Source: an uncultured Candidatus Saccharibacteria bacterium | GTDB lineage: Bacteria > Patescibacteriota > Minisyncoccia > Phycocordibacterales > UBA9973 | Assembly (NCBI GenBank): GCA_964397435.1 | Contig: CAYNHU010000002.1 | Span: 17,423 to 81,422 of the forward strand | DNA length: 64,000 bases | Direction of reading: 5' to 3' | Part shown: positions 1-64,000 of the stretch, piece after piece | Layout: each line of letters starts with the position of its first letter | How positions within the stretch are numbered: the first letter of the stretch is position 1 | Notes under the pieces: model-generated | Told to the model about the DNA's origin: nothing | The model's database searches: none | The model's input: only the letters and a program-made list of their open reading frames with translations | Made by a program: the position numbers and the translations under genes

Positions 1-2
1 CA

Positions 3-341
3 ATGCTTCGCGGTATTTTGAAAAAAGCTACAGAACTTGGCAAAGATTTGAAGCCATATGAAATCACTCCCGACATGCCCATCACGCTCTATGAACCAGT
101 TGGCTGTGAAAAATGTAACAACACTGGTTACAAGGGACGTATCGGTATCTTTGAAGCCATTCACACAAACGAAGAAATGGAAAAACTCATCGTCACCGTT
201 CCTTCTGAGCGTGATGTAAAACATGCGGCTGATCAACAAGGACTACTCGATATGCGAGAAGACGGTGTTGTAAAAATTGTTCGTGGTATCACTTCAATCG
301 AAGAAGTAGCGAACGTCGTAGATTTGTACGAAACAGAATAA
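3..341 (+). CDS. pilB: GspE/PilB-family secretion/pilus assembly ATPase, C-terminal fragment (5' end outside window)
   Basis: The ORF is open at the window start. It carries the CEKCNNTGYKGRIGIFE motif typical of the GspE/PilB C-terminal zinc-binding domain. A hairpin terminator follows. Confidence 0.75.
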   Translation: MLRGILKKATELGKDLKPYEITPDMPITLYEPVGCEKCNNTGYKGRIGIFEAIHTNEEMEKLIVTVPSERDVKHAADQQGLLDMREDGVVKIVRGITSIEEVANVVDLYETE

Positions 342-361
342 GATAACTAAGACAAAAGAAA

Positions 362-392
362 AAGCCTCCGTGAAAGCGGGGGCTTTTAAATA
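362..392 (+). terminator. Rho-independent terminator hairpin AAGCCTCCGTGAAAGCGGGGGCTT followed by a T/A run
   Basis: A GC-rich inverted repeat plus U-tract lies directly after the pilB fragment stop. The hairpin closely resembles the one at 2378-2407. Confidence 0.5.
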
Positions 393-429
393 AAAAATGT
401 GATGTGGAAATAGTAGTGGAAAATGTGTG

Positions 430-999
430 TTACGACTGACCGGTTACAAGCTGTGCGTTTACACGCATAAATGTATCGAGGTTGCCGCGTTCTTTTTCGG
501 GTAGTAAAAATCGAAGGTGTTGCTGATCAACATAGTGAGGGATAAACTCCGCCAGGGCTTTTGTATAGGCCTCAGCAGTAAGTACTTTAGTAACGGCAGT
601 TTTGATTTGCTCGCTTCTGGCTTTGGCGTGTGCTTCAGTATGAGCATTATTAGCAGTCCAGTGTGTAAGCTTGATAGCGTTACCTTCGTTAGGGAAAATG
701 TTTCTCAGCAACTGAAGATATGTTGCCAATACTTTTTTCTCCAACTCTGTTGCTGTGCGGGCCTTTCTCATATCCTTACGCAAACCGATGTTTGAGTATG
801 GATCGTTAACAAGGTACACACCTTTACCTTTAAGTCCGCCTGTCGGGCATGGATTTGGTGTTAGGTTGTAATGTACACACAGCACGCTGTTTAAAATAAT
901 GCGAAGCGAAGGCCCATCGTGCAGTTGGGTTTCTTCTGTTTGACCAAGGCGCACGAGGCCGGTTGAATCAATGTGGTTAATTGCGCAAATCGTATTCAT
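430..999 (-). CDS. hypothetical protein (189 aa)
   Basis: Long ORF with coherent codon usage, divergent from ruvB. No recognisable motif. Confidence 0.45.
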   Translation of the reverse strand: MNTICAINHIDSTGLVRLGQTEETQLHDGPSLRIILNSVLCVHYNLTPNPCPTGGLKGKGVYLVNDPYSNIGLRKDMRKARTATELEKKVLATYLQLLRNIFPNEGNAIKLTHWTANNAHTEAHAKARSEQIKTAVTKVLTAEAYTKALAEFIPHYVDQQHLRFLLPEKERGNLDTFMRVNAQLVTGQS

Positions 1000-1366
1000 A
1001 TGAAAGTTAATTTAAAATGAACTTTAGCAATGAATATTCTATTTGGCAAATAAAAAAAGCATTAATCTCCAAACCATCCATATGCGACTGTGCCGCGTAT
1101 GCATCGCAGTCTTCAAGGATAGACCCAGTCGGAACCAGAACGTCCTGTCGGAATACGTACAAACCTGTTAGGGCTGATAGCTTAGAGATTAATGCCTTCT
1201 TTGGCGCACTTGTTAATGTGATTCACACTATACATGAGTTAAAAACACAGGGGAAGCCACGGCTGTGGTATACTCTGTGTATAAACTGTTAATACTGTGA
1301 TCTGAGGCTAGTATATCACCTTATAAGATTTCTGTCAAGCCCCCCTCCCCACGTATAATAGAGCCT

Positions 1367-2365
1367 ATGAATAACCAAGAAAACCGCCCACAATTCAATG
1401 ACCGACATCTTGACCAAACACTTCGACCAGATGCTTGGGATGAATACATCGGACAACACACTATTAAAGAAAATTTGAAGATCCTTTTAACCGCAGCAAA
1501 GGAACGAAACCATCCCGCAGAGCACATTTTGTTTTATGGACCACCGGGACTTGGTAAAACAACACTCGCGCACTTGATTGCTCGCGAAACGGGACGCCAG
1601 ATTAAAATCACTTCGGGTCCAGCAATCGAAAAAGTTGGTGATCTTGCTTCAATTTTAACTAACCTTTCTCCTGGAGATATTATTTTTGTGGATGAAATTC
1701 ATCGCCTTAATAAAATGATTGAAGAAGTGCTCTACCCTGCAATGGAATCAGGCGTGCTCGATATCATTATTGGTAAGGGACCTTCTGCTCGAACAATTCA
1801 GCTTGAGCTTCCACCGTTTACATTAATCGCGGCAACGACTCGTATCGCTTCCCTCTCGGCACCACTTCGTTCACGATTTGGTGGTGGCGTGTTCCGTCTC
1901 GAATTCTATTCACAAGAAGAAATTGAAAAAATTATTCGTCGTTCAGCAAACATTCTTGGTGTAACTGTTGATGATGAAGGTGTCACTGAAATTGCGAAGC
2001 GTGCTCGATTCACTCCACGAACTGCAAACTATTTCTTGAAGCGCTGCCGCGACTACGCACAGGTACACAAAAAAGATTTGGACAAAAAAACAGTCTTTCT
2101 CGCGCTTTCACTTCTTGGTATTGATGAACTAGGTCTCTCAGAATCTGACCGCGGCGTGCTTCAGACAATCATCGAAAAATTTAACGGTGGTCCGGTTGGC
2201 TTAAACACCATCGCTGCAGCGACAAGCGAAGAAGAAGCAACCATCGAAGAAGTTGTTGAACCATATCTTATTCAGCAAGGATTACTAGAACGAACTCCTC
2301 GAGGACGTATCGCTACTAAAAAAGCGTATGAACATCTGGGGTTTGAAGGATTTGAAGAAAAATAG
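1367..2365 (+). CDS. ruvB: Holliday junction branch migration helicase RuvB
   Basis: Carries the AAA+ Walker A motif [17 protein letters not shown] and a Walker B motif in [10 protein letters not shown], with RuvB-type N and C domains. Length is 332 aa. Confidence 0.95.
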
Positions 2366-2377
2366 ATAAAAGAAAAA

Positions 2378-2407
2378 GAGCCTCCGTAAAAGCGGGGCTC
2401 TTTGTAT
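2378..2407 (+). terminator. Rho-independent terminator GAGCCTCCGTAAAAGCGGGGCTC plus T run
   Basis: Hairpin plus U-tract after the ruvB stop. It is a near-identical copy of the 362-392 hairpin motif. Confidence 0.5.
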
Positions 2408-2441
2408 ATAAGTTATGTAGAAAAGTTATTTAAACAACTTT

Positions 2442-2906
2442 CTATAATTTTTCAGTCACCGAACCGTGAATGTGTACAGTTCCGAGGTTACATTCGTAAA
2501 AATGAAATTCCCGGCATGATTGGATGTGTGTATGGCTTCCTTTCAGTTTATTGAAACTCAACTCACCTATACCTCCTTTTATATATAACTGCTGTTGTAT
2601 CTTGGAAGAATCGATGTTCAAACGGCCACGGTTTAAGTATTCACAAAACTCCTTTTCAATTTCGAGTACAAAAGGAATTGTTGTGTTATATATCTGAATT
2701 CTTCTGGTTGTTTGCTGTTTAGCAGTAGAAAGGGGTGGTTTATCAATAAAAAAGCGTTGGCTTTTATCTGCGATAAACCCCTCTAATATTTTATTGTAGT
2801 TGAACTGAATAAAATAATCTGCGCCTGTGCCTTTAGTACTAGTTGGTTTTGCTTGTATTGTGAAGTATTGAATTGTTAGGTAATTGGATTTCAGTGATTT
2901 AAACAC
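2442..2906 (-). CDS. hypothetical protein (154 aa)
   Basis: ORF between ruvB and yebC with no recognisable domain. A weak call. Confidence 0.3.
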   Translation of the reverse strand: MFKSLKSNYLTIQYFTIQAKPTSTKGTGADYFIQFNYNKILEGFIADKSQRFFIDKPPLSTAKQQTTRRIQIYNTTIPFVLEIEKEFCEYLNRGRLNIDSSKIQQQLYIKGGIGELSFNKLKGSHTHIQSCREFHFYECNLGTVHIHGSVTEKL

Positions 2907-2965
2907 TTTTTACACGTTACGTCAATAGTTGAATCCCCTATCTAAATCGAGTAAGCTAGAACAAT

Positions 2966-3499
2966 ATGAGTCACTCACAGTGGGAAAAGAAAAAAGGAAA
3001 GAAGGCAATTCAGGGAAGCGCTATTAGCAAACTCTACTCAAAATTAGTGCGTGTGATTACACTTGAAGCAAAAAAAGCAAACGGCAACAAAGAAAGCCCT
3101 GGTTTGAAAGCGGCAATTCAAAAAGCTCGCGATGTTGATATGCCAAACGACAATATTGAACGCGCAATCAAAAAAGCGACTGACCCAGCGGAACAGCTTG
3201 AACGCATGACATACGAAGCGTATGGTCCAGGTGGTGTTGCGATGATTATCGAAGCGCTCACTTCAAATCGCAACAAAGCAGCGCAGGAAATCAAACATAT
3301 TTTGTCTGAACATGGCACAGCGTTGGCAGGTATTGGTGCAGTGACCTGGGGTTTTACCAAAGAAGACAACGAGTGGACACCGACCATGACTGTGCCACTT
3401 GGTGCTGAAGATACTGCCCTCCTCGAAGCACTCGTTGATGAACTCGAAGAAAATGATGAGGTGCAAGCTGTGTTTACTAATGTAGAAGAAACTGCGTAA
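2966..3499 (+). CDS. yebC: YebC/PmpR-family probable transcriptional regulator, short 177 aa form
   Basis: N-terminal region KAIQGSAISKLYSKLVRVITLEAK...DMPNDNIERAIKKA is typical of the YebC family. The classic position immediately upstream of ruvC supports the call. Confidence 0.8.
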   Translation: MSHSQWEKKKGKKAIQGSAISKLYSKLVRVITLEAKKANGNKESPGLKAAIQKARDVDMPNDNIERAIKKATDPAEQLERMTYEAYGPGGVAMIIEALTSNRNKAAQEIKHILSEHGTALAGIGAVTWGFTKEDNEWTPTMTVPLGAEDTALLEALVDELEENDEVQAVFTNVEETA

Positions 3500-3978
3500 T
3501 GATTATTCTTGGTATCGATCCTGGATTTGAACGTCTTGGTATCGCGATTCTGAAAAAAGAACATGGTTCAAAAGAAGCGGTTCTTTTTTCTGAGTGTTTT
3601 ATTACACCGAAAACGAGCGATTTTACTGAGCGTCTTGTGCAGATTGGTAATCGTATTCAGGAACTGATTGATCTCTATCACCCAACACATCTTGGTATTG
3701 AAACGTTGTTCATTGAAAACAACCAAAAAACAGCGATGCATGTTTCGGAAGTGCGCGGCACCATTATATTTTTGGCAGCGCGTGCAGGGTTGCGTGTTTG
3801 CGAATATTCACCGCTTCAGATCAAATCCGCAGTAACGGGATATGGTAAAGCTGACAAAAAAGCGGTTATGCTCATGGTGCCAAAACTGGTAGCGCTTGAT
3901 ATGACGCAAAAGCGTCTTGATGATGAACTTGATGCTATCGCTGTGGCAATTACAACAGGTGCATCTGAACGTTTTTAG
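3499..3978 (+). CDS. ruvC: crossover junction endodeoxyribonuclease RuvC
   Basis: Starts MIILGIDPGFERLGIAIL, the RNase H-like fold of RuvC. Length is 159 aa and it overlaps the yebC stop (ATGA). Confidence 0.9.
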   Translation: MIILGIDPGFERLGIAILKKEHGSKEAVLFSECFITPKTSDFTERLVQIGNRIQELIDLYHPTHLGIETLFIENNQKTAMHVSEVRGTIIFLAARAGLRVCEYSPLQIKSAVTGYGKADKKAVMLMVPKLVALDMTQKRLDDELDAIAVAITTGASERF

Positions 3979-4099
3979 TTTTCCACAACTTTTCGATAAA
4001 AGCTATTTGCAGCAATTGTATGTATTTGATACAACATGAGCACGTTAGTAATTTTATTTGCTCGTTTCGGGGAACCGGACGATATAATCGTATAAAAGT

Positions 4100-4288
4100 A
4101 TGAGTGATGAAGAGGAAGTAAAAGAAGAAACAATCGACGAGGAAGCTATCGCTGATCTCGATGATGCTTTTGAAGCTGATGATGCATTTGCTGTTGACGA
4201 AGAACTTGGTCTCGTTGGTGATGTCAACGAAGAGGATGAAGATTTTGACACTGACTATACACTCGAAGACAGAGACGGAAACTACTAA
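4100..4288 (+). CDS. small highly acidic protein (62 aa, D/E-rich)
   Basis: ORF followed immediately by a strong GGGCCCCCTTCGGGGGCCC terminator. The antisense ORF 4054-4251 is its Ser-rich mirror image. Confidence 0.4.
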   Translation: MSDEEEVKEETIDEEAIADLDDAFEADDAFAVDEELGLVGDVNEEDEDFDTDYTLEDRDGNY

Positions 4289-4294
4289 AACAAA

Positions 4295-4319
4295 GGGCCC
4301 CCTTCGGGGGCCCTTTTTC
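4295..4319. terminator. bidirectional rho-independent terminator GGGCCCCCTTCGGGGGCCC flanked by A and T runs
   Basis: Perfect 8 bp GC stem. The T-run serves the plus strand and the A-run (a T-run on the minus strand) serves tyrS. Confidence 0.7.
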
Positions 4320-4320
4320 T

Positions 4321-5676
4321 TTACACAACAATTTTGATGAACGTAATCTTTCCGATTTTGAGTGTGACTGACTCGGTCACCTCGTATGCTGGATCAGTAA
4401 TCTTTTCTCCAGACTCGAGGTTAGTAACCGCGCCACCTTGTACGAGTCTGCGAAACTCACTTTTTGATGGGACAATTTCTTCTTTCAAAAGAATTTCGAC
4501 AAGTGGACCACTTCCCTTGATTTCTTTGATGTCATCGGGGATTTCTTTTTTCTGGAACTTGGTGATGAAATCTTGTTCTGCTTTGGCTGCTGCTTTTTCA
4601 CCGTGATATTCAGCAACAATCTGACGAGCAAGTTCCATTTTGAGATCTTTTGGATTTACTGAAGTATCATTGAGTGATTGTTTGATTTCTTCGAGGCGTT
4701 CGTATGGTGTGTATGTACAAAGTTCAAAGTAATTCAAAATTGAAGTATCTGGAATCGAGAGAATTTTGCCGTACATATCTCCTGGTTCGTCAGTGATACC
4801 AACGTAGTTATCAAGACTCTTGGACATTTTTTCTTTACCATCAGTACCTTCGAGGAGTTTAAATGAGAGCACTGCTTGTTCTGGCTGTTTGTTGAGACGC
4901 ATAACATCGCGACCCATGAGCATGTTGAATGTTTGATCTGTTCCACCAACTTCGAGATCACATGCGCCGTAAATACTTGCGATGAGTGTTGAATCAATAC
5001 CCTGGAGTACTGGGTACATCATTTCGTGCATGTATAATTCTTGTCCATTATTGATACGGTCCTGAAACATGTCACGCTCAATCAAACGTGCATGGGTAAT
5101 GTGACGAAGTGTTGAAAGAACACGAGTAAGTGAAACTGTTTGGATTTGCTGTTTCTTGAGTACCGATTTCTGCATTCGTGTTTCTTCAAAGATAACTGAC
5201 TTCCCTACAAATGAACTTGGATTGATGATGAGTGAATTAAAATTCACACGCATTCCTGCTGATGGTTCAATATCAGTCACATTCAAAAACCAATCAGAGT
5301 TTCGCATCCATGAAAATACTCGTGGGTCTTGGTTCAAGATTTTACCAACCTGTTCGAGGTATGTTTTCATGTTTGCTTCCATTTCTTGTTGGCTGATTTC
5401 TGGGCGCACTTTACTTTTACCTGTTGGGTCTCCAATCAAACTGGTGAAATCGCCTACGAGAAAGATGACTTTACAGCCGAGATCCTGGAGTTGGCGCAAT
5501 TTACGAAGAACTACTGCGTGTCCAAGGTGTAAGTCCGGTCGTGTTGGGTCAACGCCGAATTTAATCACAACTTGGTCTGGTGATTCGAGGAGTTTTTTCT
5601 TGAACGCACCGTTTGGGTCAATAAAACCACCAACGCCGCGTGAGAGTATTTCGTCAATAACGCTCATGTTTTTCAT
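4321..5676 (-). CDS. tyrS: tyrosine--tRNA ligase with C-terminal S4-like domain
   Basis: Class I aminoacyl-tRNA synthetase HIGH motif (HLGH), GDPTGK and KMSKS motifs. Start chosen at MKNMSVIDEIL (5676) rather than the ORF extension. Confidence 0.9.
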   Translation of the reverse strand: MKNMSVIDEILSRGVGGFIDPNGAFKKKLLESPDQVVIKFGVDPTRPDLHLGHAVVLRKLRQLQDLGCKVIFLVGDFTSLIGDPTGKSKVRPEISQQEMEANMKTYLEQVGKILNQDPRVFSWMRNSDWFLNVTDIEPSAGMRVNFNSLIINPSSFVGKSVIFEETRMQKSVLKKQQIQTVSLTRVLSTLRHITHARLIERDMFQDRINNGQELYMHEMMYPVLQGIDSTLIASIYGACDLEVGGTDQTFNMLMGRDVMRLNKQPEQAVLSFKLLEGTDGKEKMSKSLDNYVGITDEPGDMYGKILSIPDTSILNYFELCTYTPYERLEEIKQSLNDTSVNPKDLKMELARQIVAEYHGEKAAAKAEQDFITKFQKKEIPDDIKEIKGSGPLVEILLKEEIVPSKSEFRRLVQGGAVTNLESGEKITDPAYEVTESVTLKIGKITFIKIVV

Positions 5677-5733
5677 ATGGACCACTCTAGCATAAAACGG
5701 TAATTTTGTCCTTTGTAAAACGTCATATATGGT

Positions 5734-8274
5734 ATGATTGGTACTATGCAACATAGAGCAAAACATCATAAGCACACCATTATCAGAAACCTGATTATTG
5801 GTGCACTTTCAGTATGTCTCCTCACGGGAGGTATTCTTATTATCTGGCTCGCAACGCTACAAGTTCCTGACTTGCGATCTTTTGAACAGCGCTCCATTCC
5901 AAAATCAACTCAAATTTACGATCGAACTGGAAAAGTGTTGTTGTACGATTTTCATGGCGATATTAAACGAACAGAAATTGCTCTTAGTGAAATGTCGAAC
6001 TATGTTAAAAGCGCAACCGTTGCCATCGAAGACTCTCAGTTTTATACTAACAAAGGCTTTCGCCCGCTTTCATTTTTACGTGCTGCATTCATTAACCTTC
6101 TGACCGGTAGTTATACACAAGGAGGATCAACTATTACTCAGCAGGTTGTTAAAAATGCTGTTTTGACTCAAGAAAAAACAATCATCCGTAAACTCAAAGA
6201 AATTGTGCTCGCTCTCAAGGTTGATCGTCAGCTCTCAAAAGACGAGATTTTGCAGTTATATCTCAATGAAGCACCGTACGGTGGCACACTCTATGGAGTA
6301 GAAGAAGCTTCACAAACATATTTTAGTAAAAAAGCGGCAGATTTAACACTTGCTGAATCTGCATATCTTGCTGCAATTCCTCAATCACCGTCTCGATACT
6401 CTCCATATGGAACACACTTGGATCTTCTCGAGAATCGAAAAAATCTTGTGTTGTCTCGCATGCAAGAACTTGGTTTTATCACTCCAACAGAATACGCAGC
6501 AGCAAAAGCAGAAAAAGTTACATGGCAGCCTCGACAAGCTGGTGGTATTAAAGCGCCACACTTTGTTTTCTTCGTGAAAGACTATTTGGAAAATAAATAC
6601 GGTGAAGAAATTCTTGATTCTGGACTCAAGGTAATCACATCTCTTGATTACACTATGCAACAGACGGCTGAAGAAATTGTAAAGCGTCGCGCACTTGAAA
6701 ATGAAAAGAATAATGCTTCAAACCTCGCGCTTGTTGGTATCGATCCACGCAATGGCCAGATTTTGATGATGGTTGGATCTCGAGATTTCTTTGATAAGGA
6801 AATTGATGGTCAATACAATATTGTGACTGCAAAACGACAACCGGGTTCTGCGTTTAAGCCGTTCGTATATGCACTTGCCATGATGAAAGGTTTTACTCCT
6901 GAAACTGTGTTGTTTGATGTACCGACTGAATTTAACTCATACTGTACTCCATACGGCTCAGCAGCAAATGGTGTGCCCCAGTCATCATGTTACATGCCAC
7001 AAAACTACGATAGTTCATATCGTGGCCCACTTACGGTGCGTTCTGCGCTTGGACAATCAATCAACGTACCGGCAGTAAAAACACTCTATTTGGTTGGAGT
7101 ACAGAATGCGATTAAACTTGCAAATGACATGGGTATCACAACCCTCAAGGACGCAAAAAACTATGGTCTCACATTAGTGCTCGGAGGCGGCGAAGTTAAA
7201 TTACTTGATATGGCATCTGCATACGGTGTGTTTGCAACCGGTGGTGTTCGTCATGACCCCCTCGCAGTTCTTTCAGTTACAGATTCAAAAGGAAATGTTA
7301 TCGAGCAAGCAAACCCAGACGATACCGGTGTAGAGATTCTTCCAAAACAAGTTGCGCTCAACATCACTGATATTCTTTCTGATAATAATGCTCGATTGCC
7401 AGCGTTTGCGGTTAACTCAGCATTGGTAGTTAAAAACCATGATGTTGCAGTAAAAACTGGTACAACAAACAACTATAAAGACGCGTGGATTATCGGATAT
7501 ACTCCATCACTCGTTGTTGGTGGTTGGGCTGGTAACAACGACAATACACCAATGGCAAAAAAGGTTTCTGCTCTCTTGGTTGCACCAACATGGAATGAAT
7601 TTATGTCACGAATACTTTCAAATGTTCCGAATGAACCTTTTGAAAAACCAATAAAAGATCCAAACTACTATTCCCTCAAACCAGTACTCCGTGGAACATG
7701 GCAGGGTGGTGATGGATACTTCATTGATACAATAAGTGGAAAGTTGGCGACAGAATTTACACCAGAACAAACCAAAAAAGAAATTCTACAGCCAAACATA
7801 CACGACATTCTTTATTGGGTTGATAAAAATGATTTTCTTGGTCCACGACCATCAAACCCGGCAAACGATCCTCAATACAAAAACTGGGAAACAGCAGTAC
7901 AAAATTGGTGGGCAAATCATTCAGGACAGTATTCGTTCGGTGCACTTCCAGTAAAACCAACTGGATATGATGATGTTCACATACCCGCAAACAAACCTCG
8001 CGTAACTATCACCAATCCACAGTCTGGTGCACCACTCAATCCCGCTTCCCCTGTAACAGTTACTGTCAGTTCACAGGGTCCGTATATTATGAGTAAGTTT
8101 GATGTATTTGTAAACGATGCGTTTGTAGGCTCGCAAACAAATGGAAGTACATCATTCACCTTTATTCCAAATTCAGTTAACAATCTCCATTCAGTAAATG
8201 AATTGCGTGTTGTTGTTACAGATAGTGTGTTTAACACCGGGGAAGCAACAATATCATTTGTAACCAATAACTAA
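5734..8274 (+). CDS. class A penicillin-binding protein (bifunctional transglycosylase/transpeptidase, PBP1A family)
   Basis: N-terminal TM segment and glycosyltransferase motifs (EDSQFY, the RKLKE region). Transpeptidase motifs SAFKP (SxxK) and KTGTTN. C-terminal Ig-like extension. Confidence 0.9.
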   Translation: MIGTMQHRAKHHKHTIIRNLIIGALSVCLLTGGILIIWLATLQVPDLRSFEQRSIPKSTQIYDRTGKVLLYDFHGDIKRTEIALSEMSNYVKSATVAIEDSQFYTNKGFRPLSFLRAAFINLLTGSYTQGGSTITQQVVKNAVLTQEKTIIRKLKEIVLALKVDRQLSKDEILQLYLNEAPYGGTLYGVEEASQTYFSKKAADLTLAESAYLAAIPQSPSRYSPYGTHLDLLENRKNLVLSRMQELGFITPTEYAAAKAEKVTWQPRQAGGIKAPHFVFFVKDYLENKYGEEILDSGLKVITSLDYTMQQTAEEIVKRRALENEKNNASNLALVGIDPRNGQILMMVGSRDFFDKEIDGQYNIVTAKRQPGSAFKPFVYALAMMKGFTPETVLFDVPTEFNSYCTPYGSAANGVPQSSCYMPQNYDSSYRGPLTVRSALGQSINVPAVKTLYLVGVQNAIKLANDMGITTLKDAKNYGLTLVLGGGEVKLLDMASAYGVFATGGVRHDPLAVLSVTDSKGNVIEQANPDDTGVEILPKQVALNITDILSDNNARLPAFAVNSALVVKNHDVAVKTGTTNNYKDAWIIGYTPSLVVGGWAGNNDNTPMAKKVSALLVAPTWNEFMSRILSNVPNEPFEKPIKDPNYYSLKPVLRGTWQGGDGYFIDTISGKLATEFTPEQTKKEILQPNIHDILYWVDKNDFLGPRPSNPANDPQYKNWETAVQNWWANHSGQYSFGALPVKPTGYDDVHIPANKPRVTITNPQSGAPLNPASPVTVTVSSQGPYIMSKFDVFVNDAFVGSQTNGSTSFTFIPNSVNNLHSVNELRVVVTDSVFNTGEATISFVTNN

Positions 8275-8287
8275 TACTTGTGAGTAG

Positions 8288-8551
8288 TTAGCGAAGTTCA
8301 GAAACAGTTATGTTTGTTTCAGAAGCAATCCGTGTAAGGATTGCTTCTTTTTTTATATACAAAGCACTTTTTTTAAGTGGCGAAAGTCGTAATGTTAAAA
8401 CACCCTTTTTAAAGGTTACATCATTTTCATCTAGTTTAATTTTTGTTTCTTCAAAGACAATGCGGATGATTGTTGCACGATCAATAAGATGTTTCGAGAG
8501 TCGTGCTCGAAGGTTATGAAACAAACCACCAATGTGTCCGTTTGTTTCCAT
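8288..8551 (-). CDS. DUF721-like small protein commonly found next to dnaN/recF
   Basis: 87 aa ORF starting 6 bp after the dnaN stop. Pattern ...VTFKKGVLTLRLSPLKKSALYIKKEAILTRI resembles DUF721. Confidence 0.45.
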   Translation of the reverse strand: METNGHIGGLFHNLRARLSKHLIDRATIIRIVFEETKIKLDENDVTFKKGVLTLRLSPLKKSALYIKKEAILTRIASETNITVSELR

Positions 8552-8556
8552 AACAA

Positions 8557-9654
8557 CTAGCGATTCATTGGCATAATAAGATAAATAAAGTTTGGATCAC
8601 CAACGCCACGAACAAGAAGTGGGCGATTTGCTGCCATACAATCAAAAGAAACACTATCTGAAGCGATTGCATTCAAACAATCAAGTAAGTAGCGATAATT
8701 AATAACAAAAGAAAGTGGTTCACCTGAGAGTGTTGCATTAAGTTCAACTTCGTTTTCACCAATATCAGTATTTTTTGCTGATAACATACACTGTTTTTTC
8801 GCAGGATCAATAGTGAGTGTTATTTGATTAAACTTATCACTAAACAAAGTACTTGTTTTGATTGCGTTTTGTAGTTCTGATTTCAAAAGCACAACTTCTG
8901 TAACTTTTTCTTTTGGGAAAATTTTTCGGTATTCAGGAAACACTCCATCAACAACACGAGAGGTGATGTAGTAACCATCAAAAGAGATTGTTAAAAGATT
9001 TTTACTTAGCTTAAAAGAAACTTCAGTTTGAACTCCTGCAAGAATACGCATTAATTCAACAACATTTTTGTATGGAATAAGTGTTGGTTGGAAACCATAC
9101 AAACCCTTAACCTTTATTTTCTTTTCAGCAAGACGAAATGAGTCAGTTGCAGCAAAAGTAAGTGTGTCATCTTCTGGGTAAATATAAACACTTCCAATTT
9201 CAGGCTTAATATCTGTTTGTGCAGCGGCATAATAAACCGCTTCCAAGCCGTCTATAAACGCATTAGCGGGGATTTTAATGCTTTCAGCATCAATGGTCGG
9301 TATTGTAGGAAAATCTTCGTATGGGAACGTTTTAACTTGAATCTTTGATTGTTTTGTTTTAACGAGTAATGTTTCACCAACCTGTTCAAGTAAAACTTCT
9401 TCATTTGAGCGTGTTGTAGCAAAGAATCCTGAGAGAATGTTTCCTGGAACAGCAACAACTCCTTCTTTCTCAACCTTAGCTGGTATTTCAATTTCAATAC
9501 CGAGACTAAGATTTGTCGCGCGGAGCTTAAGTGATGATCCACTAGCGATACAAAGAATCGAAGAGAGAATTGGTAATGTGAGATTTTTACCTGTTACGCG
9601 TTCAGCGTGTAAAAGTGCGTTTTTAACTTTTTCACTAGAGCAATGTATTTTCAT
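8557..9654 (-). CDS. dnaN: DNA polymerase III beta sliding clamp
   Basis: 365 aa with a typical DnaN N-terminus (MKIHCSSEKVKNALLHAERV) and three-domain length. Lies downstream of dnaA. Confidence 0.9.
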   Translation of the reverse strand: MKIHCSSEKVKNALLHAERVTGKNLTLPILSSILCIASGSSLKLRATNLSLGIEIEIPAKVEKEGVVAVPGNILSGFFATTRSNEEVLLEQVGETLLVKTKQSKIQVKTFPYEDFPTIPTIDAESIKIPANAFIDGLEAVYYAAAQTDIKPEIGSVYIYPEDDTLTFAATDSFRLAEKKIKVKGLYGFQPTLIPYKNVVELMRILAGVQTEVSFKLSKNLLTISFDGYYITSRVVDGVFPEYRKIFPKEKVTEVVLLKSELQNAIKTSTLFSDKFNQITLTIDPAKKQCMLSAKNTDIGENEVELNATLSGEPLSFVINYRYLLDCLNAIASDSVSFDCMAANRPLLVRGVGDPNFIYLIMPMNR

Positions 9655-9862
9655 ATATATAACTTAGTACTATTACTATACCTGTGGATTAGTGGATAAC
9701 TTTTTCTAACCCTATAAAACAATGATTTTTAATGATTTTTAAAATGTTTTGCTGGGTAAAACTTTTTTTATTTTTTCTATACCTATTTTTTAGTTATTTT
9801 TTATCCACACTCTTTTTTTAGAAATTCACTTTTTAAACATGATTTCCACAGAGCTTTGCGTA
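9655..9862. promoter_or_regulatory. oriC-like AT-rich region with DnaA boxes between dnaA and dnaN
   Basis: Contains TGTGGATTA at 9683-9691, AGTGGATAA at 9691-9699 and a perfect TTATCCACA at 9801-9809. Also has a direct repeat AATGATTTTTA twice and long A/T runs. Confidence 0.6.
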
Positions 9863-11224
9863 CTATTTAAACATGATTCTTAACTGTTCGACCTCACTAA
9901 CTAATACTGGATCTGCTTTCATATCATTTTTAATCTTGTCGCATGAGTGAATTACTGTCGTATGATCCTTACCACCAAGTTTCTGGCCGATGAGTGGATA
10001 TGAAACATTGAATTCTTCACGAAGGATATACATAACCATCTGACGAGCCTTCACAATTTCCTTTCGGCGAGTCTTGTCATAGATAGAATTCTCCTCCACC
10101 CCATAGAAATCAGCAACAATCCTAACGACTTCTTTTGAAGAAATCTGTTTTTTAGGTTTTACACTGTTTTTAATGAGATTTTTTACTTCAGTAAGACTCA
10201 ATGCACGATTGCGAAGTTGAGTTTGCATGATAAGTGTATTGAGATTTCCTTCGAGTTCTCGGATATTACCTTCAACAGAAGCAGCGATGTACTCTAAAAC
10301 ACCTTCTTCAACAGCAATTCCCTTTTCTTTTATCTTTGAACGCAAAACAGCAATACGAGATTCATAGTCTGGTTCAATAACATCAACAATCATTCCCTGT
10401 GAGAAACGAGATCGAAGGCGATCTTCGAGACCAGGAATGAAGTTTGGATGTTTATCTGATGAGAAGACAATCTGTTTGTTTGCTTCATAGAATGAGTTAA
10501 AGAGATGGAAGAGTTCCTCTTGGCTTTTCTCCATTTTCCCAATGAACTGGATATCATCCATAATCAAAACATCATATTTTCTATACTTTTCCTTGAAAAC
10601 ATGTGGTTTATTGTTCTGTACAGAACTAATATAGTCCATAGCAAACTTCTCGAGGGTGATATAGTGGACGCGCTTTTCTGGGTATTTAGTTTTTACTGCG
10701 TTTCCGAGTGCTTGAATAAGGTGAGTTTTACCGAGACCAGTGTTTCCGTAAACAAAAAATGGATTGTATGCACGTCCTGGCTTGCTAATAATTGCCTGTG
10801 CAGCTGCATATGCAAGTTCATTAAAAGGGCCAACAATAAAAGTATCGTACGTGTATTTAGGATTGAGGTTGTCATCCTTGTTGATGGGTGTTTCTGTGAG
10901 AGGAAGTTCTGCGGGAGCGTCTTGTTTGTGAGGCGCGAGAGCTTCAGCTTGTTTCTGAATGCGCATTTCAGGCTTCATGATCATGTATTCGACAGTACGA
11001 ATATGATCAGCTATTCCCATGAGAGATTTAAGGATGAGTTTATGATATTTTTGGATGAGCCAGTCTTTAACAAACTCATTAGGTACACCAACAAACACTA
11101 CCCCGTCTTCTTCGCGGATAACTGCTGTATTTTTAAACCAAGTATTAAAGTTGGCCTTTGAGACTTCAACCTCAATATCCTTTAAACAACGTGACCAAAG
11201 TTCGCGTGTATCAGTTATCTCCAT
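9863..11224 (-). CDS. dnaA: chromosomal replication initiator protein DnaA
   Basis: AAA+ Walker A motif GNTGLGKTHL, Walker B motif LIMDDIQF, and C-terminal DnaA-box-binding HTH. Length is 453 aa. Confidence 0.95.
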   Translation of the reverse strand: MEITDTRELWSRCLKDIEVEVSKANFNTWFKNTAVIREEDGVVFVGVPNEFVKDWLIQKYHKLILKSLMGIADHIRTVEYMIMKPEMRIQKQAEALAPHKQDAPAELPLTETPINKDDNLNPKYTYDTFIVGPFNELAYAAAQAIISKPGRAYNPFFVYGNTGLGKTHLIQALGNAVKTKYPEKRVHYITLEKFAMDYISSVQNNKPHVFKEKYRKYDVLIMDDIQFIGKMEKSQEELFHLFNSFYEANKQIVFSSDKHPNFIPGLEDRLRSRFSQGMIVDVIEPDYESRIAVLRSKIKEKGIAVEEGVLEYIAASVEGNIRELEGNLNTLIMQTQLRNRALSLTEVKNLIKNSVKPKKQISSKEVVRIVADFYGVEENSIYDKTRRKEIVKARQMVMYILREEFNVSYPLIGQKLGGKDHTTVIHSCDKIKNDMKADPVLVSEVEQLRIMFK

Positions 11225-11285
11225 AGTGGTCGTATTATATCCCAGAGTTGTAACTCATGGTACTTTACACAACCTGTGAATAATG

Positions 11286-11303
11286 TGTGGATATTGTGGA
11301 TAT
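11286..11303. promoter_or_regulatory. two tandem DnaA boxes (TGTGGATAT TGTGGATAT) upstream of dnaA
   Basis: Two abutting 8/9 matches to TGTGGATAA in the yidD-dnaA intergenic spacer. Confidence 0.5.
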
Positions 11304-11306
11304 CCC

Positions 11307-11546
11307 CTATTTGAGCGGATCGTAATGTTCCCGCTGCCATGGGTGGCAACGAGACAATCTTTTTACTCCAAACACCATGCCTCGTATAACACCATATTTC
11401 TCAATCGCCTGCTTTGTGTACTCAGAACAAGTTGGTGTGAAAACGCACACGTTACCACGAACTAAACCAAGCTTTTTAGGTAAGCCTTGGTCTGGAGAAA
11501 GATACTTTTGATAGAAGGAAATCAAGTAAATAAATGCTTTTTTCAT
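11307..11546 (-). CDS. yidD: membrane protein insertion efficiency factor YidD
   Basis: 79 aa protein with conserved YidD cysteines (NVCVFTPTCSEY). Sits in the rnpA-yidD context. Confidence 0.85.
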   Translation of the reverse strand: MKKAFIYLISFYQKYLSPDQGLPKKLGLVRGNVCVFTPTCSEYTKQAIEKYGVIRGMVFGVKRLSRCHPWQREHYDPLK

Positions 11547-11558
11547 AGTTTTAGGGAT

Positions 11559-11885
11559 TTATTTACTGAAAAACGAGGTAATAATTGCTTCTCGTTGCAC
11601 TGGTTCGAGGTTTAGAGCCGTTCCTTTAAGGACTAAAGCATAGGTTCCGCCTTGAAAAACAAGGCTTTTTTGGACTTTTTGAATCGTAGTGTACCACTTT
11701 CGTCGAGTGGAATTTCTCAAAAACGCTGTTTTTGCAACGTTTTTTGGGACAATTACTGAAATACGAGCCTTTTCGAGCGGGTTTTTGCTATAACGAGCAA
11801 CAAAAAAAGGCGTTCCGGTCGTTTTACCACCTGTGAATAATTTGGTGATGTCTCGGCCAGAAAGCCTTTTTTGTTTTGAAATCAT
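11559..11885 (-). CDS. rnpA: ribonuclease P protein component
   Basis: Basic about 108 aa protein directly downstream of rpmH. Start chosen at MISKQKRLS because the longer ORF would overlap rpmH. Confidence 0.8.
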   Translation of the reverse strand: MISKQKRLSGRDITKLFTGGKTTGTPFFVARYSKNPLEKARISVIVPKNVAKTAFLRNSTRRKWYTTIQKVQKSLVFQGGTYALVLKGTALNLEPVQREAIITSFFSK

Positions 11886-11895
11886 AGTTTTATGG

Positions 11896-12030
11896 TTAAA
11901 CAGTGAGTTTAGCGCGGCCTTTTCGGCGGCGGCGTGCGACAACCTTCTTTCCTGAAGTAGTTGCTTTTCGAGCGAGAAAACCGTGTGTCGTTGCGCGCTT
12001 TTTCTTTTTTGGCTTATACGTGAATGACAT
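11896..12030 (-). CDS. rpmH: 50S ribosomal protein L34
   Basis: 44 aa [44 protein letters not shown] matches the L34 consensus. It is the internal start of the listed 70 aa ORF. Confidence 0.9.
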
Positions 12031-12037
12031 GGGGCTT

Positions 12038-12066
12038 ATAATAGAACATTTTATGAATAATTGCAA
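12038..12066 (-). promoter_or_regulatory. sigma70-type promoter for rpmH (TTGCAA -35, 17 bp spacer, TATTAT -10 on minus strand)
   Basis: Motif GAAAAAGTAGGGTCTTGCAA-N17-TATTAT lies about 8 bp before the rpmH ATG. The same architecture precedes rpsO. Confidence 0.45.
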
Positions 12067-12081
12067 GACCCTACTTTTTCT

Positions 12082-12109
12082 TTGAAAACTGAGGGGTTTC
12101 AGGTACAAT
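12082..12109 (+). promoter_or_regulatory. promoter for yidC (TTGAAA -35, 16 bp spacer, TACAAT -10), near-leaderless
   Basis: The -10 element ends 6 bp before the yidC ATG at 12116. Confidence 0.4.
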
Positions 12110-12115
12110 GGCGCT

Positions 12116-12844
12116 ATGCATTATCTATGGACTGTCGGGCTCTATCAGCCACTTTATAATCTCCTTATTTTGATCACTAATATGATTCCCGGCGGAGATC
12201 TTGGAATCGCAATTATTATTCTTACTATTCTTGTTAAACTAGCCCTCTATCCCCTTACCAAGAAATCAATTGAGGGTCAGGTTGCTATGGCACAGCTTCA
12301 GCCAGAACTTGAACGGATTAAAAAAGAATTTCCAGACCAACAAGAACAAGCTCGCCGCACTATGGAGCTCTACAAAGAGCAGAAAACAAGTCCATTTTCA
12401 GGATGTTTGGTTATGCTCATTCAACTTCCAATCATCTTTGCTCTCTATTACGTATTCTTGTATGGATTCTCAGATACTTCACTCCTCTACTCGTTCGTCG
12501 CTAATCCAGGAACACTCAATATGCACTTCTTTGGATTCCTTGATATTTCAAAGCCACACCTTGCCCTCGCTATCCTTGCTGGCGTCTCACAATTTGTCCA
12601 GATGAAAGTTTCATTTAGTAAACAAACAGCTACTGGTTCTGGTGCTGCTCACGACATGACAAAAATGATGCAAACACAGATGGTGTACATCCTCCCAATC
12701 ATAATTGTCTTCATTGGTACAAAGCTTTCTGGGGCAGTTGCACTTTATTGGATTACCAGTAATATAGTTGGAGCGATTCAGGAATACTACATCCGCAAAA
12801 ATCTTGCACCAGTACACCTAACCGCCCAAGCAATAACCAAATAA
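12116..12844 (+). CDS. yidC: membrane protein insertase YidC, short Oxa1-like form
   Basis: 242 aa polytopic protein with YidC-core helices ([16 protein letters not shown]...) and a charged loop. jag lies downstream. Confidence 0.9.
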
Positions 12845-12851
12845 TAGGCTT

Positions 12852-13343
12852 ATGCAAACAACACAGATAGAAAACATCATTACAAGTTTTTTTAAAGAGT
12901 CGGGTATCCATTCCGGAGATATTTCCTTTGTATATGATGAAGATACCAAAACTATCTGGTGTGGCATCTCAACGGCAGACGGGCGATTATTGACTGGTAA
13001 AAACGGAGAAACACTCTCAGCAATTAACCACCTTGTTCGCAAGATTATCGAAAAGGCACTTGGTATCACCGAGGAAAATAAACAGTCACTCTGGAATGTC
13101 GTTGTTGATATTAACGGATTTCAAAAGAAACGAGTTGATAGTATCAAAACAATTGCTCACATGATGGCTGAACGTGCGCGATTCTTTAAATCAAGTATTG
13201 AGGTTGATCCAATGACACCATTTGAACGCCGCATTGTTCACGAATATCTTTCAACAATGCCTGACCTTAAAACAGAATCAGCCGGCGAAGGATCAAAGCG
13301 ACACGTTGTCATTAAATACGTTGGAACAAATCAAACAATCTAG
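12852..13343 (+). CDS. jag: Jag/KhpB RNA-binding protein (KH + R3H domains)
   Basis: C-terminal R3H motif FERRIVHEYL and yidC-jag synteny. Confidence 0.85.
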   Translation: MQTTQIENIITSFFKESGIHSGDISFVYDEDTKTIWCGISTADGRLLTGKNGETLSAINHLVRKIIEKALGITEENKQSLWNVVVDINGFQKKRVDSIKTIAHMMAERARFFKSSIEVDPMTPFERRIVHEYLSTMPDLKTESAGEGSKRHVVIKYVGTNQTI

Positions 13344-13350
13344 CTATACA

Positions 13351-13388
13351 AAAACAAAAACCACCTCATGGGTGGTTTTTGTTTTTGT
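13351..13388. terminator. bidirectional rho-independent terminator (CCACCTCATGGGTGG with A-run before and T-run after)
   Basis: Hairpin flanked by A and T tracts between convergent jag and the 540 aa gene. Confidence 0.6.
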
Positions 13389-13393
13389 ATCAG

Positions 13394-15016
13394 TTAGATA
13401 ACTTTTTCTGGTTCAGGAGCGAGATTGTATTGCCAGAGTGTATTAGTGTCTCGGTTGATGTAGTAGAGATATTGTCCTTGTTCATCAACCATGAGTCGGA
13501 TACCATCAGCTGATTCTGCCCCTTCTGAGAGTGGGTTGAACAGATAAGTGTTTCCGTATGTTCCAGTGATATCTATTTGCCAGAATGAATCAGAGAAGTT
13601 CACTGTTCCTTGGTACCAGTCATCAGGATAGCTATTTGAGGCCGAGAGGGCGTTTGGTACTGCGCAATATATGAACGTACTATTCTTTGCCCAAGCACAC
13701 TTTTCTGGAAGTCCATACAAATTAAGATTTTTAATTTGTTTCGTTTCCATTGATTGAAGTCCAAGCGCTGGGCCATTTGTTGTATTACGACTGATGAGGA
13801 GATATTTTCCATCTGGACTCATGAGTGTGGTAAGCGCTGTGATTGGTCCAGATACTTTTGTGAAGTCGTTTTTGGTTAGGTCTGTTGTGTATGCGTAACC
13901 AGTTGCGTATGCAGTTGCCTTGATGGTAAAGATGAGTTTTGTTGGTGTTGCCCACTGAGAGAGCCAACCAAAGAATTGTGACGAGAAAACTTTTTTCTGA
14001 TTCTTGCCATCAATATCACTTATGAAACCCGATAGTGCCCTCTCGTTTGGTATGAGGTAGAGAATTTGTTTACCATCTGGTGACACAACAAGATCGCTGA
14101 TATTTTTGGGCATTTCTGATACCGCTAACTCAGGAAGACCATCACCACCCACGATTGGTTCTGTTATTTTACCAAGGAGTGTGGTGATTGTTTGGTTATC
14201 AGCAGCAAGACTTCGGAGGAATACAGACTGTCCATTTTCTGCAAACCAAGCTTCTTTTGTGCGAGGAATGGTTGTGTCAGAAAGTCGAGTAGCTTGGAGT
14301 GTGTCTGAGAACGCATCAAAGATGTTACTTGTGCCTTGAACTGCGTAGCGGATAACTTCGCGGAGTACTGTTTCTGGTGCATCAACTGGTAATGTACAAC
14401 TAAACCCAGCAGTGATTTTCTTTCGAGTAATCTCATCAAACTGTCCGTTGCCTTTTGTAAGATATCGAGGTTTGAGAAGTTCGTCAGCAAACAGTTCTTG
14501 GAATTTTGTTACTGCTTGTGTTGTTGTTGGGCCATAGAGAGTACCCTCTTTGCCCGGTGAGCCTGATCCTGTTTTTGCAACTTGAGTTGCTGGGCACTGA
14601 TTCAAAACTTTTTGAAGTTCCGTAACATCTTTTCCTGTGTCGCCAGCTTTGAGATCTTTGGTGAAAATGTAGCTTGTTGTAATGTTGAGTACTTTTGGTT
14701 CAGGAATTGAGTTCGGATCAGTTGGCACACGTTTAGTTGTGAGCGTATAGCCGACGACAGGGTCAAGACTTACTTTGCGGAGACGAGGAATTTTTGTTGG
14801 AGTTTCTCCACCTGTTCCCTGCTGGCCACCTGTCCCACCAGGTTGTTGTCCCTGATTGTTTGACGGGCTTCCTGGGCCGAATGGAAATAGGTCTTTGATA
14901 GTTACAGGCTCACCAGGGTTTTTGTTTTGTGCATTACGATAGGCAAAAAATCCGAGAATGAAAATTCCGAGTAGTACAAGTGCTATAACGATGATGATAA
15001 AAGTTTTTCTCGACAT
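13394..15016 (-). CDS. membrane-anchored protein with putative peptidoglycan-binding domain and C-terminal TolB-like beta-propeller repeats
   Basis: N-terminal TM, then a G/Q/P-rich linker. PG_binding_1-like motif LKAGDTGKDVTELQKVLNQ...TQAVTKFQELF. Repeated SPDGK motifs typical of WD40/TolB-like blades. Last gene of the T4SS-like operon. Confidence 0.6.
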   Translation of the reverse strand: MSRKTFIIIVIALVLLGIFILGFFAYRNAQNKNPGEPVTIKDLFPFGPGSPSNNQGQQPGGTGGQQGTGGETPTKIPRLRKVSLDPVVGYTLTTKRVPTDPNSIPEPKVLNITTSYIFTKDLKAGDTGKDVTELQKVLNQCPATQVAKTGSGSPGKEGTLYGPTTTQAVTKFQELFADELLKPRYLTKGNGQFDEITRKKITAGFSCTLPVDAPETVLREVIRYAVQGTSNIFDAFSDTLQATRLSDTTIPRTKEAWFAENGQSVFLRSLAADNQTITTLLGKITEPIVGGDGLPELAVSEMPKNISDLVVSPDGKQILYLIPNERALSGFISDIDGKNQKKVFSSQFFGWLSQWATPTKLIFTIKATAYATGYAYTTDLTKNDFTKVSGPITALTTLMSPDGKYLLISRNTTNGPALGLQSMETKQIKNLNLYGLPEKCAWAKNSTFIYCAVPNALSASNSYPDDWYQGTVNFSDSFWQIDITGTYGNTYLFNPLSEGAESADGIRLMVDEQGQYLYYINRDTNTLWQYNLAPEPEKVI

Positions 15017-15024
15017 AGGTTTTT

Positions 15025-16083
15025 TTACCAGTGAGCAACATGCCAGTGGTTACTTTCACGAATAAAGACTGCTGTACCGATAGTATATTGGCCAGCTTGA
15101 CCGCTTGGACAGCCGTCACCTGATTGACCTGTAATCCAGTCAACACATTTTTTTGTTGCCAATCCTTTGATGTAGCTATCAAGTGACGGTGTTCCGTTAG
15201 GAGAAAGGTCTACTTTACCACTTCCGATTTGGTGTGAACTGTGGAGCCAGCATTCTGTGCCGCCTGTCAGTGTGAGTTTACAAGTAGCGCTTTCTTTACA
15301 CACATCTTTTCGGAGATCTGCAAGAGACGAAACAGTTAATGCCCCAAGTTTATACACTGTAGTGCAGTCTGATTGTCCAACAGTTGCGCAGTTACTTTTA
15401 TTTACAAGTACACCAACTTCTTCGAGTTTACGACGGTAGTCTGCGTCATTGTCATTGATTTTTGAAAGCCCTCCCCAATTTTGACCGGTATTAAGCGCAA
15501 TTCCGTCCTCTGCTACTGCATTAACACTTGTTTGATCGCAGTTAGTCGTAACAGTTACATTTTGTCCGTTGATTGTTGTTGAGCGGTTCTTTGTTGGAGC
15601 TGGAAGTTCGTCTGTTCCACTAACTTGAACTGAGATACCCTTAGGTGGGTCGACACGAATATCAAGCAGACTTGGGTTGATTGTATTTAGAATAATCCAC
15701 GAGAATAACGCGAGGATGACACCGAAAATTGAGTTACTAATCATTTCTTTACCACCCTCTTTCTTTGAGACGGCGTCAGTTGTCATATACTGGACACCAC
15801 CAATAACGATCATAACTACACCAAGGCCACCAATGATACTTATGAAAATTTTAATAGCAAGGTTGATATAGTCAGCAATGTTTGTTTTAGCAGGATCATA
15901 TTTGTCGTAGACTTGTCCATCACCGAGTGGGATTGGTTCAAGTAAACAGTACTGTCCTGAATCTGTGTCTTCAGTACACACCGCTTGAGCCGGTGTTGGA
16001 AGTGTTGTAATGGCAAAAGTCCCCAAAGCAATAATACTTAGAAAACCAAGAGTTACGAAAATGTTTGAAAAATACGTTCGCAT
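15025..16083 (-). CDS. VirB2/TrbC-like pilin-type protein with about 200 aa Cys-rich C-terminal extension
   Basis: Signal peptide, then two hydrophobic helices (KIFISIIGGLGVVMIVIGGV and IFGVILALFSWIILNTI) separated by a short charged loop, as in T4SS pilins. The C-terminal domain has 10 Cys. Only 2 bp separate it from the upstream gene. Confidence 0.4.
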   Translation of the reverse strand: MRTYFSNIFVTLGFLSIIALGTFAITTLPTPAQAVCTEDTDSGQYCLLEPIPLGDGQVYDKYDPAKTNIADYINLAIKIFISIIGGLGVVMIVIGGVQYMTTDAVSKKEGGKEMISNSIFGVILALFSWIILNTINPSLLDIRVDPPKGISVQVSGTDELPAPTKNRSTTINGQNVTVTTNCDQTSVNAVAEDGIALNTGQNWGGLSKINDNDADYRRKLEEVGVLVNKSNCATVGQSDCTTVYKLGALTVSSLADLRKDVCKESATCKLTLTGGTECWLHSSHQIGSGKVDLSPNGTPSLDSYIKGLATKKCVDWITGQSGDGCPSGQAGQYTIGTAVFIRESNHWHVAHW

Positions 16084-16085
16084 AA

Positions 16086-17144
16086 TTATCTAAGATTAAT
16101 AGTAATATTTTTTTCTGCTTCAAGGAAGAGCTTTATAACATTCTCAACGCGTACAGTAAGTTTTGAGATTCCTTTTGATGCACCGCTTTTGAGTGTGAGC
16201 ATATTTGAAATACTTGGTGTTGGGATCGCATCATCGTTGATACTCCAGATGTATTTGAGTTGGTTTGAGAGTGGATTGTCTGGTGAGAAGAAGTATGGAA
16301 TTGCGAGAATCGTTTTTTCTGCATCACTTACATCATATGCTGCGCCAAGTTCGTGTGCCCAGTCGATACCGTTAATTGGGTCACGAGCGTACAACAATAT
16401 TTTTGGTTTAAAGACAGGCACGATAACTGTTCCTCGAGCAGTTGCCCCTGAAGTATTGTCTTGGCTGGTTACTTCAATCTGTTCCTGTTCATTGAGGTAA
16501 CTCTGTTGAAAGATAAGAGCGCTTTTGTTGAATCCAGAACTTTCTGTCTCAACAAGGTCATTGCGAACCCAGCGGAAGACATAATTATTGATATTTGCTG
16601 TAGTTCCTGAGCTGTTGATCTGTGGAATTGCTACAACACGAATGTAGCCTTCTGATGTTGGAAGTGCTCGTCCTCGATAAAATGGTGGTGTGTATGAGTC
16701 AGCTCCTTCCCAGATCAAATTTGATTCTGAAGGATTAAACACCATTCGTTTCTGAAGGGTTTCGCCTGAAGATAATGCCATTGCAATATCGATAGTTGTT
16801 TTCTGACCAATGTCCCCTGTGGTGAACGTAAACACATCCGCTCCTGTCGCTGAGAGTTCTGTTTTACCGTCTTTTTTCCAAACAAAAAACGCACGATTCA
16901 CATCAGTTAAGTAACTGTTTACAGTAATCGTGACGTCTTGGAATGCACCAGGGACTTCTGGTGACGCTGAAAATGAGATATCTTGAAGGTTAATCTGAGC
17001 AGCTTCTTGTGGAGTTGATTGAGCGTAGGCTCCTGATGACAAAATACCACCCGTTGCGAGAACGAACGCAAGTGCGAATGCATATACTATCGTACGAGGA
17101 AAACCTTTCACTCTTCTAGTATACCATGCAAAATGGCAATACAA
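16086..17144 (-). CDS. secreted hypothetical protein (signal peptide, 352 aa)
   Basis: N-terminal hydrophobic signal ending ...SGAYAQ. Tightly packed in the operon. Confidence 0.55.
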   Translation of the reverse strand: MYCHFAWYTRRVKGFPRTIVYAFALAFVLATGGILSSGAYAQSTPQEAAQINLQDISFSASPEVPGAFQDVTITVNSYLTDVNRAFFVWKKDGKTELSATGADVFTFTTGDIGQKTTIDIAMALSSGETLQKRMVFNPSESNLIWEGADSYTPPFYRGRALPTSEGYIRVVAIPQINSSGTTANINNYVFRWVRNDLVETESSGFNKSALIFQQSYLNEQEQIEVTSQDNTSGATARGTVIVPVFKPKILLYARDPINGIDWAHELGAAYDVSDAEKTILAIPYFFSPDNPLSNQLKYIWSINDDAIPTPSISNMLTLKSGASKGISKLTVRVENVIKLFLEAEKNITINLR

Positions 17145-17162
17145 GTATATTTTTGTGGGTTA

Positions 17163-19001
17163 TTAACGTCCTTGACTCTTTTCGAGGTCCTGCTTAGCCT
17201 TTTTGATTGCAAGGATTTGTGATGGATCAGATGTAACGATTTGTTCTTCGGTATATGAAGCGATAACTTTGATAGCAACGTGCTTAAGTCCAGCAAAGAA
17301 GATACCCTCACCTACCCCAGATTCCAAAAGGAGGTATTTTTCTTCGTCAGTTAGGTGGAATGTCTTTTGAAGGTTGTCGATTGAACTTGGTGACTGTTTA
17401 AGCAAGATTTGAATGGCTGAGTTTGTCACAATTGGAACACCATACTGGCTTTTCATAAAGTCGTCGATGTTTTGGGTAATAGTTGCCAAACCAAGGTAGT
17501 ATTTTCGTCCACGTTTTGCAATTCCAAACAAGAATGACGCTGTGTCTTCTGATTTCATCATAATCCACGCTTCGTCCACCACGAGCAAGCGCTTTTTGAG
17601 AGTTTTACGGACAGCAGTCCAGATATGGTGAGTAACGATGTACATGGCAACCGGCTTCAAGTCTTCTTCCATATCTCGGATTGAAAACACCACCAAACGC
17701 TTGTTGATATCAACGTTTGTTGGCTGGTTCAAGAATGTTGACCATGAACCTTTAGTGAATTTCTGAAGTCGCTGCAAGATTGATTCTGAGCCTTCCATGC
17801 CGGCAACAACCATTTCAAAGTCAGAAAGGAGTGGTGGCTCAACGTTTGCGAGGTCAGAGTCAGGTGTGATGTCTTTGAGAGCGTAGGTTTCTGTGATTGC
17901 ACGGTCAACGAGAGCATCTTCTTCTGGGCTTAAGCCGCCGAGCATGATGCGGAAGAGACCCACAAGTTCGATAACGTTACGGCGAATAACATCAGCCGTT
18001 GTTTCGTCAGCTGTTGGCATTGGCAAATCGAACGGGTTGATATGGTGGTCTGATGAAAGTGAAATGTTGAAGTAACGTCCCCCTACTGCTTCAGCAAGGT
18101 ATTCATATTCTCGTTCTGGGTCGATCACGATAACGTCAGTGTCGAACATCAATGTTCGCAAAATTTCGAGCTTGGTTGTAAATGATTTACCCGAACCAGA
18201 TGTTGCAATTGTTACTGAGTTGTAGTTTTCGAGTGAGAAACGATCAAAAATAATCAAACCAGAGTTATGGCGGTTAACCCCATACAAAATGCCTTTATCA
18301 GACGTAAGATCAAATGACACGAATGGAAAAAGGCTCGCGAGTGGTTCCGAGTTGAGTTTCTGGTGTACCCCGAGGAGGTCGTTGCCGATGGGAATAACAC
18401 TTTTGAAACCATCTTCTTGCTGGAAGAGTGCTGGTTTGATGTATACCAATTTTGATTCAAGAATAGATTTGATTTCGTTTTCTGTTTTGAACAGTTCCTG
18501 CTCGTTGTCTGCGTAGATAGTAATATACAAACCAACATCAAACATTTTTTGCTGTGCTTGCATCAAACTGTTACGCAAATTTTCAAGGTCATTCATCGCA
18601 GTATCAAGCATTGGATCACGAACAAGACCCTTACTCTCTCGAACATTAATCTGACTTTGTACTTCAGCTACTTTTTTCTGGAATTCACGGAGGATTTTTT
18701 CTGTTTCAATTGGATGAATGAAAATAGAAACATCAAAAATTTTATCGAGGTTGATGATTGGAGAAAACCAGTTGTCTGTCAAAAAGCGAGGATATGAGAT
18801 AACAAAAAATGTTCGAGCAATTTTGTCGCCAAGGTTAATTGATTTTGGTTCGATTTTGAGCGCTGATGGAGCAATAATATCTCGGAATTCAAGTGTTGCT
18901 GCTTCGTAGATTTCAGAAGGAAGCACAGGAAGAATACCACTCGCTGTTTGCGTCTGGCTGGTAGCTGTCTTTTTCCCAAATAATGAATCAAAGAATCCCA
19001 T
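17163..19001 (-). CDS. virB4: VirB4/TrbE/CagE-family type IV secretion ATPase
   Basis: Walker A motif IATSGSGKSF, Walker B motif LLVVDEAW, and TQ sensor motif ITQNIDDF. Length is 612 aa with no TM segment. Confidence 0.8.
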   Translation of the reverse strand: MGFFDSLFGKKTATSQTQTASGILPVLPSEIYEAATLEFRDIIAPSALKIEPKSINLGDKIARTFFVISYPRFLTDNWFSPIINLDKIFDVSIFIHPIETEKILREFQKKVAEVQSQINVRESKGLVRDPMLDTAMNDLENLRNSLMQAQQKMFDVGLYITIYADNEQELFKTENEIKSILESKLVYIKPALFQQEDGFKSVIPIGNDLLGVHQKLNSEPLASLFPFVSFDLTSDKGILYGVNRHNSGLIIFDRFSLENYNSVTIATSGSGKSFTTKLEILRTLMFDTDVIVIDPEREYEYLAEAVGGRYFNISLSSDHHINPFDLPMPTADETTADVIRRNVIELVGLFRIMLGGLSPEEDALVDRAITETYALKDITPDSDLANVEPPLLSDFEMVVAGMEGSESILQRLQKFTKGSWSTFLNQPTNVDINKRLVVFSIRDMEEDLKPVAMYIVTHHIWTAVRKTLKKRLLVVDEAWIMMKSEDTASFLFGIAKRGRKYYLGLATITQNIDDFMKSQYGVPIVTNSAIQILLKQSPSSIDNLQKTFHLTDEEKYLLLESGVGEGIFFAGLKHVAIKVIASYTEEQIVTSDPSQILAIKKAKQDLEKSQGR

Positions 19002-19006
19002 ACAAA

Positions 19007-19681
19007 TTATTTTAGCTTGATAGCTGATGAAATTTCCCCTGGATTGAAGACCTTGTAATACAATTCAATCGCCTCTTCTGTTCCAATCTGAACCGAGCGC
19101 ACACCGACACGAGTTAAGCCTTGCTGCACAACACTAATTCGCTGTTCAAGCTGTGTTCGCTTTTCTTCAAATTCAATTAATGAGTCACTTTTACCTCCTG
19201 GATTTGCTTGTTTTGAGCCGCCAAACAATGTTTTGTTAAGCGTACCACCTGCTCCAAGTGCTGATGGTGAATATGGAACAACAACAATGAACTGCTTAGT
19301 CATGATTGCTACTTCATCAGTAAAGTTACGGATGAAGTTAATGTACTCGCGAGTCTGGATTTTGAGAAGTGGTTCAAGCTGCTCCTTCATACGGCCTTCT
19401 AAGAGTGTGATGTATGGTCGAATATCAAGTCGTCGTGATTGCACAACAATCTGTACAGAGAAATCGAGAGAATTCAAAAAGTTCTGAAACTGCATGATGG
19501 TTCCCTGCTGTTCGTCACTTGATTTGAGTGAAAGGTTAACCGATGAAGCAAGCAAGAGGGCACGCATACTACCATCGCTTAAAACAATGATACCGTCACG
19601 TACCTCTTTGACTGGAACAAACTCTTGAGTTGCTTTTGCTTCAAGCGCCATCTCGAAATAGTATACCATATTAGAAACCAC
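19007..19681 (-). CDS. hypothetical protein; by eye its N-terminal pattern parallels the start of the adjacent VirB4-family protein (ATPase-less VirB4 N-domain-like)
   Basis: 224 aa ORF 5 bp upstream of virB4. It has no Walker motifs. The similarity is judged by inspection only. Confidence 0.5.
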   Translation of the reverse strand: MVSNMVYYFEMALEAKATQEFVPVKEVRDGIIVLSDGSMRALLLASSVNLSLKSSDEQQGTIMQFQNFLNSLDFSVQIVVQSRRLDIRPYITLLEGRMKEQLEPLLKIQTREYINFIRNFTDEVAIMTKQFIVVVPYSPSALGAGGTLNKTLFGGSKQANPGGKSDSLIEFEEKRTQLEQRISVVQQGLTRVGVRSVQIGTEEAIELYYKVFNPGEISSAIKLK

Positions 19682-19711
19682 CAGGGTGTTTCCTGTGGCG
19701 GTTTCTGGGTA

Positions 19712-20149
19712 TTACTGGTTTTGTTGATTTTTCTTTTTCTCCATATCGAGCACGTCAAGACTCCATGAGATGTCTTTCAGTTTTGAATTTGAGAGTTTCG
19801 GAATGTAGGCAAGATTACTCAATGTGTCAGCCTCGGCTTTTGGTGCTTCCGCTGCTTTTTTAGCAGCTGCCTTTCGTTGCTTCCAGACGTAAAGTTTTGA
19901 GCTAATGTAGTAGTTGAATGCCGATTCGAGTATGAGGATGAACGGACGGTTATTTACTTTGTAGAATGTAAGTGCAAGCGCCAACCCAGCAACAGGAAGA
20001 ATGACTGGTATTGCAAGGTAGATTGGAAGTATTTTATATAATACAAATGACGCACCCGCTCCACCCACGAGATAGATGAATTGCTTGAAGGTAAAAGGTC
20101 CGAAGATCTTGTCTTCAACATCAATAAATTGAGGAACCTGAAATTGCAT
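19712..20149 (-). CDS. PrgI/VirB3-like small membrane protein
   Basis: N-terminus MQFQVPQFIDVEDKIFGPFTFKQFIYLVGG and two TM helices match the PrgI-family (VirB3-like) pattern. Lies upstream of virB4 as in Gram-positive T4SS. Confidence 0.55.
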   Translation of the reverse strand: MQFQVPQFIDVEDKIFGPFTFKQFIYLVGGAGASFVLYKILPIYLAIPVILPVAGLALALTFYKVNNRPFILILESAFNYYISSKLYVWKQRKAAAKKAAEAPKAEADTLSNLAYIPKLSNSKLKDISWSLDVLDMEKKKNQQNQ

Positions 20150-20215
20150 ACGTATAGTATAACAGTTCGTAAAAGAAAAATCAGGGGTAATCCCCTGATT
20201 TTTCGAGTATCGATG

Positions 20216-21022
20216 TTATTCGATTGGTTCTCGGTATGAGTCAGCTCCTGATTTTGCTGGTGCTGGACTAACCGGTTTGATTGAGTGATCTGTTTCTTTT
20301 GCTGGAACACCGAATGTTCCGCCAAGCTTGCCTGCGAGAATGTCCGCAGTTGGCTGAGCTGTCATCGGAATTGGCTGGCTCGCTGCTCCGCTCGGTGTAG
20401 TACCAGCATATGGCGCTCGTGGTACTGGGATATCCATGCCTGCTGGCTTGATCGGTGGCATTGAACTTGGAGCTGCTGGAGCTGGTTTTGCCATTTCGTT
20501 CAACGGTCGAGCTACTGATTTCATCGGATTTTCAATGCTCTTCAAAAGTGCATCTCGATCCTCAGTTACCGCAGCATTTGGAGTTGTTTTAGGAAGTTCT
20601 ACTCCAACTGAAACACCAGAATTTGAGAGGATTGTTTTTTCAGTAGTGCTTACTTCGTCCTCTTCGTCGTCGTTTTCTTCTTCGCGAGAGTAGAGACTCA
20701 TAAGGGATGCTTTAATTGGCGCAAAAACCTGTTCTTTAATTTCAGAGATCATTTGAGTGAGTTCCCCTTTTTTCTTGCCGAGCTCTGTCTCAAGAGTATT
20801 TTCGTAGTTTGCTGGACTAGAAACTCCAAGGAGGACCATGGTTGTTTCAATTTCAAGTTTACCAAGTTGCTCGTATGTGAGCTTATATTTTTTTGCAGTT
20901 TCAAAAAGCTTCATTTGGTAATCGCTTGATGTTAGAATATTTTTTATTTCATCTGGAAGAAGCTCGAAACGTGTTCGAAGTTCTTTTTTTACATCATCAA
21001 AGTTGTCTTGTTGTGTGTCCAT
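20216..21022 (-). CDS. hypothetical protein with acidic stretch and Pro/Ala-rich C-terminus (268 aa)
   Basis: ORF within the operon. Has a low-complexity DDEEDE region. Confidence 0.55.
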   Translation of the reverse strand: MDTQQDNFDDVKKELRTRFELLPDEIKNILTSSDYQMKLFETAKKYKLTYEQLGKLEIETTMVLLGVSSPANYENTLETELGKKKGELTQMISEIKEQVFAPIKASLMSLYSREEENDDEEDEVSTTEKTILSNSGVSVGVELPKTTPNAAVTEDRDALLKSIENPMKSVARPLNEMAKPAPAAPSSMPPIKPAGMDIPVPRAPYAGTTPSGAASQPIPMTAQPTADILAGKLGGTFGVPAKETDHSIKPVSPAPAKSGADSYREPIE

Positions 21023-21065
21023 ACCAATGTCTTTTTATCTGCTAAAAGTATACCATGATTCACTA

Positions 21066-24000
21066 CTAATGATGCCCACCGCCATGGTCATCATGTCCGC
21101 CACCGTGTCCATGATCACCGTGTCCTCCGCCACCGTGACCACCGCTACCGCCTAAACCTTTAAGAAAACCAAAGAAATCTGAACTCGGTCCCTTATATGT
21201 ATCATGATAATGCACATGGTCATGTTTTTCTGTGCTTGTTACGTGATGCATTGTTTCGTATTTAATATCACCAAAAGCACCGCCAACTACATCCTTGATT
21301 GAGCTTGACAGAAATCCAGCTGCAAACCCTCCTAATCCCCCAAATGGACCAGCTACAATTGCACCAGCTGCTCCTGTTTGAAGACCACGCATAAGATTTT
21401 TTCCAAAATCTCGATAAAGATTTCTACCCGCACGTTCACCTGCCTGTGTGAATGATTCATGATCCATGTGCCCCACGTCTGTGATTGTTCCAAGTTCATC
21501 ACGTTTTGTGCCATGCACATGACGACCACCTTCTTTCATGAGTGATAAGTGATATTGTTTAAGTCGAGCAGTTTTAAGATTCTCAAGATTTTTCTGCATT
21601 GAAGTGAGGCTGCGAGAGTTTTCAAAGTCAGCTGCTGTGATTCTTTTAACAGAAGTGGAACCATCGCGTTTTTTAACTTCAACAGCGTTTCCAATGTCTG
21701 ATTTTGAGATAGCCCGAGTTTTACCACTAGCATCAACGATTTTTTCACCAGATCCTTTTTGAAGTGTTCGTAACTTTTCTTTTTCTGTACTGAGGGCTGC
21801 TTGTTTAGTTGCAACAGTTGCCATGATTGCTTTTCCAGCAGGAGACTTTTTACCAGCCGCTTCAGCGTCAGATCTCAATTTTGCAATTTCTTCTTCACCT
21901 CGAGCTACAACATCAGTTTGGTCTGAAATTTCTGTCTCGCGATCCTTCATTTTTTTCTCTTCGTCAGCGTACTGTTTCTTGTCATAGCCACTTCCAAATA
22001 TTTTCTCATCCTCCTTGGCTTTCTTGGTATCTCTATCAACCATAGCTGTATATCCACCAGCCCGAGCGCCTGTGCTTAAATCTACTCCTACACCAGCAAG
22101 AGTACTTGCTGTATTGAGTAATCCAGCACCAGTATTCATATTTACGTTTGTTGCTTTTGAAATAACGTTACCAAGACCTGTTTGACGAGCATCAAAACTT
22201 GCAGATTTTAGATTATTAGCAACACGAAGTTTTTGTTGGGCTTGCCATCGTTCAAATTTAGTCGCATCTCGTATCGTGCCGTCCTTATTTTTTACTTTAC
22301 CGGACGCCATATCTTTAAGTCGGTCACTATTTGCAACATCAGCAGCCTTCCCTCCAATAAATCGTGCGCCGAGAGCTGCTGCCCCACCAGTCGCTGCCAT
22401 CGCTACCATACCTGTTCCAGCTGCAATTACACCGGCAAATGCACCACCGAACTGTCCAGCCATACTCTCAGCTTGTTTTTTTGCTTCCATAAGCAAGCCA
22501 ATAACAATCATGGTTGGGAGGAGAATTCCAACGAGGAATGCAACCCAGTTTCCATTTTGAGCATTAGTGATAGCACCTATTGTTGAGCCAAGCAAACCAC
22601 CACCAGGACCACCAACGAGGTTTACGATGAGATACAAGAAAAAGAAGAATACAGGGGCTTTGAAACACGCACTCAAGAATGTTTTGAGCCACTCTCCCCA
22701 GCCAAGTTGTTTGAGTCCGTGGTCGAGTGATGGAACAATGCTTGAAACAAATGCGATCGGTGCAAAAATCATCGAGAACCAAATAACTCCAACTCGTCCC
22801 GCAAAAAATGCAGCACACATGAAGAATATCCAGGCCATGATTATGTTCAAGATAAATGAAATCAAGAGCACCATGAATAAAGTACCTGGCGTTACTGACT
22901 GACCGTTACTGCGGAGCTTCTCAAGACTTTCCCCACTCAATAGTTTTTGTGGTTGAATACCACTAATTACAGCAGCAGAAATTGATTTTTCTTTAGGGGC
23001 AGTATCATCAAATGTTGTTGCGGGATTACCTACTGACGAGATATCCATCGCGTTATAAAATACACGGGACAAAACGTTTGATGCATCGATTGCAACGCGA
23101 CAGAAGAACAAACTAAAGTTAATCAAAAGCGCGACAATGATAACCTGAGAAACAATTTTTTTGACGCTTGTTCCATGAAGGTGAAGTGAAAGCACAAGAC
23201 TGAGTGCTGCATAGAGGAGGATGAAGATAAAGAAAATGTTTGCAACGTCGCGGACAACACTCCAGCCATTTTCAACGAACGATGCGATATCAGCTCCATT
23301 GGTTCCCTGTCCGTAAATAGTACTACCGAGTGAAACAGCAGCAAAAGCGTCAAAAAGACGACCTGCCTGCTGAGCAAGCCAGTGTGAAGTACTAACAAAG
23401 ATGTCATTAAACAAAATAACAAAACAAGGTGACCACTTTGTGATTGAACAATCAAGGTCAGCTACGAACGCATCCTGACCACTTTGTTCTGGTGTTTGAC
23501 CGAGTGCTTCTTTAACAGCATCTTCAATTGGTACTGCGCCAAATTTGTTTTCTGGAGCATCAGCTTTTGTTTTTACTTCAACAACATTACTGAAAAACCA
23601 GTTTGTTGAGTTGTCTTCTTCGGCGACTAACTGGAAGTAGTAGGTTGTATTAGGTTCAAGATTAGTAATTGCAACAACCGGGTTGAATGAGTCTTTTTTG
23701 TAGAATTTTTCTGGATATGCACTAAAAATTTTCAACAATTCTACGGCTGAGTTGTCCCCTGGACTTGATGTCTTTCGAGCGAGACTGTACAAACTACCTG
23801 CATCACCTGGAGCAACATCCGGTTTGCGAACCTGGAAGTTACTGACGTTTGATGAGTCATTTAAAAGCTCGGCAGAACTTTGACCAGTATCAACATCAGC
23901 TTTAGTTGTTTTACCTTTACTGACTTGGAGAAAGAATCCGTTATCACGGTTTCCTCCCCCATTTACTGCACCATTAAAGTTTATTTCGTTATAAAATGCG

Positions 24001-24356
24001 TCCCAGGCACTTTCCTTAAGGTCATTCCAATCAAGAGCTCCATGTCCACTAAGTCCAGTGTCTTGGTCTTTTGCTGTGTAGGCATCACCATCGCGACCGA
24101 GAATCATATCAATTTTAAGGTCGACTGCGTCAGAATATTGAGAAACTTTATTTACGGGATCTCCACCTATTTGGGTGAGTTTAATTCCGTTAGCTGGACT
24201 ACAATATGCTCCACTCTCACAAAAGTCGCCACCATCACTTGCGTTCAAAACAGTTTTTCCGTCAATAGCGAGTGCGCGGTTAACCGTACCAAAAGGAAGA
24301 ACCATACTTGCGAGTATGGTGAGTGTCATTATTGCAACGGATAATTTGGAGCGCAT
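21066..24356 (-). CDS. VirB6/TrbL-like polytopic membrane protein with large N-terminal extracellular domain and C-terminal His/Gly-rich tail (1096 aa)
   Basis: Signal peptide, then an extracellular domain of about 350 aa. At least 6 TM helices with TrbL/VirB6-like spacing. Long predicted-disordered C-terminus ending GGSGGHGGGGHGDHGHGGGHDDHGGGHH. Confidence 0.5.
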   Translation of the reverse strand: MRSKLSVAIMTLTILASMVLPFGTVNRALAIDGKTVLNASDGGDFCESGAYCSPANGIKLTQIGGDPVNKVSQYSDAVDLKIDMILGRDGDAYTAKDQDTGLSGHGALDWNDLKESAWDAFYNEINFNGAVNGGGNRDNGFFLQVSKGKTTKADVDTGQSSAELLNDSSNVSNFQVRKPDVAPGDAGSLYSLARKTSSPGDNSAVELLKIFSAYPEKFYKKDSFNPVVAITNLEPNTTYYFQLVAEEDNSTNWFFSNVVEVKTKADAPENKFGAVPIEDAVKEALGQTPEQSGQDAFVADLDCSITKWSPCFVILFNDIFVSTSHWLAQQAGRLFDAFAAVSLGSTIYGQGTNGADIASFVENGWSVVRDVANIFFIFILLYAALSLVLSLHLHGTSVKKIVSQVIIVALLINFSLFFCRVAIDASNVLSRVFYNAMDISSVGNPATTFDDTAPKEKSISAAVISGIQPQKLLSGESLEKLRSNGQSVTPGTLFMVLLISFILNIIMAWIFFMCAAFFAGRVGVIWFSMIFAPIAFVSSIVPSLDHGLKQLGWGEWLKTFLSACFKAPVFFFFLYLIVNLVGGPGGGLLGSTIGAITNAQNGNWVAFLVGILLPTMIVIGLLMEAKKQAESMAGQFGGAFAGVIAAGTGMVAMAATGGAAALGARFIGGKAADVANSDRLKDMASGKVKNKDGTIRDATKFERWQAQQKLRVANNLKSASFDARQTGLGNVISKATNVNMNTGAGLLNTASTLAGVGVDLSTGARAGGYTAMVDRDTKKAKEDEKIFGSGYDKKQYADEEKKMKDRETEISDQTDVVARGEEEIAKLRSDAEAAGKKSPAGKAIMATVATKQAALSTEKEKLRTLQKGSGEKIVDASGKTRAISKSDIGNAVEVKKRDGSTSVKRITAADFENSRSLTSMQKNLENLKTARLKQYHLSLMKEGGRHVHGTKRDELGTITDVGHMDHESFTQAGERAGRNLYRDFGKNLMRGLQTGAAGAIVAGPFGGLGGFAAGFLSSSIKDVVGGAFGDIKYETMHHVTSTEKHDHVHYHDTYKGPSSDFFGFLKGLGGSGGHGGGGHGDHGHGGGHDDHGGGHH

Positions 24357-24404
24357 CCTATAGATAAGTATACATTACTTAGATATTTTTAGGAATGTGT
24401 AGCG

Positions 24405-24460
24405 GTATTTTTGGGGAAAACAATTCAGCCCGGGCATGCTTCGCGTGCCCGGGCTGAATT
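24405..24460 (-). terminator. intra-operon hairpin/partial terminator (AATTCAGCCCGGGC...GCCCGGGCTGAATT) between the 919 aa gene and the VirB6-like gene
   Basis: 14 bp GC-rich perfect inverted repeat followed on the minus strand by TTGTTTTCCCC. Confidence 0.45.
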
Positions 24461-24474
24461 TCTATAACAAACAA

Positions 24475-27234
24475 TTATGGAGTTCTATAATCAACAACAG
24501 CAGATTCATAGAAGTCGCTACAATCGAATTTTACCTTTCGGAAGAGTGATTTATACACACCTCTACCATCAGTAAGGTCTTTCTTATCAACAAGTGATTG
24601 ACAGAAGTACATACGTTCCCCATCTGTCTTACTTGGCTTGTAGTTAGGGTCTGTACTATCGTAGTCTTCCATAAAATCGAGTGCTTGATTAAGTTTCGCT
24701 TGACCAGTTGCAGCAGGATCCCAGTTGTCAGTAAGACTAAGCTGGTTTGTACTCATTACGATAGAGTACAAAAGTGTAAGATTTTCATCACTCAAACCAT
24801 CATAAGTATCTTTACGATCTTCATTTACAGAATCAACGAGATACGGATCATCTGCAAGTTCATCTCGCATTTCATCAACTGTTTTGTTAGTAACAATGTG
24901 AACCAATTCAAGACCAGTTGTTTCTTCTGCAAGGTTTGCATTTGGGTTGGTTGTTGGATCACAGTTTACTGAGTTCAATTCACACTCTTCAGGAATGTCA
25001 CCACCGCCAAATGAGTTAATATACACATCGTGTTCACGGTTTGCAATCATGACACCAGTCACAGCACCTTGTGTCGCAGAGATCGGAGCTGAGAGACCGA
25101 AGGTAAGAATTGTTGTAATTACACTACCTGCAATGTTGAGACCCTGAAGTGCTGCAGCTTGCTGTGCTTCTGGATCGTAATATCCGTGAGCATTTACTTG
25201 GGCGAGTATATTTGGAGGTACTTGTGAAGGATTGAGGTGTATAACTGATTTAATGAAACGATCTTTAATGTGAAGCCTGTAGACATGCTGTGGTCGAGCG
25301 TTTTCAATCTCAAGACGAACCTGAGCGATTGTTTTCAATACGTTGTCGTACTCGAACTTAATTTTCTGCAAAGAGTTTTCTGCATCCTGCACTGTGTATG
25401 AGTTAGGTGCATCTCCAGCCATTAATGAATATTCCTTAATCAAAAGTTGGAGTTGTTTGTTTCCTTCACCAGTAAGTCCGAGTAATGGATTTACTGTCGC
25501 AGGTTCCTGTCCCTGGGCTGCGAGATATTCGTTAATTCCAGGATCGACTGCTGTTTGTGCTGTTGGATCAGTGTAGTTTTGAATAATCTCGTTCAATTTA
25601 ATTTTGATGTTCTTGAGTCGGTTGAGGATCGTGAGACTATCAATGTATTTTTCCGTAAAGTCTTTTTCTTTTGCTGAGTAGCGATATGCATCTTTGATTC
25701 GTGCCTGCACATCAGTATATGACGCAATTGTATTAGTAAGTGCACGGATGCGGATATCTGAAGGAATAGAATTTTGTCTATCAAGGAGCTGACTAACAAT
25801 ACGGTCGGTCTTTTCCTGCTTCTTCTTTGTACCCTTACCTTCTTTTACTTGCCACTTCTGTAAGATTTTTGCGAATTTTCGATTGAAACGATTTTCCCAT
25901 CCAAACTTTGGACCAGGAACAGTGTAATCAAGTTTGCGAATAATTCCAGCGAATGACTCTTGATTTGATGTTCCGTGGAGAAGGTCGAGTATTTGTTTGT
26001 AACTATCCACTTGGCGTTGCGCAAGGTCAATCATTGTTTGCTTCATTGGCTGACCATTTGCATCAACCTCGAAATCAAAACCTACAAGCAACAGTGTATT
26101 GAGATCGATAACTTTGTCAGGAGATTGAGCCCAGTTATCTGCGCCACTTGAAGTCATTGAATTTGGACCAGCAAGTGTCTGTCCTTCGTAACTCCATACA
26201 GTACTACCTGAATTTGAATCATCTTTACCAATTGTTGAGAGTGCAGTGAGTCCTTTGTTAAACAATGAAGTTGTGAGTGCGTTCAAGATTGAAGAGAGAC
26301 TGTTTCCAAGAGCTGCCCCCAACTGACTTTGTGCGAATTTTGAACCGAGCGCTTGGTTGATTTGTGACTGAACGATTGAACCAGGTGAAAGTGTTTTCCA
26401 TTCAAGACAGTCTGAATCTTTCTGTGCGCCACCGAGGAAGAATTGGTTTGTTGGGGTTGGGTTTTGTTGTCCTGAGCCTGTTTGTGTTGTTGCAGCAACT
26501 TGTGGTGCAGTCTTCCACTTTGTACACATGCGTTGATTCAAGAATCCCTGACTTCGATCAATTTCTTTTTCAACTTGCTGTTTTGCTGCGTTTACTATTT
26601 TTGCTGCTTTGTCTGCCGCCAAGAAGAGCGAGCCGAAGGCGTTGTTTGCAGGATTCTGGCTGTAGGCCTCATATGCTGCCCAGCCACCAACACGGAAGTC
26701 CTTTTGGAATTTATTTGCTTCTGAACCAACAATATTTGTGAGAGTGTATGTCATTTCCTTACCGACATCACTGTTTTTATTGCGGTAACTTGAGATGAGT
26801 GCCTGTGAAACTTCTCGTCCGTATGGGAATTTACTTGCGTTGTAACCAATTGTATCAATCAAGTTTTCCAGTTGTGTATCACCAATATTTTTGAAAAATG
26901 ATTTTGGATTTTCTACAAATTGTGGTGCTCCTTTGAAACCACCGTTGATCCAGTTAACCGTTGCTTCAGTGAGTTTATTCAAAAGAACTTGAGCGATTGC
27001 TTTCAATACCTGAGCAGCAAGCTTAATGACGAAGTCTTTAACGGTTGTAGCCGTGTTTGCTGTTTGTTGACCAGTGTTTACGCCAGTAAGTGATGTGTGT
27101 GGAATATCAAACATTTCGTCACTAAACATGTTTGCTCGTGCTTCATAAAGAGGAACAAGCAGTGTGTTGAGTGCAAATACTGTAAAAAAAATGTACGCAA
27201 ACATTTTCTTGTATGTATGTAATCGTTGAATCAT
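24475..27234 (-). CDS. large secreted/surface protein (919 aa), function unknown
   Basis: N-terminal signal/TM (FAYIFFTVFALNTLLVPLY). Coherent long ORF in the T4SS-like operon. Confidence 0.6.
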   Translation of the reverse strand: MIQRLHTYKKMFAYIFFTVFALNTLLVPLYEARANMFSDEMFDIPHTSLTGVNTGQQTANTATTVKDFVIKLAAQVLKAIAQVLLNKLTEATVNWINGGFKGAPQFVENPKSFFKNIGDTQLENLIDTIGYNASKFPYGREVSQALISSYRNKNSDVGKEMTYTLTNIVGSEANKFQKDFRVGGWAAYEAYSQNPANNAFGSLFLAADKAAKIVNAAKQQVEKEIDRSQGFLNQRMCTKWKTAPQVAATTQTGSGQQNPTPTNQFFLGGAQKDSDCLEWKTLSPGSIVQSQINQALGSKFAQSQLGAALGNSLSSILNALTTSLFNKGLTALSTIGKDDSNSGSTVWSYEGQTLAGPNSMTSSGADNWAQSPDKVIDLNTLLLVGFDFEVDANGQPMKQTMIDLAQRQVDSYKQILDLLHGTSNQESFAGIIRKLDYTVPGPKFGWENRFNRKFAKILQKWQVKEGKGTKKKQEKTDRIVSQLLDRQNSIPSDIRIRALTNTIASYTDVQARIKDAYRYSAKEKDFTEKYIDSLTILNRLKNIKIKLNEIIQNYTDPTAQTAVDPGINEYLAAQGQEPATVNPLLGLTGEGNKQLQLLIKEYSLMAGDAPNSYTVQDAENSLQKIKFEYDNVLKTIAQVRLEIENARPQHVYRLHIKDRFIKSVIHLNPSQVPPNILAQVNAHGYYDPEAQQAAALQGLNIAGSVITTILTFGLSAPISATQGAVTGVMIANREHDVYINSFGGGDIPEECELNSVNCDPTTNPNANLAEETTGLELVHIVTNKTVDEMRDELADDPYLVDSVNEDRKDTYDGLSDENLTLLYSIVMSTNQLSLTDNWDPAATGQAKLNQALDFMEDYDSTDPNYKPSKTDGERMYFCQSLVDKKDLTDGRGVYKSLFRKVKFDCSDFYESAVVDYRTP

Positions 27235-27258
27235 AAGTATAGTGTAATACAGTTGCTG

Positions 27259-28122
27259 CTACTTAGCCACACTCGCAGTACTATATGGAATCTTAGTAGT
27301 AAAAGGTCCGACATATTCAACAAGCTGGGTAAGTATTTTTGGGTAGTTCACCATAATACTCATTGCGCTAATTGGGTTTGCAAATGTATTTCTCATACCC
27401 TGAATACTTCCTCGTGCTTTCCCGAGAATATTAAGAAATTCAAGATGTCCGTCTTTGAGGTTTGTTGGTACAGATAACTTTTTAAGTGCCTCAATCAAAT
27501 TTGTATATCGTGTAATGATTGGCTCAAGTTTTGCAAGTTCGCTTGGATCATTCGCATCAAGGGCGATTTGCATAATTTGGATTGAGTTATCAATATCAAG
27601 AGGATATTTTTGGCTCACGAGATATACGTAGTCGTTGAAATATCGAGTTTTGTTTGTGTCTGTTGCAGGTACAACCTTGATGTCTTTTTCAGTGAATAAA
27701 TCTTCAAGGGTTGTAGATGCAATGCGAGCACTCACCTGTTCAGCGATTGTTTGAGCACCCTCTTCTGTAAGCTCGCCTGACTGACTAATAGTCGCTGCTG
27801 TTGTGAAAAGATCACGAGCGAATTGTTCAGTTTCGTTAAGCTTTTCATCAGTCCCCGCATCTGCTGTTGGTGTAACGCCAAGAATCTCCTGAATATTTTG
27901 TTTCCAGTCAGGAATACCATCGGTATTTTCATCTATTGTTGTAATGTCATTCACAACAAGTGGAGCGACAAGAGGTTGAGCAATTAATTTCTGCTCACGC
28001 TTTGTTTTTAAATAACCAAAAAGCTCGATAACACCCCAAATGAGTGCAATCGAGAGAATAATAAAACCAATCTTTTTAAGAAACGACCGACTTGGAAGAT
28101 ACTGTTCTATGTTTGTAAACAT
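27259..28122 (-). CDS. bitopic membrane protein (N-terminal TM, 287 aa), possibly VirB8/PrgL-like by topology
   Basis: Single TM helix at residues about 17-37 with the remainder extracytoplasmic. First gene of the operon. The VirB8 assignment is speculative. Confidence 0.5.
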   Translation of the reverse strand: MFTNIEQYLPSRSFLKKIGFIILSIALIWGVIELFGYLKTKREQKLIAQPLVAPLVVNDITTIDENTDGIPDWKQNIQEILGVTPTADAGTDEKLNETEQFARDLFTTAATISQSGELTEEGAQTIAEQVSARIASTTLEDLFTEKDIKVVPATDTNKTRYFNDYVYLVSQKYPLDIDNSIQIMQIALDANDPSELAKLEPIITRYTNLIEALKKLSVPTNLKDGHLEFLNILGKARGSIQGMRNTFANPISAMSIMVNYPKILTQLVEYVGPFTTKIPYSTASVAK

Positions 28123-28158
28123 ATATAGAACAAGTATAGCGTATTTTCTAGCGCAAGA

Positions 28159-28944
28159 CTACAGTACTGCAACCAATTTCATCCACAGGTCGATAGAAAG
28201 TTCCTCGCCGCGCGCCTTTTCGTTTAATCCGAGCGCGGCGAGCGCACCACGAACACGGTCAGAACCGTAGTGTTTACCCAAATTATGCACTAATGTTTTT
28301 CGTTTATGTGCCAAGCCTTCTTTGACTACTTCAAAAAAAGCTTTTTCCTGTGCAGGTTTTAGTTTATGAGTGATGTTGTTAACAGTCAAAATCGCAGAAT
28401 CTACTTTAGGAGCAGGACTAAAGTAGCGTTTCGAGACAGTTCCCCCGTATTTTGGATCACCAAACACTTTTACTGAGAGCGAAAGGATACTTTCCCTGCC
28501 ATCTCGGGCTACTACACGTTCGGCAACTTCTTTTTGAACCAAAATAGTCATAGATGCTGGCTGGTTTTCGGTTTCGAGGTAGTTTCTGATCAAAAGACCT
28601 GTAATATAGTACGGAATATTGGCTACAAGCTTCCATTTCCCTGCTTTGAGACCCAATTTCTTGAGATCAAGTTCGAGTGCATCCCCATGAATAAGGGTAA
28701 ATTGTCCGTTTTTAGCTTGATTTTTAAAGGTTTCTTGAAGAACTGGTATCAGTCGGTCATCTTTTTCGACAGCAATTACTCGAGCGCCAGTTGCAAGCAA
28801 TTCTGTGGTCAAAGCACCCTTTCCTGGGCCAATTTCAAGCACAATATCGGTTTTAGTGATGTTTGCAGCCGAAACCATGCCCTTGAGGACTGCTTTTGAT
28901 TTCAGGAAATTTTGTCCAAGTGATTTTTTTGCGCGGTGTTCCAT
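28159..28944 (-). CDS. rsmA: 16S rRNA (adenine1518/1519-N6)-dimethyltransferase
   Basis: SLGQNFL motif, SAM-binding site VLEIGPGKGALT, 261 aa. Confidence 0.9.
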   Translation of the reverse strand: MEHRAKKSLGQNFLKSKAVLKGMVSAANITKTDIVLEIGPGKGALTTELLATGARVIAVEKDDRLIPVLQETFKNQAKNGQFTLIHGDALELDLKKLGLKAGKWKLVANIPYYITGLLIRNYLETENQPASMTILVQKEVAERVVARDGRESILSLSVKVFGDPKYGGTVSKRYFSPAPKVDSAILTVNNITHKLKPAQEKAFFEVVKEGLAHKRKTLVHNLGKHYGSDRVRGALAALGLNEKARGEELSIDLWMKLVAVL

Positions 28945-28947
28945 GGC

Positions 28948-30885
28948 TTATTCAAGATAGATGGTTTTTATTCTACCACCACTTCGTGTTTCTCGTTCAG
29001 TAAGAAAGTCAGGTATATCATACAAGAATTCTGACGGTGTGGCGACTTGTCGCATACCGAATAATGTTCGGATGGTTGCGTAGGTCAAGAAAAGTTTATG
29101 TTCAGCGCGTGTGATGGCAACATAAAATAGACGACGCTCTTCTTCGCGGTGTTCAGTACTCTGGTGTTCTTTGGGTGCGTGGGGAAAGAGGTCTTGCTCG
29201 AGACCTGTAATAAAGACATATTTAAATTCCAAACCTTTTGATGCGTGAACAGTCATCAAGCGAACACCGTTTTTGTTTTCTTCTAATCCGTCTTGGTCAG
29301 ATGCGAGCGCCGCGTCATCCAACAATTTCTCGAGCCCTTCTTCGTTTGGAAGCGCATCGTACCGTGTTGCAAGTGATACCATTTCTTGGATGTTCTCGAG
29401 TCGTTCGAGATCTGTCGAGTCCCCCGCTTTGAGTTCAGCTTCAATTCCTGAAAGCGTAATTACTTGTCGAATCAATTCTGATGGTTTTGTTGATTCACTC
29501 AATACTTTAATTTGTGCGAGGATTCCATAAAAATGCGCAATCTTTTTTTCTGTCGCTGGTGGAAGTGACGCACGTTCGCCTGCGAACAATTTTGCAAGCG
29601 TCGCTTTACCCAATCCACGTGCTGGGAAATTAATGATGCGCTTAATATCAGAAAGGTTGTCAGGATTTCGTGCTGCACGAATGTATGCGAGCATGTCTTT
29701 GATTTCTTTTCGATCGTAGAATTTTGTACCAAGGACTTGGTATGGAACATTTCGTCCGAGTAATGCTTCTTCGAGTACGCGAGATTGAAAGTTTGCTCGA
29801 TACAAAACCGCAATATCTCCTGGAGTAACGCCAGAAGCAATCAGACCATCTATTTTTTCTGCAACAAACTCGCCCTCATCATTCTGATCATACGCTTCGT
29901 AAATTCCAATTTTTTCTCCATCATCGTTTTCAGTAAATAATGTTTTATCTACGCGAACCGTATTTTTCTTGATGATTGCATTTGCCGCTTCAAGAATTGT
30001 TTTTGTTGAACGATAGTTTTGTTCAAGGAAAAATACTTTAGTTCCTGGAAAATCTTTTTCAAAATGGAGCATGTTTTTAAGTCTTGCTCCGCGCCAGCTG
30101 TAAATATTTTGATCTGTATCGCCCACGACACAAATATTGTATTCACCATTTGCGTCTTTTGACGTAAGCAGTTTAGTAAGTTCGTACTGCACTTCGTTCG
30201 TGTCTTGGTATTCGTCGATGTGAATATATTTAAAACGTTCCTGATATCGAGCACGAACATCAGCATGTTGTTTCAATAGTACCACCGTCTCGAGCAACAA
30301 GTCGTCAAAGTCGAATGCTTTTTCTTCTCGTAATTTAAAATTGTAGCGTTCCCAAACTTTAGCCACAACGTCTTCGAGATAGCTACTTGCGCGCGCTTTA
30401 TATGTTTCAACACTCACAAAATCTCCTTTTGCTTTTGAGATGACATGCTTAATTTTTTTTGGATCTTGTACTTTAGGATCAAGACCAAGTGCGATGATGC
30501 ATTCTTTTACGAGTGCGATTGCGTCTCCTTCATCGAGAATACTAAACTGGCGATTTCTTCCAACGAGCTGCGCGTTGTTTCGTAAAATGTGTACTCCAAG
30601 TGAGTGGAAAGTTGAAATGTGTGGGAGACTGTCGAGTTTCTCGTGCGCGAGCGCGTCTTTGACGCGCTCGCGCATTTCACTTGCTGCTTTATTCGTAAAC
30701 GTAATCGCAAGGATATTGTGCGGAGCAACACCACTATGTATGAGGTGCACTATGCGTGACGTAACGGTTTTTGTCTTACCAGCACCAGCTCCAGCAACAA
30801 TAAGAATAGGACCAGAAAGTGTTTCTGCTGCTTTACGCTGTGCTTCATTGAGACGTAGAAGATGTGGATGCATGACAGCTATCAT
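28948..30885 (-). CDS. pcrA: UvrD/PcrA/Rep-family ATP-dependent DNA helicase
   Basis: N-terminus LNEAQRKAAE...GPILIVAGAGAGKT and superfamily-1 helicase motifs throughout. Length is 645 aa. Confidence 0.9.
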   Translation of the reverse strand: MIAVMHPHLLRLNEAQRKAAETLSGPILIVAGAGAGKTKTVTSRIVHLIHSGVAPHNILAITFTNKAASEMRERVKDALAHEKLDSLPHISTFHSLGVHILRNNAQLVGRNRQFSILDEGDAIALVKECIIALGLDPKVQDPKKIKHVISKAKGDFVSVETYKARASSYLEDVVAKVWERYNFKLREEKAFDFDDLLLETVVLLKQHADVRARYQERFKYIHIDEYQDTNEVQYELTKLLTSKDANGEYNICVVGDTDQNIYSWRGARLKNMLHFEKDFPGTKVFFLEQNYRSTKTILEAANAIIKKNTVRVDKTLFTENDDGEKIGIYEAYDQNDEGEFVAEKIDGLIASGVTPGDIAVLYRANFQSRVLEEALLGRNVPYQVLGTKFYDRKEIKDMLAYIRAARNPDNLSDIKRIINFPARGLGKATLAKLFAGERASLPPATEKKIAHFYGILAQIKVLSESTKPSELIRQVITLSGIEAELKAGDSTDLERLENIQEMVSLATRYDALPNEEGLEKLLDDAALASDQDGLEENKNGVRLMTVHASKGLEFKYVFITGLEQDLFPHAPKEHQSTEHREEERRLFYVAITRAEHKLFLTYATIRTLFGMRQVATPSEFLYDIPDFLTERETRSGGRIKTIYLE

Positions 30886-30936
30886 ACCATATGCAAAAAG
30901 CGTTTCGGCTCTAGAGCCGAAACGCTTTTTGTGTTA

Positions 30937-33654
30937 TTAACGATAGAAACCATTTCGTACAAACCAATCTTGTATGTCTACATTGAGACCAGCAAAGTAT
31001 GCTTGGTTTTCAGTTCGTGCTCGGGCAAAGTATTCCGCAACACTTTCATTTGGACGGAATCCGTAGCCATGTTGCTGCAAATCATGCATCACTTTGTATA
31101 GTGGGTACGCAGGATCGTGCGATGCATGTGCCAAGAAATCTTCACCGATGAAACGAACAGGGTTATTCAAGATACGATCAACTTGTTGGCCACTTAGATG
31201 TGCGCCGTACACTTCATGGTGCTGATAGTTAATCGGTGCGCCACCTGGGTTAGCTGGGTTGCCGATTGGATAGAATTCACTGTGTCCACCAGAATTAACT
31301 GCTGTTTGATAGAACGCTCGATCAATCTGATCACTCGCATTGTATGGAGGATAGTACACAGGAGCTTGTTGCATAGCAGCCTGTCTCGCTGCTTCTTTCG
31401 CAAGACGTTTTGCAAGACGAGCTTCAGCTTTGTAATCATGACCGTCTGGGTGATGCTTCCACCAAAGCTTGCTGTGTCGCTTACCATCCCATGCTGATTC
31501 TTCACGCCAGTCTCCCGGAGTGTCATCGCCGTTTGACGGTGCGGTTGCGTGACTTTCAAACTGATGACTTTGTCCGCTACCATTCCAGAATCCGTTACTA
31601 TCAGTACCTCCAAATGGTGGTCGAACTTGATCCCCAATACCTGTTGGTCCTGCAGTTCCATCTTGGAATGGAGCTTGTACTGTATTGTCAGCACTTGCTT
31701 GTCCACCGTAATGGAAGAATCGTTCATTCGCCTGCTGACTGATTACAGGTTCGTTACCAGCACTATGTACATCCATGAGTGTCTGATCTTCGGCACCACC
31801 TGCGGTAGTACGCAAACTATGAGAGATAATTTTACCAGTCTTATCAAACTCAATACTTGAACCCTTGAGCATATTCAAACTTTCTTTACCATCAGCAGCA
31901 TCAGGACGCCATTCACCGAATTCTTTTGCAAGAGCATCAGCACGCGCTTCCATAATATGTTTGTATTCAGGAGGAATCTTGCTTGCATCAATACCTTTGT
32001 ATGCTTCTTTCAACTGACTCTTAACGTGTGCCCATGTATCGATAGAACCTTTTGAACTGTATTCAACTTTAATTTCTTTGAATGTGTATTGATCTTCTGG
32101 TTTAGGTACAGGAGCTGGAGCTGGTTCTGGGTGTGGTGGTTTTGGTGGAGTAATACCGCCCTTTTTACCACCCTTATCTGGTTCAGTATCATGATGTGTA
32201 CCACCACCCAATTTGTCATCCATCCAACCAGTTACACCAGTTTTATCGAGCGCAGCACCAGTTCCCAATCCAGCAAGCAATCGGAGACCAAAATCTACAG
32301 CAAGGTGTTTAACACGAGCACGATGCTCCTGATCAAGACGCTTTTGGTAGATTTTTTCAAGGTCACTGATCGCAAGTGCACCAAGCCCTCCTTCTGCCCA
32401 CTCTGAGATTACCTCCTCACTACTTTTCTGTGCCTTATCTTTGATATCCACCAATGCCTTGTCAGCATTCCAAAATTTGTTTTTCAGTGATACAAGTCCT
32501 TGACCGATTACTCCGCCAAGAGCTGCTTTTGTAAAACGAGTTGCTGCATACGCACCAGCTCCTGCAATACCAACCTTACCAACACCAACCAAAATACCTG
32601 TTGCAATGAGTGTTGAAGTGACCATACGTGCACTCTTCGGCATGCGCATGTACCAGCCAGTCGCTTTTCCAAGAACGCCCCTGACTTTTTCAGGCACGAG
32701 TGGTGATTTTGAAAGTGCTTCTTGTTTTGCTTTAAGTTCGTCGTAGATGAATGCCTCTACTTCAGCTTTTGACTTACCAGCTTCAAGCATTTTAGTCGCT
32801 TCTTTTCCGATGAAGCCTTGGTACACAGCTTTAGTGTCATAATATTCATCAATGATACCCGCGCGCTTTTTTTCAGCAGAACTAAATATCCCTGTTTCCT
32901 TGTTATCTCCGAGGAAGAATCTACCGACTTTATCAAGTTTAGATGTTTTTGCTTCTACTTCTTTGTAGATTGCAAAAAACGCGGCACGAGCCTCTTCAAG
33001 ATTTTTTGGTTCATTAGCTTCAGCGTCTTCAGGATTTTCTGGTTCTACTGGTTCAGTAGTAGATGTACTACCAGGAGTAGTCCCTGGGCCGGCGGGTGTT
33101 GTCGTAGTAGACGCAGTTGTTGATGTGGCAGTCGATGTAGTTGTGGTTGTTGTAGATGGGTCTTCTTCGACTTCCTCGGGATCAATGATAACAACTTCAT
33201 TTTCTGGTGTAGTTCCTTCGATATCTGTTCCTGTTTCGATCGCTACCGTGATTGTCGCGCGCTTCTCGTCACTGAGTTCAGGTGCTATGTAGTCTTTGCT
33301 AAATTTTCCTGTGCCTTCTTTGCTTTCAGTACCATGTTCTGCGGCTGCAGCTTTCTTGTCTGCGTCTTCTTTAACTTCAGTTGCGGCTGTTTCTGCTTTC
33401 TCGTTAATTGTTTCTACGTCTTTTGCAGCAGCAGCCCCACCTTTCTCAAGAGCTTTTTTCTTGCGAGTGCTACCTGTTTCTCTGATTGAATCAATTTTTG
33501 CATTAATAGCAGCAATAATTTTTTCTGTTTCAGGACTTTTACCCTGTTCAGCTGCCTGACGACGAAGTGTCTCAAGACCCTTTTTTGATTTTGTAGCTTT
33601 AATCGCTTCTTCAAAATCAGCTGGATTTTTTGGTTGTGGTTTTTTTTCAGCCAT
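30937..33654 (-). CDS. large hypothetical membrane protein (905 aa) with K/E/A-rich N-terminus, Thr-rich linker, central TM hairpin and Pro-rich segment
   Basis: Long ORF with low-complexity TTTTTSTATSTTASTTTTP and PPKPPHPEPAPAPVPKP segments. Two adjacent hydrophobic helices at about residue 340-385. Confidence 0.6.
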   Translation of the reverse strand: MAEKKPQPKNPADFEEAIKATKSKKGLETLRRQAAEQGKSPETEKIIAAINAKIDSIRETGSTRKKKALEKGGAAAAKDVETINEKAETAATEVKEDADKKAAAAEHGTESKEGTGKFSKDYIAPELSDEKRATITVAIETGTDIEGTTPENEVVIIDPEEVEEDPSTTTTTTSTATSTTASTTTTPAGPGTTPGSTSTTEPVEPENPEDAEANEPKNLEEARAAFFAIYKEVEAKTSKLDKVGRFFLGDNKETGIFSSAEKKRAGIIDEYYDTKAVYQGFIGKEATKMLEAGKSKAEVEAFIYDELKAKQEALSKSPLVPEKVRGVLGKATGWYMRMPKSARMVTSTLIATGILVGVGKVGIAGAGAYAATRFTKAALGGVIGQGLVSLKNKFWNADKALVDIKDKAQKSSEEVISEWAEGGLGALAISDLEKIYQKRLDQEHRARVKHLAVDFGLRLLAGLGTGAALDKTGVTGWMDDKLGGGTHHDTEPDKGGKKGGITPPKPPHPEPAPAPVPKPEDQYTFKEIKVEYSSKGSIDTWAHVKSQLKEAYKGIDASKIPPEYKHIMEARADALAKEFGEWRPDAADGKESLNMLKGSSIEFDKTGKIISHSLRTTAGGAEDQTLMDVHSAGNEPVISQQANERFFHYGGQASADNTVQAPFQDGTAGPTGIGDQVRPPFGGTDSNGFWNGSGQSHQFESHATAPSNGDDTPGDWREESAWDGKRHSKLWWKHHPDGHDYKAEARLAKRLAKEAARQAAMQQAPVYYPPYNASDQIDRAFYQTAVNSGGHSEFYPIGNPANPGGAPINYQHHEVYGAHLSGQQVDRILNNPVRFIGEDFLAHASHDPAYPLYKVMHDLQQHGYGFRPNESVAEYFARARTENQAYFAGLNVDIQDWFVRNGFYR

Positions 33655-33678
33655 AGATGATTGTATTAGTACTGCTAA

Positions 33679-33843
33679 TTATGACGTAATGTCTTGCTTG
33701 AGTTGCTCAATCTTTTTTCTATCCAATGCAGCAAAATAATCATCCAGTTCTTGTTTGTGTCGGGCGGCAATCTCTTCGATCTTAGCCAAAGCCTCTTTGT
33801 AGATAGCTTCAACTTGTGCTTCGTTTGATGCGCTTTGATTCAT
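33679..33843 (-). CDS. unlisted small ORF (54 aa) encoding a charged coiled-coil-like peptide MNQSASNEAQVEAIYKEALAKIEEIAARHKQELDDYFAALDRKKIEQLKQDITS
   Basis: Found by manual translation. Sits 24 bp upstream of the 905 aa gene on the same strand and is below the 60 aa ORF-track cutoff. Confidence 0.35.
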   Translation of the reverse strand: MNQSASNEAQVEAIYKEALAKIEEIAARHKQELDDYFAALDRKKIEQLKQDITS

Positions 33844-33934
33844 ATGTACAAGTATATACCAAAGAACCCAATTTCGCCTAGCTGTCTACATGTATAACTT
33901 CAAAAAGGTCTATTTTTAAGGCTCAATAAGGGTC

Positions 33935-33964
33935 TTGACAGATAGGTATGTTATATGCTATAAT
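33935..33964 (+). promoter_or_regulatory. near-consensus sigma70 promoter TTGACA-N18-TATAAT with TGC upstream of the -10
   Basis: Lies 124 bp upstream of the 34088 ATG. Confidence 0.5.
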
Positions 33965-34087
33965 GTACCTGACACACTTTGATAAAGCATTGTTTGAGTC
34001 GAGAAAAGTGCGGCGAACGTTTTGTACGTGTTTGCCTCAGTTTTCTCGATTTTTAACAATTACATAACCAATTTTAAACAACAAACA

Positions 34088-34840
34088 ATGAAAAAGTTCA
34101 ATCTTTTCGCTACAGTAGTAGCAACTCTAATGGTAACCATTTTTTCTAACCCTGTAATGGCCGCTGGTGGCAAAAACAGTGTCGCTCAACACGATACTGT
34201 ATATATTGCAAAGCCTTGCCCGCCCTGCCCTGATGCTGCCGTAAATACAAAAAGCGTTACAGCACCTACCTTTGACGCTAACCCAACCGCGCAACCAGCC
34301 CAACCGGCCGGTGATGCAAGTGGTGCCGTAGCCAGTAACGCTAACGACTCGCTTCTAAACGCGCTAATCCAGCGTGTTGAGAAGCTAGAGAATCGTAAGA
34401 TTCCGGCAGCTGTAAACGTGAGTGGTTTAAAAGCTGACATAGAGACCGCTCAAGCTTCAGCCGATGAAGCGTATAGCCTTGCTAAGAATGCTGACACTAA
34501 AGCGGCTGTTGTCCAAGAGGCCAATGATAGCCTAAGGGTAAACATGAAAGCCCTAACTAAAACAGTTAATGGTTTTGGTAAAGCTATTAACGAAGCAGTT
34601 GCTTTAGCGGATGGACTTCGCAGCCGCGTTACTTTAACAATGGTGTTGCTTGCAATACTATTTGTAGCAGTTGTGCTGATAGCATGGTTCCTCTACAAAG
34701 TGAGCAATTCTGTTAATGAAAACTCGTACCAAACTGAGCGCCTAAAACAGGCCTTCTTAAAAAGAAACCCTGATGCCCAGGCAGAGTTGACTGACGAAAA
34801 AGAAGAAACACAACAACCAATAGAACCTGAACAACCCTAA
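34088..34840 (+). CDS. secreted/C-terminally membrane-anchored coiled-coil protein (250 aa), higher GC than surroundings
   Basis: Start MKKFNLFATVVATLMVTIFSNPVMA is a signal peptide. Has Ala-rich helices and a C-terminal TM (LTMVLLAILFVAVVLIAWFLY). Carries its own promoter and terminator. Confidence 0.6.
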   Translation: MKKFNLFATVVATLMVTIFSNPVMAAGGKNSVAQHDTVYIAKPCPPCPDAAVNTKSVTAPTFDANPTAQPAQPAGDASGAVASNANDSLLNALIQRVEKLENRKIPAAVNVSGLKADIETAQASADEAYSLAKNADTKAAVVQEANDSLRVNMKALTKTVNGFGKAINEAVALADGLRSRVTLTMVLLAILFVAVVLIAWFLYKVSNSVNENSYQTERLKQAFLKRNPDAQAELTDEKEETQQPIEPEQP

Positions 34841-34865
34841 AATTGACCCGGCCCTAAAAACACAG

Positions 34866-34898
34866 CAGCCTGTAGAAATTTCTACAGGCTGTTTTTTC
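34866..34898 (+). terminator. rho-independent terminator CAGCCTGTAGAAATTTCTACAGGCTG + TTTTTTCT
   Basis: Perfect 11 bp stem plus T-run. Confidence 0.65.
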
Positions 34899-34919
34899 TA
34901 TGTGTATGTGACTGTATTA

Positions 34920-37900
34920 CTAGCGAGTTAGTTTAACTTTTTCTACTCGAGGATATGATTGCTTGAATAGTTGATTGAGACTTTGAGTGAGATCTTTACT
35001 CATGATAGTTGCGAGTTCCGTTTCGTTTTTTGCTGGACCAAGAATATTTTTTGTTAGTTTAACGAGTGAACCAACAAGTTTGTTTGAGGTAGCTGTTTCC
35101 ATTCCCGTGATTTTTACTTCAAAAGCATCTTTGCCTGTACCAATTGCTGAGACTGTACCCTCGATTACTGTTAGACCACTTTCTCCTTTGATTATTAGTG
35201 AGAGTGGTGCGTTTCCACTGAAGTAATCAATAGTGCCGAGGGTGAGCTCCTGAATGTTATCGTTTCCGAGTGTCTCTGCTAGTTCTTTAAGAAGTGCAGT
35301 TTTTACAAATGAACCCATCTCAAGTGTTGATATTTCTGTAACAGAACCGCTCTCTTGTGTTTCGTTTTCAATAACTGGTTCTACTACAAAGAGTTCTTCA
35401 GGTTGATGTCTTGTTACTTCAGTTTCCGGAGAAGCTGCAGGTTTTTCTGTGCTAATTGTTGCGAACACCGCACCCCCTTTGAGTTTTGTACCTTCAGAGA
35501 GTGAGCCTGCGAGTGAACCAAATGATACATAGCCATCTGCTGTGGCGCGAATTTCAAGTGCAAGTTTGTCAATTTCTAGTTCAGCGATAACTGTGCCTGC
35601 TGTAACATATTGACCTTCAGTAACGTTTATTTTTTCTACCGTTACTTGTTTACCTTCGTCTGCAAATTCGGCAAGTGTGATCTCATGTACTTTTGCTGGT
35701 CGTGGTGCTACTGGTGCGACTTCAAATGTTGCTGCTGGTGTTTCTTCTGGAACTGCTGCTAATTGTTTTGTCAGTGTGCCCGCGCGAGCTTTTTCTTGTT
35801 CGATGAAGATTGGTTTGAATTCAGCCCATGTTAATTCTTTTGGCTGTTCACCAACTGCGCCTTCTTGGAGATAGTAACCAAGGCGAGACAAGTTATAGTG
35901 AGCGAGGAGTAGTGTTCGAATTTCTGCAACACTACCACCGGGTTCTTTGAGTTTTGCTTCAACCGTATCAAACTCCTGCGTGACTTCCTCAAGTTTTGCC
36001 TTGATCTGTTCTGGAGTGAGTGCAACAGCTTCTTCGATGAGTGTTTCTGCACCAGTTTCTTTTGTTTCTGTATCAACGCGTCCAAGTTCTGTTGCGTTGA
36101 TGAGCACTTCGAGATCCTGCTTTCGTGTTCCAGAAATACTGTTTGCTGTTTTTAATTTATCTTCCCAGAGTTTGAGTTCTGTTTGCAAAGCAGTTAGTTT
36201 GTTCTGAAGTTTTTTGATTTTTACTTCATAGTCACGAATGTCTGATGGTTTTGTGGCTGCGGCACGCTTCGCTTCTGTTTCAGTAATTGCATTAGTAAAT
36301 CCATCGATATTTTGTCGTGCTTGTGCAACTTGTTGTGCAAGGAATTCACGAATATGCTCGATGCGTTCTTTACCAGTACGCATACTTCGCTGTTCTGTTG
36401 TCACTGCACGACGAGTGAGGTATTCGACACTCGCTGCGATGTTTGCTGATTGTCGTATATCGAGTCCGAGGTAGTTAATGATCTGGTTTTCAGTCAAGCC
36501 TGCTTCACGGCCTGAGCTGTCTTTTGGTTTCTGACTGTGAATCATTGACCCACGAGTAATTTTTGCGAGTGGATCTTTTTTGTTAATACGGTTGAGTAAT
36601 TCTTTGAGTTCAACTCCTGGGCGTGAGATGAAGTAGAATTTTTCTACAGGATCAAAACGAACATAAGTATCGTATCCCATATTGTACGCAGCATGAGAGC
36701 CATGAGGGATTTCCCAATTTCGGCTACCAGAGACTGGTTCATACATGAGCACTTTTCCAAATTCTGCTGAGAATGTTTTTTGTCCCAAAAGGTATGCGCG
36801 ACGTTCGTAATGTTCAACAAATTTAATACTTTTTTGAGTAAGTCTATTTGTTGCTTCTACTAGCTGAGCAAGTGTTTTTGAATTTCCTTGTTTATCAACA
36901 CATTCTTGCGCGAGTTCTTCTTCGGTAAGTGCTGCGTATGGATCTTTACCTCGTTTGAAAAATTCGATGAGTGATTCAGTTGAGAGAATATCACGCAAAC
37001 CGAGTAAAGTTCTTGAGTACGTATTTTTGTACCAGTCTTTACCGCCTCGAGGGTATGCCATGTTGTCGACATCGTTTACAAATGAAACGAGGTTTTCCAT
37101 CCATGGTTCAATTTTTTCTGCCTTACCACTACGGCGAAGTGTTTCAAGTACAATTTCTGCTGTTGATGTTTTAACCCACTTATTTGGGAAATGGTGATCA
37201 CTTACCCATCGATCTTTTTTGATTTCAAGAATATCGTTGATACCACTTACATCAAGCACAATACCTGGGCCGTCATATGTACTTCCCTTTGGTAATGTCT
37301 GATCAACTGTTTCGCTTTTTGCTTCACCAACTAACTGCACAAAAAGTAATGCGATGCGTGAATCAAGATCCGGCTTTTCATGTGTCTTGATTGGAAGATC
37401 TTTTCGTTCAAGAATGTTTTGTACTTCTTTGATTTTTTCTGGAGTAAGTCGTTTGTCTACTTCACGAGCAAGATCACTTCGATTACTAATGTATTCACGG
37501 ACTTCAGAAATATTTTTGAGTCCCAATGTTTGCTCTGCGAGTTCTTGTGCTTTTGCAATCAACTCATCTGGGTTTTTGGTAAGCGCATCGAGTTCATTTC
37601 GTGATACTTTTCCATTCAAAAACTTTCGAGCAACAGTAACATCGCGCTGTTTTTTCTGAGTCTCTTCTTTATTAAAAAATTTGTTGTGAAGTGCTTCAAC
37701 TTCAGTCGTTGTAAGTTTTCTATATGCTGAAGGATCCTTGCCTTCTTGTTTTGCAATTTCAAAAATACGAATCTTGCGAAGCAATTCTGCTTGTTCTTCT
37801 ACCGTTGTTGTTTTTTCTTCCTCTTTTTCCTCGACGACTTCTGCTACAACCTCTTCAATTTTTTCTGGAGGAACGACAGCTGGTGTTTCTTCTTCTGTTA

Positions 37901-38276
37901 CAACAACCACCGGTGTTTCGACGGATGTTTTAGCAACGACAGTAGGATCCTCTTTTTTTGTAGTTTTTGTAGCTACTGTTTTCTTGAGTCGATCAACTTC
38001 TTTCTGTAAGATATTTTGAGCTTGGATTGCGAATGGTTTGATAGCCGTAAGTTTTTCTTCGTTCCCCGCATAGTGAAGAGCGGCTTTTTCCAAAAGGGCT
38101 GCCGTTGCGGCTAACTTATTGGTCTTCATCATTTGCATGATTTCGTTAAGACCCTTCATGTCCCCCTTAAAAATGTCTTGAAGCATTTCCCCGTTTCCAA
38201 AAAACTCTTCAGTTTGTTTAAGGAATACTTCTTTTTCGTTAGACGACCCAGTACCTTCGAGGTTCTTTTTTGCCAT
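34920..38276 (-). CDS. large hypothetical protein (1118 aa) with coiled-coil regions and a biotinyl/lipoyl-like domain near the C-terminus
   Basis: Segment VTVEKINVTEGQYVTAGTVIAELEIDKLALEIRATADGYV matches the lipoyl/biotinyl-carrier hybrid-barrel pattern. No TM segment. Confidence 0.6.
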   Translation of the reverse strand: MAKKNLEGTGSSNEKEVFLKQTEEFFGNGEMLQDIFKGDMKGLNEIMQMMKTNKLAATAALLEKAALHYAGNEEKLTAIKPFAIQAQNILQKEVDRLKKTVATKTTKKEDPTVVAKTSVETPVVVVTEEETPAVVPPEKIEEVVAEVVEEKEEEKTTTVEEQAELLRKIRIFEIAKQEGKDPSAYRKLTTTEVEALHNKFFNKEETQKKQRDVTVARKFLNGKVSRNELDALTKNPDELIAKAQELAEQTLGLKNISEVREYISNRSDLAREVDKRLTPEKIKEVQNILERKDLPIKTHEKPDLDSRIALLFVQLVGEAKSETVDQTLPKGSTYDGPGIVLDVSGINDILEIKKDRWVSDHHFPNKWVKTSTAEIVLETLRRSGKAEKIEPWMENLVSFVNDVDNMAYPRGGKDWYKNTYSRTLLGLRDILSTESLIEFFKRGKDPYAALTEEELAQECVDKQGNSKTLAQLVEATNRLTQKSIKFVEHYERRAYLLGQKTFSAEFGKVLMYEPVSGSRNWEIPHGSHAAYNMGYDTYVRFDPVEKFYFISRPGVELKELLNRINKKDPLAKITRGSMIHSQKPKDSSGREAGLTENQIINYLGLDIRQSANIAASVEYLTRRAVTTEQRSMRTGKERIEHIREFLAQQVAQARQNIDGFTNAITETEAKRAAATKPSDIRDYEVKIKKLQNKLTALQTELKLWEDKLKTANSISGTRKQDLEVLINATELGRVDTETKETGAETLIEEAVALTPEQIKAKLEEVTQEFDTVEAKLKEPGGSVAEIRTLLLAHYNLSRLGYYLQEGAVGEQPKELTWAEFKPIFIEQEKARAGTLTKQLAAVPEETPAATFEVAPVAPRPAKVHEITLAEFADEGKQVTVEKINVTEGQYVTAGTVIAELEIDKLALEIRATADGYVSFGSLAGSLSEGTKLKGGAVFATISTEKPAASPETEVTRHQPEELFVVEPVIENETQESGSVTEISTLEMGSFVKTALLKELAETLGNDNIQELTLGTIDYFSGNAPLSLIIKGESGLTVIEGTVSAIGTGKDAFEVKITGMETATSNKLVGSLVKLTKNILGPAKNETELATIMSKDLTQSLNQLFKQSYPRVEKVKLTR

Positions 38277-38280
38277 GTGT

Positions 38281-39606
38281 TTATTTTAACACACGTTCCA
38301 GTCGTTTGATAAGTGATTCGTAAAGTTCAATACGAGCTTGAGTTTCCTTTTGAGAAAGCTTTTCTTCGTTTGAAGTTACCGTCTTTTCAGTGGTTGTTGT
38401 TTCTTTAACCTCCGCAACAGCCGCCTCTTTCTTTTCCTTGATAACATCGAACAAATGTTCAATGCCTGTGTGTGTGGTAACAACGAGAGATTCAGGATAT
38501 GCATTCCATTCCACAACGTTCAATTCTCGTACTTCCCCAGCCGCATTTTTGATACTAATAGTTTCAGTATCGTTTCCATGATCTACGATACCGACAACTT
38601 CCCATGGAATCTTATCATCGTCTGTATACGCAACCCCTTTTCGAAGGTCAAAAGGAACTCCTTCGCTTGTTGGGTATTTGATTGATTTTAATTGTTTTTC
38701 CTGTGGTGTTGCTGGCTCAGTCTCAGAGGTTGCCGTTTCCTGAGTTTCTGTTTCTGATGCAGGTTCAGTCTCTTCGTATTCTAGCAATGGTTCGCGTTCA
38801 CGAGAAAGTGTGAGCTGATCACCGAGTGTTTTGATGATGTCTTTATTCTCAGCGTTATGCCAGTCACGTACATGTACGAATCGTGTTTCAAATGGTCCAC
38901 TTGTTGCTGTTACTTTAAAAATAACGGAATGTGTTTTTGCATCAACAGACATACCAGTAACTTCCCATTCGTTACCTTTTGCATCTCTGAATGTGTCACC
39001 AATATCTACAGGGATATGTTCGTCGCTACCCTCGTGAGAATAGTGTTCAAGTTCAATAGCCTCTTCGTTTGTGTGTACTGGTGAAGCTAGGCGAAGTCGA
39101 AGTGTTTTACCTCGATTTCCGAGTGAAAGCATACCGTCCTTGTTTGTGCCGAGCAGTTTAAAATCTGTTGTATATACACCTCGTTTATCTACGATATCGA
39201 TAGTATTTTTTTCAGGATGGACATTCTTAACTAAAATGCGATCGTTACCCTCAGTAAAAAAGACAGAGTTAGGTGTAATACCAAGTTTCTGGAGGAGATT
39301 TGAAGTGTCTTTCTCTGGAGTCTTTTTGTTGGTACCAGCTTCACTCATTAAATCAAGGAGTTTTTGAGTAAAGAAGTCGATATTGTTTTGTCCGCCAAAT
39401 TCCTCAGTATATGGCTTGAGAGCTTTACGAATCTTGTCCTCAGGAGCCTTTTTTGCCACGAGACCAAGTATCTGGTCGAGCAGAACGCTTGAAAGAAACT
39501 GTCCTTGTTTTTTACCTGCAACATCAAAAAGACCTTCAACCATATTTCTACTTTGGTGAGGTGCTGGAATTCCACCTTCTGCTGTTGTAGGTTTTTCACC
39601 AGACAT
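38281..39606 (-). CDS. hypothetical protein (441 aa)
   Basis: Co-oriented ORF 4 bp upstream of the 1118 aa gene. Has a T/E-rich acidic linker. Confidence 0.55.
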   Translation of the reverse strand: MSGEKPTTAEGGIPAPHQSRNMVEGLFDVAGKKQGQFLSSVLLDQILGLVAKKAPEDKIRKALKPYTEEFGGQNNIDFFTQKLLDLMSEAGTNKKTPEKDTSNLLQKLGITPNSVFFTEGNDRILVKNVHPEKNTIDIVDKRGVYTTDFKLLGTNKDGMLSLGNRGKTLRLRLASPVHTNEEAIELEHYSHEGSDEHIPVDIGDTFRDAKGNEWEVTGMSVDAKTHSVIFKVTATSGPFETRFVHVRDWHNAENKDIIKTLGDQLTLSREREPLLEYEETEPASETETQETATSETEPATPQEKQLKSIKYPTSEGVPFDLRKGVAYTDDDKIPWEVVGIVDHGNDTETISIKNAAGEVRELNVVEWNAYPESLVVTTHTGIEHLFDVIKEKKEAAVAEVKETTTTEKTVTSNEEKLSQKETQARIELYESLIKRLERVLK

Positions 39607-39613
39607 TGAATGA

Positions 39614-39943
39614 TTAGTTCATTTTGCGCATGATTGCATCACGTTCAGCCTTGAGGTTGGCTGTTTCTTCGGCAGCAATCTTATCAAAATCTGGGTTTTC
39701 TTTGCGGAGGAATGCGAAGAGTTCTTCTGGGGCAGCATCTGTATCGAGGAGGCGTTCGAGGGTGTTTTGTGCTTCTTCGCTCAAACTTGGGGCAATACGC
39801 AAAAGAACTCCCTGGAAAATAAGCTGGCCAACTTGTTGAATGATGGCATCCTGCTCATCTTGAGTCATCGCACTAAGTCCCAATGTTGTAACGAGCATTT
39901 CGCGTGTTTTTGTATCCATATATATGTATAAGGTTCGCCCCAA
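39614..39943 (-). CDS. hypothetical small protein (109 aa), first gene of 3-gene operon
   Basis: ORF 7 bp upstream of the 441 aa gene. Confidence 0.5.
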   Translation of the reverse strand: MGRTLYIYMDTKTREMLVTTLGLSAMTQDEQDAIIQQVGQLIFQGVLLRIAPSLSEEAQNTLERLLDTDAAPEELFAFLRKENPDFDKIAAEETANLKAERDAIMRKMN

Positions 39944-40007
39944 AGCGAAGAATTAATGATTAAGTTTCTAAAAATAGTATAACACAATGAGGTTGGGATG
40001 TTTTTTG

Positions 40008-40028
40008 TTATCCACACCATGTGGATTA
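40008..40028. promoter_or_regulatory. convergent DnaA-box pair TTATCCACA-cca-TGTGGATTA in the divergent promoter region
   Basis: Perfect consensus box plus an 8/9 inverted partner. Lies about 65-85 bp upstream of the operon start at 39943 and about 170 bp upstream of the 40199 gene. Confidence 0.45.
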
Positions 40029-40198
40029 TAACTGTTGACTTGCCCCTCCCCGCGGGCTACCCTAGATAGGTCGGGCATTTTTCAGTAATCTCGCCCCTCC
40101 TTCTGTAAAGTTGTTTTTCCTAAAAACCTTTATTTTACAAGGTTTTATAGGATTTCCGTACGATAGTAACGCATATAGCCTTATATTTCAACGATATT

Positions 40199-41416
40199 TT
40201 GGTTATATGCCCCAAACCTAGGCTTATTACAAAAAACCAACAGGACCCTCAGGTATACGTGCACGGTGCACCCCATGAGGCGAAAAAACCTTTATTTATC
40301 AAGCTTTCTCATCAAAAGCTTGCTTCTTTGTTGCTTATTGCAGGTCTTGGTTTGGGTACCCCAGCAATGGCTCAGGCGGGTATTTTGTCACTTTTGGGGC
40401 TTGAAAATACAGCCTCAGCTGAAACCATCTCAGCATCTGCAGTGCTTAATTCACAAAATCTCGCACTACCACAGGCAACTATTGCAACCAAGGATGCAGG
40501 CACACAGGAGGTTGAACTCCCTGTTGCGGATGATGCTCTTGTTGCTCAGGCTGGACCACTTGGTACTCAGGCTGATATGACAGATGAAGTTGTTGCTGAT
40601 GTAAACCAGATCTATACATATGTTGTACGTTCAGGAGATACATTACCAGTCATTGCTAAAATGTTGAATGTTTCAGTCGGTACAATTGTCTGGGCAAACG
40701 ACCTTTCAGGTAAAAATGCTAAATTAACCCCAGGTCAGGTGCTCGCCATCCTCCCTGTTTCGGGTATCTCATACACAATCAAAAAAGGCGACACTATTAG
40801 TGGTATTGCAAAACGTTTCAAAGTTGATGTTGATGAAATCGGTAAATTTAACGGTTTAGAATTGGATAGTAAGCTTATTGCCGGTGAAGAAATCATTATT
40901 CCGGGTGCTGATCTTGCCCTCCCATCTTCAACTATCACCACAGGAACAAAATCAAGCGGGTCATCTTTGGGTAGTTCGGGTTCGAATCTTCCATTATATG
41001 CATATGGTGCAACACGCCTTCAGAGTGGTTTCAGTGGCCCAGATTTGGGTGGTTATTTTAACCGTCCAGTTAAAGGCTGTCTCCGAACTCAAGGTGCTCA
41101 CGGTAAAAATGGTGTTGATATTGGCTGTCCAATTGGTACACCAATTATGGCAGCTGCGAATGGTACTGTTTTGATTGCTCGTGATTCTGGATGGAATGGA
41201 GGTTTTGGAAAATATGTTGTTATCAACCATCCAAACGGAACTCAAACATTGTATGGACATATGAGTGCGGTCTATGTGACCTCAGGACAGTCAGTTTCTC
41301 AAGGTCAGACAATTGGTCTCATGGGCTCAACCGGACGATCGACCGGCTCGCATCTTCACTTTGAAGTTCACGGTGCTGAAAACCCACTCGTAAAAAATCC
41401 TCGCTACGGATTGTAA
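40199..41416 (+). CDS. secreted M23-family metallopeptidase with two LysM domains
   Basis: Signal peptide, LysM motifs (YVVRSGDTLPVIAKMLNV and YTIKKGDTISGIAKRFKV), and C-terminal M23 domain (HxxxD-type GVDIGCPIGTPI ... GSHLHFEV). Confidence 0.85.
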   Translation: MVICPKPRLITKNQQDPQVYVHGAPHEAKKPLFIKLSHQKLASLLLIAGLGLGTPAMAQAGILSLLGLENTASAETISASAVLNSQNLALPQATIATKDAGTQEVELPVADDALVAQAGPLGTQADMTDEVVADVNQIYTYVVRSGDTLPVIAKMLNVSVGTIVWANDLSGKNAKLTPGQVLAILPVSGISYTIKKGDTISGIAKRFKVDVDEIGKFNGLELDSKLIAGEEIIIPGADLALPSSTITTGTKSSGSSLGSSGSNLPLYAYGATRLQSGFSGPDLGGYFNRPVKGCLRTQGAHGKNGVDIGCPIGTPIMAAANGTVLIARDSGWNGGFGKYVVINHPNGTQTLYGHMSAVYVTSGQSVSQGQTIGLMGSTGRSTGSHLHFEVHGAENPLVKNPRYGL

Positions 41417-41423
41417 GAAATAG

Positions 41424-41450
41424 AAAAACCGGCCGAAGGCCGGTTTTTCT
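41424..41450 (+). terminator. rho-independent terminator ACCGGCCGAAGGCCGGT + TTTTT
   Basis: GC hairpin plus U-tract directly after the peptidase stop. Confidence 0.7.
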
Positions 41451-41494
41451 ATTGACGGAGAGTGTCAGAATGCTATATTTGAAAAAAATTCTTT

Positions 41495-42211
41495 ATGCAG
41501 TCTGTAAAAAACACCAAAACACACATCCTTGCTTTTGCACAACGTGGAGCAGGAACATTTGCTATACGCAAAACATTGTTTAACCCAGTTGTGGCGCTTC
41601 TGAAAGAGCTATTAGAAAATGAGCCAAACTTGCTCACACTACCCTTTTCTGAATTCAGAAATATACGTGAAGAGACGTGTGGTGATTTCACACAAAACAC
41701 CTTCGTGTATTCTGACGTGTATGCTGAATTAAAAAAGCATATCCAACAGGAAAAGCTGCATCCGAAATGTATTAAGTTATTAAACAACCTTGATAGCTTA
41801 CTGAAAAGCAGCACCCGCTCAGCGCTTGCGTTTGGTCACCAATTCGACACCGTATTTAACCCGACATATTCATTGCAGGACTTATTGAGAATTTGTTCTC
41901 GTAAGGCCGAGTTACATTATGTTACCTTGCGTGCAAATACGGCTTCAATTGAATTACCGCAACAGAACAACCTTGTTTTATTTGTGTTGCATTCAACAAA
42001 ACCGTTTTTTGTGAACGGTGTAAAATGCAAACCAACAGCAGGTAAAACACTTGTGTTGTCAGGTGCACAACTTACAGCGTATTCCTCTGATACAAAATTA
42101 TTGATCCCACCTAAAAAACAGGAGGAATTAATAATTGAACGCCCTATCATTCGTTTTCCTGAACTGAAAAAAGAGTCGGCAGAGTTACTGGTGTTTTCTA
42201 TAAAAATGTAA
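41495..42211 (+). CDS. hypothetical protein (238 aa)
   Basis: Longer of two overlapping ORFs and followed by a terminator. No recognisable motif. Confidence 0.5.
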   Translation: MQSVKNTKTHILAFAQRGAGTFAIRKTLFNPVVALLKELLENEPNLLTLPFSEFRNIREETCGDFTQNTFVYSDVYAELKKHIQQEKLHPKCIKLLNNLDSLLKSSTRSALAFGHQFDTVFNPTYSLQDLLRICSRKAELHYVTLRANTASIELPQQNNLVLFVLHSTKPFFVNGVKCKPTAGKTLVLSGAQLTAYSSDTKLLIPPKKQEELIIERPIIRFPELKKESAELLVFSIKM

Positions 42212-42234
42212 ACATACTGCATAATTGTATTCAT

Positions 42235-42269
42235 GTGCGGCAACACCTTCGGTGTTGCCGCACATTTTT
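42235..42269 (+). terminator. rho-independent terminator TGTGCGGCAACACC-TTCG-GTGTTGCCGCACA + TTTTT
   Basis: Perfect 13 bp stem plus T-run after the 238 aa gene. Confidence 0.6.
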
Positions 42270-42291
42270 CATTGTTAGACACACACAGATG

Positions 42292-43812
42292 TTACAGTCG
42301 CGGACGATACTGCAACGCTTCAAGTATATGATCTGGTGCTATTTCTTTCGCTGATGCAAGATCTGCAATTGTTTGTGCAACTTTGATTACTCGATGATAC
42401 GAGCGACCAGAGAGTTGCAGCTTAGCAGCACTTGTTTCAAGCAGCGTACGAGCATCATCATGTAGCTTTATACAATCACTAATTTCACGGCTCGTCATGT
42501 CTCCATTTTTTGTAATAGTTTTCTTTTGTTGTTTGAAACGATCTCGTGCTCGATTGCGAGCGCGTGTCACTCGTTCTCGAACAACTGCACTCGATTCATT
42601 GTGCGGATTTTCATTGATCATTGTCTCGTACTCAACATGTGTAACTGAAACCCAGATATCAATACGATCAATGATCGGCCCCGATATTTTTTTTGAATAA
42701 CTTTCAACTGCACGTCTTGAGCAAACACAGGTGTGTGTTTTTGATCCACGATATCCGCATGGACACGGATTCATTGCAGCTATTAACATAAAGTTACACG
42801 GCAATGTTACTGAACCTTTGGTTCGCGTAATAGTAATACTATGTTCTTCAATTGGTTGTCGAAGTGATTCTAAAACGCGTTTATCAAATTCAGGAAACTC
42901 ATCCAGAAAAAGTACACCGTGGTGCGCGCGTGTGATTTCTCCTGGACTAATATGTGCACCACCACCAATGACTGCTGTGTATGATGCTGTGTGGTGTGGC
43001 ATACGAAACGGTGGTTTTGCTGTCAGTGTCATATCTCCCATGATTGAACGAATCTTTGTTACTTCAAGGATTTCTTGTTCAGTAAGTTGCGGCATGAGTG
43101 ATATACATGACTGTGCAAGTAATGTTTTACCTGTTCCAGGTGGTCCAATAAATGCGATGGTGTGACCACCCGCTGCCGCGATTTCAAGTGCACGTTTTGC
43201 AATTTGTTGTCCATGAATGTGTGCGATGTCTCGTTCATCTTCAGTTGGAATTTCTAAATGCATCTGATGTTTTACAGAAACAAGCAACGGCTTGTGTGAT
43301 GCCAGATGTGCGATGACTTCCGCGAGTGTTTTGACACCGTAAATCGTAATACCAGAAACAAGCGCTGCTTCTCGCGCATTTCCGTGAGGAACATAGATTT
43401 CTTTGAAACCTTGATTTCGTGCGTATTCAGTGAGTGCCAGAATACCACGCACAGGCATGACTTCTCCTGCCAATGTCAGTTCACCGAGAAATAACTTGTC
43501 ATGCGTATCAAATGTTACGACTCCAGATGCGCATAAATATCCAATTGCAATCGCTAAATCAAAATACGAACCCTCTTTTCTAATATCAGCCGGCGATAGT
43601 GAAATAATAATTTTATAGTTCTTTGATTTTGGGGAATCAAAACCACTATTTTTTAATGCAGCACTAATGCGGTCTTTTGATTCTTCGACTGCTTTGTCAG
43701 GCAAGCCAACAATTGAAAATGAATGTAACCCGCGCCCAAGATCAACTTCAACCGTAATGCTTTTACCTTCAAGAAAAAAAGGTTGTGCGCTCATAATGCG
43801 TGCGTATGACAT
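42292..43812 (-). CDS. comM: YifB/ComM-family Mg-chelatase-like AAA+ ATPase (competence protein ComM)
   Basis: Lon-like N-domain and AAA+ module (FIGPPGTGKT, VLFLDEFPEF). Length about 506 aa from MSYARIMSAQ. Confidence 0.9.
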   Translation of the reverse strand: MSYARIMSAQPFFLEGKSITVEVDLGRGLHSFSIVGLPDKAVEESKDRISAALKNSGFDSPKSKNYKIIISLSPADIRKEGSYFDLAIAIGYLCASGVVTFDTHDKLFLGELTLAGEVMPVRGILALTEYARNQGFKEIYVPHGNAREAALVSGITIYGVKTLAEVIAHLASHKPLLVSVKHQMHLEIPTEDERDIAHIHGQQIAKRALEIAAAGGHTIAFIGPPGTGKTLLAQSCISLMPQLTEQEILEVTKIRSIMGDMTLTAKPPFRMPHHTASYTAVIGGGAHISPGEITRAHHGVLFLDEFPEFDKRVLESLRQPIEEHSITITRTKGSVTLPCNFMLIAAMNPCPCGYRGSKTHTCVCSRRAVESYSKKISGPIIDRIDIWVSVTHVEYETMINENPHNESSAVVRERVTRARNRARDRFKQQKKTITKNGDMTSREISDCIKLHDDARTLLETSAAKLQLSGRSYHRVIKVAQTIADLASAKEIAPDHILEALQYRPRL

Positions 43813-43886
43813 ATGCTGCGATTGTACATATCTCATCTGAAGAAAAAATAAAACCACCCAAGCGGGCGGTTTTAGTGTGAACTCTA

Positions 43887-44243
43887 TTATGCTGCGTGTT
43901 CGATTGTTGTTCGAGCTGCAGGGTTTGCGCGAAGACGTTCGATATCGATTTGTTCACCAGATACTTCACAAATACCGTAACCTCCTTTTTCGATTTTATC
44001 GAGAGCATCCTGTACGTCTTTGAGACGAGCTTCGAGCGTTCCAAGTGTTGCATTTCGTTCTTCGTATTCCTCAAAACGATCAGCCATGTCATTTTCATCA
44101 GAGTTTTCGCCTTCGTCTACTGGAGGTGGAACTGCTTCCCAGTCTTTGTCTGCTGGGTTCATAACACCTACACTTGAAAGTTCTTCGATAAGTGTTTTCT
44201 TTTCGGCCTCGAGTTTTTCCTTAAATTCTTGTGTATCAATCAT
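43887..44243 (-). CDS. dksA: DksA/TraR-family protein (coiled-coil plus degenerate C4 zinc finger)
   Basis: 118 aa with an acidic coiled-coil N-part and C-terminal GGYGICEVSGEQIDIERLRANPAARTTIE, as in Cys-poor DksA variants. Confidence 0.55.
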   Translation of the reverse strand: MIDTQEFKEKLEAEKKTLIEELSSVGVMNPADKDWEAVPPPVDEGENSDENDMADRFEEYEERNATLGTLEARLKDVQDALDKIEKGGYGICEVSGEQIDIERLRANPAARTTIEHAA

Positions 44244-44265
44244 GCGCTTATAGTAGCATGTTCTT

Positions 44266-45291
44266 TTAATGACGCAAGGTATTAGCAGTGAGGCGGTTCA
44301 AGATCTCTTCGAGCGTCTGTTCTTTGTCTGCGATGATGAGTGTATCCTTGAATTCTCCTATAAATGTATAGAATAATACGACGTTTCCCTTTGCATCAAT
44401 AAGGGCGCGAGTATCTTGATTTTTGATTGTTCGGTCTTTGAATTGTGCTTGGAAAAGGCCTTTGTTTTCTTCAGTAATAGTAATGTTGAAGACCGAATAG
44501 AGTTCATTAAAGATATGCTGTTCCCACTCGAGCATTCCAGCGAGAGCTGTTGTGTATGCGTTTGTTTTAAATGCAATGAAAAGTCCGTTGCCATTAAATG
44601 AGTACACACCGATGGTGAAAATATCATCAAATGAACGAATCAGTTGTGATGGTGCGACTGAGCCCAATGCAGTGAAAAATTCTTGTGATGTTACAACATG
44701 CTGTGATGTTGCGCCAACTTGTTGTGTAAATGGCAGGATGCGCTGAATTGTATTTATGGTTGTTGCTGTGCCCAAATACTGTCTGCTCAATTGTTCTCGC
44801 ACACTATCGCGTCCAAGATCTGTGATGTTGAGACCGACAACTGAATCAGTTTTGATCACAGTTGGTGTACCGGTCGGACTCTGTGTTACGGGTACTGTTT
44901 TTGGAATTTGCTGATAGAGCACAAAACCAATCACGCCAATTGCGATGATCACTAATGCGATTCCTCCAAGTACATAAAATTTGTTTGTTCCTGAATTAGG
45001 ATCTACATTTGCGCGCTGGCGTTCTTTGCGTTCATTTTCTGCCATTGCGATTTTCACGAGAGAACCTTCGCCTGATTTAATTGTTTCAGCGAGGTCGCTT
45101 TGAAATGTTCTGATAGTGTGAAGGTTTGCGTTTTGGCCAGAGAGACCAAGTGGTGCGCGCGAAGCGCGCACCACTTCCACGTCCACTGCATTCTCTCCTT
45201 CACGTTTTGACATACCTTCGAAGCCTTGCATATATCCACTATGATACTTGAGAAACGAACCAAACACCAGTGACCTCTTTGTTACAAACAA
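44266..45291 (-). CDS. hypothetical membrane-anchored protein (341 aa)
   Basis: Single TM helix (VLGGIALVIIAIGVIGFVLY) and no recognisable domain. Confidence 0.5.
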   Translation of the reverse strand: MFVTKRSLVFGSFLKYHSGYMQGFEGMSKREGENAVDVEVVRASRAPLGLSGQNANLHTIRTFQSDLAETIKSGEGSLVKIAMAENERKERQRANVDPNSGTNKFYVLGGIALVIIAIGVIGFVLYQQIPKTVPVTQSPTGTPTVIKTDSVVGLNITDLGRDSVREQLSRQYLGTATTINTIQRILPFTQQVGATSQHVVTSQEFFTALGSVAPSQLIRSFDDIFTIGVYSFNGNGLFIAFKTNAYTTALAGMLEWEQHIFNELYSVFNITITEENKGLFQAQFKDRTIKNQDTRALIDAKGNVVLFYTFIGEFKDTLIIADKEQTLEEILNRLTANTLRH

Positions 45292-45342
45292 AAAATCCCG
45301 AGATGTAAAATCCCAGGATTTAAAAAATGTTTAGATGTACTA

Positions 45343-46122
45343 TTAATAACAGTCCGTACTTCTTCTTTTACGGTATTCTGCTACAAAAATAGTTATGAGA
45401 ATAATCAATGCTATTAGTCCAAGTTTTGCCAGCCCATGAATGTGAATTGGTGTTAAATGTTCAATTAACATAAATGCTCCAATAATCCCAACAATCACAA
45501 ATGCCGCAGTCTTAAGGCTCGGATATCTATCCATAATCACGGATACAAGGCTTGAGGCAAAAAACATAGTTACAATACCGGCAGCAACCCCGATCATGAC
45601 AATGTAGATATTGGGGGATAATCCAACTGCAATAATTACATTATCAATCGAAAAAGCTAAGTCGGTAAGCATTATCTGTCTAACAACAAGCCAAAATGTT
45701 GCATGTGTTGTACCAGGGTTGTTTTCCTCGTCAAAACTTTTCTTGATGTTGCTAAACGCAACCCAGATGAGGTAACAAGATCCAATGCAAAGTAAAAAAT
45801 CATGCTTAACAAGTAGTGATGCTGCTAACAGTGTAATAATGCGTAATCCCATTCCGAATACAATAATACCCAGAAAGTGAGCGCGTTTTTGCTCTTTGAA
45901 TGGAAGCTCTTTGGTTAGAGCAACTACGATAAGAGCGTTATCAATAGAAAGTAGTGTCTCAGTAACAATGATAGTTAGAACTACCGGTACGGTACTGCTG
46001 AGCAGTGCGAGGAGATGTGATGCTTCCAATGTTATATGTGTTTTGGTTACATAAACCAAAGAACCCAAGCGTATCTCGGGCTTATGTAACCAAAACGATA
46101 TGTCAAAGAGGTATCCGTGCAT
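45343..46122 (-). CDS. TerC-family integral membrane protein
   Basis: Conserved TerC motif ETLLSIDNALIVVAL and a second DNVIIAVGL repeat. Polytopic. Confidence 0.8.
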   Translation of the reverse strand: MHGYLFDISFWLHKPEIRLGSLVYVTKTHITLEASHLLALLSSTVPVVLTIIVTETLLSIDNALIVVALTKELPFKEQKRAHFLGIIVFGMGLRIITLLAASLLVKHDFLLCIGSCYLIWVAFSNIKKSFDEENNPGTTHATFWLVVRQIMLTDLAFSIDNVIIAVGLSPNIYIVMIGVAAGIVTMFFASSLVSVIMDRYPSLKTAAFVIVGIIGAFMLIEHLTPIHIHGLAKLGLIALIILITIFVAEYRKRRSTDCY

Positions 46123-46149
46123 TATAACACGAAATGGGGTTTAAAGCAA

Positions 46150-46186
46150 AAACCAGCCCGCGCGCATGCGCGCGGGCTGGTTTGTA
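46150..46186. terminator. bidirectional terminator CCAGCCCGCGCGCATGCGCGCGGGCTGG flanked by A/T runs (downstream of pnp)
   Basis: Perfect 12 bp GC stem. Confidence 0.65.
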
Positions 46187-46190
46187 ACTT

Positions 46191-48371
46191 TTATATCTTA
46201 GGTGCTTCTGTCTGTGGAGCTTGGGCTGCTGGTGGAGTAGGTGGTTTGATGAAGTTTCGATCTGCTTCTTTAATTGAAAACGAGATACGTCCTTTTTCTT
46301 TATCAACCCCGACTACTTTTACCGGAACAGTCATTCCCTCTTTGAGTACATCAGCAACACGCATAACACGGAATGGAGCGATTTCAGAAATGTGGACGAG
46401 CCCATCAGCAAATTCTGAAACTTTGACGATTGCTCCGACTTCAAGGATTTTAACCACGGTTGCTTCAGCGGTATCGCCGACTTTCCATTCTCTTGTCATT
46501 TCTTTAATGATTGCCATTGCCGCATCGGCAGCGCCGTTTTTGCCAGTGACATATACTGTGCCGTCATCTTCGATTGTGATTTCAGCTCCAGTCTTGTCTC
46601 GGATTGCTTTGATTGTTTTACCACCAGAGCCGATGACGAGACCAATCTGATCAACTGCAACTTGAGTAACTAAAATCTTTGGAGCATTTGGAGAAATGTC
46701 AGCACGTGGCTGTGCAATTTCTTTTTCGATAACATCGAGGATTTGCAAACGTGCTTCTTTTGCTTGCACCATTGCTTCCTTGAGTGCTTTCACTGGAACG
46801 CCATCAACCTTGATATCAAGCTGAATTGCAGTCACACCATTTCGACTACCAGCAACTTTGAAGTCCATGTCTCCGTAGTGATCTTCTGGTCCTTGGATAT
46901 CAGTCAAAATTTTGTATTCAGTCGGGTTTACAGTATTCAAGATGAGACCCATGGCAATACCAGCAACTGGTCGCTTGATTGGCACACCACCATCCATAAG
47001 TGCAATTGATGATGCGCAGATTGATGCTTGTGATGTTGATCCGTTTGATGCAGTTGATTCTGATACAACACGAATTGTGTATGGGAACGACATCTTGTCT
47101 GGAATGATTGGCGTGAGTGCTTTTTCTGCGAGCATTCCGTGACCCATTTCACGACGATTCATACCGCCGACGCGACCTGTTTCACCTGCGGAATATGGAG
47201 GGAAATTGTAGTGGTGCATGAAACGTTTTGTTCCGCGAATCTCCATGCCTTCGATAGTGAGCGCTGTTTCTGGGCCACCGAGTGTGAGTATTGAGAGCAC
47301 GTGTGTCTGTCCTCGGTAGAAAATACCTGTACCGTGAAGCATTGGTGAGATACCACCTGCTTTTGCGAACAGTGGACGAACTTGATTCATTGCACGACCA
47401 TCCGCACGACGATTTTCTTTGAGTGCTTTTTCATGCACAAGATCATCGAGTGCAGTTTCGAGATAGTCTTTTGCAAGTGTTGCGACTTCTTCATTGTCAG
47501 CAAACTTTTCTGAAACGATAGTTGCCCACGCATGTTCGAGTTCACCGAATTTCTGTTTACCCAATGTTGGGTCGTCACCTTCTTTCAAAAAGATTTCATC
47601 AACTTTTGTTCCAACTGTCTGTTTGAAAAGTTCAATCACTTCAGCTGGTGTTTCTGGTTTCGCAAACACAAGTTTTGTTTTACCCATGTCCGCGATGATA
47701 CTTTTCTGCCAGTTTTCAATTTCAGCAATGTGCTTCATTGCAAAATCAATATGACCACCTATTGCTTCTTCGGTGTCTTCAAAAGCCATCGCTTCAATCA
47801 TCACTACGTTGCCATCTTTCCCACACACAGTGAGATCGAGTTCATAGTTTGATTCACCAGTGTTTGCAATAAACGGATCGTAGACAACTTCAGTTGAACC
47901 TTTTGCGCGGCCGACATGGACTGCACCAACGGGGCCGTTCCATGGAATATCTGAAACACCAAGCGCGAGTGATGCTGCGTTGATACCAAGTACACCCGGA
48001 TCACTTTGACCAACTGAAAGCACAGTGACAATAACCTGCACTGCGTTTTTAATGTGGTGTGAAAACAACGGACGAATTGTTCGATCAATAATACGTGATG
48101 AAAGCACTGCTTCATCAGATGGACGACCTTCACGTTTGTTGTACTGTCCGCCCAGGATAAGTCCTGAAGCGTAATACTTTTCCATGTATTCAACAGTTAA
48201 GTTGAAAAACCCTGGATTGTTTTTTCCGTCTTTTGAAATAACAGCTGTTGCCATAACAACAGTGTCTTCGCACTTCAAAATAACGGAACCATTAGCCTGA
48301 TCTGCCAAGTCAGAAAACAAAGCAGTCATTACTTTGCCACCGACAGTCAAGGTATATTCCTTACTATGCAT
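46191..48371 (-). CDS. pnp: polyribonucleotide nucleotidyltransferase (PNPase)
   Basis: 726 aa with two RNase PH domains and C-terminal KH and S1 domains. Confidence 0.95.
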   Translation of the reverse strand: MHSKEYTLTVGGKVMTALFSDLADQANGSVILKCEDTVVMATAVISKDGKNNPGFFNLTVEYMEKYYASGLILGGQYNKREGRPSDEAVLSSRIIDRTIRPLFSHHIKNAVQVIVTVLSVGQSDPGVLGINAASLALGVSDIPWNGPVGAVHVGRAKGSTEVVYDPFIANTGESNYELDLTVCGKDGNVVMIEAMAFEDTEEAIGGHIDFAMKHIAEIENWQKSIIADMGKTKLVFAKPETPAEVIELFKQTVGTKVDEIFLKEGDDPTLGKQKFGELEHAWATIVSEKFADNEEVATLAKDYLETALDDLVHEKALKENRRADGRAMNQVRPLFAKAGGISPMLHGTGIFYRGQTHVLSILTLGGPETALTIEGMEIRGTKRFMHHYNFPPYSAGETGRVGGMNRREMGHGMLAEKALTPIIPDKMSFPYTIRVVSESTASNGSTSQASICASSIALMDGGVPIKRPVAGIAMGLILNTVNPTEYKILTDIQGPEDHYGDMDFKVAGSRNGVTAIQLDIKVDGVPVKALKEAMVQAKEARLQILDVIEKEIAQPRADISPNAPKILVTQVAVDQIGLVIGSGGKTIKAIRDKTGAEITIEDDGTVYVTGKNGAADAAMAIIKEMTREWKVGDTAEATVVKILEVGAIVKVSEFADGLVHISEIAPFRVMRVADVLKEGMTVPVKVVGVDKEKGRISFSIKEADRNFIKPPTPPAAQAPQTEAPKI

Positions 48372-48388
48372 ATATATGTCTCTATGAG

Positions 48389-48441
48389 TCCCCAGACTTT
48401 AGTATTGAAACAAGCCGTTTCACTACTACCTGTCTGGGGGC
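48389..48441 (-). ncRNA. pnp 5' leader stem-loop (CCCCAGAC ... GTCTGGGG, about 9 bp stem with about 34 nt loop)
   Basis: Inverted repeat lies 18-70 nt upstream of the pnp start codon. It is analogous to the RNase III-processed autoregulatory leader hairpin known for pnp. Confidence 0.4.
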
Positions 48442-48485
48442 TAAGTTACCTAATAACAGCCTGACTATATCATATAAATGCATGT

Positions 48486-48514
48486 TTGACATTAGCTGTT
48501 TTGAGGGTTACTAT
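48486..48514 (+). promoter_or_regulatory. promoter TTGACA-N17-TACTAT for the 233 aa gene
   Basis: Consensus -35 box and good -10 box lie 20 bp upstream of the ATG at 48535. Confidence 0.45.
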
Positions 48515-48534
48515 CGAGTTAAATTGATTAACAT

Positions 48535-49236
48535 ATGAATAAATTAAACAGCCACTCCTTCAATTACGAAGGTATTTCCCTGACCGACATACTTACTTTT
48601 TCGACTAAGTACACTGAAGGTATTTCAGATGTTTGGGCAAAAATTGTACAGCTTGCAAAGGGTCAAACCAAAGCAGGTGTAGAACTTACCTTTTTACGTG
48701 CCGATGGCACACAAAAAACTGAACGCGCCACTATTACCAATATACGAAACAATGAAAAACGTTTTGATTTTGGAAACTATGTAGATGATGGTAATAATGG
48801 CAAAGTTTTTACCGGCCGCACTATTCGCCTCGATAATGTACTTGGCGAAATACCAGTTTTGCTTGGTTTCTCCTACTCTTCTATTTTCTGCTTTGGCAAA
48901 AAAATAGAGGCATACCGTACCTTTATGGAAAAAGTTTGGTTTGGTGGTTATGACAATAACTATGTACGTTTAACGTATATCAACACCGATGGTTCGTTTT
49001 CATCAATTGATTGTTTGACCAAAAAAGTAAACAAATCAAATTTTGAGACAGTTGACTATCGCGAGTTGCGTATTATCAACGCCAAAACAGCCGGAGTTAC
49101 CATGAAAGGTGTAAACGGCAGGCCCGATGTGCACCGCTTTGTATCCGCTAACGGTTACCTTTGTAAAATTGAACTAATTGCGAAGCCTTCGTATTCTCAC
49201 GAAGATGATGGTTTCGAATTTGGGCAAACAGGCTAA
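48535..49236 (+). CDS. hypothetical protein (233 aa), higher GC, part of the cassette inserted between rpsO and pnp
   Basis: ORF with its own promoter. No signal peptide and no known motif. Confidence 0.5.
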   Translation: MNKLNSHSFNYEGISLTDILTFSTKYTEGISDVWAKIVQLAKGQTKAGVELTFLRADGTQKTERATITNIRNNEKRFDFGNYVDDGNNGKVFTGRTIRLDNVLGEIPVLLGFSYSSIFCFGKKIEAYRTFMEKVWFGGYDNNYVRLTYINTDGSFSSIDCLTKKVNKSNFETVDYRELRIINAKTAGVTMKGVNGRPDVHRFVSANGYLCKIELIAKPSYSHEDDGFEFGQTG

Positions 49237-49359
49237 CGTACAACAATGTAGTTTTTTATCGCTTCCGATTCCTCACAAAGGGTCGGAAGTTTTTTATTTG
49301 ACAATACTGAGTTTTGTAGTTAGTATGATGGTCATTCTTTCCTCTATAAAAACTGAATC

Positions 49360-49818
49360 ATGATTATAACCTTCAAAGACAAAACACTTTTTGGCGAAGC
49401 AGATATAACAAATGGCGCTAGTGTTGATTTTTTTATCCGCATACAGTCATTTAAAGCCGCTGCGTACTTTGTACAGGGACATCCTCACATTGCCCGTTTA
49501 GCTATTGCGGAATCAGCTCAAGATTCCTACATACAGGCCTTGGGTGCGGCACAGCTCGTTATCGTTAACGAAGGCACTACCGAGTTAGTATTTATACCCT
49601 TCGGTAATGGGTTTGATGCACCGGCTAAAAGTATTGAAACATGTAAGCATGAATTGCTGACAACCCTCGATAGATACTTCACTGCAACACCATCAACAAA
49701 AGTAATTCATATTCGTCTCGATTATTTATTTTTAATAACTGATACCACTTCTCGCAAGGGATTATGGATGCTTAACTATCTTGCCGAACAACCACACACT
49801 ATTGTTGTGTATATTTAG
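49360..49818 (+). CDS. hypothetical protein (152 aa), higher GC, cassette gene 2
   Basis: ORF followed by a strong terminator. Confidence 0.5.
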   Translation: MIITFKDKTLFGEADITNGASVDFFIRIQSFKAAAYFVQGHPHIARLAIAESAQDSYIQALGAAQLVIVNEGTTELVFIPFGNGFDAPAKSIETCKHELLTTLDRYFTATPSTKVIHIRLDYLFLITDTTSRKGLWMLNYLAEQPHTIVVYI

Positions 49819-49829
49819 TTCTAAATAAC

Positions 49830-49866
49830 AAAACGGGAATCGCGTAGCGATTCCCGTTTCTTTTTT
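49830..49866. terminator. bidirectional terminator AAACGGGAATCGC-GTA-GCGATTCCCGTTT + TTTTTT
   Basis: Perfect stem between convergent genes. Confidence 0.65.
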
Positions 49867-50368
49867 ATCTCCCCAAAACGTATTTACGTGGGTTCTCTGA
49901 CATGTCGATGAAATCGTCGGCGACTTCGCGGAGTTTCATACTTGTTGATTTGCCGAATGAGATAATTTCAACTTGTGTCATTGTCTGAAGATATTGTACG
50001 AGTGGTACAAAGTCTCCATCCCCTGATGCGATGATAATTGCATCGAGACGCGGAGCCATTTTAATTGCATCAACTGCAAGTCCGACATCCCAATCTCCTT
50101 TTTTTGCACCGCCGGCAAATACTTGTAAATCTTTTGTTTTTGTTTCGATACCCATTTTAGTGAGTGCTTCAAAAAATCCTTTCTCATCTCCTGCTTCTGA
50201 CGTAATGACATACGCGATTGCGCGTACGAGTTTGCGACCAGCAACAGCATCTTTGAGTACGTTTGCAAAATTGACGCGTGCTTTATACAGATTGCGTCCA
50301 CTGTGGTAGAGATTTTGTGTGTCGATAAAAAGTGCGACACGCTGTTCTTTATGTTTAATAGCTGACAT
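49865..50368 (-). CDS. NYN-domain (LabA-like, PIN-related) protein
   Basis: Motifs VALFIDTQNLYHS and AIIIASGDGDFVPLV are typical of NYN/LabA nucleases. Start chosen at MSAIKH; the ORF could extend to 50395. Confidence 0.7.
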   Translation of the reverse strand: MSAIKHKEQRVALFIDTQNLYHSGRNLYKARVNFANVLKDAVAGRKLVRAIAYVITSEAGDEKGFFEALTKMGIETKTKDLQVFAGGAKKGDWDVGLAVDAIKMAPRLDAIIIASGDGDFVPLVQYLQTMTQVEIISFGKSTSMKLREVADDFIDMSENPRKYVLGR

Positions 50369-50557
50369 ATAAATAATACTAATTGTTCGTTTCAAAAAAG
50401 TGAAACGGTTTATAAAAATGGAACATAGTTCCTAGTAGCGATTCGCAAGATGTTTTTCCGTGCTTATTCCAATTGTGCTTACACTTTGTGGCTGCACAGT
50501 CCTGGTCGCTGAAGCTTAGTGTACCACGCCGGCCGCGGCGAGCGCTTATCAGCGCTC

Positions 50558-50586
50558 GAACATAAAATCCGCCTTGCGGCGGATTG
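50558..50586 (-). terminator. rpsO terminator AATCCGCC-GCAA-GGCGGATT + TTTATGTT (minus strand)
   Basis: Hairpin plus U-rich tract directly after the rpsO stop. A second perfect hairpin CGAGCGC-TGATAA-GCGCTCG lies at 50539-50558. Confidence 0.5.
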
Positions 50587-50591
50587 TTACG

Positions 50592-50858
50592 TTATTCAGC
50601 AAGTTTGATTTTCTTGACGAGAGCTTCGTGACGAGCTTTGTCATTGCGCTCGAGGTACTTGAGGTGAGTGCGTCGGTCTGCAACCATCTTGATCAAGCCA
50701 CGGCGTGAGTGATTATCTTTCTTGTGTTTCTTCAAGTGAGTTGCGAGTTCATCAATACGTGTTGAGAGTATTGCTACCTGCACTTCTGGAGAACCAGTAT
50801 CAGTTGTGTGAAGCTGGCTTTTCTTGATAACAGTCTGCTTTTTCTTTGTTTTGAGCAT
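50592..50858 (-). CDS. rpsO: 30S ribosomal protein S15
   Basis: 88 aa with the conserved [15 protein letters not shown] and MVADRR S15 motifs. Confidence 0.95.
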
Positions 50859-50895
50859 AGATATATAAAAATTAGCTTGCGAAGGCTATGTACAT

Positions 50896-50924
50896 ATAAT
50901 AACATACTTCGTTTAAAATTGCAA
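50896..50924 (-). promoter_or_regulatory. rpsO promoter TTGCAA-N17-TATTAT, preceded by a GGAGGGTC element shared with the rpmH promoter
   Basis: Minus-strand reading CAAAAAGGAGGGTCTTGCAA-N17-TATTAT lies about 35 nt upstream of the rpsO ATG. Confidence 0.45.
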
Positions 50925-51006
50925 GACCCTCCTTTTTGGAAGGTGTCAATGCTCGTTTGAGGCAAAAATATTGTCCGACATTGGTTTAGCACGTATACTT
51001 ATATAT

Positions 51007-51978
51007 ATGTCAGAGCTTGAGCGTTTGAAACAACAATTTTTGGAATACATGGAAATCGAACGTGGCGCTAGTTTGAAAACAGTGCGCAATTACGATTTGT
51101 ATGTTTCTCGCTACCTCGCATTTTCAAAAGCAAAAAGCGCGGAAGATATCACCGAAGACTCTGTCCGCGAATTTCGATTGCAGTTGAATCGCGCGCCTGG
51201 CGTCTATGTCAAAGGACAGGCGCGCGCCACAATGAAAAAAAATACGCAGAACTACTATCTCATCGCACTTCGCCGATTTCTCAAATATCTCATGAAGCGC
51301 GGTATCACCTCACTCTCTCCTGATCGTATTGAATTAGCAAAAGTTGGCGCGCGCCACCTCGACCTCATTTCTGTTGATGAATTGAGTCGATTAATGAAAT
51401 CCCCTGCGCTCGTTTTCGCTTCAGTTAAAAAAGAAGATGCACAAACAACTCGAAAAGCAGAACTCATGATGTTGCGCGACACTGCTCTTTTGGAACTTTT
51501 CTTTTCTACCGGATTGCGTCTCTCTGAATTGTGCTCACTCAATCGAGACCTCGATCTATCAAAAGATGAATTTTCAATTCGTGGTAAAGGTGAAAAAATT
51601 CGCGTTGTGTTTTTGTCTGACGAAGCAAAAACTGCAATTCGAAACTATCTTAACAAGCGAGTAGACATGGAAGAGCCAATGTTTGTTTCGGTATCGGGTA
51701 AGCGCGGCTCGCACAATGGAACAAGCGAGCCGCGCCTCACTCCTCGCTCAATCGAACGCATTGTGAAACAGCATGCAATCAACGCGGGTATTTCTCGTAA
51801 GGTTACTCCGCATGTACTTCGTCACTCATTTGCAACTGATCTGCTTTCAAACGGTGCTGATATTCGTTCAGTGCAGATGATGCTTGGTCACGCCAATATT
51901 GCGACAACACAGGTGTACACGCACGTCACTGACAAACAACTCCGTGAAGTACACAAAAAGTTTCATAGTAAAAAATAA
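51007..51978 (+). CDS. xerC: tyrosine recombinase XerC/XerD family
   Basis: C-terminal catalytic region ...LRHSFATDLLSNGADIRSVQMMLGHANIATTQVYTHV carries the R-H-R-Y signature. Start at MSELERLKQQF. Confidence 0.85.
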   Translation: MSELERLKQQFLEYMEIERGASLKTVRNYDLYVSRYLAFSKAKSAEDITEDSVREFRLQLNRAPGVYVKGQARATMKKNTQNYYLIALRRFLKYLMKRGITSLSPDRIELAKVGARHLDLISVDELSRLMKSPALVFASVKKEDAQTTRKAELMMLRDTALLELFFSTGLRLSELCSLNRDLDLSKDEFSIRGKGEKIRVVFLSDEAKTAIRNYLNKRVDMEEPMFVSVSGKRGSHNGTSEPRLTPRSIERIVKQHAINAGISRKVTPHVLRHSFATDLLSNGADIRSVQMMLGHANIATTQVYTHVTDKQLREVHKKFHSKK

Positions 51979-52018
51979 CCTCCTACCTCGTTTTGCGTGA
52001 GATGCTATAATGCCTACA

Positions 52019-52668
52019 TGGATTATTCTCACCAGAAAAAGTTTTTCCAAACAGCATATACAACAGGAAGTGACTATTGGTCACGTCTTCCGTTAACACT
52101 TAAAGGCGATGAACTTATGCGAACACTCCAGCCAGGAGCAATGATTCTTGATGTTGGTAGTGGACGCGGACGTTTCCCGTTTGAACTTGCAACACAAGGC
52201 TTTCGTGTCATCGGTATCGATATTGTCCCAAGTATTGTTGCTGCCAATAATGCTGAAGTTAAAAACTTTAAATTAGAATCAAAGCTTCGATTTATTGAGG
52301 GAGACATTTTTGATATTCCACTGACTGATGCAAGTTTTGATGCAGTGACTGATATTGGATTACTACAACACATTCATCCAGAAGATTGGAGTGAATACCG
52401 TAACGAAATTACTCGCGTCTTGAAATCAGGTGGTTACTTTTTCCTCGTTACTCTTTCCAAAGAAACACTTTCATATTTAAGTTGGAAACCAAAACAAGAT
52501 GCGTTCGGTGATTTTTCTCGAGAGGGCGTATTTTTCCATTTCTTCACTGACGAGCAGCTTTCGATTTTATTTGAAAATGATTTTGAGCTTGTTTCAAAAC
52601 ATACTGAAATTGTAGATACTCACGGAGACAAGGTCGCCTATACAAGTATGTTGATGCGTAAAAAATAG
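52019..52668 (+). CDS. class I SAM-dependent methyltransferase
   Basis: Motif I ILDVGSGRGRF and motif post-I VIGIDIV. Start at 51997 or 52019. Confidence 0.75.
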
Positions 52669-52669
52669 T

Positions 52670-53476
52670 ATGCGTATTATTTCGTGGAATACCAATGGAT
52701 TGCGAGCAACGCTTAAACAAGGTTACTTTAAACCACTCTTTGCAACATACGAGCCAGACATTGTGTGTCTTCAGGAAACAAAAGTTACACCAGAACAGTT
52801 GCCAGCATCAGCAGTAACATTTTCTGGATACACATCATTTTTTTCTCATCCAAAAGTTAAGAAAGGATATAGCGGTGTTGCAATCTATACTAAAGAAAAA
52901 CCAATTGATGTATTTTTTGATTTTCCAAAAGCACTTTTGAAAAAATATGATATGAGTGCTGATAGGTACGGTGATCCTGCTCACGAAGGACGATTGCTTG
53001 TCGCAGAGTTCAAAACATTTTATATCGTCAATGTATATACACCGAATTCAAAACGAGATCTTTCACGTATTCCCCTTCGCTATGAAAAATGGGACCCACT
53101 ATTTCTCGCACTTTGTAAGCAACTCGAAAAAAAGAAACCAGTCATCTTTTGTGGTGATTTAAATGTCGCACATCAGCCAATCGATCTTGCTCGTCCTAAA
53201 GAATCTGAAGGTTCACATGGTTTTACCAAAGAAGAACGCGAAGGTGTTGAAAAAATAATTAAAGCTGGTTTTGTTGATACATTTAGATATCTGCATCCTG
53301 ACGCTACCGGTGCGTACACGTATTGGGATCAGCTCTCTCGTGCGCGTGATCGAAATGTTGGCTGGCGAATTGATTACTTTTTTGTCTCTAAAATCCTTGT
53401 CAAGAAAATTAAAAAAGCAGAAATACTTTCAGATTACTACGGAAGCGACCACTGCCCTATCATGATTGAACTCTAA
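52670..53476 (+). CDS. xth: exodeoxyribonuclease III (AP endonuclease, Xth family)
   Basis: N-terminus MRIISWNTNGLRA...DIVCLQETK and an EEP-fold active site. C-terminal motif (G)SDHCPI. Confidence 0.9.
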   Translation: MRIISWNTNGLRATLKQGYFKPLFATYEPDIVCLQETKVTPEQLPASAVTFSGYTSFFSHPKVKKGYSGVAIYTKEKPIDVFFDFPKALLKKYDMSADRYGDPAHEGRLLVAEFKTFYIVNVYTPNSKRDLSRIPLRYEKWDPLFLALCKQLEKKKPVIFCGDLNVAHQPIDLARPKESEGSHGFTKEEREGVEKIIKAGFVDTFRYLHPDATGAYTYWDQLSRARDRNVGWRIDYFFVSKILVKKIKKAEILSDYYGSDHCPIMIEL

Positions 53477-53492
53477 TACAAAGACCTGCCTA

Positions 53493-53521
53493 TTGACAAG
53501 TTTTTATATTATGTGTATTAT
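53493..53521 (+). promoter_or_regulatory. promoter TTGACA-N17-TATTAT with TGt extension
   Basis: Lies inside the 3' end of xth and 20 bp upstream of the ATG at 53541. Confidence 0.45.
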
Positions 53522-53540
53522 TTACCTCAAATACATTTAT

Positions 53541-54029
53541 ATGAAAACAATCCTACTAATAGTTACCATATCATCTGGTAAGCTCATCGTATTTTGTGCG
53601 GCTCTAATTATAGCGATTACTGCGCTCGTTTGCAGACGTATAAAAAATACAAAAAACGACATTAAAAAACGCGATATTGCGGCAAATATCAAGGCCATTA
53701 CAGATTTTCTGCAGTTTGGTGAAGGGAAATCTACCATTGACCGGCAACTTGATGCGGTAAAACAAATGACCACATATATAGAGGAGCTACTCCCCTACGT
53801 AAACAAGGAAGGCCTGCAAAAACTCATTAAGGGTTTTGATGCCGCTAACCAGTGGTTGATTGAACTTACCGATATTGATGTGGAACTTTCCGATCCGCAA
53901 AAGGCACAGCACAACCAGCTAAGCGAAATTGTTGGCGAACTTTTTGAAAAAATAGAAAGAAAGAAACATTTGTTTCGCAACCAACCTAACATAGCAGGTA
54001 CTACTGTTACCCCCAACACCGCGCACTAA
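53541..54029 (+). CDS. hypothetical N-terminally membrane-anchored protein (162 aa), higher GC
   Basis: TM helix ILLIVTISSGKLIVFCAALIIAITALV. Start at MKTILL downstream of the promoter. Confidence 0.5.
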   Translation: MKTILLIVTISSGKLIVFCAALIIAITALVCRRIKNTKNDIKKRDIAANIKAITDFLQFGEGKSTIDRQLDAVKQMTTYIEELLPYVNKEGLQKLIKGFDAANQWLIELTDIDVELSDPQKAQHNQLSEIVGELFEKIERKKHLFRNQPNIAGTTVTPNTAH

Positions 54030-54089
54030 GATTTTATACAAACAACCTTATTACAGAACAGGCAACTTATCACTAAGTTGCCTATTTTT

Positions 54090-54755
54090 TTATTTCTTCT
54101 TTTTATAAATCCCAGGAATCCACGTACGCTCATCACGTTCACCTGTCCTCGAGAGAACGTATTCTCCAAACGTAATGTCGCGAATGAATTTTGAAAAACC
54201 AACGAGGACAAGTACACCGAGTGCGATGAGAATAATGTTGCGTACCGTACCAACACCTTCGATAACAAGTTCAAAACGATCTTGAAAATAGTCACCAATC
54301 AAAAGGAGTGCACCAACATACAAGAGTAATGCAGGTAATTCATACGAGAGAAATTTTTTGTATGGCATGTGTGTTTTGCCGGCAAGAAATGGTCCGAGAA
54401 AACGGAACTGCATCATGAATCGAGTATAAAAAATAACTTTGCCCGGATTAGCATCAATCCATGCTTGTCGAGACGCGAGTGTTTTTGCAAAAAAACGATC
54501 GTAGAATAGTTCAAGCAATCGGGCGCCTTTTCGAGCGAGCACATACATAATAGTGTCACTCACGAGTAATCCAGCAACAACCACAGGAAATACGATAAAG
54601 CCGTTAATTTTACCGATACCAACAACGTAGCCGATAGCTAAAATAACGAGCTCCTCGGGCACTGGTACAACAACGTTCGCAAGGAGCGAGATAACAAAAA
54701 TACCAATATATGAAAATGCTGTGATGTTCTGGATGATAAGCCGTGTTTCTTCCAT
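54090..54755 (-). CDS. DedA/TVP38-family membrane protein
   Basis: DedA core motif ...FRFLGPFLAGKTHMPYKKFLSYELPALLLY, polytopic. Confidence 0.8.
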   Translation of the reverse strand: MEETRLIIQNITAFSYIGIFVISLLANVVVPVPEELVILAIGYVVGIGKINGFIVFPVVVAGLLVSDTIMYVLARKGARLLELFYDRFFAKTLASRQAWIDANPGKVIFYTRFMMQFRFLGPFLAGKTHMPYKKFLSYELPALLLYVGALLLIGDYFQDRFELVIEGVGTVRNIILIALGVLVLVGFSKFIRDITFGEYVLSRTGERDERTWIPGIYKKKK

Positions 54756-54829
54756 GCGGAGAGTATACCAAACTAACTCATAGTTTGTCAGTTTTGCGCC
54801 GCGGTTCTGGTTGGTGGTATACTACTCTC

Positions 54830-55087
54830 ATGCAAGAAGTACTTCATGCAAATATCTTTTTCTTCATCACAGCAATCGGCGTGGTTGTGATTACTGTCTT
54901 ACTTACTATTGTACTTGTGTACGGTATTAAGCTTGTTCGTAACCTTTCCGATATCTCTGATGAAGTAAAACAAGAAGCACATGAATACGTTGGTGCGTCG
55001 AAAAACATGAGAGAAAAAGTTTCTCGACACCCACTCGTGCAGGCGTTTATGGGTACAAAGAAAACCCGTTCGTCAAAACGCGATTAA
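54830..55087 (+). CDS. small membrane protein (85 aa)
   Basis: Start MQEVLHANIFFFITAIGVVVITVLL... gives a single TM helix. Preceded by a TGGTATACT extended -10 element. Confidence 0.4.
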   Translation: MQEVLHANIFFFITAIGVVVITVLLTIVLVYGIKLVRNLSDISDEVKQEAHEYVGASKNMREKVSRHPLVQAFMGTKKTRSSKRD

Positions 55088-55108
55088 CAATAAGTGAGAA
55101 TACAAACT

Positions 55109-55462
55109 ATGGCAAAGAAAACAATGTCAGGTGGTGCAAAAGTTGCAGTTGGTGCAGGCCTCGCTGCTCTTGCAGTTGCAGGTATTGCTGGTGCATATTT
55201 CTTGTACGGCAAAGATGGTGCAAAGAATCGCAAGAAAGTAAAAACATGGGCACTTCGCGCGAAGGCTGATGTTATGGACAAACTTGAGAAATCAAAAGTG
55301 GTCACCGAAGAAAATTATCACATGATTGTTGATGGTGCGATCTCAAAATATGCAAAACTCAAGCATGTTGCACCAGAAGAACTCGCAGCACTTTCTAAAG
55401 AACTTAAATCACACTGGAAAAGTATTAAAGCAGAACTTGCTCCAAAGAAGGGTAAGAAATAA
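55109..55462 (+). CDS. small membrane-anchored basic protein (117 aa)
   Basis: Start MAKKTMSGGAKVAVGAGLAALAVAGIAGAYFLY gives a TM helix followed by a K-rich helical region. A terminator follows. Confidence 0.45.
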   Translation: MAKKTMSGGAKVAVGAGLAALAVAGIAGAYFLYGKDGAKNRKKVKTWALRAKADVMDKLEKSKVVTEENYHMIVDGAISKYAKLKHVAPEELAALSKELKSHWKSIKAELAPKKGKK

Positions 55463-55475
55463 TAGCTCTTCCAAA

Positions 55476-55510
55476 TAAAAAAACCGAGAGATACCTCGGT
55501 TTTTTTATTT
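55476..55510. terminator. bidirectional terminator CCGAGAGATACCTCGG flanked by A7 and T9
   Basis: Hairpin lies between convergent genes. Confidence 0.7.
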
Positions 55511-55511
55511 T

Positions 55512-55973
55512 CTATTTTACAACAGATACTGTGAGTGAATCTGGGTTTGGAAGATCGCCAGGATTTTCTTCATTAAATACAAGTGAGAGTGGTCCAGTGT
55601 ACGTTGGGTTTGTCAGACTTGTAATGGTTGCTGTGTATGGTGTTGGTGCAGTTGTCATCCAGTCATTTGTTGTTGAGAGGATTCCTGTTCCGAGTATTGC
55701 GCCATTTTGATCTTTGACTGTAACTGTTCCTGCTTGTGCTTCAAAGACTGTCCATGAGCAACCGAGTGTTCCTGCTTGTGTATTATCAACGACAGCTTGA
55801 ATTGTGAGTGGAAATGTAACTGTTGTTGCTGGCAGTGGGCTTGTGATTGTTAATCCGCACATCTCGGCAGCTACTTGTTGTGGTGCTGGAGCAGTGACTT
55901 TTTGCTGCTGTATCATGTACACACCGAGTACGATGACACCGAGCGTAAGAATAGAAAAAAGGATGTTTTTCAT
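55512..55973 (-). CDS. secreted hypothetical protein (153 aa, signal peptide, Thr-rich beta-rich)
   Basis: Signal peptide MKNILFSILTLGVIVLGVYMI. Confidence 0.5.
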   Translation of the reverse strand: MKNILFSILTLGVIVLGVYMIQQQKVTAPAPQQVAAEMCGLTITSPLPATTVTFPLTIQAVVDNTQAGTLGCSWTVFEAQAGTVTVKDQNGAILGTGILSTTNDWMTTAPTPYTATITSLTNPTYTGPLSLVFNEENPGDLPNPDSLTVSVVK

Positions 55974-56075
55974 ATATGTATTTTTATTACGAATATACTA
56001 CCAAGTATATCACGATAGCTATATACAAAAAGTACATTGACAGAGTATCCAACCACACATAGTATGTGAGTATAT

Positions 56076-57830
56076 ATGAAACATCAGACCTGCCAAGATT
56101 GTAAGCTTTCGTTTGCTATCGATACTGACGATCAAAATTTTTATGAACGTATGCATGTTCCCCTTCCGACGTTTTGCCCGCAGTGTCGTTGGAAGCGTCG
56201 CGCAGCATATCGCAATCAGCAGCGATTGTTTCGAGCAACTGATGCATTCACTGGAGAAAAAATTTTCTCACTTTTTCCTGATGAAGCAAAAATGTGTGTT
56301 GTTACACAGGATGAATGGTTCTCTGATTCATGGGACGCAATGACCTATGGTCGTGACTATAATTTTTCACGAAACTTTTTTGAACAGTTATTTGAGTTGC
56401 AGCGTGAGGTTCCCGCATATGCTTTGAACGTAAAACAAATGGTTGATAGTCCGTATACTGCAAACGCTTCATATCTCAAAAATTGTTACATGCTCTTTAA
56501 TTCAAATACGTCTGAAAACTGTTTGTACGGAAACAGTGTTGATGTGTGTCGTGACTGCGTTGATAATACACACATTGCAAACTGCGAAATGTGTTACGAA
56601 GGTTTTTGGTTACAGAATTGTTACCAATGTTACTACACAATCATGAGTGTTGATTGTCGTAGCATGTGGTTCTCTCGTGACTGTCTTGGCTGCACTGATT
56701 GTTTTGGTTGTGTGAATTTGCGTAAATCATCGTACTGTATTTTCAACAAGCAATATTCAAAAGAAGAGTATCAGGAAAAAGTGAAAGCAATGAATTTGGA
56801 TACAGAGGAAGGAGTTCGCGCGGCAGGCGAAGCCTGCCGCGCCTTCTGGGTAACGCAACCAAACAAATACCACCAAGGTCTCAAAAATCTCGGTTCATCT
56901 GGTTCATACGTTTCACACTGTAAAAATGTTCGCGATAGTTACCTTGTTCGTGAAAGTGAGAACCTTCGATATTGCCAAAACATGCTCGTTCCAGGAAACA
57001 AGGATTGTTACGATACTTCATTCTGGGGTGAGAAAACAGAACTCAACTATGAAACAAGTATCTGTGGTGAGAACTCCTACAATCTCAAGTTTTCATGGGA
57101 CTGCTGGCCAAACGTTCGGGATAGTGAATACTGTATTCGCGTTAAGTCATCTTCAAGCTGTTTTGGTTGTGTCGGTCTAACTAACGCCCAATACTGTATT
57201 TTCAACAAACAGTACTCAAAGGAAGACTATGAAACCCTTGTTTCACGCATTAAAGAACAGATGAACAATATGCCATATATTAGTAAAGATGGCTGTGAAT
57301 ACCGGTATGGCGAGTTCTTCCCAATTGATTTCGTACCATTTGGATACAACAATTCCCTTGCCACGGAGCATTTCAACTACTCAAAAGACGAGGCGTTACA
57401 CAAGGGGTATCCTTGGATTGAGGTTGATCGAGGTAGTTACACGATTACCGTGAAACCAGAAAATATCCCAGAACGAAGTAGTGACGCCCCCGATTCGTTT
57501 ATCAATGAAATTCTTGAGTGTGAAACATGTCACTATGCGTTCCGTATCATCGCTGACGAGCTCACATTTCTTAAGCGACACGGACTCCCCCTCCCACGAC
57601 AGTGCTTTGATTGCAGGCGAGAGCGTCGCCTCAAGGACATATTGTCCTCTGTCCTATACGATCGAGTGTGTATGTGTGGAGGAGAACAAGATGAAACAGG
57701 GTTGTATCGAAACTCCGTTTCACATTCACATGGAACTGTCCCCTGCCGTGAAAGCATCACAACAGGGTTCAACCCAAATCTCGGGGCGATCGTTTACTGC
57801 GATAATTGCTACCAACAAGAGACTTCATAA
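56076..57830 (+). CDS. Cys-rich protein (584 aa, 48 Cys, about 8%) with N- and C-terminal zinc-ribbon-like duplicated motifs and internal CxxC repeats
   Basis: N-terminus CQDC...VPLPTFCPQCRWKRR matches C-terminal CETC...LPLPRQCFDCRRERR. Internal repeats CFGCVNLRKSSYCIFNKQYSKEEY and CFGCVGLTNAQYCIFNKQYSKEDY. No TM segment. Confidence 0.7.
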   Translation: MKHQTCQDCKLSFAIDTDDQNFYERMHVPLPTFCPQCRWKRRAAYRNQQRLFRATDAFTGEKIFSLFPDEAKMCVVTQDEWFSDSWDAMTYGRDYNFSRNFFEQLFELQREVPAYALNVKQMVDSPYTANASYLKNCYMLFNSNTSENCLYGNSVDVCRDCVDNTHIANCEMCYEGFWLQNCYQCYYTIMSVDCRSMWFSRDCLGCTDCFGCVNLRKSSYCIFNKQYSKEEYQEKVKAMNLDTEEGVRAAGEACRAFWVTQPNKYHQGLKNLGSSGSYVSHCKNVRDSYLVRESENLRYCQNMLVPGNKDCYDTSFWGEKTELNYETSICGENSYNLKFSWDCWPNVRDSEYCIRVKSSSSCFGCVGLTNAQYCIFNKQYSKEDYETLVSRIKEQMNNMPYISKDGCEYRYGEFFPIDFVPFGYNNSLATEHFNYSKDEALHKGYPWIEVDRGSYTITVKPENIPERSSDAPDSFINEILECETCHYAFRIIADELTFLKRHGLPLPRQCFDCRRERRLKDILSSVLYDRVCMCGGEQDETGLYRNSVSHSHGTVPCRESITTGFNPNLGAIVYCDNCYQQETS

Positions 57831-57836
57831 AAAAAA

Positions 57837-57866
57837 GAACCGCTACACGTGTAGCGGTTTCTTGTT
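57837..57866 (+). terminator. rho-independent terminator GAACCGCTACACGTGTAGCGGTTC + TTGTTT
   Basis: Perfect 10 bp stem after the stop. Confidence 0.6.
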
Positions 57867-57887
57867 TCACTTTTGTTGTGAAACGAA

Positions 57888-58469
57888 TTAGGTAAAATCA
57901 AATACGTATTGTTTCGTCCTCTTTCTCTCGGGTATTATGAAGATGATGTATTTCCACTCTTCTTTCTTAAAGTCACGTACCTTTGAACGTTTCAGCAAAA
58001 ATTGAAATAGTTCGTGGTGTCTGTCCTTAAGTTTTTGTTCGAGCGCGCATACAACCTGCAAACTTTTTTGGTAGGCAGTCAGCGTCTTATCAAACAGAGG
58101 GCACAGTTTAACTACTGCTCTGTCTAAACTATCGCAGGTTTTTTGTAATCGTGCGATGTCTTCATTTGTAGTATTCGTTCTGGCATCTTCTTCTGAAAGA
58201 GTCGCAACTGCGTGTAAACATTCAAGTTCGCTGTCTTCAACAGCTGTAATCTTTTGCGTAATAGTTAGTACCTCAGTGGTAAGGCTATCAACCGTATTGT
58301 GTGCCTGGCTCAGTTTGAACTTAAGCCACAAAATACTGTCTTCAATACAGGTGCGCTGGTATTTTTGCTCAGGTCCCTGGCGCTTAAGGTAAAACATTTT
58401 GGTTGTTTGTGCTTGTACGTAGGTATTGAGCATGCTCAATAAAGCTACAATGTAGAATAGTTTTTTCAT
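57888..58469 (-). CDS. secreted hypothetical protein (193 aa)
   Basis: Signal peptide MKKLFYIVALLSMLNTYVQA. Confidence 0.5.
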   Translation of the reverse strand: MKKLFYIVALLSMLNTYVQAQTTKMFYLKRQGPEQKYQRTCIEDSILWLKFKLSQAHNTVDSLTTEVLTITQKITAVEDSELECLHAVATLSEEDARTNTTNEDIARLQKTCDSLDRAVVKLCPLFDKTLTAYQKSLQVVCALEQKLKDRHHELFQFLLKRSKVRDFKKEEWKYIIFIIPERKRTKQYVFDFT

Positions 58470-58588
58470 GATATTTCCTTTTTTGAATGAATATTATTCT
58501 TAGTTTTAGCATACAATCAGGTTTTTACAAATGATGTGTGATTGGTAGATAAGTTGCCAATTTTAACCGCTCACGTATACTTTATACT

Positions 58589-58963
58589 ATGGAAAAAGCA
58601 CCACATATCCCTGAACAGAAAGCGACAAGTCCTGTTGGGCATAAACCAGAAACTACACCACGCAAATTTGAAGGAATGCATGACTATCTTTCAAATATTC
58701 GCGTGCTCGATTTTGAATACAAAAAGAATGGTATTGCCGGATTGTTTACATATATCAAAGACCATAAACTTGAAACATGGGATGGCTATGTAGAACGTGT
58801 TCGCGGAACCAATCCCGACCTCCTCGCAAAACTTGAACGTGATGTTGCCGCATATCCTGAGGCACGCGAAAATATTAGAGCCTACATTGAGCGTATCAAT
58901 GATGCAGATAATCCATCAGATTTATTTTACGCCTACCAAGATCTCAAAGATTATTTCTCCTAA
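58589..58963 (+). CDS. hypothetical protein (124 aa)
   Basis: ORF preceded by TTGCCA-N16-TATACT, where the -10 box ends 8 bp before the ATG. Followed by a hairpin terminator at 58973-59005. Confidence 0.5.
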   Translation: MEKAPHIPEQKATSPVGHKPETTPRKFEGMHDYLSNIRVLDFEYKKNGIAGLFTYIKDHKLETWDGYVERVRGTNPDLLAKLERDVAAYPEARENIRAYIERINDADNPSDLFYAYQDLKDYFS

Positions 58964-59027
58964 AAATAAAAAAACGAACCAGTTGAAGATTGGTTCGTTT
59001 TTTGTTAAGCTACATCAAAATCATTCT

Positions 59028-59513
59028 ATGAAACCTTGGATAATGACACATGCTGAAGCGTATGCAAATTGCTGTCTATTTGGAGGTCATCGCAGAACTG
59101 TGCATGTTGTAAATAACCAGTTCGGACTTCCATTTATAGGTGCATTTTCTACAATTACCACGATACAAGATATTGCACAATTATTTCAACACCCAATCAT
59201 TATTGCTAACGGAGATGCAGATTCGCACAAATCGTTATTTGTCGGTTTATGTTTCCGTCCGCGCGATACTCAAATTGAGTGTTATATCTACACTGAACCA
59301 GGTAAACGTATTTTGCATTCGTCTTACCAAATTAAACCATACACACCGGTTGTGATGTTTATCAAAGGCGATATTCGAACAATGCGTTTTTCTATTCATG
59401 AAGGTGCTGCACCTCCCTACACAACTGTATGTACGTTTGTTCCCAACTCACCACATTTTGGATTTGTCTCCATCGATGATGATGTCTATATTGAACCAAC
59501 GAGACCTAATTAA
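59028..59513 (+). CDS. hypothetical protein (161 aa)
   Basis: Start MKPWIM chosen downstream of the preceding terminator. The longer ORF from 58797 overlaps the previous gene. Confidence 0.45.
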   Translation: MKPWIMTHAEAYANCCLFGGHRRTVHVVNNQFGLPFIGAFSTITTIQDIAQLFQHPIIIANGDADSHKSLFVGLCFRPRDTQIECYIYTEPGKRILHSSYQIKPYTPVVMFIKGDIRTMRFSIHEGAAPPYTTVCTFVPNSPHFGFVSIDDDVYIEPTRPN

Positions 59514-59532
59514 TTTCTACACGATGTATATT

Positions 59533-59566
59533 AAAAGCGCCTTCGCTTCGCGAAGGCGCTTTTTTC
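59533..59566. terminator. bidirectional terminator AGCGCCTTCG-CTTCG-CGAAGGCGCT flanked by A4/T6
   Basis: Perfect 10 bp stem between convergent genes. Confidence 0.7.
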
Positions 59567-59573
59567 TTGCATA

Positions 59574-60092
59574 TTAATTTTTTGCAATCGGATCCATTCC
59601 TGCCCACAAGTTCATTGTGTTGAGGTGCGTCTGTCCAGTCATTTTGAGATACATGAACAATTGCATCTTGTATGCCGGAGCCCATTTGAACGGACCATTC
59701 AAAAGATGCATTGCTCGAGTTTGCTTTCGTCCATAGATGACGACTGGAGTGTTGAGTTCTTTTTCGGTCATCGCGCCGACAGTCTGTTGGATATAGTCAG
59801 CTTCTTTGTCCATGAGTTCTCCAAAGTTTTCGATGGTTACTTCTGGAAGTGAAGCATTCCACTGTTCAGAAATTGCAGGGTTCCATCCTTCTGCCGCAGC
59901 ACTATCTGCCTCTTTGGTTGCCTGTACCGCTGAGCCAAATATCGTGCACATGAATTTCATGAGTTCATGTGTTGAACGCTGCTTAGGTGTTGGTCGGAAT
60001 TCCAAATCCTCAGGTTTAACTTTTGCGACTAAGTGTTTGATGACATTGAATTCAAAACAAATGCCATCGATGTATTCTTGTTTGGTGATCAT
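59574..60092 (-). CDS. hypothetical protein (172 aa), possibly DinB/YfiT-like four-helix bundle
   Basis: ORF with its own terminator. The DinB-like assignment is tentative and rests on size and His spacing only. Confidence 0.4.
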   Translation of the reverse strand: MITKQEYIDGICFEFNVIKHLVAKVKPEDLEFRPTPKQRSTHELMKFMCTIFGSAVQATKEADSAAAEGWNPAISEQWNASLPEVTIENFGELMDKEADYIQQTVGAMTEKELNTPVVIYGRKQTRAMHLLNGPFKWAPAYKMQLFMYLKMTGQTHLNTMNLWAGMDPIAKN

Positions 60093-60118
60093 AGGGGTAG
60101 TATAGCAGAAATGTGAAT

Positions 60119-61603
60119 TTATTTTTTTACTCCGTGTTTACTGCGAATTTTTAACAACTCTTCTTCTTCTGTTTCCTTTTTTGCTTTTTTACCCTCTTCC
60201 CCTTTTACTCGCAATTCAGCATCAGAGAGTTCATTGAGTTCGAGTACTCGTTTTTTTAAATACTCAACTTCATTGGTATCCGGATTTTCGAGTGCTTCTT
60301 CGAGAAGCGCATGCAAGATCCACCCCATGCGTGGTCCCGGCTTGATACCAAGTTCTTTAATCATCACTTCCCCATTTATTTTGAGCATGCCGACAGATGT
60401 TGGTGCGCGCAATGCTTCTTCGATCATTGCGTGATATTTACGCAATCGATACGGAGCCTCAGCTTTTTTCATACCAACACGATCGCATTCACGAACCTGC
60501 ATCAACTCCCAAATATGTTCACGGCCAATATTTACAATGGTGCGTCGCACTGCTGAAAGTGTAATTGTCTCAGTGTCAGAAAAGAACATGTGATAGCGAA
60601 CAAGTTTCGTAACTAGTTCTGAGAGGTCTTTTGGATAACGAAGACGAGCCATAATTTTTGCAGTCATTCGTGCACCTACAACTTCATGTCCATAGAATGT
60701 TGGTTTGAGTTTGCCAGGACGTTTAGTTCGTGGTTTACCAATATCATGGAAGAGTGCAGCTAAACGAATCGCAAGCGACCACTCTTTTTCTGCTGCATGT
60801 CCGAGTGCTTGAAGTAAATGTTCAAATACATCATATATATGTGCACCTCCCTGCTCGTTTCCAATACCTTCGCGAAGTTCAGGAATGAGTTCTTGTAACA
60901 AACCAAGACGCTCGAGCATTCCAACACCAACCATCGGTTCTTGCGATTCAATAATTTTTGTAAATTCATCACGCTTACGTTCCCATGAAATATGTTCAAG
61001 GAGGTGTGAGTTTTCCACAATGCCCTGCATTGTTTCGGAACCGATAGAAAAACCTAATTGTGTGGAAAACCTCACAGCACGCAACATGCGTAATGCGTCT
61101 TCACGAAAACGTTCAGATGCATCACCAACAGCACGAATGACTTTGTCCTTCATATCACGGACACCATCAAATTCATCAACGAGCAGTCCGTTAGTAGGAT
61201 TGTATGCCAAAGCATTGACCGTGAAATCGCGTCTTTTTAAATCATCAAGCAAATTAAGGCTAAAAGAGACATCATCAGGATGTCTGTTATCGCTATACCC
61301 TGTTTCGAGACGATAGGTTGTAATTTCGATTACTTTGAGTGTTGGATCAGTTTCTTCCTCGTATACAATACCAACTGTTCCAAACATGTTTTCATACACA
61401 GCTTTTGGGTAGAGTTCTTGAATTTGTTCTGGTGTAGCATTTGTTGCGATATCCCAATCTTTTGGTTTTCTTCCAAGGAAAATATCTCGCACACAACCAC
61501 CAACGATGTATGCTTCATATCCAGCTGTTTCAAGTACGCCAAGAGCCTCGATTACTCGAGTTGGAATATCTTCTCTTTTGATCGTAGTTTGGCTTAGAGC
61601 CAT
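60119..61603 (-). CDS. cca: CCA-adding tRNA nucleotidyltransferase with HD domain
   Basis: Pol-beta nucleotidyltransferase motif GGCVRDIFLG...DWDIAT and HD phosphohydrolase domain HDIGK. Start MALSQTT at 61603 abuts tRNA-Gly; the ORF extension to 61654 overlaps the tRNA. Confidence 0.85.
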   Translation of the reverse strand: MALSQTTIKREDIPTRVIEALGVLETAGYEAYIVGGCVRDIFLGRKPKDWDIATNATPEQIQELYPKAVYENMFGTVGIVYEEETDPTLKVIEITTYRLETGYSDNRHPDDVSFSLNLLDDLKRRDFTVNALAYNPTNGLLVDEFDGVRDMKDKVIRAVGDASERFREDALRMLRAVRFSTQLGFSIGSETMQGIVENSHLLEHISWERKRDEFTKIIESQEPMVGVGMLERLGLLQELIPELREGIGNEQGGAHIYDVFEHLLQALGHAAEKEWSLAIRLAALFHDIGKPRTKRPGKLKPTFYGHEVVGARMTAKIMARLRYPKDLSELVTKLVRYHMFFSDTETITLSAVRRTIVNIGREHIWELMQVRECDRVGMKKAEAPYRLRKYHAMIEEALRAPTSVGMLKINGEVMIKELGIKPGPRMGWILHALLEEALENPDTNEVEYLKKRVLELNELSDAELRVKGEEGKKAKKETEEEELLKIRSKHGVKK

Positions 61604-61610
61604 AATAACT

Positions 61611-61684
61611 TGGTGCGGGTAGGGAGAATCGAACTCCCGTCTCATCCTTGGCAAGGACGTGTTCTACCACTAAACCATACCCGC
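61611..61684 (-). tRNA. tRNA-Gly (anticodon GCC), CCA encoded
   Basis: Manual cloverleaf fold: acceptor GCGGGTA/TACCCGC, anticodon loop TTGCCAA, T-loop TTCGATT. Confidence 0.85.
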
Positions 61685-61824
61685 GTTTATAAATGGTAAC
61701 GTGGACCATTATATATAAAGTTTTATTATTTTGCAATTGTGTGTATAATAACTGACGTTACTCGTTAGTAAAAACAAGTTAAATACGCTAGTAAGATATC
61801 CAGAAGTTCTTAGACGAGGTATCT

Positions 61825-61899
61825 GCACCCATGGTGAAATGGATATCACAACGGTCTTCGGAACCGTTATTGGGGGTTCGAATCCCTCTGGGTGCACCA
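61825..61899 (+). tRNA. tRNA-Arg (anticodon TCG), CCA encoded
   Basis: Manual fold: acceptor GCACCCA/TGGGTGC, D-stem GTGA/TCAC, anticodon stem ACGGT/ACCGT with loop CTTCGGA, T-loop TTCGAAT. Confidence 0.75.
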
Positions 61900-61903
61900 A
61901 GCA

Positions 61904-61945
61904 ATCCCCCAGCGCCGGCTATGCCGGCGCTGGGGGATTTTCTTA
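61904..61945 (+). terminator. terminator ATCCCCCAGCGCCGGC-TAT-GCCGGCGCTGGGGGAT + TTTCTT after tRNA-Arg
   Basis: 16 bp perfect stem. Confidence 0.6.
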
Positions 61946-62234
61946 TACCCATCCTACATAGATGACCTATAGCAACTACGGAGCCATTAGAAAGGCCCTG
62001 GACTCACACATTTGACAAACACTCTCCTATTGCATAATTCTGTCAATCCCACTACTATGTCCTTTTCCCCATTTTTTAACCTTATTTTTCAATAGTATGT
62101 GGATAAGTCTGTGTACTATGTTTATAAAAGACATCATTTCGTATTGTCTAATTATTGCGTCTTTTATGAAAAAAGCTTGATAAATAAGGATATTTTGATT
62201 TTTAGGACTACTAATCCCCAACCCAGAATCTAAA

Positions 62235-62502
62235 TGTTTCACGTGAAACACTTAAATAGTAACTGTTTCATATGAAACAGGTTAAGACATTAAAAATCTT
62301 AAATATAAAACACGAAGTGTTACACATGAAACAAAAAGCACCAAAAACAGTGAAACAAATAAATTTAGATCCTTTTTATTTATATTTTATAGCTTATATC
62401 TATAATAACTGTTACACATGAAACACTGTATTTAAATCATGTCTCAGTACACAGATTGAAATACTTTTTGTTTATTAACCATAAAACGTTTCATGTGTAA
62501 CA
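62235..62502. repeat. array of six related palindromic/inverted 15-18 bp motifs (TGTTTCACGTGAAACA, CTGTTTCATATGAAACAG, TGTTACACATGAAACA x2, GTGAAACA half-site, TGTTTCATGTGTAACA) upstream of yraN
   Basis: Copies at 62235-62250, 62263-62280, 62318-62333, 62347-62358, 62410-62425 and 62488-62502. The last ends 4 bp before the yraN ATG. Related CACGTG-cored palindromes also occur inside yraN (GTTTCACGTGAAAG at about 62683 and TGTCACGTGACA at about 62753). Confidence 0.55.
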
Positions 62503-62505
62503 CTT

Positions 62506-62910
62506 ATGCCGAGAGTTTTCACATCAAAAAGCCAAAAAATAGGACAAATAGGAGAAAAACTTGCCGCTCTATATCTTACAAAACAAGGTTTTAGTATTAA
62601 AGATATTAACTATACAAAACCATGGGGTGAGATAGATATTGTTGCTTTAAAAGACAATATAATTCATTTTATAGAAGTAAAATCAGTTTCACGTGAAAGT
62701 AAATCTGGTTTAGCTATTAAAAATAAGGATTTATATAGGCCAGAAGAAAATCTGTCACGTGACAAGTTGCGTAAACTCTATAGGACAATAGGGTTATATC
62801 TAAAAGACAAAAATATGACCGATAGGGTAGAGTGGCAACTGGACCTCATTTGCGTATACCTTGAGCCGTCTAAAAAGATGGGTAAAGTTAAGTATCTTGA
62901 AAATATCTGA
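62506..62910 (+). CDS. yraN: YraN/UPF0102-family predicted endonuclease
   Basis: Motifs GEIDIVAL...IHFIEVK fit the UPF0102 (PD-(D/E)xK-like) signature. Length is 134 aa. Confidence 0.75.
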   Translation: MPRVFTSKSQKIGQIGEKLAALYLTKQGFSIKDINYTKPWGEIDIVALKDNIIHFIEVKSVSRESKSGLAIKNKDLYRPEENLSRDKLRKLYRTIGLYLKDKNMTDRVEWQLDLICVYLEPSKKMGKVKYLENI

Positions 62911-63185
62911 AATAAGTAAAGACAGGTCGGCGTGTGTGGGTTTGTTTGTATTTTGGATTGCCTGTGTTTTTATGTAGATTTTTGTATCTTTATTGATATA
63001 CATAATTGATATACATATACAGCAGAGCAGGGTGGGGTGGTTTTTAAAAGTCCTCAAATAAAGCCCCCTAAAAAAAGAGTACTCTAAATAACACTCTAAT
63101 ATCACATAACTACCACATAAATCTGTTGCAAATATTGTATAAAATAAAAAATATGCTACTATAGGCTGGTCGCATGACATTTTTT

Positions 63186-63256
63186 CGGGGTGTAGTATAT
63201 CGGTAGTATACATGTTTTGGGAACATGAGGGCCGGGTTCGATTCCCGGCACCCCGA
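63186..63256 (+). tRNA. probable tRNA-Pro (anticodon TGG), CCA not encoded
   Basis: Acceptor CGGGGTG/CACCCCG, T-arm CCGGG-TTCGATT-CCCGG, anticodon stem CATGT/ACATG with loop TTTGGGA. The D-arm/position-26 geometry is atypical in the manual fold. Confidence 0.55.
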
Positions 63257-63268
63257 CACTAAAAATAT

Positions 63269-63628
63269 ATGGATATTGAAAAAGTAAAAAACATGGCACC
63301 TGCACCAGTTGGTGCTGTAAAGGATCAGTTTGTTGGTTTCATAAACTTTATTCGTGAGCAAGGCGTTGTTGGACTTGCAGTCGGTTTCATTTTGGGTGGG
63401 GCAGTATCAAAGACTGTTTCTTCACTTGTTGAAAACGTTATCAACCCACTTGTTGGTATTTTGCTCGGCAAAGTAAACCTTACTGATCGAGCTCTCGTTG
63501 TTGGCTCAGCGACACTCAAATACGGCGCTTTTATTTCAACACTAATTGATTTTGTTATTATCGCAGCGGTTGTGTACTTTGGAGTTCGCGCACTTGGCCT
63601 CGATAAGTTGGACAAGAAAAAGCAGTAA
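63269..63628 (+). CDS. mscL: large-conductance mechanosensitive channel MscL
   Basis: 119 aa with TM1 motif VVGLAVGFILGGAVSKTVSSLVENVINPLVG, a second TM helix and a K-rich C-terminus. Confidence 0.9.
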   Translation: MDIEKVKNMAPAPVGAVKDQFVGFINFIREQGVVGLAVGFILGGAVSKTVSSLVENVINPLVGILLGKVNLTDRALVVGSATLKYGAFISTLIDFVIIAAVVYFGVRALGLDKLDKKKQ

Positions 63629-63703
63629 ACTGTAAAAACAGTAACTTGTGAAGTTTCTAGTAAGTTGTTTTTCTACTGGTTTCTGGTAAGATGACCAGTA
63701 CAT

Positions 63704-63774
63704 GCGGGATTAGTTAAATGGTATAACTCTAGTTTTCCAAACTAGTGTCGGGGGTTCGATTCCCCCATCCCGCA
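63704..63774 (+). tRNA. tRNA-Gly (anticodon TCC), CCA not encoded
   Basis: Canonical cloverleaf: GCGGGAT/ATCCCGC acceptor, D-loop AATGGTA, anticodon stem CTAGT/ACTAG with loop TTTCCAA, T-arm GGGGG-TTCGATT-CCCCC. Confidence 0.8.
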
Positions 63775-63784
63775 CAGCATTTTT

Positions 63785-64000
63785 ATGACACTCATCATTT
63801 TAATTATATTGCTTGCCGTATCGGCATTACTCTCGGGTCTCGTTATTGGTCTCATGGGATTGGATATTTACGCGCTTCGTCGAAAAGTTCGAAGTGGTAA
63901 TAAAGACGCGCTCAAAGTGTACGAAATCCGAAAAGAGGGAACATTACTCCTCACCACACTTTTGCTTGGTAACGTCGCGATCAACTCAGCTGTTTCAATT
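63785..64000 (+). CDS. CNNM/CorC/HlyC-family transporter, N-terminal DUF21 domain (3' end outside window)
   Basis: Unlisted ORF open to the window end: MTLIILIILLAVSALLSGLVIGLMGLDIYALRRKVRSGNKDALKVYEIRKEGTLLLTTLLLGNVAINSA matches the DUF21 TM pattern. Confidence 0.55.
   Translation, partial: MTLIILIILLAVSALLSGLVIGLMGLDIYALRRKVRSGNKDALKVYEIRKEGTLLLTTLLLGNVAINSAVSI

What the first reader, a model, noticed from the sequence alone, without database searches (positions are those of the whole stretch)
40008..40028. Head-to-head DnaA-box palindrome in the promoter of the unknown 3-gene operon
TTATCCACA-cca-TGTGGATTA is a perfect box plus an 8/9 inverted partner. It sits at the -35 position relative to a TGtTATACT extended -10 box of the minus-strand operon (39943 down to 34920). 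It lies in the shared upstream region of the LysM-M23 peptidase gene and is about 29 kb from oriC. This suggests DnaA-dependent, replication-coupled control of these unknown genes, or binding by a TF that recognises the same palindrome.
Basis: partly seen in the sequence, partly recalled or inferred. Interest (0 to 1): 0.5.

Follow-up and report, generated by a model that had tools for sequence, protein, structure and literature searches.

The report
Conserved DnaA-box pair at hydrolase promoter
Two inverted copies of the binding motif of the replication initiator DnaA sit just upstream of the promoter of a secreted cell-wall hydrolase gene in an uncultured Parcubacteria-type bacterium and are kept in its relatives, so this is very probably a real regulatory site of a known kind, though binding by DnaA itself is not proven.

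Summary
The sequence is as described: TTATCCACA (40008-40016), cca, TGTGGATTA (40020-40028). It is not chance. No convergent 3-bp-spaced box pair occurred in 5000 simulated windows, and any pair within 10 bp occurred in 0.36%.

It is conserved. Eight lineages with syntenic or orthologous loci keep both 9-mers. In the seven closest, pairwise identity is 0.90 and 0.87 for the boxes against 0.30 for the spacer and right flank. The arms show no compensatory changes, so this is a protein site, not a hairpin.

The pair lies a fixed 5-7 bp upstream of an invariant TTGACT-N17-TACCCT promoter that reads into the LysM-M23 peptidase gene. In the window the pair lies at about -39 to -59 of that promoter, not at -35.

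More distant relatives keep box-like 9-mers in the same two slots, but single, direct or inverted. That fits monomer binding by DnaA better than a symmetric dimer. The same 9-mers occur next to this genome's dnaA gene, and its DnaA keeps the DNA-contact residues.

Verdict: probable DnaA operator, centred on the hydrolase promoter and shared with the divergent operon. It is a new member of a known kind, of moderate interest. Binding and the direction of regulation are untested.

The parts
40008..40016 (+). Left (promoter-distal) DnaA-box-like 9-mer TTATCCACA, a perfect consensus box
   Evidence: Orthologues carry TTATCCACA (L004, L006, L019), TTATCTACA (L008), TTATCCCCA (L011), TTTTCCACA (L016, L120, L013) and ATTTCCACA (L125). 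Pairwise identity among the seven closest lineages is 0.90.
40017..40019 (.). 3-bp spacer (cca), free to vary
   Evidence: The spacer reads cca, agc, tcg, ttc, ttc, tat and ggg in different lineages, and is 4 nt (tacc) in L016. Pairwise identity is 0.30.
40020..40028 (-). Right (promoter-proximal) box, TGTGGATTA on the plus strand, equal to TAATCCACA (8/9); weaker, in convergent orientation
   Evidence: The same 9-mer occurs at 9683 next to dnaA. Orthologues carry TGGGGATTA (L004, L006), TGTGGATTG (L008, L019), TGTGGATTA (L011), TGGGGATTG (L016) and TGTGTATTA (L125). Pairwise identity is 0.87.
40035..40063 (+). Predicted sigma-70-type promoter of the M23 gene: -35 TTGACT (40035-40040), 17-bp spacer, -10 TACCCT (40058-40063); predicted start about 40068-40070
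   Evidence: TTGACT-N17-TACC[CA]T is invariant in all close orthologues while the spacer sequence varies. It is also present in distant M23 loci. A covarying 5' hairpin begins at the predicted start. The start site is inferred, not mapped.
39976..39984 (-). Extended -10 promoter element of the divergent operon: TGTTATACT on the minus strand; predicted start about 39969
   Evidence: TGnTATACT is invariant in 10 related loci. The gap to the left box is 26 bp here and 16-37 bp in relatives (and a count of the sequences).
40068..40258 (+). Conserved, probably structured 5' leader of the M23 mRNA
   Evidence: RNAalifold predicts 35 pairs, 16 with compensatory changes. nhmmer finds the leader only upstream of M23 orthologues. 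There is no Rfam match.
40259..41416 (+). LysM-LysM-M23 peptidoglycan endopeptidase gene with a signal-peptide-like N-terminus; the start codon (GTG 40259) is uncertain
   Evidence: Pfam Peptidase_M23 at 9e-33 and LysM at 4e-23. There is a graded series of orthologues. Start-codon positions are inconsistent among orthologues.
34920..39919 (-). Divergent three-gene operon: DUF5663 protein (39614-39919), 441-aa protein (38281-39606), and 1118-aa protein with a lipoyl-like domain (34920-38276)
   Evidence: Pfam and NCBIfam scans. The same three-gene arrangement is found in L004, L006, L008, L011 and L013; in L120 the contig ends within the second gene.
9683..9809 (.). Reference DnaA boxes in the AT-rich dnaA-dnaN spacer (TGTGGATTA, AGTGGATAA, TTATCCACA), a candidate oriC
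11275..11303 (-). Reference: three tandem DnaA boxes directly upstream of dnaA (TGTGAATAA, TGTGGATAT, TGTGGATAT)

Best explanation
The 21-bp element is an operator made of two convergent DnaA boxes, a consensus distal box and a weaker proximal box. It sits 6 bp upstream of the -35 hexamer of the promoter of a secreted LysM-M23 peptidoglycan hydrolase gene, at about -62 to -42 from that promoter's predicted start. It is also about -39 to -59 from the divergent extended -10 promoter of the DUF5663 operon.

The proposed mechanism is as follows. DnaA binds the strong box through its domain IV and recruits a second DnaA to the weak box next to RNA polymerase. Transcription of the hydrolase gene, and probably of the divergent operon, then follows the level or nucleotide state of DnaA, and so the replication-initiation cycle. 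By analogy with E. coli nrdAB, where boxes also lie just upstream of the -35, I favour activation at low occupancy and repression at high occupancy.

Shown here: the site exists, is non-random, is conserved, is fixed in spacing to the promoter, and has DnaA-box-like sequence and degeneracy.
Inferred: that DnaA is the binder, the transcription start sites, the sign of regulation, and the link to replication.
For: - Chance is excluded.
- Phylogenetic footprint: in the seven closest lineages both boxes have pairwise identity 0.90 and 0.87, against 0.30 for the spacer and right flank. An eighth lineage, at only 53% protein identity (L125), has ATTTCCACA-ggg-TGTGTATTA at the same distance from TTGACT.
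- The distance to the plus-strand -35 is fixed at 5-7 bp. The distance to the minus-strand -10 varies from 16 to 37 bp.
- Among 18 M23-promoter lineages, 7 have an exact TT[AT]TNCACA and 12 a match with at most 1 mismatch within 32 bp upstream of the -35. Background 32-bp windows give 0.3% and 5.4%. The boxes always fall in the same two slots.
- The arrangement changes between lineages: convergent, two direct (L049, L039, L124), or single (L058, L120, L013). This is expected for a protein that binds 9-mers as a monomer.
- The two 9-mers are identical to boxes beside this genome's dnaA gene.
- This DnaA aligns with E. coli DnaA and keeps R399, P423, D433, H434, T435 and H439. That these are the DNA-contact residues is from my memory of the DnaA domain IV-DNA crystal structure.
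- Consensus-type boxes are enriched in intergenic DNA: 6 of 14 lie in about 9% of the window. They are almost absent elsewhere in the orthologous loci.
- No transcription-factor gene lies in the conserved neighbourhood.
- DnaA acting as activator or repressor from promoter boxes is established (PMC8203912). Convergent DnaA boxes that bind DnaA exist in E. coli DARS1 (PMC6868365).
Against: - There is no binding or expression data.
- Several orthologous half-sites depart from the DnaA consensus at positions usually important for binding: TTATCCCCA, TAATCCCCA and CAATCCCCA (A7 to C), and position 2 is A in every right box. L008 and L011 have no exact consensus box at all.
- C at position 5 is invariant in the seven closest lineages, although the DnaA consensus allows any base there.
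- The lineages are related, so the enrichment P-values overstate independence.
- Consensus DnaA boxes upstream of E. coli ftsZ proved non-functional (PMC8203912). Sequence alone can therefore mislead.
- Three lineages (L015, L041, L022) have no box within 2 mismatches of TTATCCACA at this promoter.
Confidence: 0.6

Rival explanations
1. The element is the operator of a different sequence-specific transcription factor, not DnaA. This could be a dimeric helix-turn-helix protein or an OmpR/WalR-type response regulator of cell-wall hydrolase genes. It would recognise ATCC[AC]CA half-sites that only resemble DnaA boxes.
For: - The window has perfect 7+7 dyad symmetry.
- Both halves are conserved in 8 lineages.
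- Half-site variants such as TCCCCA are poor DnaA boxes but are kept.
- C5 is invariant in the close clade.
- Two direct repeats with an 11-bp period next to the -35 in L049 and L039 resemble response-regulator sites.
- From general knowledge, WalR-type regulators control peptidoglycan hydrolase genes in Firmicutes.
Against: - Orientation and number of half-sites change between lineages (convergent, direct, single) while the slots stay fixed. This is hard to reconcile with a fixed dimer geometry.
- The spacer is 4 bp in L016.
- The conserved half-site is 9 bp long and extends into the TT/TA flank typical of DnaA boxes.
- Identical 9-mers lie beside dnaA.
- No regulator gene lies in the conserved neighbourhood.
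- There is no second copy of the palindrome in the 64-kb window.
Confidence: 0.25
2. The pair is bound by DnaA, but its main role is not transcriptional. It would be a DARS-like nucleotide-exchange site or a DnaA-titrating site that happens to lie in an intergenic region.
For: E. coli DARS1 has the same convergent orientation, TTATCCACT-attcc-TGTGGATAA, and also lies in a promoter region (bioD-uvrB) (PMC6868365).
Against: - The spacing is 3 bp (4 in L016), not 5.
- There is no third box: the 9-mer 3 bp after the right box, CTGTTGACT, does not resemble a box.
- The strict 5-7 bp spacing to a -35 hexamer across lineages points to an interaction with RNA polymerase.
- Other lineages have direct or single boxes, which cannot form a head-to-head dimer.
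Confidence: 0.07
3. There is no dedicated function: a chance palindrome, or conservation caused by overlapping promoter elements or a DNA/RNA hairpin.
For: 7+7 inverted repeats with a 3-nt loop are individually common; I estimate about 4 per 64 kb for a given loop size, which was not measured. The T-run left of the site is also fairly conserved (0.65).
Against: - The simulation gives at most 0.4%.
- The boxes are far better conserved than the spacer and right flank.
- Arm substitutions are never compensatory (for example CCACA opposite TGGGG in L004, L006 and L016), and no T-run follows, so this is neither a hairpin nor a terminator.
- The site lies upstream of both predicted start sites.
- It is not A/T-rich as an UP element would be.
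Confidence: 0.05

Closest known systems
E. coli nrdAB promoter: DnaA boxes immediately upstream of the -35, with dual activation and repression by DnaA
   Same: Two DnaA boxes directly upstream of a sigma-70-type -35 hexamer. A strong box is combined with a weaker box, which would allow dose-dependent or nucleotide-state-dependent control (PMC8203912).
   Different: The target gene differs (peptidoglycan hydrolase rather than ribonucleotide reductase). The boxes are convergent with a 3-bp gap. The promoter region is shared and divergent. The organism is an uncultured Parcubacteria-type bacterium. Nothing has been tested experimentally.
E. coli DARS1/DARS2 core (DnaA-reactivating sequences)
   Same: The two boxes have the same convergent ('head-to-head') orientation, a consensus box is paired with an imperfect one, and the location is intergenic in a promoter region (PMC6868365).
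   Different: DARS has a 5-bp gap and needs a third box. Here the gap is 3 bp (4 in L016) with no third box, and the element is phased to a -35 hexamer.
DnaA regulons that couple replication to the cell cycle (Caulobacter ftsZ/mipZ/gcrA; B. subtilis sda, ftsL, dnaA)
   Same: Promoter-proximal DnaA boxes upstream of genes for cell-envelope or division functions. DnaA acts as a transcription factor in addition to its initiator role (PMC8203912, PMC4447404).
   Different: Those regulons were defined by ChIP and genetics. B. subtilis sites are usually clusters of many boxes. Here there is a minimal two-box site, supported only by comparative sequence.
dnaA autoregulatory boxes and oriC boxes of the same genome
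   Same: Identical 9-mers: TTATCCACA at 9801 and TGTGGATTA at 9683.
   Different: Those boxes are tandem or overlapping direct arrays next to dnaA. The M23 site is an isolated convergent pair 29 kb away.

Membership tests
DnaA box / DnaA-regulated promoter | 9-mer matching TT[A/T]TNCACA | tested here: met
   The left box matches 9/9 and the right box 8/9. In orthologues, 7 of 18 lineages have an exact match and 12 of 18 a match with at most 1 mismatch in the 32 bp upstream of the -35.
DnaA box / DnaA-regulated promoter | The same box variants are used at the organism's own dnaA/oriC region | tested here: met
   TTATCCACA at 9801 and TGTGGATTA at 9683 lie in the dnaA-dnaN spacer, and there are three tandem boxes at 11275-11303 upstream of dnaA.
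DnaA box / DnaA-regulated promoter | The organism encodes a DnaA whose domain IV keeps the base-contacting residues | tested here: met
   Pfam finds Bac_DnaA and Bac_DnaA_C. The alignment to E. coli DnaA keeps R399, P423, D433, H434, T435 and H439. The residue list is recalled from the published DnaA-DNA structure.
DnaA box / DnaA-regulated promoter | Conservation of the site in orthologous promoters | tested here: met
DnaA box / DnaA-regulated promoter | Physical binding by DnaA (EMSA, footprint or ChIP) | not testable with these tools
   This needs purified protein or cells of an uncultured organism.
DnaA box / DnaA-regulated promoter | Transcription changes when DnaA level or state changes, or when the boxes are mutated | not testable with these tools
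   No expression data are available.
DARS-type DnaA-reactivating sequence | Boxes I and II convergent with a 5-bp gap | tested here: not met
   The orientation is the same, but the gap is 3 bp here (4 bp in L016) against 5 bp in E. coli DARS1 (PMC6868365).
DARS-type DnaA-reactivating sequence | Third box (III) head-to-tail with box II | tested here: not met
   The sequence after the right box is taaCTGTTGACT, with no box-like 9-mer. E. coli has cca-TGTGTATTA at this position.
DARS-type DnaA-reactivating sequence | Stimulates ADP release from DnaA | not testable with these tools
   This requires a biochemical assay.
Dyad-symmetric operator of a dimeric transcription factor | Inverted repeat with fixed half-site orientation and spacing across orthologues | tested here: not met
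   The repeat is inverted in 8 lineages, but it is direct in L049, L039 and L124 and single in L058, L120 and L013, and the spacer is 4 bp in L016.
Dyad-symmetric operator of a dimeric transcription factor | Cognate regulator gene adjacent, or further operator copies in the genome | tested here: inconclusive
   No regulator lies in the conserved neighbourhood, and there is no second palindrome in the 64-kb window. The rest of the genome was not available.
Intrinsic terminator / selected hairpin | Stem kept by compensatory changes, followed by a T-run | tested here: not met
   Arm changes break the pairing in L004, L006, L011 and L016. There is no T-run, and the terminator scan did not report it.

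The most novel reading that the evidence does not exclude
In this group of reduced-genome, probably host-dependent Parcubacteria, DnaA is the main cell-cycle transcription factor, and a secreted LysM-M23 cell-wall hydrolase is its conserved direct target. In the window's clade, the convergent 3-bp-spaced box pair additionally forms a head-to-head DnaA dimer like DARS boxes I-II. The promoter would then also act as a minimal DnaA nucleotide-exchange or titration site, in a lineage for which the E. coli DnaA-cycle factors have not been described.
Probability: 0.07. Interest if true: 0.7.

Novelty: new member of a known kind. Interest (0 to 1): 0.42.

Why it matters
No gene-regulation experiments on Patescibacteria turned up here. 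The full-text search found a single paper that mentions DnaA, Patescibacteria and oriC together, and it is on another subject. These bacteria are mostly uncultured.

This site is a clean, comparatively validated regulatory element. It gives a concrete, cheap experiment: DnaA expressed in E. coli, tested by EMSA or footprint on a 100-bp fragment. If DnaA binds, it would show that the initiator links replication to the expression of a secreted peptidoglycan hydrolase. That hydrolase could serve daughter-cell separation or, in an epibiont, attack on the host wall.

The work also defines a conserved promoter type (TTGACT-N17-TACCCT, and an extended -10 TGnTATACT) and a structured leader for this lineage. 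These are useful for annotating such genomes.

Tried and rejected
- Searches with the two promoter-proximal operon proteins (441 aa and DUF5663) in the 5.8-billion-protein collection returned only themselves. Orthologous loci had to be reached through the M23 peptidase instead.
- The three contigs that encode the identical 441-aa protein have an identical intergenic region and say nothing about conservation.
These served as outgroups and background.
- Contigs L119 and L121 were too short upstream to be useful. L124 starts inside the site.
- Rfam gave nothing for the intergenic region at gathering or relaxed thresholds.
- A hairpin or terminator reading was rejected: there are no compensatory changes and no T-run.
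- Resemblance to parS, CIRCE, LexA, NrdR, Fur, WalR or MraZ sites was considered from memory. None fits the 9-mer. A true parS array exists elsewhere in the window.
The test of co-variation between oriC boxes and promoter boxes therefore remains undone.

Full report
**1. The observation**

Window 40008-40028 reads TTATCCACA-cca-TGTGGATTA. The left 9-mer is the canonical DnaA box. The right one is TAATCCACA on the other strand (8/9). The core ATCCACA-N3-TGTGGAT is a perfect 7+7 inverted repeat and is unique in the window.

Perfect boxes occur 3 times in 64 kb against 0.63 expected. All three lie in the roughly 9% of the window that is not in long ORFs. In 5000 first-order Markov simulations of the window:
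- a perfect box with a partner of at most 1 mismatch within 10 bp, in any orientation, appeared in 0.36% of windows;
- a convergent pair appeared in 0.04%;
- a convergent pair with a 3-bp spacer never appeared.

**2. Context**

- dnaA (9863-11224) and dnaN (8557-9654) lie on the minus strand.
- Box clusters flank dnaA. TGTGGATTA, AGTGGATAA and TTATCCACA lie in the AT-rich dnaA-dnaN spacer, and three tandem boxes lie directly upstream of dnaA. The site is about 29 kb from there.
- To the right of the site is a LysM-LysM-M23 peptidase gene with a signal-peptide-like N-terminus.
- To the left, on the minus strand, is a three-gene operon: a DUF5663 protein, a 441-aa protein and a 1118-aa protein with a lipoyl-like domain.
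- Homologues of the peptidase come from Parcubacteria-type (Paceibacterota, Patescibacteria) MAGs.
- No transcription-factor gene lies nearby.

**3. Conservation**

The two promoter-proximal operon proteins find no homologues by word-based search. The peptidase, however, has a graded series of orthologues, and their contigs show the same divergent gene arrangement.

The site is present in eight lineages:

| Locus | Site |
|---|---|
| window | TTATCCACA cca TGTGGATTA |
| L004 | TTATCCACA agc TGGGGATTA |
| L006 | TTATCCACA tcg TGGGGATTA |
| L008 | TTATCTACA ttc TGTGGATTG |
| L011 | TTATCCCCA ttc TGTGGATTA |
| L016 | TTTTCCACA tacc TGGGGATTG |
| L019 | TTATCCACA tat TGTGGATTG |
| L125 (53% peptidase identity) | ATTTCCACA ggg TGTGTATTA |

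Among the seven closest lineages, pairwise identity is 0.90 for the left box and 0.87 for the right box. It is 0.30 for the spacer and 0.30 for the right flank.

Changes in one arm are never compensated in the other (CCACA faces TGGGG in L004, L006 and L016). The constraint is therefore on two protein-recognition half-sites, not on a hairpin.

L120 and L013 keep only the left box (TTTTCCACA). L124 has two abutting direct copies. L017 keeps only a relaxed box (TGTGAAAAT) in the right slot.

**4. What the site is attached to**

Immediately to the right of the pair, at 5-7 bp in the eight lineages that carry it, lies TTGACT-N17-TACCCT. Both hexamers are invariant and the spacer varies freely. This is the signature of a sigma-70-type promoter that reads towards the peptidase gene. 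A hairpin with compensatory changes begins exactly at the predicted start, about 40068-40070, which supports the promoter call. Relative to this promoter the site spans about -62 to -42.

TGnTATACT is invariant in ten loci. But its distance to the left box is 26 bp in the window, L004, L016 and L019, 33 bp in L008, 37 bp in L006 and L011, and 16 bp in L125, L120 and L013. In the window the site therefore lies at about -39 to -59 of that promoter, one helical turn upstream of the -35 position. Only in the 16-bp lineages does it overlap that position.

The element is thus a central operator between two divergent promoters, but it is phased to the peptidase promoter.

**5. Wider distribution**

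More distant M23 loci (38-47% identity) keep the TTGACT-N17-TACC[AC]T promoter. They often carry box-like 9-mers in the same two slots, starting 27-28 and 14-16 bp before the -35 hexamer, but in other arrangements:
- L049 has CTATCCCCA-aa-CTTTCCACA, both direct.
- L039 has two direct copies.
- L058 has a single TGTGGAAAA.

Of 18 lineages, 7 have an exact TT[AT]TNCACA and 12 a match with at most 1 mismatch in the 32 bp upstream of the -35. Background 32-bp windows in about 0.64 Mb of the same loci give 0.3% and 5.4%. The binomial P-values are around 1e-11 to 1e-13, but the lineages are not independent. L015, L041 and L022 have no box within 2 mismatches of TTATCCACA.

**6. Who binds it**

Evidence for DnaA:
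- The 9-mers are the canonical box and a variant, and both also occur beside dnaA in this genome.
- The A/T alternation at position 3 (TTATCC/TTTTCC) and the position-5 change in L125 (TAATACACA) follow the known TT[A/T]TNCACA degeneracy.
- Orientation and number of boxes change between lineages while their positions stay fixed. This suits a monomeric DNA-binding domain on a flexible linker and does not suit a fixed dimer.
- This DnaA keeps the residues that contact the box in E. coli DnaA (the residue list is from my memory of the structure).
- Consensus boxes are enriched in intergenic DNA here.
- DnaA is a well-known activator and repressor from promoter boxes, including sites just upstream of a -35 (nrdAB) and at genes tied to cell division (PMC8203912).

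Evidence against DnaA:
- Several half-sites carry C at position 7 (TCCCCA).
- The right box always has A at position 2.
- L008 and L011 lack any exact consensus box.
- C5 never varies in the close clade.
- Consensus boxes can be non-functional, as upstream of E. coli ftsZ (PMC8203912).

I put DnaA at about 0.6, another factor at about 0.25, a non-transcriptional DnaA site at about 0.07, and no dedicated function at about 0.05.

**7. Comparison with DARS**

I read the E. coli bioD-uvrB spacer. The DARS1 core is TTATCCACT-attcc-TGTGGATAA-cca-TGTGTATTA. The first two boxes are convergent like ours. They are 5 bp apart, and a third box is required (PMC6868365). Our site has a 3-bp gap, no third box, and a strict relation to a -35 hexamer. 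It is therefore not a DARS by the defining features. The comparison does show that DnaA can occupy convergent boxes.

**8. Mechanism proposed (inferred)**

DnaA binds the strong distal box and cooperatively fills the weak proximal box that abuts the -35 hexamer. The peptidase promoter has a good -35 and a poor -10 (TACCCT). The divergent promoter has an extended -10 and no -35. Both could depend on, or be blocked by, a protein bound at about -50. By analogy with nrdAB, I favour activation at low occupancy and repression at high occupancy, but the sign is not determined. The functional logic would be to tie expression of a secreted peptidoglycan hydrolase, and of a fast-evolving operon of unknown function, to the initiator's level or state.

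**9. Verdict**

Its centre of gravity moves from the unknown operon to the hydrolase promoter. It is a new member of a known kind, a DnaA-box operator at a promoter, in a lineage for which I found no regulatory experiments. Interest is moderate.

Noticed in passing
window 62098-62700: There is a parS array: a perfect TGTTTCACGTGAAACA at 62235-62250 plus five variants at 62264, 62318, 62410, 62487 and 62685 (16 strand-hits against 3.4 expected). It lies in an AT-rich stretch with no ORF of 150 aa or more, between tRNA-Arg and tRNA-Pro, about 140 bp from the third perfect DnaA box (62098-62106). This is probably the chromosome's centromere-like region, some 50 kb from dnaA.
   Followed up: partly
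window 40068-40258 (and L004, L006, L008, L011, L016, L017, L019): The 5' leader of the M23 peptidase mRNA is highly conserved. RNAalifold predicts 35 pairs, 16 of them with compensatory changes. The leader contains repeated CYTTATWTTWCAA blocks at about 40128, 40179, 40221 and 40288. It has no Rfam match, and nhmmer finds it only upstream of M23 orthologues. It may be an undescribed cis-regulatory RNA.
   Followed up: partly
window 40199-40300 and orthologues: The M23 start codon is not at a conserved position. L011 and L013 have no ATG, GTG or TTG upstream of the conserved 'AKKPLF' codons. In L125 the same nucleotide block is shifted by one base relative to the ORF. The block GCGAAAAAACCYTTATTT may therefore be conserved as RNA rather than as peptide.
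   Followed up: partly
window 39934-39963: The 5' UTR of the DUF5663 operon holds a conserved hairpin (TTCGCCCCAAAGCGAA, 39934-39949; the stem is kept as TTCCGC...GCGGAA or ATCCGC...GCGGAT in relatives). It also holds a near-invariant palindrome, TTAATGATTAA (39953-39963), just downstream of the predicted start.
   Followed up: no
L073:169-219: A distant Parcubacterium has ATATCCACA-tga-TGTGCATAA, the same convergent 3-bp-spaced geometry, plus GGTGGATTT about 20 bp further on. These lie in a non-coding stretch of about 800 bp upstream of rho. I estimate about 0.02 such pairs by chance in the 0.64 Mb scanned. This hints that the geometry recurs in the phylum.
   Followed up: partly
window 38281-39919: The DUF5663 protein (101 aa) and the 441-aa protein find only themselves among 5.8 billion clustered proteins. 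Syntenic counterparts of similar length nevertheless exist in every close relative, so the operon evolves very fast.
   Followed up: partly
window 34920-38276: The 1118-aa third operon protein has a lipoyl/biotinyl-attachment-like domain (residues about 864-959). By eye it also has a DHH-type motif (VSDHHFP) that no profile recognised. Counterparts in relatives are 1024-1215 aa.
   Followed up: no
L015:6650-6685 and L017:2720-2755: Two lineages carry different inverted repeats at the equivalent place upstream of the M23 promoter: ATTCGTCAAA-tttt-TTGACGAAT in L015 and CAAAAACAA-N7-TTGTTTTG in L017. L015 has no DnaA-box-like 9-mer there, and L017 keeps only a relaxed one. This suggests operator turnover.
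   Followed up: no

What the first reader, a model, noticed from the sequence alone, without database searches (positions are those of the whole stretch)
48372..50591. 2.2 kb insertion between rpsO and pnp with a higher-GC two-gene cassette and an NYN nuclease gene
The genes rpsO and pnp are normally adjacent and co-transcribed. Here they are separated by three features:
- two plus-strand genes (233 and 152 aa) with noticeably higher GC and different codon choice, carrying their own TTGACA-N17-TACTAT promoter and a strong terminator;
- a convergent NYN/LabA-like predicted RNase gene;
- stacked GC hairpins after rpsO.

The compositional contrast and standalone promoter and terminator suggest a horizontally acquired cassette. 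The two unknown proteins could be a toxin/immunity pair or an effector pair. An NYN nuclease sitting beside PNPase hints at RNA-metabolism coupling.
Basis: partly seen in the sequence, partly recalled or inferred. Interest (0 to 1): 0.55.

Follow-up and report, generated by a model that had tools for sequence, protein, structure and literature searches.

The report
Old orphan genes splitting rpsO–NYN–pnp cluster
Two small lineage-specific genes of unknown function sit on the opposite strand inside a Patescibacteria RNA-decay gene cluster (rpsO–NYN nuclease–pnp); they are long-standing residents with normal composition, not a recent foreign cassette, and one of them is predicted to have an Sm/Hfq-like fold.

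Summary
The layout is real: pnp(-) | 233-aa gene A(+) | 152-aa gene B(+) | NYN(-) | rpsO(-), with the stated promoter, the terminators and the hairpins after rpsO. The claimed higher GC and odd codon use are not there. A and B are 39.0% and 39.9% GC against 41.1% for the window, and their codon use is unremarkable.

The NYN gene is not part of an insertion. In 45 patescibacterial species loci the order is rpsO→NYN→pnp on one strand, so only A and B (about 1.5 kb) are extra.

A and B occupy the same place in relatives whose flanking proteins are 87-99% identical, while A is 56-65% and B 45-49% identical. More distant relatives (A 28-35%) keep A alone, still divergent from pnp.

The NYN|pnp junction is a recurrent landing site: 13 of 45 loci carry unrelated cargo there, always upstream of a conserved pnp promoter and a covarying leader hairpin.

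The parts
46191..48371 (-). pnp, polynucleotide phosphorylase (726 aa)
   Evidence: Pfam RNase_PH x2, KH_1 and S1. 42-93% identical to PNPases in 80 related loci.
48390..48439 (-). Conserved pnp 5' leader hairpin (CCCCAGAC...GUCUGGGG with a 3x2 internal loop)
   Evidence: Folds with z=-3.3. The same hairpin is upstream of pnp in 17 Paceibacteria loci: 19 pairs, 13 with compensatory changes, 91% paired against 30-43% in slid controls, 0 of 500 shuffles as good. No Rfam match.
48464..48492 (-). pnp promoter-like site with an extended -10 (TGATATAGT), back to back with the gene A promoter
   Evidence: Found by the consensus scan. A TGnTAnnnT element about 20-25 nt upstream of the leader hairpin recurs in loci both with and without junction cargo. 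Function is inferred.
48486..48514 (+). Gene A promoter, TTGACA-N17-TACTAT
   Evidence: The same hexamers and spacing are kept in L001, L002 and L003.
48535..49236 (+). Gene A, 233 aa: an orphan family with two helix-plus-β-barrel modules (Sm-like fold) and a conserved acidic C-terminal tail (DDGEVFG)
   Evidence: - Homologues: 7 close clusters and 28 clusters among 1.84 billion representatives.
- No Pfam, PHROG, NCBIfam or PADLOC hit.
- AlphaFold2 with 26 sequences: pLDDT 90.2, pTM 0.81.
- dN/dS 0.09-0.18.
49261..49290 (+). Intrinsic terminator after gene A
   Evidence: 11-pair hairpin followed by a T run. An equivalent hairpin plus T run sits at the same place in L001 and L002.
49298..49326 (+). 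Gene B promoter, TTGACA-N17-TAGTAT
   Evidence: Conserved in L002 (TTGACA-N17-TAGTAT) and L001 (TTGACA-N17-TATTAT).
49360..49818 (+). Gene B, 152 aa: an orphan protein, dispensable in relatives
   Evidence: Only 4 clusters among 5.8 billion, at 45-50% identity, with 51 invariant positions. No family, solved-structure or phage match. Absent from L003-5, L089 and L092, where A abuts NYN. dN/dS 0.12-0.20.
49831..49859 (.). Bidirectional terminator shared by gene B (+) and NYN (-)
   Evidence: 13-14-pair hairpin with T runs on both strands. Hairpins of different sequence occupy the same place in L001 and L002.
49865..50368 (-). LabA-type NYN (PIN-like) nuclease gene, 167 aa: an ancestral middle gene of rpsO-NYN-pnp in Patescibacteria
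   Evidence: - PF01936 E=8e-34.
- E=7e-25 to PDB 2qip VPA0982, with the FIDxxN, GDWDVG..D and SGDGDF acidic motifs identical.
- Lies between rpsO and pnp on the same strand in 43 of the 45 patescibacterial loci that hold both NYN and pnp (rpsO not found in L021 and L030), and is absent from the Bacillota and Chloroflexota loci.
50369..50591 (-). Structured rpsO-NYN spacer: the rpsO terminator hairpin (50566-50585), further GC hairpins, and a probable NYN promoter and leader
   Evidence: z=-4.66; terminator-like site. The first hairpin is kept with compensatory changes in L001, L002, L089 and L092. The remainder is conserved only with L002.
50592..50858 (-). rpsO, ribosomal protein S15 (88 aa)
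   Evidence: PF00312 E=1.5e-29.

Best explanation
This is the Patescibacteria (Paceibacteria, Nomurabacteria-like) form of the rpsO-pnp RNA-decay cluster.

Shown:
- In this phylum a LabA-type NYN nuclease gene is a regular middle member, in the order rpsO→NYN→pnp.
- In the window's lineage each gene has acquired its own terminator and promoter.
- pnp carries a conserved extended -10 promoter and a covarying leader hairpin.
- The stretch between the NYN terminator and the pnp promoter is a permissive junction. Different lineages have repeatedly accepted unrelated genes there.
- In the window's clade the junction holds two opposite-strand orphan genes, A and B. Each has its own sigma-70-type promoter and intrinsic terminator.
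- A and B are old, vertically inherited residents. Their composition is host-like and they are under purifying selection, but they evolve four to five times faster at the protein level than their neighbours.
- A is the constant element. B is an optional partner.

Inferred:
- A is a cytoplasmic protein built of two helix-plus-β-barrel modules of Sm-like topology, with a conserved acidic tail.
- It most likely binds RNA or oligonucleotides, or docks onto an RNA-handling partner.
- It may serve PNPase and/or the NYN nuclease, as Hfq does for PNPase in E. coli.
- It is expressed from a promoter back to back with the pnp promoter.
- B's role is unknown. My guess is an accessory or modulator of A.
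For: **Anatomy.**

**NYN is ancestral.**
- rpsO→NYN→pnp lie on one strand in 43 of 45 patescibacterial loci that hold NYN and pnp.
- The rpsO-NYN gap ranges from 5 to 506 bp.
- The NYN-pnp gap is under 300 bp in 32 of 45 loci.
- No NYN is found at pnp in the Bacillota and Chloroflexota loci.

**The junction is a hotspot.**
- 13 of 45 loci have 0.7-2.4 kb of unrelated cargo at NYN|pnp, against 0 of 43 at rpsO|NYN (Fisher p=9e-5).
- The cargo includes HEPN + nucleotidyltransferase + IS200-like transposase, Bro-N + polysaccharide lyase 14, FabH-like, α/β hydrolase and TrmB/MarR genes.
- The pnp promoter and leader hairpin are retained in loci both with and without cargo.

**Inheritance is vertical.**
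- L001, L002 and L006 have the same order and orientation.
- A alone sits at the same place in L003-5, L088, L089, L090 and L091/92.
- Percent identity to the window's proteins:

| Locus | pnp | NYN | S15 | A | B |
|---|---|---|---|---|---|
| L002 | 93 | 99 | 99 | 65 | 49 |
| L001 | 87 | 92 | 87 | 59 | 46 |
| L089 | 63 | 74 | 78 | 29 | absent |

- dN/dS is 0.09-0.20 for A and B.
- Synonymous divergence of A and B equals that of the neighbouring TerC gene.
- Composition and codon use are typical of the window.

**Fold of A.**
- AlphaFold2 gives pLDDT 90.2.
- Motif IRLDNV follows β4 of module 1, at the topological place of the Sm2 motif IRGDNI of 1loj_A.
Against: - The Sm likeness rests on one predicted model and one method. 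Foldseek against the PDB found nothing below E=0.08.
- No sequence profile links A to LSm or Hfq. Pfam gave no hit. hhalign gave E=0.067 against archaeal Sm proteins and E=0.8 against Hfq.
- Small SH3-like barrels recur by convergence and bind many kinds of ligand.
- Most A proteins are acidic to neutral, pI 5.2-6.6.
- Because the junction accepts arbitrary cargo in other lineages, lying next to pnp says little about function.
- A second A subfamily sits elsewhere, between rplS and a pseudouridine synthase.
- A is missing from equally related genomes such as L008 and L017, where pnp is 62-63% identical. It is therefore dispensable.
- Promoters and terminators are consensus matches, not mapped transcript ends.
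Confidence: 0.55

Rival explanations
1. A and B are incidental cargo with no link to RNA metabolism. They landed in a permissive intergenic junction and stayed. The β-barrels of A bind a protein, a small molecule or DNA, as WYL, Tudor or SH3-like modules do. The position next to pnp carries no functional meaning.
For: - The same junction holds functionally unrelated genes in 13 of 45 lineages.
- A is absent from many relatives.
- Another A subfamily lies at a different locus.
- Most A proteins are acidic to neutral.
- There is no sequence-level link to Sm or Hfq.
- Weak WYL_2 hits appear in 2 of 26 members, and PafBC/BrxR WYL domains appear among the fold matches.
Against: - Both known chromosomal positions of the A family are flanked by RNA or ribosome genes: pnp/NYN, and rplS/pseudouridine synthase. 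This is weak evidence, because such genes are a large share of these small genomes.
- The divergent arrangement with pnp, with back-to-back promoters, is kept while A falls to about 29% identity.
Confidence: 0.35
2. One reading: a recently acquired foreign two-gene cassette encoding a toxin/immunity or effector pair.
For: - The genes have their own promoters and terminators and lie on the opposite strand inside an operon.
- They are absent from all 45 patescibacterial species-representative loci.
- They evolve fast.
- The junction does hold a genuine HEPN/nucleotidyltransferase pair with an IS200-like gene in one other lineage, L054.
Against: - GC, GC3 and codon use are host-typical.
- The same genes sit in the same place in relatives with diverged sequences.
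- A and B are separate transcription units, and A often occurs without B.
- There are no toxin-antitoxin, defence or PHROG domains.
- There are no phage, plasmid or IMG/VR relatives.
- There are no flanking repeats.
- The neighbouring tyrosine recombinase gene is a conserved XerC/D-like gene found at the same place in genomes that lack A and B.
Confidence: 0.05
3. A and B are decaying remnants of a former mobile element or prophage, or are spurious ORFs.
For: They are orphans without annotation. There is a weak, sub-threshold 'pre-tape measure' Pfam hit in 5 of 26 A members, best E=0.065.
Against: - The reading frames are intact, of conserved length, and have many invariant residues across lineages.
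- dN/dS is well below 1.
- The AlphaFold model of A is confident.
- No viral structure or sequence match was found: BFVD TM-score was at most 0.24.
Confidence: 0.03

Closest known systems
E. coli rpsO-pnp operon, with its RNase III-processed pnp leader hairpin and the antisense sRNA SraG in the spacer (PMC5029454)
   Same: rpsO lies upstream of pnp and is co-directional with it. There is a terminator after rpsO. A stable hairpin sits in the pnp 5' leader, here conserved with covariation. There is opposite-strand transcription between the two genes.
   Different: - A NYN nuclease gene is interposed, phylum-wide.
- The opposite-strand transcripts here encode proteins (A and B) rather than an sRNA. 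They diverge from pnp rather than overlapping its leader.
- pnp appears to rely on its own promoter.
- RNase III cleavage and autoregulation were not tested.
Sm/LSm/Hfq superfamily (archaeal SmAP1 1loj, yeast SmF 1n9r, Hfq). Hfq cooperates with PNPase in E. coli (PMC8294330).
   Different: - No significant sequence similarity.
- Two barrels in one 233-aa chain instead of one domain of about 70 aa.
- The second module has six strands.
- A conserved acidic C-terminal tail is present.
- Ring assembly and RNA binding are unknown.
LabA-like NYN proteins, group NYN.COG1432 of the PIN-like superfamily (PDB 2qip VPA0982; PMC5499597)
   Same: The window's NYN protein matches PF01936 and 2qip, with all acidic active-site motifs intact.
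   Different: The group's function is listed as unknown. Described neighbourhoods involve tRNA/rRNA maturation genes. PNPase and S15 are not mentioned in that survey. The rpsO-NYN-pnp linkage seen here across Patescibacteria appears not to have been described in the literature I could search.
Variable 'islets' at permissive intergenic junctions between conserved core genes
   Same: A fixed junction between conserved genes carries different, often orphan or mobile cargo in different lineages.
   Different: The junction here lies inside a conserved RNA-decay gene cluster. The A/B cargo is stably inherited rather than strain-variable.

Membership tests
Sm/LSm/Hfq superfamily (gene A) | Sm fold: an N-terminal α-helix followed by five strongly bent antiparallel β-strands | tested here: met
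Sm/LSm/Hfq superfamily (gene A) | Sm1/Sm2 sequence motifs detectable by family profiles (Pfam LSM, Hfq) | tested here: not met
   No LSM or Hfq hit in any of 26 family members at E≤1. hhalign of module 1 against archaeal Sm proteins gave E=0.067, and of the whole family against Hfq E=0.8. Only IRLDNV resembles IRGDNI.
Sm/LSm/Hfq superfamily (gene A) | Assembly into hexameric or heptameric rings, and binding of single-stranded RNA | not testable with these tools
   No multimer prediction or experiment was available.
Type II toxin-antitoxin or toxin/immunity pair (A+B) | Two adjacent genes co-transcribed as one unit, overlapping or closely spaced | tested here: not met
   The spacer is 123 bp. 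It contains a terminator hairpin plus T run and then a new TTGACA-N17-TAGTAT promoter, all conserved in L001 and L002.
Type II toxin-antitoxin or toxin/immunity pair (A+B) | Strict co-occurrence of the two partners | tested here: not met
   A occurs without B in L003-5, L089 and L092. Elsewhere A has other or no partners.
Type II toxin-antitoxin or toxin/immunity pair (A+B) | A recognisable toxin, antitoxin or defence domain | tested here: not met
   Pfam, PHROGs, NCBIfam and PADLOC gave no hit for A or B.
Recently acquired genomic island | Atypical base composition or codon usage | tested here: not met
Recently acquired genomic island | Absence from close relatives at the same site | tested here: not met
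   A and B are present at the same site in L001, L002 and L006. A is present in L003-5, L088-L092. They are absent only from more distant species representatives.
Recently acquired genomic island | Mobility genes, flanking direct repeats, or relatives on mobile elements | tested here: not met
   Only short chance repeats were found. There are no matches in phages, plasmids or IMG/VR. The nearby recombinase gene is a conserved XerC/D-like gene.
LabA-like NYN nuclease, PF01936 / COG1432 (NYN gene) | Domain match above the curated threshold, with conserved acidic active-site residues | tested here: met
   117.7 bits against a cut-off of 24.2. The D, GDWDVG..D and SGDGDF motifs are identical to 2qip.
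LabA-like NYN nuclease, PF01936 / COG1432 (NYN gene) | Ribonuclease activity | not testable with these tools
   The group's function is listed as unknown in PMC5499597.
rpsO-pnp operon of the E. coli type | rpsO directly upstream of pnp, with one spacer carrying the rpsO terminator and the pnp leader | tested here: not met
   NYN, and here also A and B, lie between the two genes. Direct adjacency is seen in the Bacillota and Chloroflexota loci and in 2 patescibacterial loci, L045 and L047.
rpsO-pnp operon of the E. coli type | A stable hairpin in the pnp leader that is the target of RNase III/PNPase autoregulation | tested here: inconclusive
   A conserved, covarying hairpin is present. Cleavage and autoregulation cannot be tested here.

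The most novel reading that the evidence does not exclude
Gene A founds a previously undescribed bacterial family of tandem Sm-like proteins. These would act as an Hfq-like RNA chaperone or adaptor for PNPase and the NYN nuclease in Patescibacteria. The phylum-wide rpsO-NYN-pnp cluster, with its conserved pnp leader hairpin, would then define a minimal RNA-decay module specific to the candidate phyla radiation (CPR), in which the LabA-type NYN protein is the missing endonuclease.
Probability: 0.15. Interest if true: 0.7.

Novelty: new variant of a known kind. Interest (0 to 1): 0.4.

Why it matters
As a claim of recent horizontal transfer, the finding is ordinary and largely wrong. The checking turned up three points of modest value.

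1. LabA-type NYN proteins are abundant but have no assigned function. A phylum-wide, often tightly packed rpsO-NYN-pnp arrangement gives a concrete, testable link to RNA decay in Patescibacteria. The RNA-turnover machinery of these organisms is poorly known.
2. pnp in Paceibacteria carries a conserved, covarying leader hairpin that is not in Rfam. It is a candidate autoregulatory element.
3. Gene A defines an unannotated protein family with a confident two-barrel, Sm-like model lying next to pnp. If it binds RNA, it would be an Hfq-like factor in a group where none is described.

None of these is established beyond comparative and predicted-structure evidence.

Tried and rejected
**Family and sequence searches**
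- Pfam, PHROGs, NCBIfam and PADLOC on A and B gave nothing above noise.
- PDB sequence search with the A and B profiles gave nothing.
- tblastn of A and B against the phage and plasmid collections gave no match.
- IMG/VR scans with the A and B alignments found no relative.
- Two metagenome-contig scans, one for A and one for B, found no relative.
- A third homology search with the wide A alignment added only one new protein.

**Structure-based searches**
- Foldseek of the A model against the PDB and BFVD found no significant match.
- The AlphaFold database library (afdb50) was not available on the machine.
- The first AlphaFold run of A, with 7 sequences, was poor (pLDDT 60).

**Hypotheses tested and dropped**
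- B homologous to A: hhalign found nothing.
- A homologous to Hfq: nothing.
- Internal duplication within A: the two halves align in topological register but not significantly, E=0.17.
- Allele swapping of the cassette: suggested by NG86 dS of 2.1-2.4 for A and B against 0.8 for pnp and NYN. Rejected because four-fold-site divergence at identical residues equals that of the neighbouring TerC gene.
- A known RNA family in the rpsO-NYN spacer or the pnp leader: Rfam found nothing credible.
- Flanking att sites or target-site duplications: none found.
Full report
**1. What is in the sequence**

The interval 48372-50591 lies exactly between pnp (46191-48371, minus strand) and rpsO (50592-50858, minus strand). 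Pfam shows RNase_PH x2, KH and S1 for pnp and S15 for rpsO.

The interval contains three genes.
- Gene A: 48535-49236, plus strand, 233 aa.
- Gene B: 49360-49818, plus strand, 152 aa.
- A NYN gene on the minus strand. It matches PF01936 at E=8e-34. Gene calls in relatives put its start at 50368, giving 167 aa.

The consensus scan finds the following signals.
- A hairpin terminator after gene A, at 49261-49290.
- A second promoter, TTGACA-N17-TAGTAT, at 49298-49326.
- A 13-14-pair bidirectional terminator at 49831-49859, between gene B and NYN.
- The rpsO terminator hairpin, at 50566-50585.

The 223-nt rpsO-NYN spacer (folded as a 230-nt stretch, 50366-50595) is far more stable than shuffled sequence (z=-4.66).

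**2. What is not there**

The compositional contrast does not exist.
- Gene A is 39.0% GC and gene B 39.9%. The window is 41.1% and pnp 44.2%.
- GC3 is 0.355 for A and 0.333 for B, which is mid-range for the window's genes.
- By a length-corrected codon-usage deviation, A ranks 15th of 56 genes and B 48th. pnp is more deviant than either.

**3. The organism and the ancestral arrangement**

The closest PNPases among species-representative genomes are 57-63% identical. They come from Patescibacteria, labelled Nomurabacteria or Paceibacterota.

I located S15, NYN, A, B and pnp by tblastn in the 80 loci fetched around pnp.
- 45 patescibacterial loci hold both NYN and pnp. In 43 of them the order is rpsO→NYN→pnp on one strand.
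- In several loci the gaps are only 4-60 bp.
- No Bacillota or Chloroflexota locus has NYN at pnp. In those, rpsO and pnp are directly adjacent.

The NYN gene is therefore an ancestral operon member in this phylum, not part of an insertion. It belongs to the LabA-like COG1432 group.
- Its closest solved relative is 2qip, with all acidic motifs identical.
- The function of that group is listed as unknown (PMC5499597).
- I found no paper describing the rpsO-NYN-pnp linkage.

**4. The junction is a hotspot**

- The NYN→pnp gap is under 300 bp in 32 of 45 loci and 0.7-2.4 kb in the other 13.
- The rpsO→NYN gap never exceeds 506 bp (Fisher p=9e-5).

The long gaps hold unrelated genes:
- a HEPN/nucleotidyltransferase pair with an IS200-like transposase (L054);
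- Bro-N plus a polysaccharide lyase (L057);
- a FabH-like gene (L020);
- an α/β hydrolase (L014);
- a TrmB/MarR regulator (L021);
- a NAGPA-like gene (L009);
- several orphans.

The 170 nt upstream of pnp show two conserved elements in loci both with and without cargo.
- An extended -10 element, TGnTAnnnT.
- A hairpin about 20-25 nt further downstream.

The hairpin covaries across 17 loci.
- 19 pairs, 13 of them with compensatory changes.
- 91% of cells paired, against 30-43% for slid controls.
- 0 of 500 shuffles as good.
- I cut the hairpins out by eye, which favours alignment of the arms. The compensatory changes are independent of that.

Insertions thus lie between the NYN terminator and an autonomous pnp promoter and leader. 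This plausibly explains why they are tolerated.

**5. History of A and B**

A has 7 close clusters among 5.8 billion proteins. It has 28 clusters among 1.84 billion representatives, all 165-252 aa. B has only 4 clusters.

Contigs carrying close homologues show the same arrangement.
- L001 (a 155-kb JGI contig), L002 and L006 have the same order and orientation as the window.
- L003-5 lack B.

More distant A homologues, at 29-35% identity, are again divergent from pnp.
- L088: the truncated neighbour is the pnp N-terminus.
- L089 and L091/92: pnp | A | NYN | rpsO | xerC, without B.
- L090: the locus begins with the pnp leader sequence and runs A, a HAD-family gene, PfkB, NYN.

A second subfamily lies between rplS and a pseudouridine synthase. 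It is followed by a 152-aa gene, a 194-aa gene, or nothing.

None of the 80 species-representative loci has A or B within the up to 8 kb of flank fetched on each side of pnp.

Protein identities show how fast A and B evolve relative to their neighbours:

| Locus | pnp | NYN | S15 | A | B |
|---|---|---|---|---|---|
| L002 | 93 | 99 | 99 | 65 | 49 |
| L001 | 87 | 92 | 87 | 59 | 46 |
| L089 | 63 | 74 | 78 | 29 | absent |

- dN/dS is 0.09-0.18 for A and 0.12-0.20 for B. It is 0.05-0.08 for pnp and 0.02-0.03 for NYN. dS is near saturation.
- Four-fold-site divergence at identical residues in A and B (0.58-0.59) equals that of the nearby TerC gene (0.60). There is therefore no sign of cassette exchange.
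- Both promoters and all terminators are kept in L001 and L002, with different hairpin sequences. L003, which lacks B, keeps the A promoter and a terminator hairpin after A.
- There are no flanking repeats, and no phage, plasmid or IMG/VR relatives.
- The tyrosine recombinase gene next to rpsO is a conserved XerC/D-like gene. It is present at the same place in genomes without A and B.

**6. What A and B might do**

Neither protein matches Pfam, PHROGs, NCBIfam, PADLOC or PDB sequences.

An AlphaFold2 model of A from 26 sequences is confident, with pLDDT 90.2 and pTM 0.81. It shows two modules, each a helix followed by a β-barrel:
- module 1: helix H24-42, then strands β48-98;
- module 2: helix H124-135, then strands β142-214.

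The tail is disordered but conserved, with the motif DDGEVFG.

Fold searches gave mixed results.
- Foldseek finds nothing significant in the PDB or in viral models.

The most conserved sequence motifs lie in loops: IRLDNVLGEIP, YKNDDGS, KVNKSN and HRFIS.
- IRLDNV follows β4 of module 1, where Sm proteins carry the Sm2 motif. IRGDNI was verified in 1loj_A.
- hhalign aligns the two motifs, but without significance (E=0.067).

I therefore regard 'Sm-like fold' as met at the level of a predicted structure, and family membership as not established.

RNA or oligonucleotide binding, possibly in support of PNPase as Hfq does in E. coli (PMC8294330), is my preferred mechanism for A, at roughly 30%. The rival is that the cargo is functionally unrelated to its neighbours. 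That rival is nearly as likely, given what else lands in this junction and the mostly acidic pI of the A family.

A toxin-antitoxin or immunity pair is unlikely for three reasons.
- A and B are separate transcription units.
- A frequently occurs without B.
- Neither protein has a toxin, antitoxin or defence domain.

**7. Verdict**

The feature is an old, lineage-specific pair of orphan genes in a recurrent insertion junction of a Patescibacteria-specific rpsO-NYN-pnp cluster.

My confidence is about 0.85 in the evolutionary and anatomical account, and about 0.3 in the proposed role of A. The combined figure of 0.55 covers the explanation as a whole.

Interest is moderate to low for the finding as stated. 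The side results deserve follow-up: the NYN linkage, the pnp leader hairpin and the Sm-like orphan family.

Noticed in passing
window 48390-48439 (-), with the promoter-like element at 48464-48472; also upstream of pnp in L001-L003, L008-L013, L015-L017, L020, L021, L023-L025, L088, L089 and L091: A conserved pnp 5' leader hairpin with a 3x2 internal loop flanked by invariant G-C/A-U pairs. 13 of 19 pairs show compensatory changes across 17 Paceibacteria loci. It is preceded by an extended -10 element (TGnTAnnnT) and is not in Rfam. It is a candidate autoregulatory or RNase III-type element.
   Followed up: yes
window 49865-50858; loci L008-L059 and L076: rpsO→NYN→pnp is the standard arrangement in Patescibacteria: 43 of the 45 loci that hold NYN and pnp, often with gaps of 4-60 bp. 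NYN is absent from the Bacillota and Chloroflexota pnp loci. This gives the LabA-type NYN group, whose function is unknown, a link to RNA decay that I did not find described.
   Followed up: partly
NYN|pnp junction in L009, L014, L017, L020, L021, L024, L026, L044, L046, L048, L051, L054 and L057: The junction is a recurrent insertion site holding 0.7-2.4 kb of unrelated cargo. Examples are a HEPN + nucleotidyltransferase pair with an IS200-like transposase (L054: 6414-7760) and Bro-N + polysaccharide lyase 14 (L057: 5438-7213).
   Followed up: partly
window 50592-50858 against L002: 6341-6607: rpsO is almost identical at synonymous sites between the window and L002: 1 of 39 four-fold sites differ. 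The adjacent NYN and pnp differ at 42-43% of such sites. This suggests a recent local recombination or gene-conversion tract ending in the rpsO-NYN spacer.
   Followed up: no
contigs of P0039, P0026 (L094, L095) and P0030: A second subfamily of gene A lies between rplS (L19) and a pseudouridine synthase gene, again on the opposite strand. It is followed by a 152-aa gene (overlapping by 4 nt), a 194-aa gene, or nothing. No DNA was available for two of these contigs, so the partner genes could not be compared with B.
   Followed up: partly
L093: 2-661 (-) and window 44266-45291 (-): In L093 an A homologue is divergent from a homologue of the window's 341-aa membrane protein, not from pnp. This points to a local rearrangement or loss in that lineage.
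   Followed up: no
window 46150-46183: A perfect 15-pair GC-rich palindrome (AAACCAGCCCGCGCGCATGCGCGCGGGCTGGTTT) lies just downstream of pnp. It would work as a terminator on both strands.
   Followed up: no
L003: 10001-10792 (also L004 and L005): The 263-aa gene call for the A homologue P0005 probably starts too early. The conserved TTGACA-N17-TACTAT promoter lies inside the called N-terminal extension, and the sibling P0006 is 231 aa.
   Followed up: partly
window 61614-63774: Four tRNA genes cluster near the end of the window (Rfam).
   Followed up: no

What the first reader, a model, noticed from the sequence alone, without database searches (positions are those of the whole stretch)
61900..62505. 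600 bp tRNA-flanked non-coding region with a perfect DnaA box plus six iteron-like palindromes abutting yraN
Between tRNA-Arg and yraN there is no credible ORF. Instead there is a perfect TGTGGATAA DnaA box at 62099-62107, a TTGACA/ATAATT promoter-like pair near 62012-62039, and six copies of a TGTT(T/A)CA-N2-TGAAACA family motif. These include two perfect palindromes of 16 and 18 bp, two identical 16-mers 92 bp apart, and an inverted copy overlapping the yraN ribosome-binding region. The combination of DnaA box, iterons and AT-rich DNA is the classic architecture of a plasmid or phage replication origin, or of a DnaA-titrating locus. Alternatively it is an operator array for a dimeric regulator controlling yraN. 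Or it is a structured ncRNA, since perfect palindromes form hairpins when transcribed. Its position next to tRNA genes is also typical of integration sites.
Basis: seen in the sequence. Interest (0 to 1): 0.65.

Follow-up and report, generated by a model that had tools for sequence, protein, structure and literature searches.

The report
parS centromere array beside DnaA boxes
The "iteron-like" palindromes are textbook parS sites, the bacterial centromere where ParB loads to segregate the chromosome; they sit next to a deeply conserved trio of DnaA-binding boxes in a candidate-phyla-radiation bacterium, which is ordinary in kind although the tight DnaA-parS pairing deserves a look.

Summary
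Five 16-bp palindromes lie at 62235-62502 and nowhere else in 64 kb, and there is a perfect DnaA box at 62098-62106.

The interpretation needs correcting. Site 1, TGTTTCACGTGAAACA, is letter for letter the consensus chromosomal parS, the ParB/Spo0J loading site. The other four sites are 2-3-mismatch variants.

In 80 related Patescibacteria genomes, 170 parS-like sites occur in 825 kb. All of them lie in the syntenic yraN - tRNA - CCA-enzyme zone, or in one displaced copy of it, and some sit in-frame inside coding sequence. None occurs in 1.04 Mb around dnaA in 80 further relatives.

The DnaA box is the centre of a conserved non-coding module found in the window and 52 relatives. The box is perfect in 45 of these 53, with weaker boxes fixed at -36 and +21. 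The module lies upstream of the first parS at distances that step by about 10.5 bp.

The real oriC is most likely the very AT-rich, box-flanked dnaA-dnaN spacer 51 kb away.

This is not an iteron origin, a structured ncRNA, a dispersed repeat or an integration site. No ParB gene could be located in the sequence available.

Verdict: an origin-proximal centromere array with an attached DnaA-binding module. It is a new member of a known kind.

The parts
61825..61899 (+). tRNA-Arg(TCG), left boundary of the region
   Evidence: ARAGORN and Rfam tRNA at 65.9 bits.
61903..61946 (+). Intrinsic terminator of tRNA-Arg: a 17-bp perfect G+C-rich stem followed by a T-tract
   Evidence: (I4).
62012..62039 (+). 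Promoter-like TTGACA-15-CATAAT (TG just upstream), pointing towards the DnaA boxes, parS and yraN. Conserved only in the two closest relatives.
   Evidence: Sequence and alignment A1. It did not pass the scan's spacer rule. Function is inferred only.
62043..62214 (.). 'Block A': a conserved non-coding DnaA-box module
   Evidence: nhmmer found one copy per locus in 52 of 80 related loci. The alignment is A2. RNAalifold predicted 0 pairs.
62063..62071 (+). Weak DnaA box, TTTTCCCCA (2 mismatches to TTATCCACA), at the conserved -36/-35 position
   Evidence: A box with 1 or fewer mismatches sits at this position in 15 of 53 genomes.
62098..62106 (-). Strong DnaA box, TGTGGATAA (TTATCCACA on the - strand), the invariant anchor of block A
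   Evidence: One mismatch or fewer in 53 of 53 genomes and perfect in 45.
62119..62127 (-). Weak DnaA box, TGTTTATAA (2 mismatches), at the conserved +21 position in the same orientation as the anchor
   Evidence: One mismatch or fewer in 19 of 53 genomes. The ATAA is invariant.
62077..62092 (.). Left arm of the CCTTAT...-type inverted repeat flanking the DnaA-box core. Role unknown.
   Evidence: I18. Similar palindromes cluster at about -20 in relatives.
62177..62192 (.). Right arm of the same inverted repeat (TTGATAAATAAGGATA)
   Evidence: I18. The cluster in relatives is at +70 to +90.
62235..62250 (.). parS-1, TGTTTCACGTGAAACA, identical to the consensus parS
   Evidence: The consensus is quoted in 10.1101/724823. 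It lies 137 bp from the DnaA box, on the 10.5-bp ladder.
62264..62279 (.). parS-2, TGTTTCATATGAAACA. The centre changes from CG to TA but the site stays a perfect palindrome.
   Evidence: This is the commonest variant in relatives, 14 of 170 sites.
62318..62333 (.). parS-3, TGTTACACATGAAACA (2 mismatches)
62410..62425 (.). parS-4, TGTTACACATGAAACA, identical to parS-3
62487..62502 (.). parS-5, TGTTACACATGAAACG on the - strand (3 mismatches). It abuts the yraN start codon.
   Evidence: In most relatives a parS lies within tens of bp of the yraN 5' end.
62685..62700 (.). Degenerate intragenic parS-like site, AGTTTCACGTGAAAGT, inside yraN. It encodes V-S-R-E-S.
   Evidence: It uses the same reading frame as the in-frame parS copies in relatives' CCA genes. 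L009 and L010 carry a site with 1-2 mismatches at a position consistent with this, roughly 200 bp into yraN.
62506..62910 (+). yraN (UPF0102, PD-(D/E)XK-like), the gene immediately downstream of the parS array
   Evidence: Pfam PF02021, E = 5.8e-17.
9655..9862 (.). Best oriC candidate (context, not part of the finding): the very AT-rich dnaA-dnaN spacer flanked by DnaA boxes
   Evidence: The arrangement is conserved in 69 relatives.

Best explanation
The region is the chromosomal centromere of a Patescibacteria (Paceibacteria/Nomurabacteria-like) genome. It is an array of five parS sites in 270 bp of AT-rich DNA, about 51 kb from the dnaA-dnaN origin, and it is joined to a conserved DnaA-binding module.

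**Mechanism (inferred from the ParABS paradigm, not shown here).**
- ParB dimers recognise each 16-bp palindrome, bind CTP, close into clamps and slide onto flanking DNA.
- Several adjacent sites raise the loading rate.
- The resulting partition complex recruits SMC, and ParA if the genome has one, to organise and separate the origin-proximal DNA.

**The DnaA module.** Upstream, at a helically phased distance, one strong and two weak DnaA boxes have fixed spacing (-36, 0, +21). They should hold a short DnaA oligomer. This would couple, or report, initiator status at the centromere, as described for Caulobacter. Alternatively it would simply titrate DnaA or regulate transcription.

**yraN.** The last parS abuts the yraN start codon, so ParB occupancy probably also dampens yraN expression.
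For: **Shown.**
- Site 1 equals the consensus parS TGTTTCAC-GTGAAACA (quoted).
- All six sites with 3 or fewer mismatches cluster in 62235-62700, with none elsewhere in the 64-kb window. There are also none (2 or fewer mismatches) in the 12 kb of flanking contigs.
- The site family is conserved at the syntenic place in relatives whose flanking CCA enzyme is only 47-83% identical. 170 sites lie in 825 kb; 160 are within -2.5 to +1.5 kb of the CCA start, and the other 10 belong to one displaced copy of the module.
- There are zero sites in 1.04 Mb around dnaA in 80 other relatives.
- Variation is confined to positions 1/16, 5/12 and 8/9.
- Copies inside the CCA gene always use the frame V-S-x-E-T, at six or more different codon positions. 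Selection is therefore on the DNA word, independent of promoters.
- dnaA, dnaN and an oriC-like spacer lie 51 kb away.
- The literature states that parS sites almost always lie near oriC.
- The DnaA box is conserved within one mismatch in 53 of 53 genomes, with a fixed triad.
- The box-to-parS distance follows a 10.5-bp ladder: R = 0.70 for all offsets, and R = 0.64 with p about 0.002 on unique values.
- There is a precedent for DnaA boxes in a parS region.
Against: - No ParB or ParA gene was found in about 76 kb of this genome (Pfam on about 55 ORFs; tblastn with authentic B. subtilis Spo0J and a Soj sequence recalled from memory).
- None was found in about 1.9 Mb of relatives' loci either. 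The cognate protein is therefore assumed, not shown.
- Four of the five sites differ from consensus at 2-3 positions, including the central CG. Their affinity is unknown.
- Genome size is unknown, so 'origin-proximal' is known only as 51 kb.
- The phasing statistic is inflated by shared ancestry among the genomes.
- No binding or expression data exist.
Confidence: 0.8

Rival explanations
1. The region is a replication origin. Either it is the real oriC of this lineage, or it is a plasmid- or phage-type iteron origin, with the DnaA boxes and AT-rich DNA used for unwinding and the palindromes bound by an initiator.
For: - A deeply conserved strong DnaA box has two same-phase weaker boxes.
- The DNA is 30% G+C.
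- Genes diverge from the locus: CCA and tRNA-Gly run leftward, while tRNA-Arg, yraN and mscL run rightward.
- GC skew cannot exclude it, because skew follows gene strand in this genome.
Against: - A better origin exists. The dnaA-dnaN spacer is 13-26% G+C, 130-270 bp long, and box-flanked in 69 relatives. There are also about 2 boxes upstream of dnaA and the classical rnpA/dnaA/dnaN context.
- In the window, block A has only one good box.
- The repeats are palindromes at irregular spacing (29, 54, 92 and 77 bp), not phased direct iterons, and they equal parS.
- There is no rep gene.
- There is no similarity to plasmids or phages.
Confidence: 0.07
2. The DnaA-box module is the main functional element. 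On this view it is a datA- or DBC-like DnaA-titration or regulatory locus (or a DnaA-controlled promoter for yraN), and its adjacency to parS is incidental shared ancestry.
For: - A conserved box triad lies outside oriC.
- A promoter-like element sits upstream in the closest relatives.
Against: - It does not explain the parS array.
- The module and parS stay together when separated from CCA (L073) or from yraN (L081).
- Their distance is constrained to a 10.5-bp ladder, which suggests more than coincidence.
Confidence: 0.1
3. The palindromes are operators for a dimeric transcription factor other than a segregation ParB, and that factor represses yraN.
For: - In most relatives a site lies within tens of bp of the yraN start. 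In the window it ends 3 nt before the ATG.
- No ParB gene was found.
Against: - The sequence is exactly parS.
- Arrays of 5-10 sites, and in-frame copies at six or more positions inside the neighbouring CCA gene, have no operator logic.
- In L081 the sites stay with block A, 800 bp from yraN.
Confidence: 0.04
4. The region encodes a structured non-coding RNA whose hairpins are the palindromes.
For: - The RNA fold of 62040-62510 has z = -4.65.
- There is a promoter-like element at 62012.
Against: - No Rfam family has a credible hit in the region, even at E up to 10.
- RNAalifold predicts 0 conserved pairs in 53 homologues of block A.
- The low folding energy is an automatic consequence of DNA palindromes.
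- The palindromes also occur inside protein-coding sequence.
Confidence: 0.02

Closest known systems
Chromosomal parS / ParB (Spo0J) centromere, as in Bacillus subtilis and most bacterial phyla
   Same: It has the identical 16-bp consensus TGTTTCACGTGAAACA. Variation at position 5 is tolerated. There are few sites, they lie near the origin, they are conserved in relatives, and some sit inside genes.
   Different: Five sites are packed into 270 bp of intergenic DNA, rather than being scattered over tens to hundreds of kb. The array is not next to parAB, and no ParB has yet been located. The lineage (Patescibacteria) has no parS description in the searchable literature.
Caulobacter crescentus parS region with DnaA boxes (Mera et al. 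2014, as reviewed in PMC6399470)
   Same: DnaA boxes lie beside parS, and this is a documented precedent for the initiator acting at the centromere.
   Different: Here the boxes form a fixed triad conserved across the window and 52 relatives, at a helically phased distance from parS. The locus is 51 kb from oriC rather than about 8 kb. Binding is untested.
Plasmid centromeres such as F sopC or P1 parS
   Same: They are dense arrays of ParB-binding inverted repeats in non-coding DNA.
   Different: The sequence here is the chromosomal parS type, the spacing is irregular, there is no adjacent parAB operon, and there is no plasmid similarity.
E. coli datA and B. subtilis DnaA-box clusters outside oriC
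   Same: They are conserved clusters of DnaA boxes away from the origin.
   Different: There are only about 3 boxes here, and the cluster is physically coupled to parS. The strict IHF consensus is not enriched.
Iteron-type origins with a DnaA box
   Same: They combine AT-rich DNA, a DnaA box and repeated protein-binding sites.
   Different: The repeats here are palindromes rather than direct, phased iterons, and there is no Rep gene. The palindromes have a known and different identity.

Membership tests
Chromosomal parS centromere (ParABS) | A 16-bp palindrome matching TGTTNCACGTGAAACA | tested here: met
   Site 1 is an exact match. The other four have 2-3 mismatches, at positions that also vary in relatives.
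Chromosomal parS centromere (ParABS) | Few copies, clustered and origin-proximal rather than dispersed | tested here: met
   All sites lie in 62235-62700 and there are none elsewhere in about 76 kb. The array is 51 kb from the dnaA-dnaN oriC candidate. Relatives have no sites outside the module in 560 kb, and none in 1.04 Mb of dnaA loci. Genome size is unknown.
Chromosomal parS centromere (ParABS) | Conservation of the sites across related genomes, independent of coding or promoter context | tested here: met
   46 of 56 loci with enough upstream sequence carry sites. In-frame VSxET copies occur in the CCA gene.
Chromosomal parS centromere (ParABS) | A cognate ParB encoded in the same genome | not testable with these tools
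   ParB is absent from the about 76 kb available and from 1.9 Mb of relatives' loci. The rest of the genome could not be fetched.
Chromosomal parS centromere (ParABS) | ParB binding and CTP-dependent spreading at the sites | not testable with these tools
   This needs ChIP-seq, EMSA or a clamp-loading assay.
Bacterial oriC | A cluster of several DnaA boxes with an adjacent unwinding element | tested here: inconclusive
   There is one strong box and two weak boxes with fixed spacing in AT-rich DNA, but no recognisable DUE or trio repeat.
Bacterial oriC | Being the best origin candidate of the replicon (dnaA linkage or skew switch) | tested here: not met
   The dnaA-dnaN spacer is a stronger and conserved candidate. 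Skew is uninformative at both places.
Iteron-type plasmid or phage origin | Direct, regularly phased iterons with an adjacent rep gene | tested here: not met
   The repeats are palindromes spaced 29, 54, 92 and 77 bp apart. No Rep protein was found. There was no plasmid or phage match.
DnaA-box cluster outside oriC (datA / DBC type) | Conserved multiple DnaA boxes at a non-origin locus | tested here: met
   Triad at -36, 0 and +21. The anchor box is within one mismatch in 53 of 53 genomes.
DnaA-box cluster outside oriC (datA / DBC type) | DnaA titration or inactivation activity | not testable with these tools
   This needs genetics or biochemistry.
Structured ncRNA | A match to a known family, or conserved base pairs with covariation | tested here: not met
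   Rfam gave only tRNAs and sub-threshold chance hits. RNAalifold predicted 0 pairs.
REP-like dispersed repeat | Many copies spread over the genome | tested here: not met
   There are no copies outside the locus.
tRNA-linked integration site or mobile-element scar | An adjacent integrase, duplication of the tRNA 3' end, and variable presence among relatives | tested here: not met
   The only tyrosine recombinase is 10 kb away and is XerC/D-like. No att-like duplicate was found. Synteny is conserved in more than 50 genomes.

The most novel reading that the evidence does not exclude
The DnaA-box triad and the parS site(s) form one conserved, helically phased replication-segregation coupling module. 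A short DnaA-ATP oligomer on the triad would sit on the same DNA face as the first ParB clamp-loading site, 12-17 helical turns away, and would license or modulate centromere assembly. This would generalise to a whole class of ultra-small bacteria the DnaA-at-centromere effect so far described only in Caulobacter. A more radical variant is that the lineage lacks canonical ParB and another protein reads these sites.
Probability: 0.25. Interest if true: 0.7.

Novelty: new member of a known kind. Interest (0 to 1): 0.4.

Why it matters
The cell biology of Patescibacteria (CPR) is almost unknown, and I found no description of their centromeres in the searchable literature.

Pinning the parS array gives three practical things:
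- a landmark for orienting these genomes;
- a ready-made partition cassette for the genetic tools now being built for the group;
- a specific target for ParB and SMC studies.

The conserved, phased DnaA-box module next to parS would matter more if it proves functional. It would indicate that cross-talk between the initiator and the centromere is ancient and widespread, not a Caulobacter peculiarity.

Tried and rejected
- **Rfam:** an E-value scan of 61500-63300 found only tRNAs and chance hits.
- **RNAalifold:** 53 block-A homologues gave no pairs. The strong single-sequence fold is attributed to the DNA palindromes.
- **GC skew for placing the origin:** the window profile, fourfold-site skew and skew averaged over relatives at block A and at dnaA all follow gene strand. 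Skew is therefore uninformative.
- **IHF:** the strict consensus WATCAANNNNTTR next to the DnaA box is not enriched, so that idea was dropped.
- **ParB/ParA hunt:** I tried Pfam on about 55 window ORFs, motif regexes, tblastn with Spo0J and Soj on all loci, extension of the contig on both sides, and a protein database search. The database search returned only Bacillus proteins. It did confirm that the Spo0J query sequence is authentic. The Soj (ParA) query was recalled from memory and was not checked in the same way.
- **Literature:** searches for parS or ParB in Patescibacteria/CPR found nothing relevant.
- **Plasmid and phage similarity:** none.
- **Small ORFs in the region as genes:** rejected.

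Full report

Yes. The stretch between tRNA-Arg (61825-61899) and yraN (62506-62910) holds five full copies of a 16-bp palindrome family, at 62235, 62264, 62318, 62410 and 62487.
- A degenerate search found 10 strand-hits against 0.76 expected, and no shuffle reached that number.
- Against the strict consensus the five sites have 0, 2, 2, 2 and 3 mismatches. A sixth site with 3 mismatches lies inside yraN at 62685. There is no site with 3 or fewer mismatches anywhere else in the 64-kb window.
- The perfect DnaA box is at 62098-62106. Taken alone it is unremarkable, because the window holds three perfect copies.
- tRNA-Arg is followed by a 17-bp G+C-rich terminator hairpin.
- The small ORFs in the region have no Pfam match and are broken by non-triplet indels in close relatives.

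**2. What are the palindromes?**

TGTTTCACGTGAAACA (62235-62250) is letter for letter the consensus parS, the loading site of the chromosome-partition protein ParB/Spo0J.
- All 15 papers listed of the 27 that print this 16-mer concern ParB/Noc, chromosome partition or replication origins.

**3. Comparative evidence**

The neighbouring CCA-adding enzyme gene (Pfam) was used to fetch 80 loci from species-representative genomes.
- All are Patescibacteria MAGs, labelled Paceibacterota, Nomurabacteria, Parcubacteria or (in the TPA assemblies) Saccharibacteria. Protein identity is 47-83%.
- Gene order is conserved: CCA, tRNA-Gly/tRNA-Arg, a non-coding block, parS, yraN, and often tRNA-Pro/tRNA-Gly.
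- In these 825 kb there are 170 sites within 2 mismatches of parS. My own estimate of the chance expectation is about 0.2.
- 160 of the 170 lie between -2.5 and +1.5 kb of the CCA start. The other 10 are a single array in L073, where the whole block-parS-yraN unit sits 3 kb further away.
- 46 of the 56 loci with enough upstream sequence have sites there.
- As a negative control, 80 dnaA loci from metagenomes (63-91% DnaA identity, 1.04 Mb) contain no parS-like site at all.
- Variation among the 170 sites is confined to positions 1/16, 5/12 and the central 8/9. The palindromic CATATG variant seen at 62264 is the commonest form.
- Many relatives also carry copies inside the CCA coding sequence. 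These are always in the frame V-S-[R/H/G/Y]-E-T, at six or more different codon positions where the window's protein has other residues. The degenerate site in the window's yraN uses the same frame (VSRES).
- Selection therefore acts on the DNA word wherever it can be accommodated. That fits a ParB nucleation site and does not fit a promoter-bound operator.

**4. The DnaA box is real too, as part of a conserved module**

Aligning the window with its three closest relatives exposed a conserved non-coding block upstream of the parS array.
- A profile of this block finds exactly one copy per locus in 52 relatives, always between the tRNAs and parS.
- In the 53-sequence alignment the invariant columns are those of the box T-G-(T)-G-G-A-(T)-A-A, a following G and ATAA. 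The ungapped core reads TGTGGATAAcTaTGTGtgtAttGttnATAAaaGACa.
- The box is within one mismatch in 53 of 53 sequences and perfect in 45.
- A second box in the same orientation sits at +21, two helical turns away (1 or fewer mismatches in 19 of 53).
- A third box, in inverted orientation, sits at -36 (1 or fewer mismatches in 15 of 53).
- In the window these flanking boxes are weak: TGTTTATAA and TTTTCCCCA.
- RNAalifold finds no conserved pair in the block, so it is a DNA-level element.
- Its distance to the first parS is not free. Offsets fall into classes near 126, 137 (the window), 146, 158, 167 and 179 bp. The Rayleigh R is 0.70 at a best period of 10.5 bp for all offsets, and R = 0.64 with p about 0.002 when only unique values are used.
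- Shared ancestry inflates this statistic, so I treat the phasing as suggestive.
- Block and parS stay together when separated from CCA (L073) or from yraN (L081).

**5. Is it an origin?**

Probably not.
- dnaA (9863-11224), dnaN, rnpA and yidC are in the window.
- The 208-bp dnaA-dnaN spacer has TGTGGATTAGTGGATAA at one end and TTATCCACA at the other. Between them are about 100 bp of very AT-rich DNA with a repeated ATGATTTTTA. Three tandem boxes lie upstream of dnaA.
- In 69 relatives this spacer is 87-351 bp long (mostly 130-270), is 9-28% G+C, and carries on average 2.0 boxes. A further 1.8 boxes lie in the 350 bp upstream of dnaA. The background is 0.67 boxes per kb.
- In relatives rnpA is usually divergent from dnaA, the classical origin context.
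- GC skew could not arbitrate. At fourfold-degenerate sites it follows gene strand, and averaged profiles show no lasting switch either at block A or at dnaA.
- No Rep-like protein was found, and there is no plasmid or phage similarity.
- The palindromes are irregularly spaced rather than phased direct iterons.

**6. Other alternatives**
- Structured ncRNA: there is no Rfam hit and no covariation. The favourable fold (z = -4.65) follows automatically from the palindromes.
- REP-like repeat: excluded by the distribution of sites.
- Integration site: there is no adjacent integrase. The only tyrosine recombinase is XerC/D-like and lies 10 kb away. There is no att-type duplication, and synteny holds across more than 50 genomes.

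**7. How it most likely works**

Shown:
- sequence identity to parS;
- clustering of the sites;
- conservation across relatives;
- proximity to the origin candidate;
- the conserved box triad.

Inferred from established ParABS biology:
- ParB dimers nucleate on each palindrome, bind CTP, close into sliding clamps and spread.
- Five sites in 270 bp make a strong loading zone.
- The complex recruits SMC, and ParA if present, to organise and separate the origin region.

Further inference:
- The strong DnaA box should be occupied constitutively, with the two weak boxes filled by DnaA-ATP. This would put an initiator oligomer on the same helical face as the first parS.
- Its role could be coupling of segregation to initiation potential, as reported for Caulobacter, where DnaA binds boxes in the parS region (Mera et al. 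2014, via PMC6399470). It could also be titration or transcriptional control.
- The last parS ends 3 nt before the yraN ATG, and most relatives keep a parS within tens of bp of that start. ParB probably also limits yraN expression.

**8. What is missing**

No ParB or ParA gene was found.
- Pfam on about 55 ORFs of the window found none.
- tblastn with B. subtilis Spo0J and Soj found none in the window, its flanking contigs or about 1.9 Mb of relatives' loci. The Spo0J query was confirmed 100% authentic; the Soj query was recalled from memory and not verified.
- The remainder of the genome could not be retrieved.
- The literature I could search says nothing on ParB or parS in this phylum.
- The cognate protein is therefore an assumption, although a strong one given that the site consensus is fully canonical.

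**9. Comparison, novelty and score**

The array passes every sequence-level and distribution-level test for a chromosomal parS centromere. The protein-level tests could not be run. It fails the tests for an iteron origin, ncRNA, REP element and integration site.
- It differs from the B. subtilis pattern by its density (five sites in 270 bp; up to ten in 700 bp in L073) and by not being next to parAB.
- It resembles the Caulobacter centromere in having DnaA boxes, but here they form a fixed, phased triad conserved across a whole class.
- I rate it a new member of a known kind, with interest 0.4. A specialist would expect parS in these genomes. The conserved DnaA-parS module is the part that could repay experiments.

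Noticed in passing
window 9655-9862 and 11275-11303: This is a classical oriC-like architecture. The dnaA-dnaN spacer is very AT-rich, carries a repeated ATGATTTTTA, and is flanked by TGTGGATTAGTGGATAA and TTATCCACA. Three tandem DnaA boxes lie upstream of dnaA. The arrangement is conserved in 69 metagenome relatives.
   Followed up: yes
window 11307-12030 (- strand): rpmH, rnpA, a YidD-like 79-aa ORF (PTCSEY motif, identified by eye), dnaA and dnaN are all co-directional here. In 39 of 40 relatives rnpA is divergent from dnaA, which suggests a local inversion in this lineage.
   Followed up: partly
L008-L087, CCA-enzyme coding sequence (for example L034:6231-6246, L053:6552-6567, L018:1502-1517): parS copies are embedded in-frame in the CCA-adding enzyme gene. 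They always encode V-S-[R/H/G/Y]-E-T, at six or more different codon positions in different genomes. The window's own CCA gene has none.
   Followed up: yes
L073:1924-2632 (JAQVEZ010000002.1): Ten parS-like sites lie in about 700 bp, spaced mostly 27-68 bp apart, next to block A and yraN. The unit is displaced 3 kb from the CCA gene. It is the densest array seen.
   Followed up: partly
relatives, 16-46 bp upstream of the first parS (for example L034, L016, L040): In the 145-160 bp spacing classes, a conserved pair AAAGACA ... TGTCyTATAAA sits at fixed distances (43-46 and 16-19 bp) upstream of parS. A second palindrome, GTTACACATGTAAC, follows about 25 bp after the first parS, just before the yraN ATG. 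The role of the pair is unknown.
   Followed up: partly
window 13394-24356 (- strand): This is a type IV secretion-like gene cluster: a T4SS pilin domain protein, a VirB4/TraG-like ATPase, a PrgI-family protein and several large proteins without Pfam hits.
   Followed up: no
window 62992-63017: There is an exact 13-bp tandem duplication, ATTGATATACATA x2, in the spacer between yraN and tRNA-Pro.
   Followed up: no
whole window: At fourfold-degenerate third codon positions the coding strand prefers C over G in nearly every gene. GC skew therefore tracks transcription direction and hides any replication signal.
   Followed up: yes
window 50971-51978: A XerC/D-type tyrosine recombinase (Phage_integrase plus SAM-like N-terminal domains) lies 10 kb from the tRNA cluster. 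It is not adjacent to any tRNA gene.
   Followed up: no
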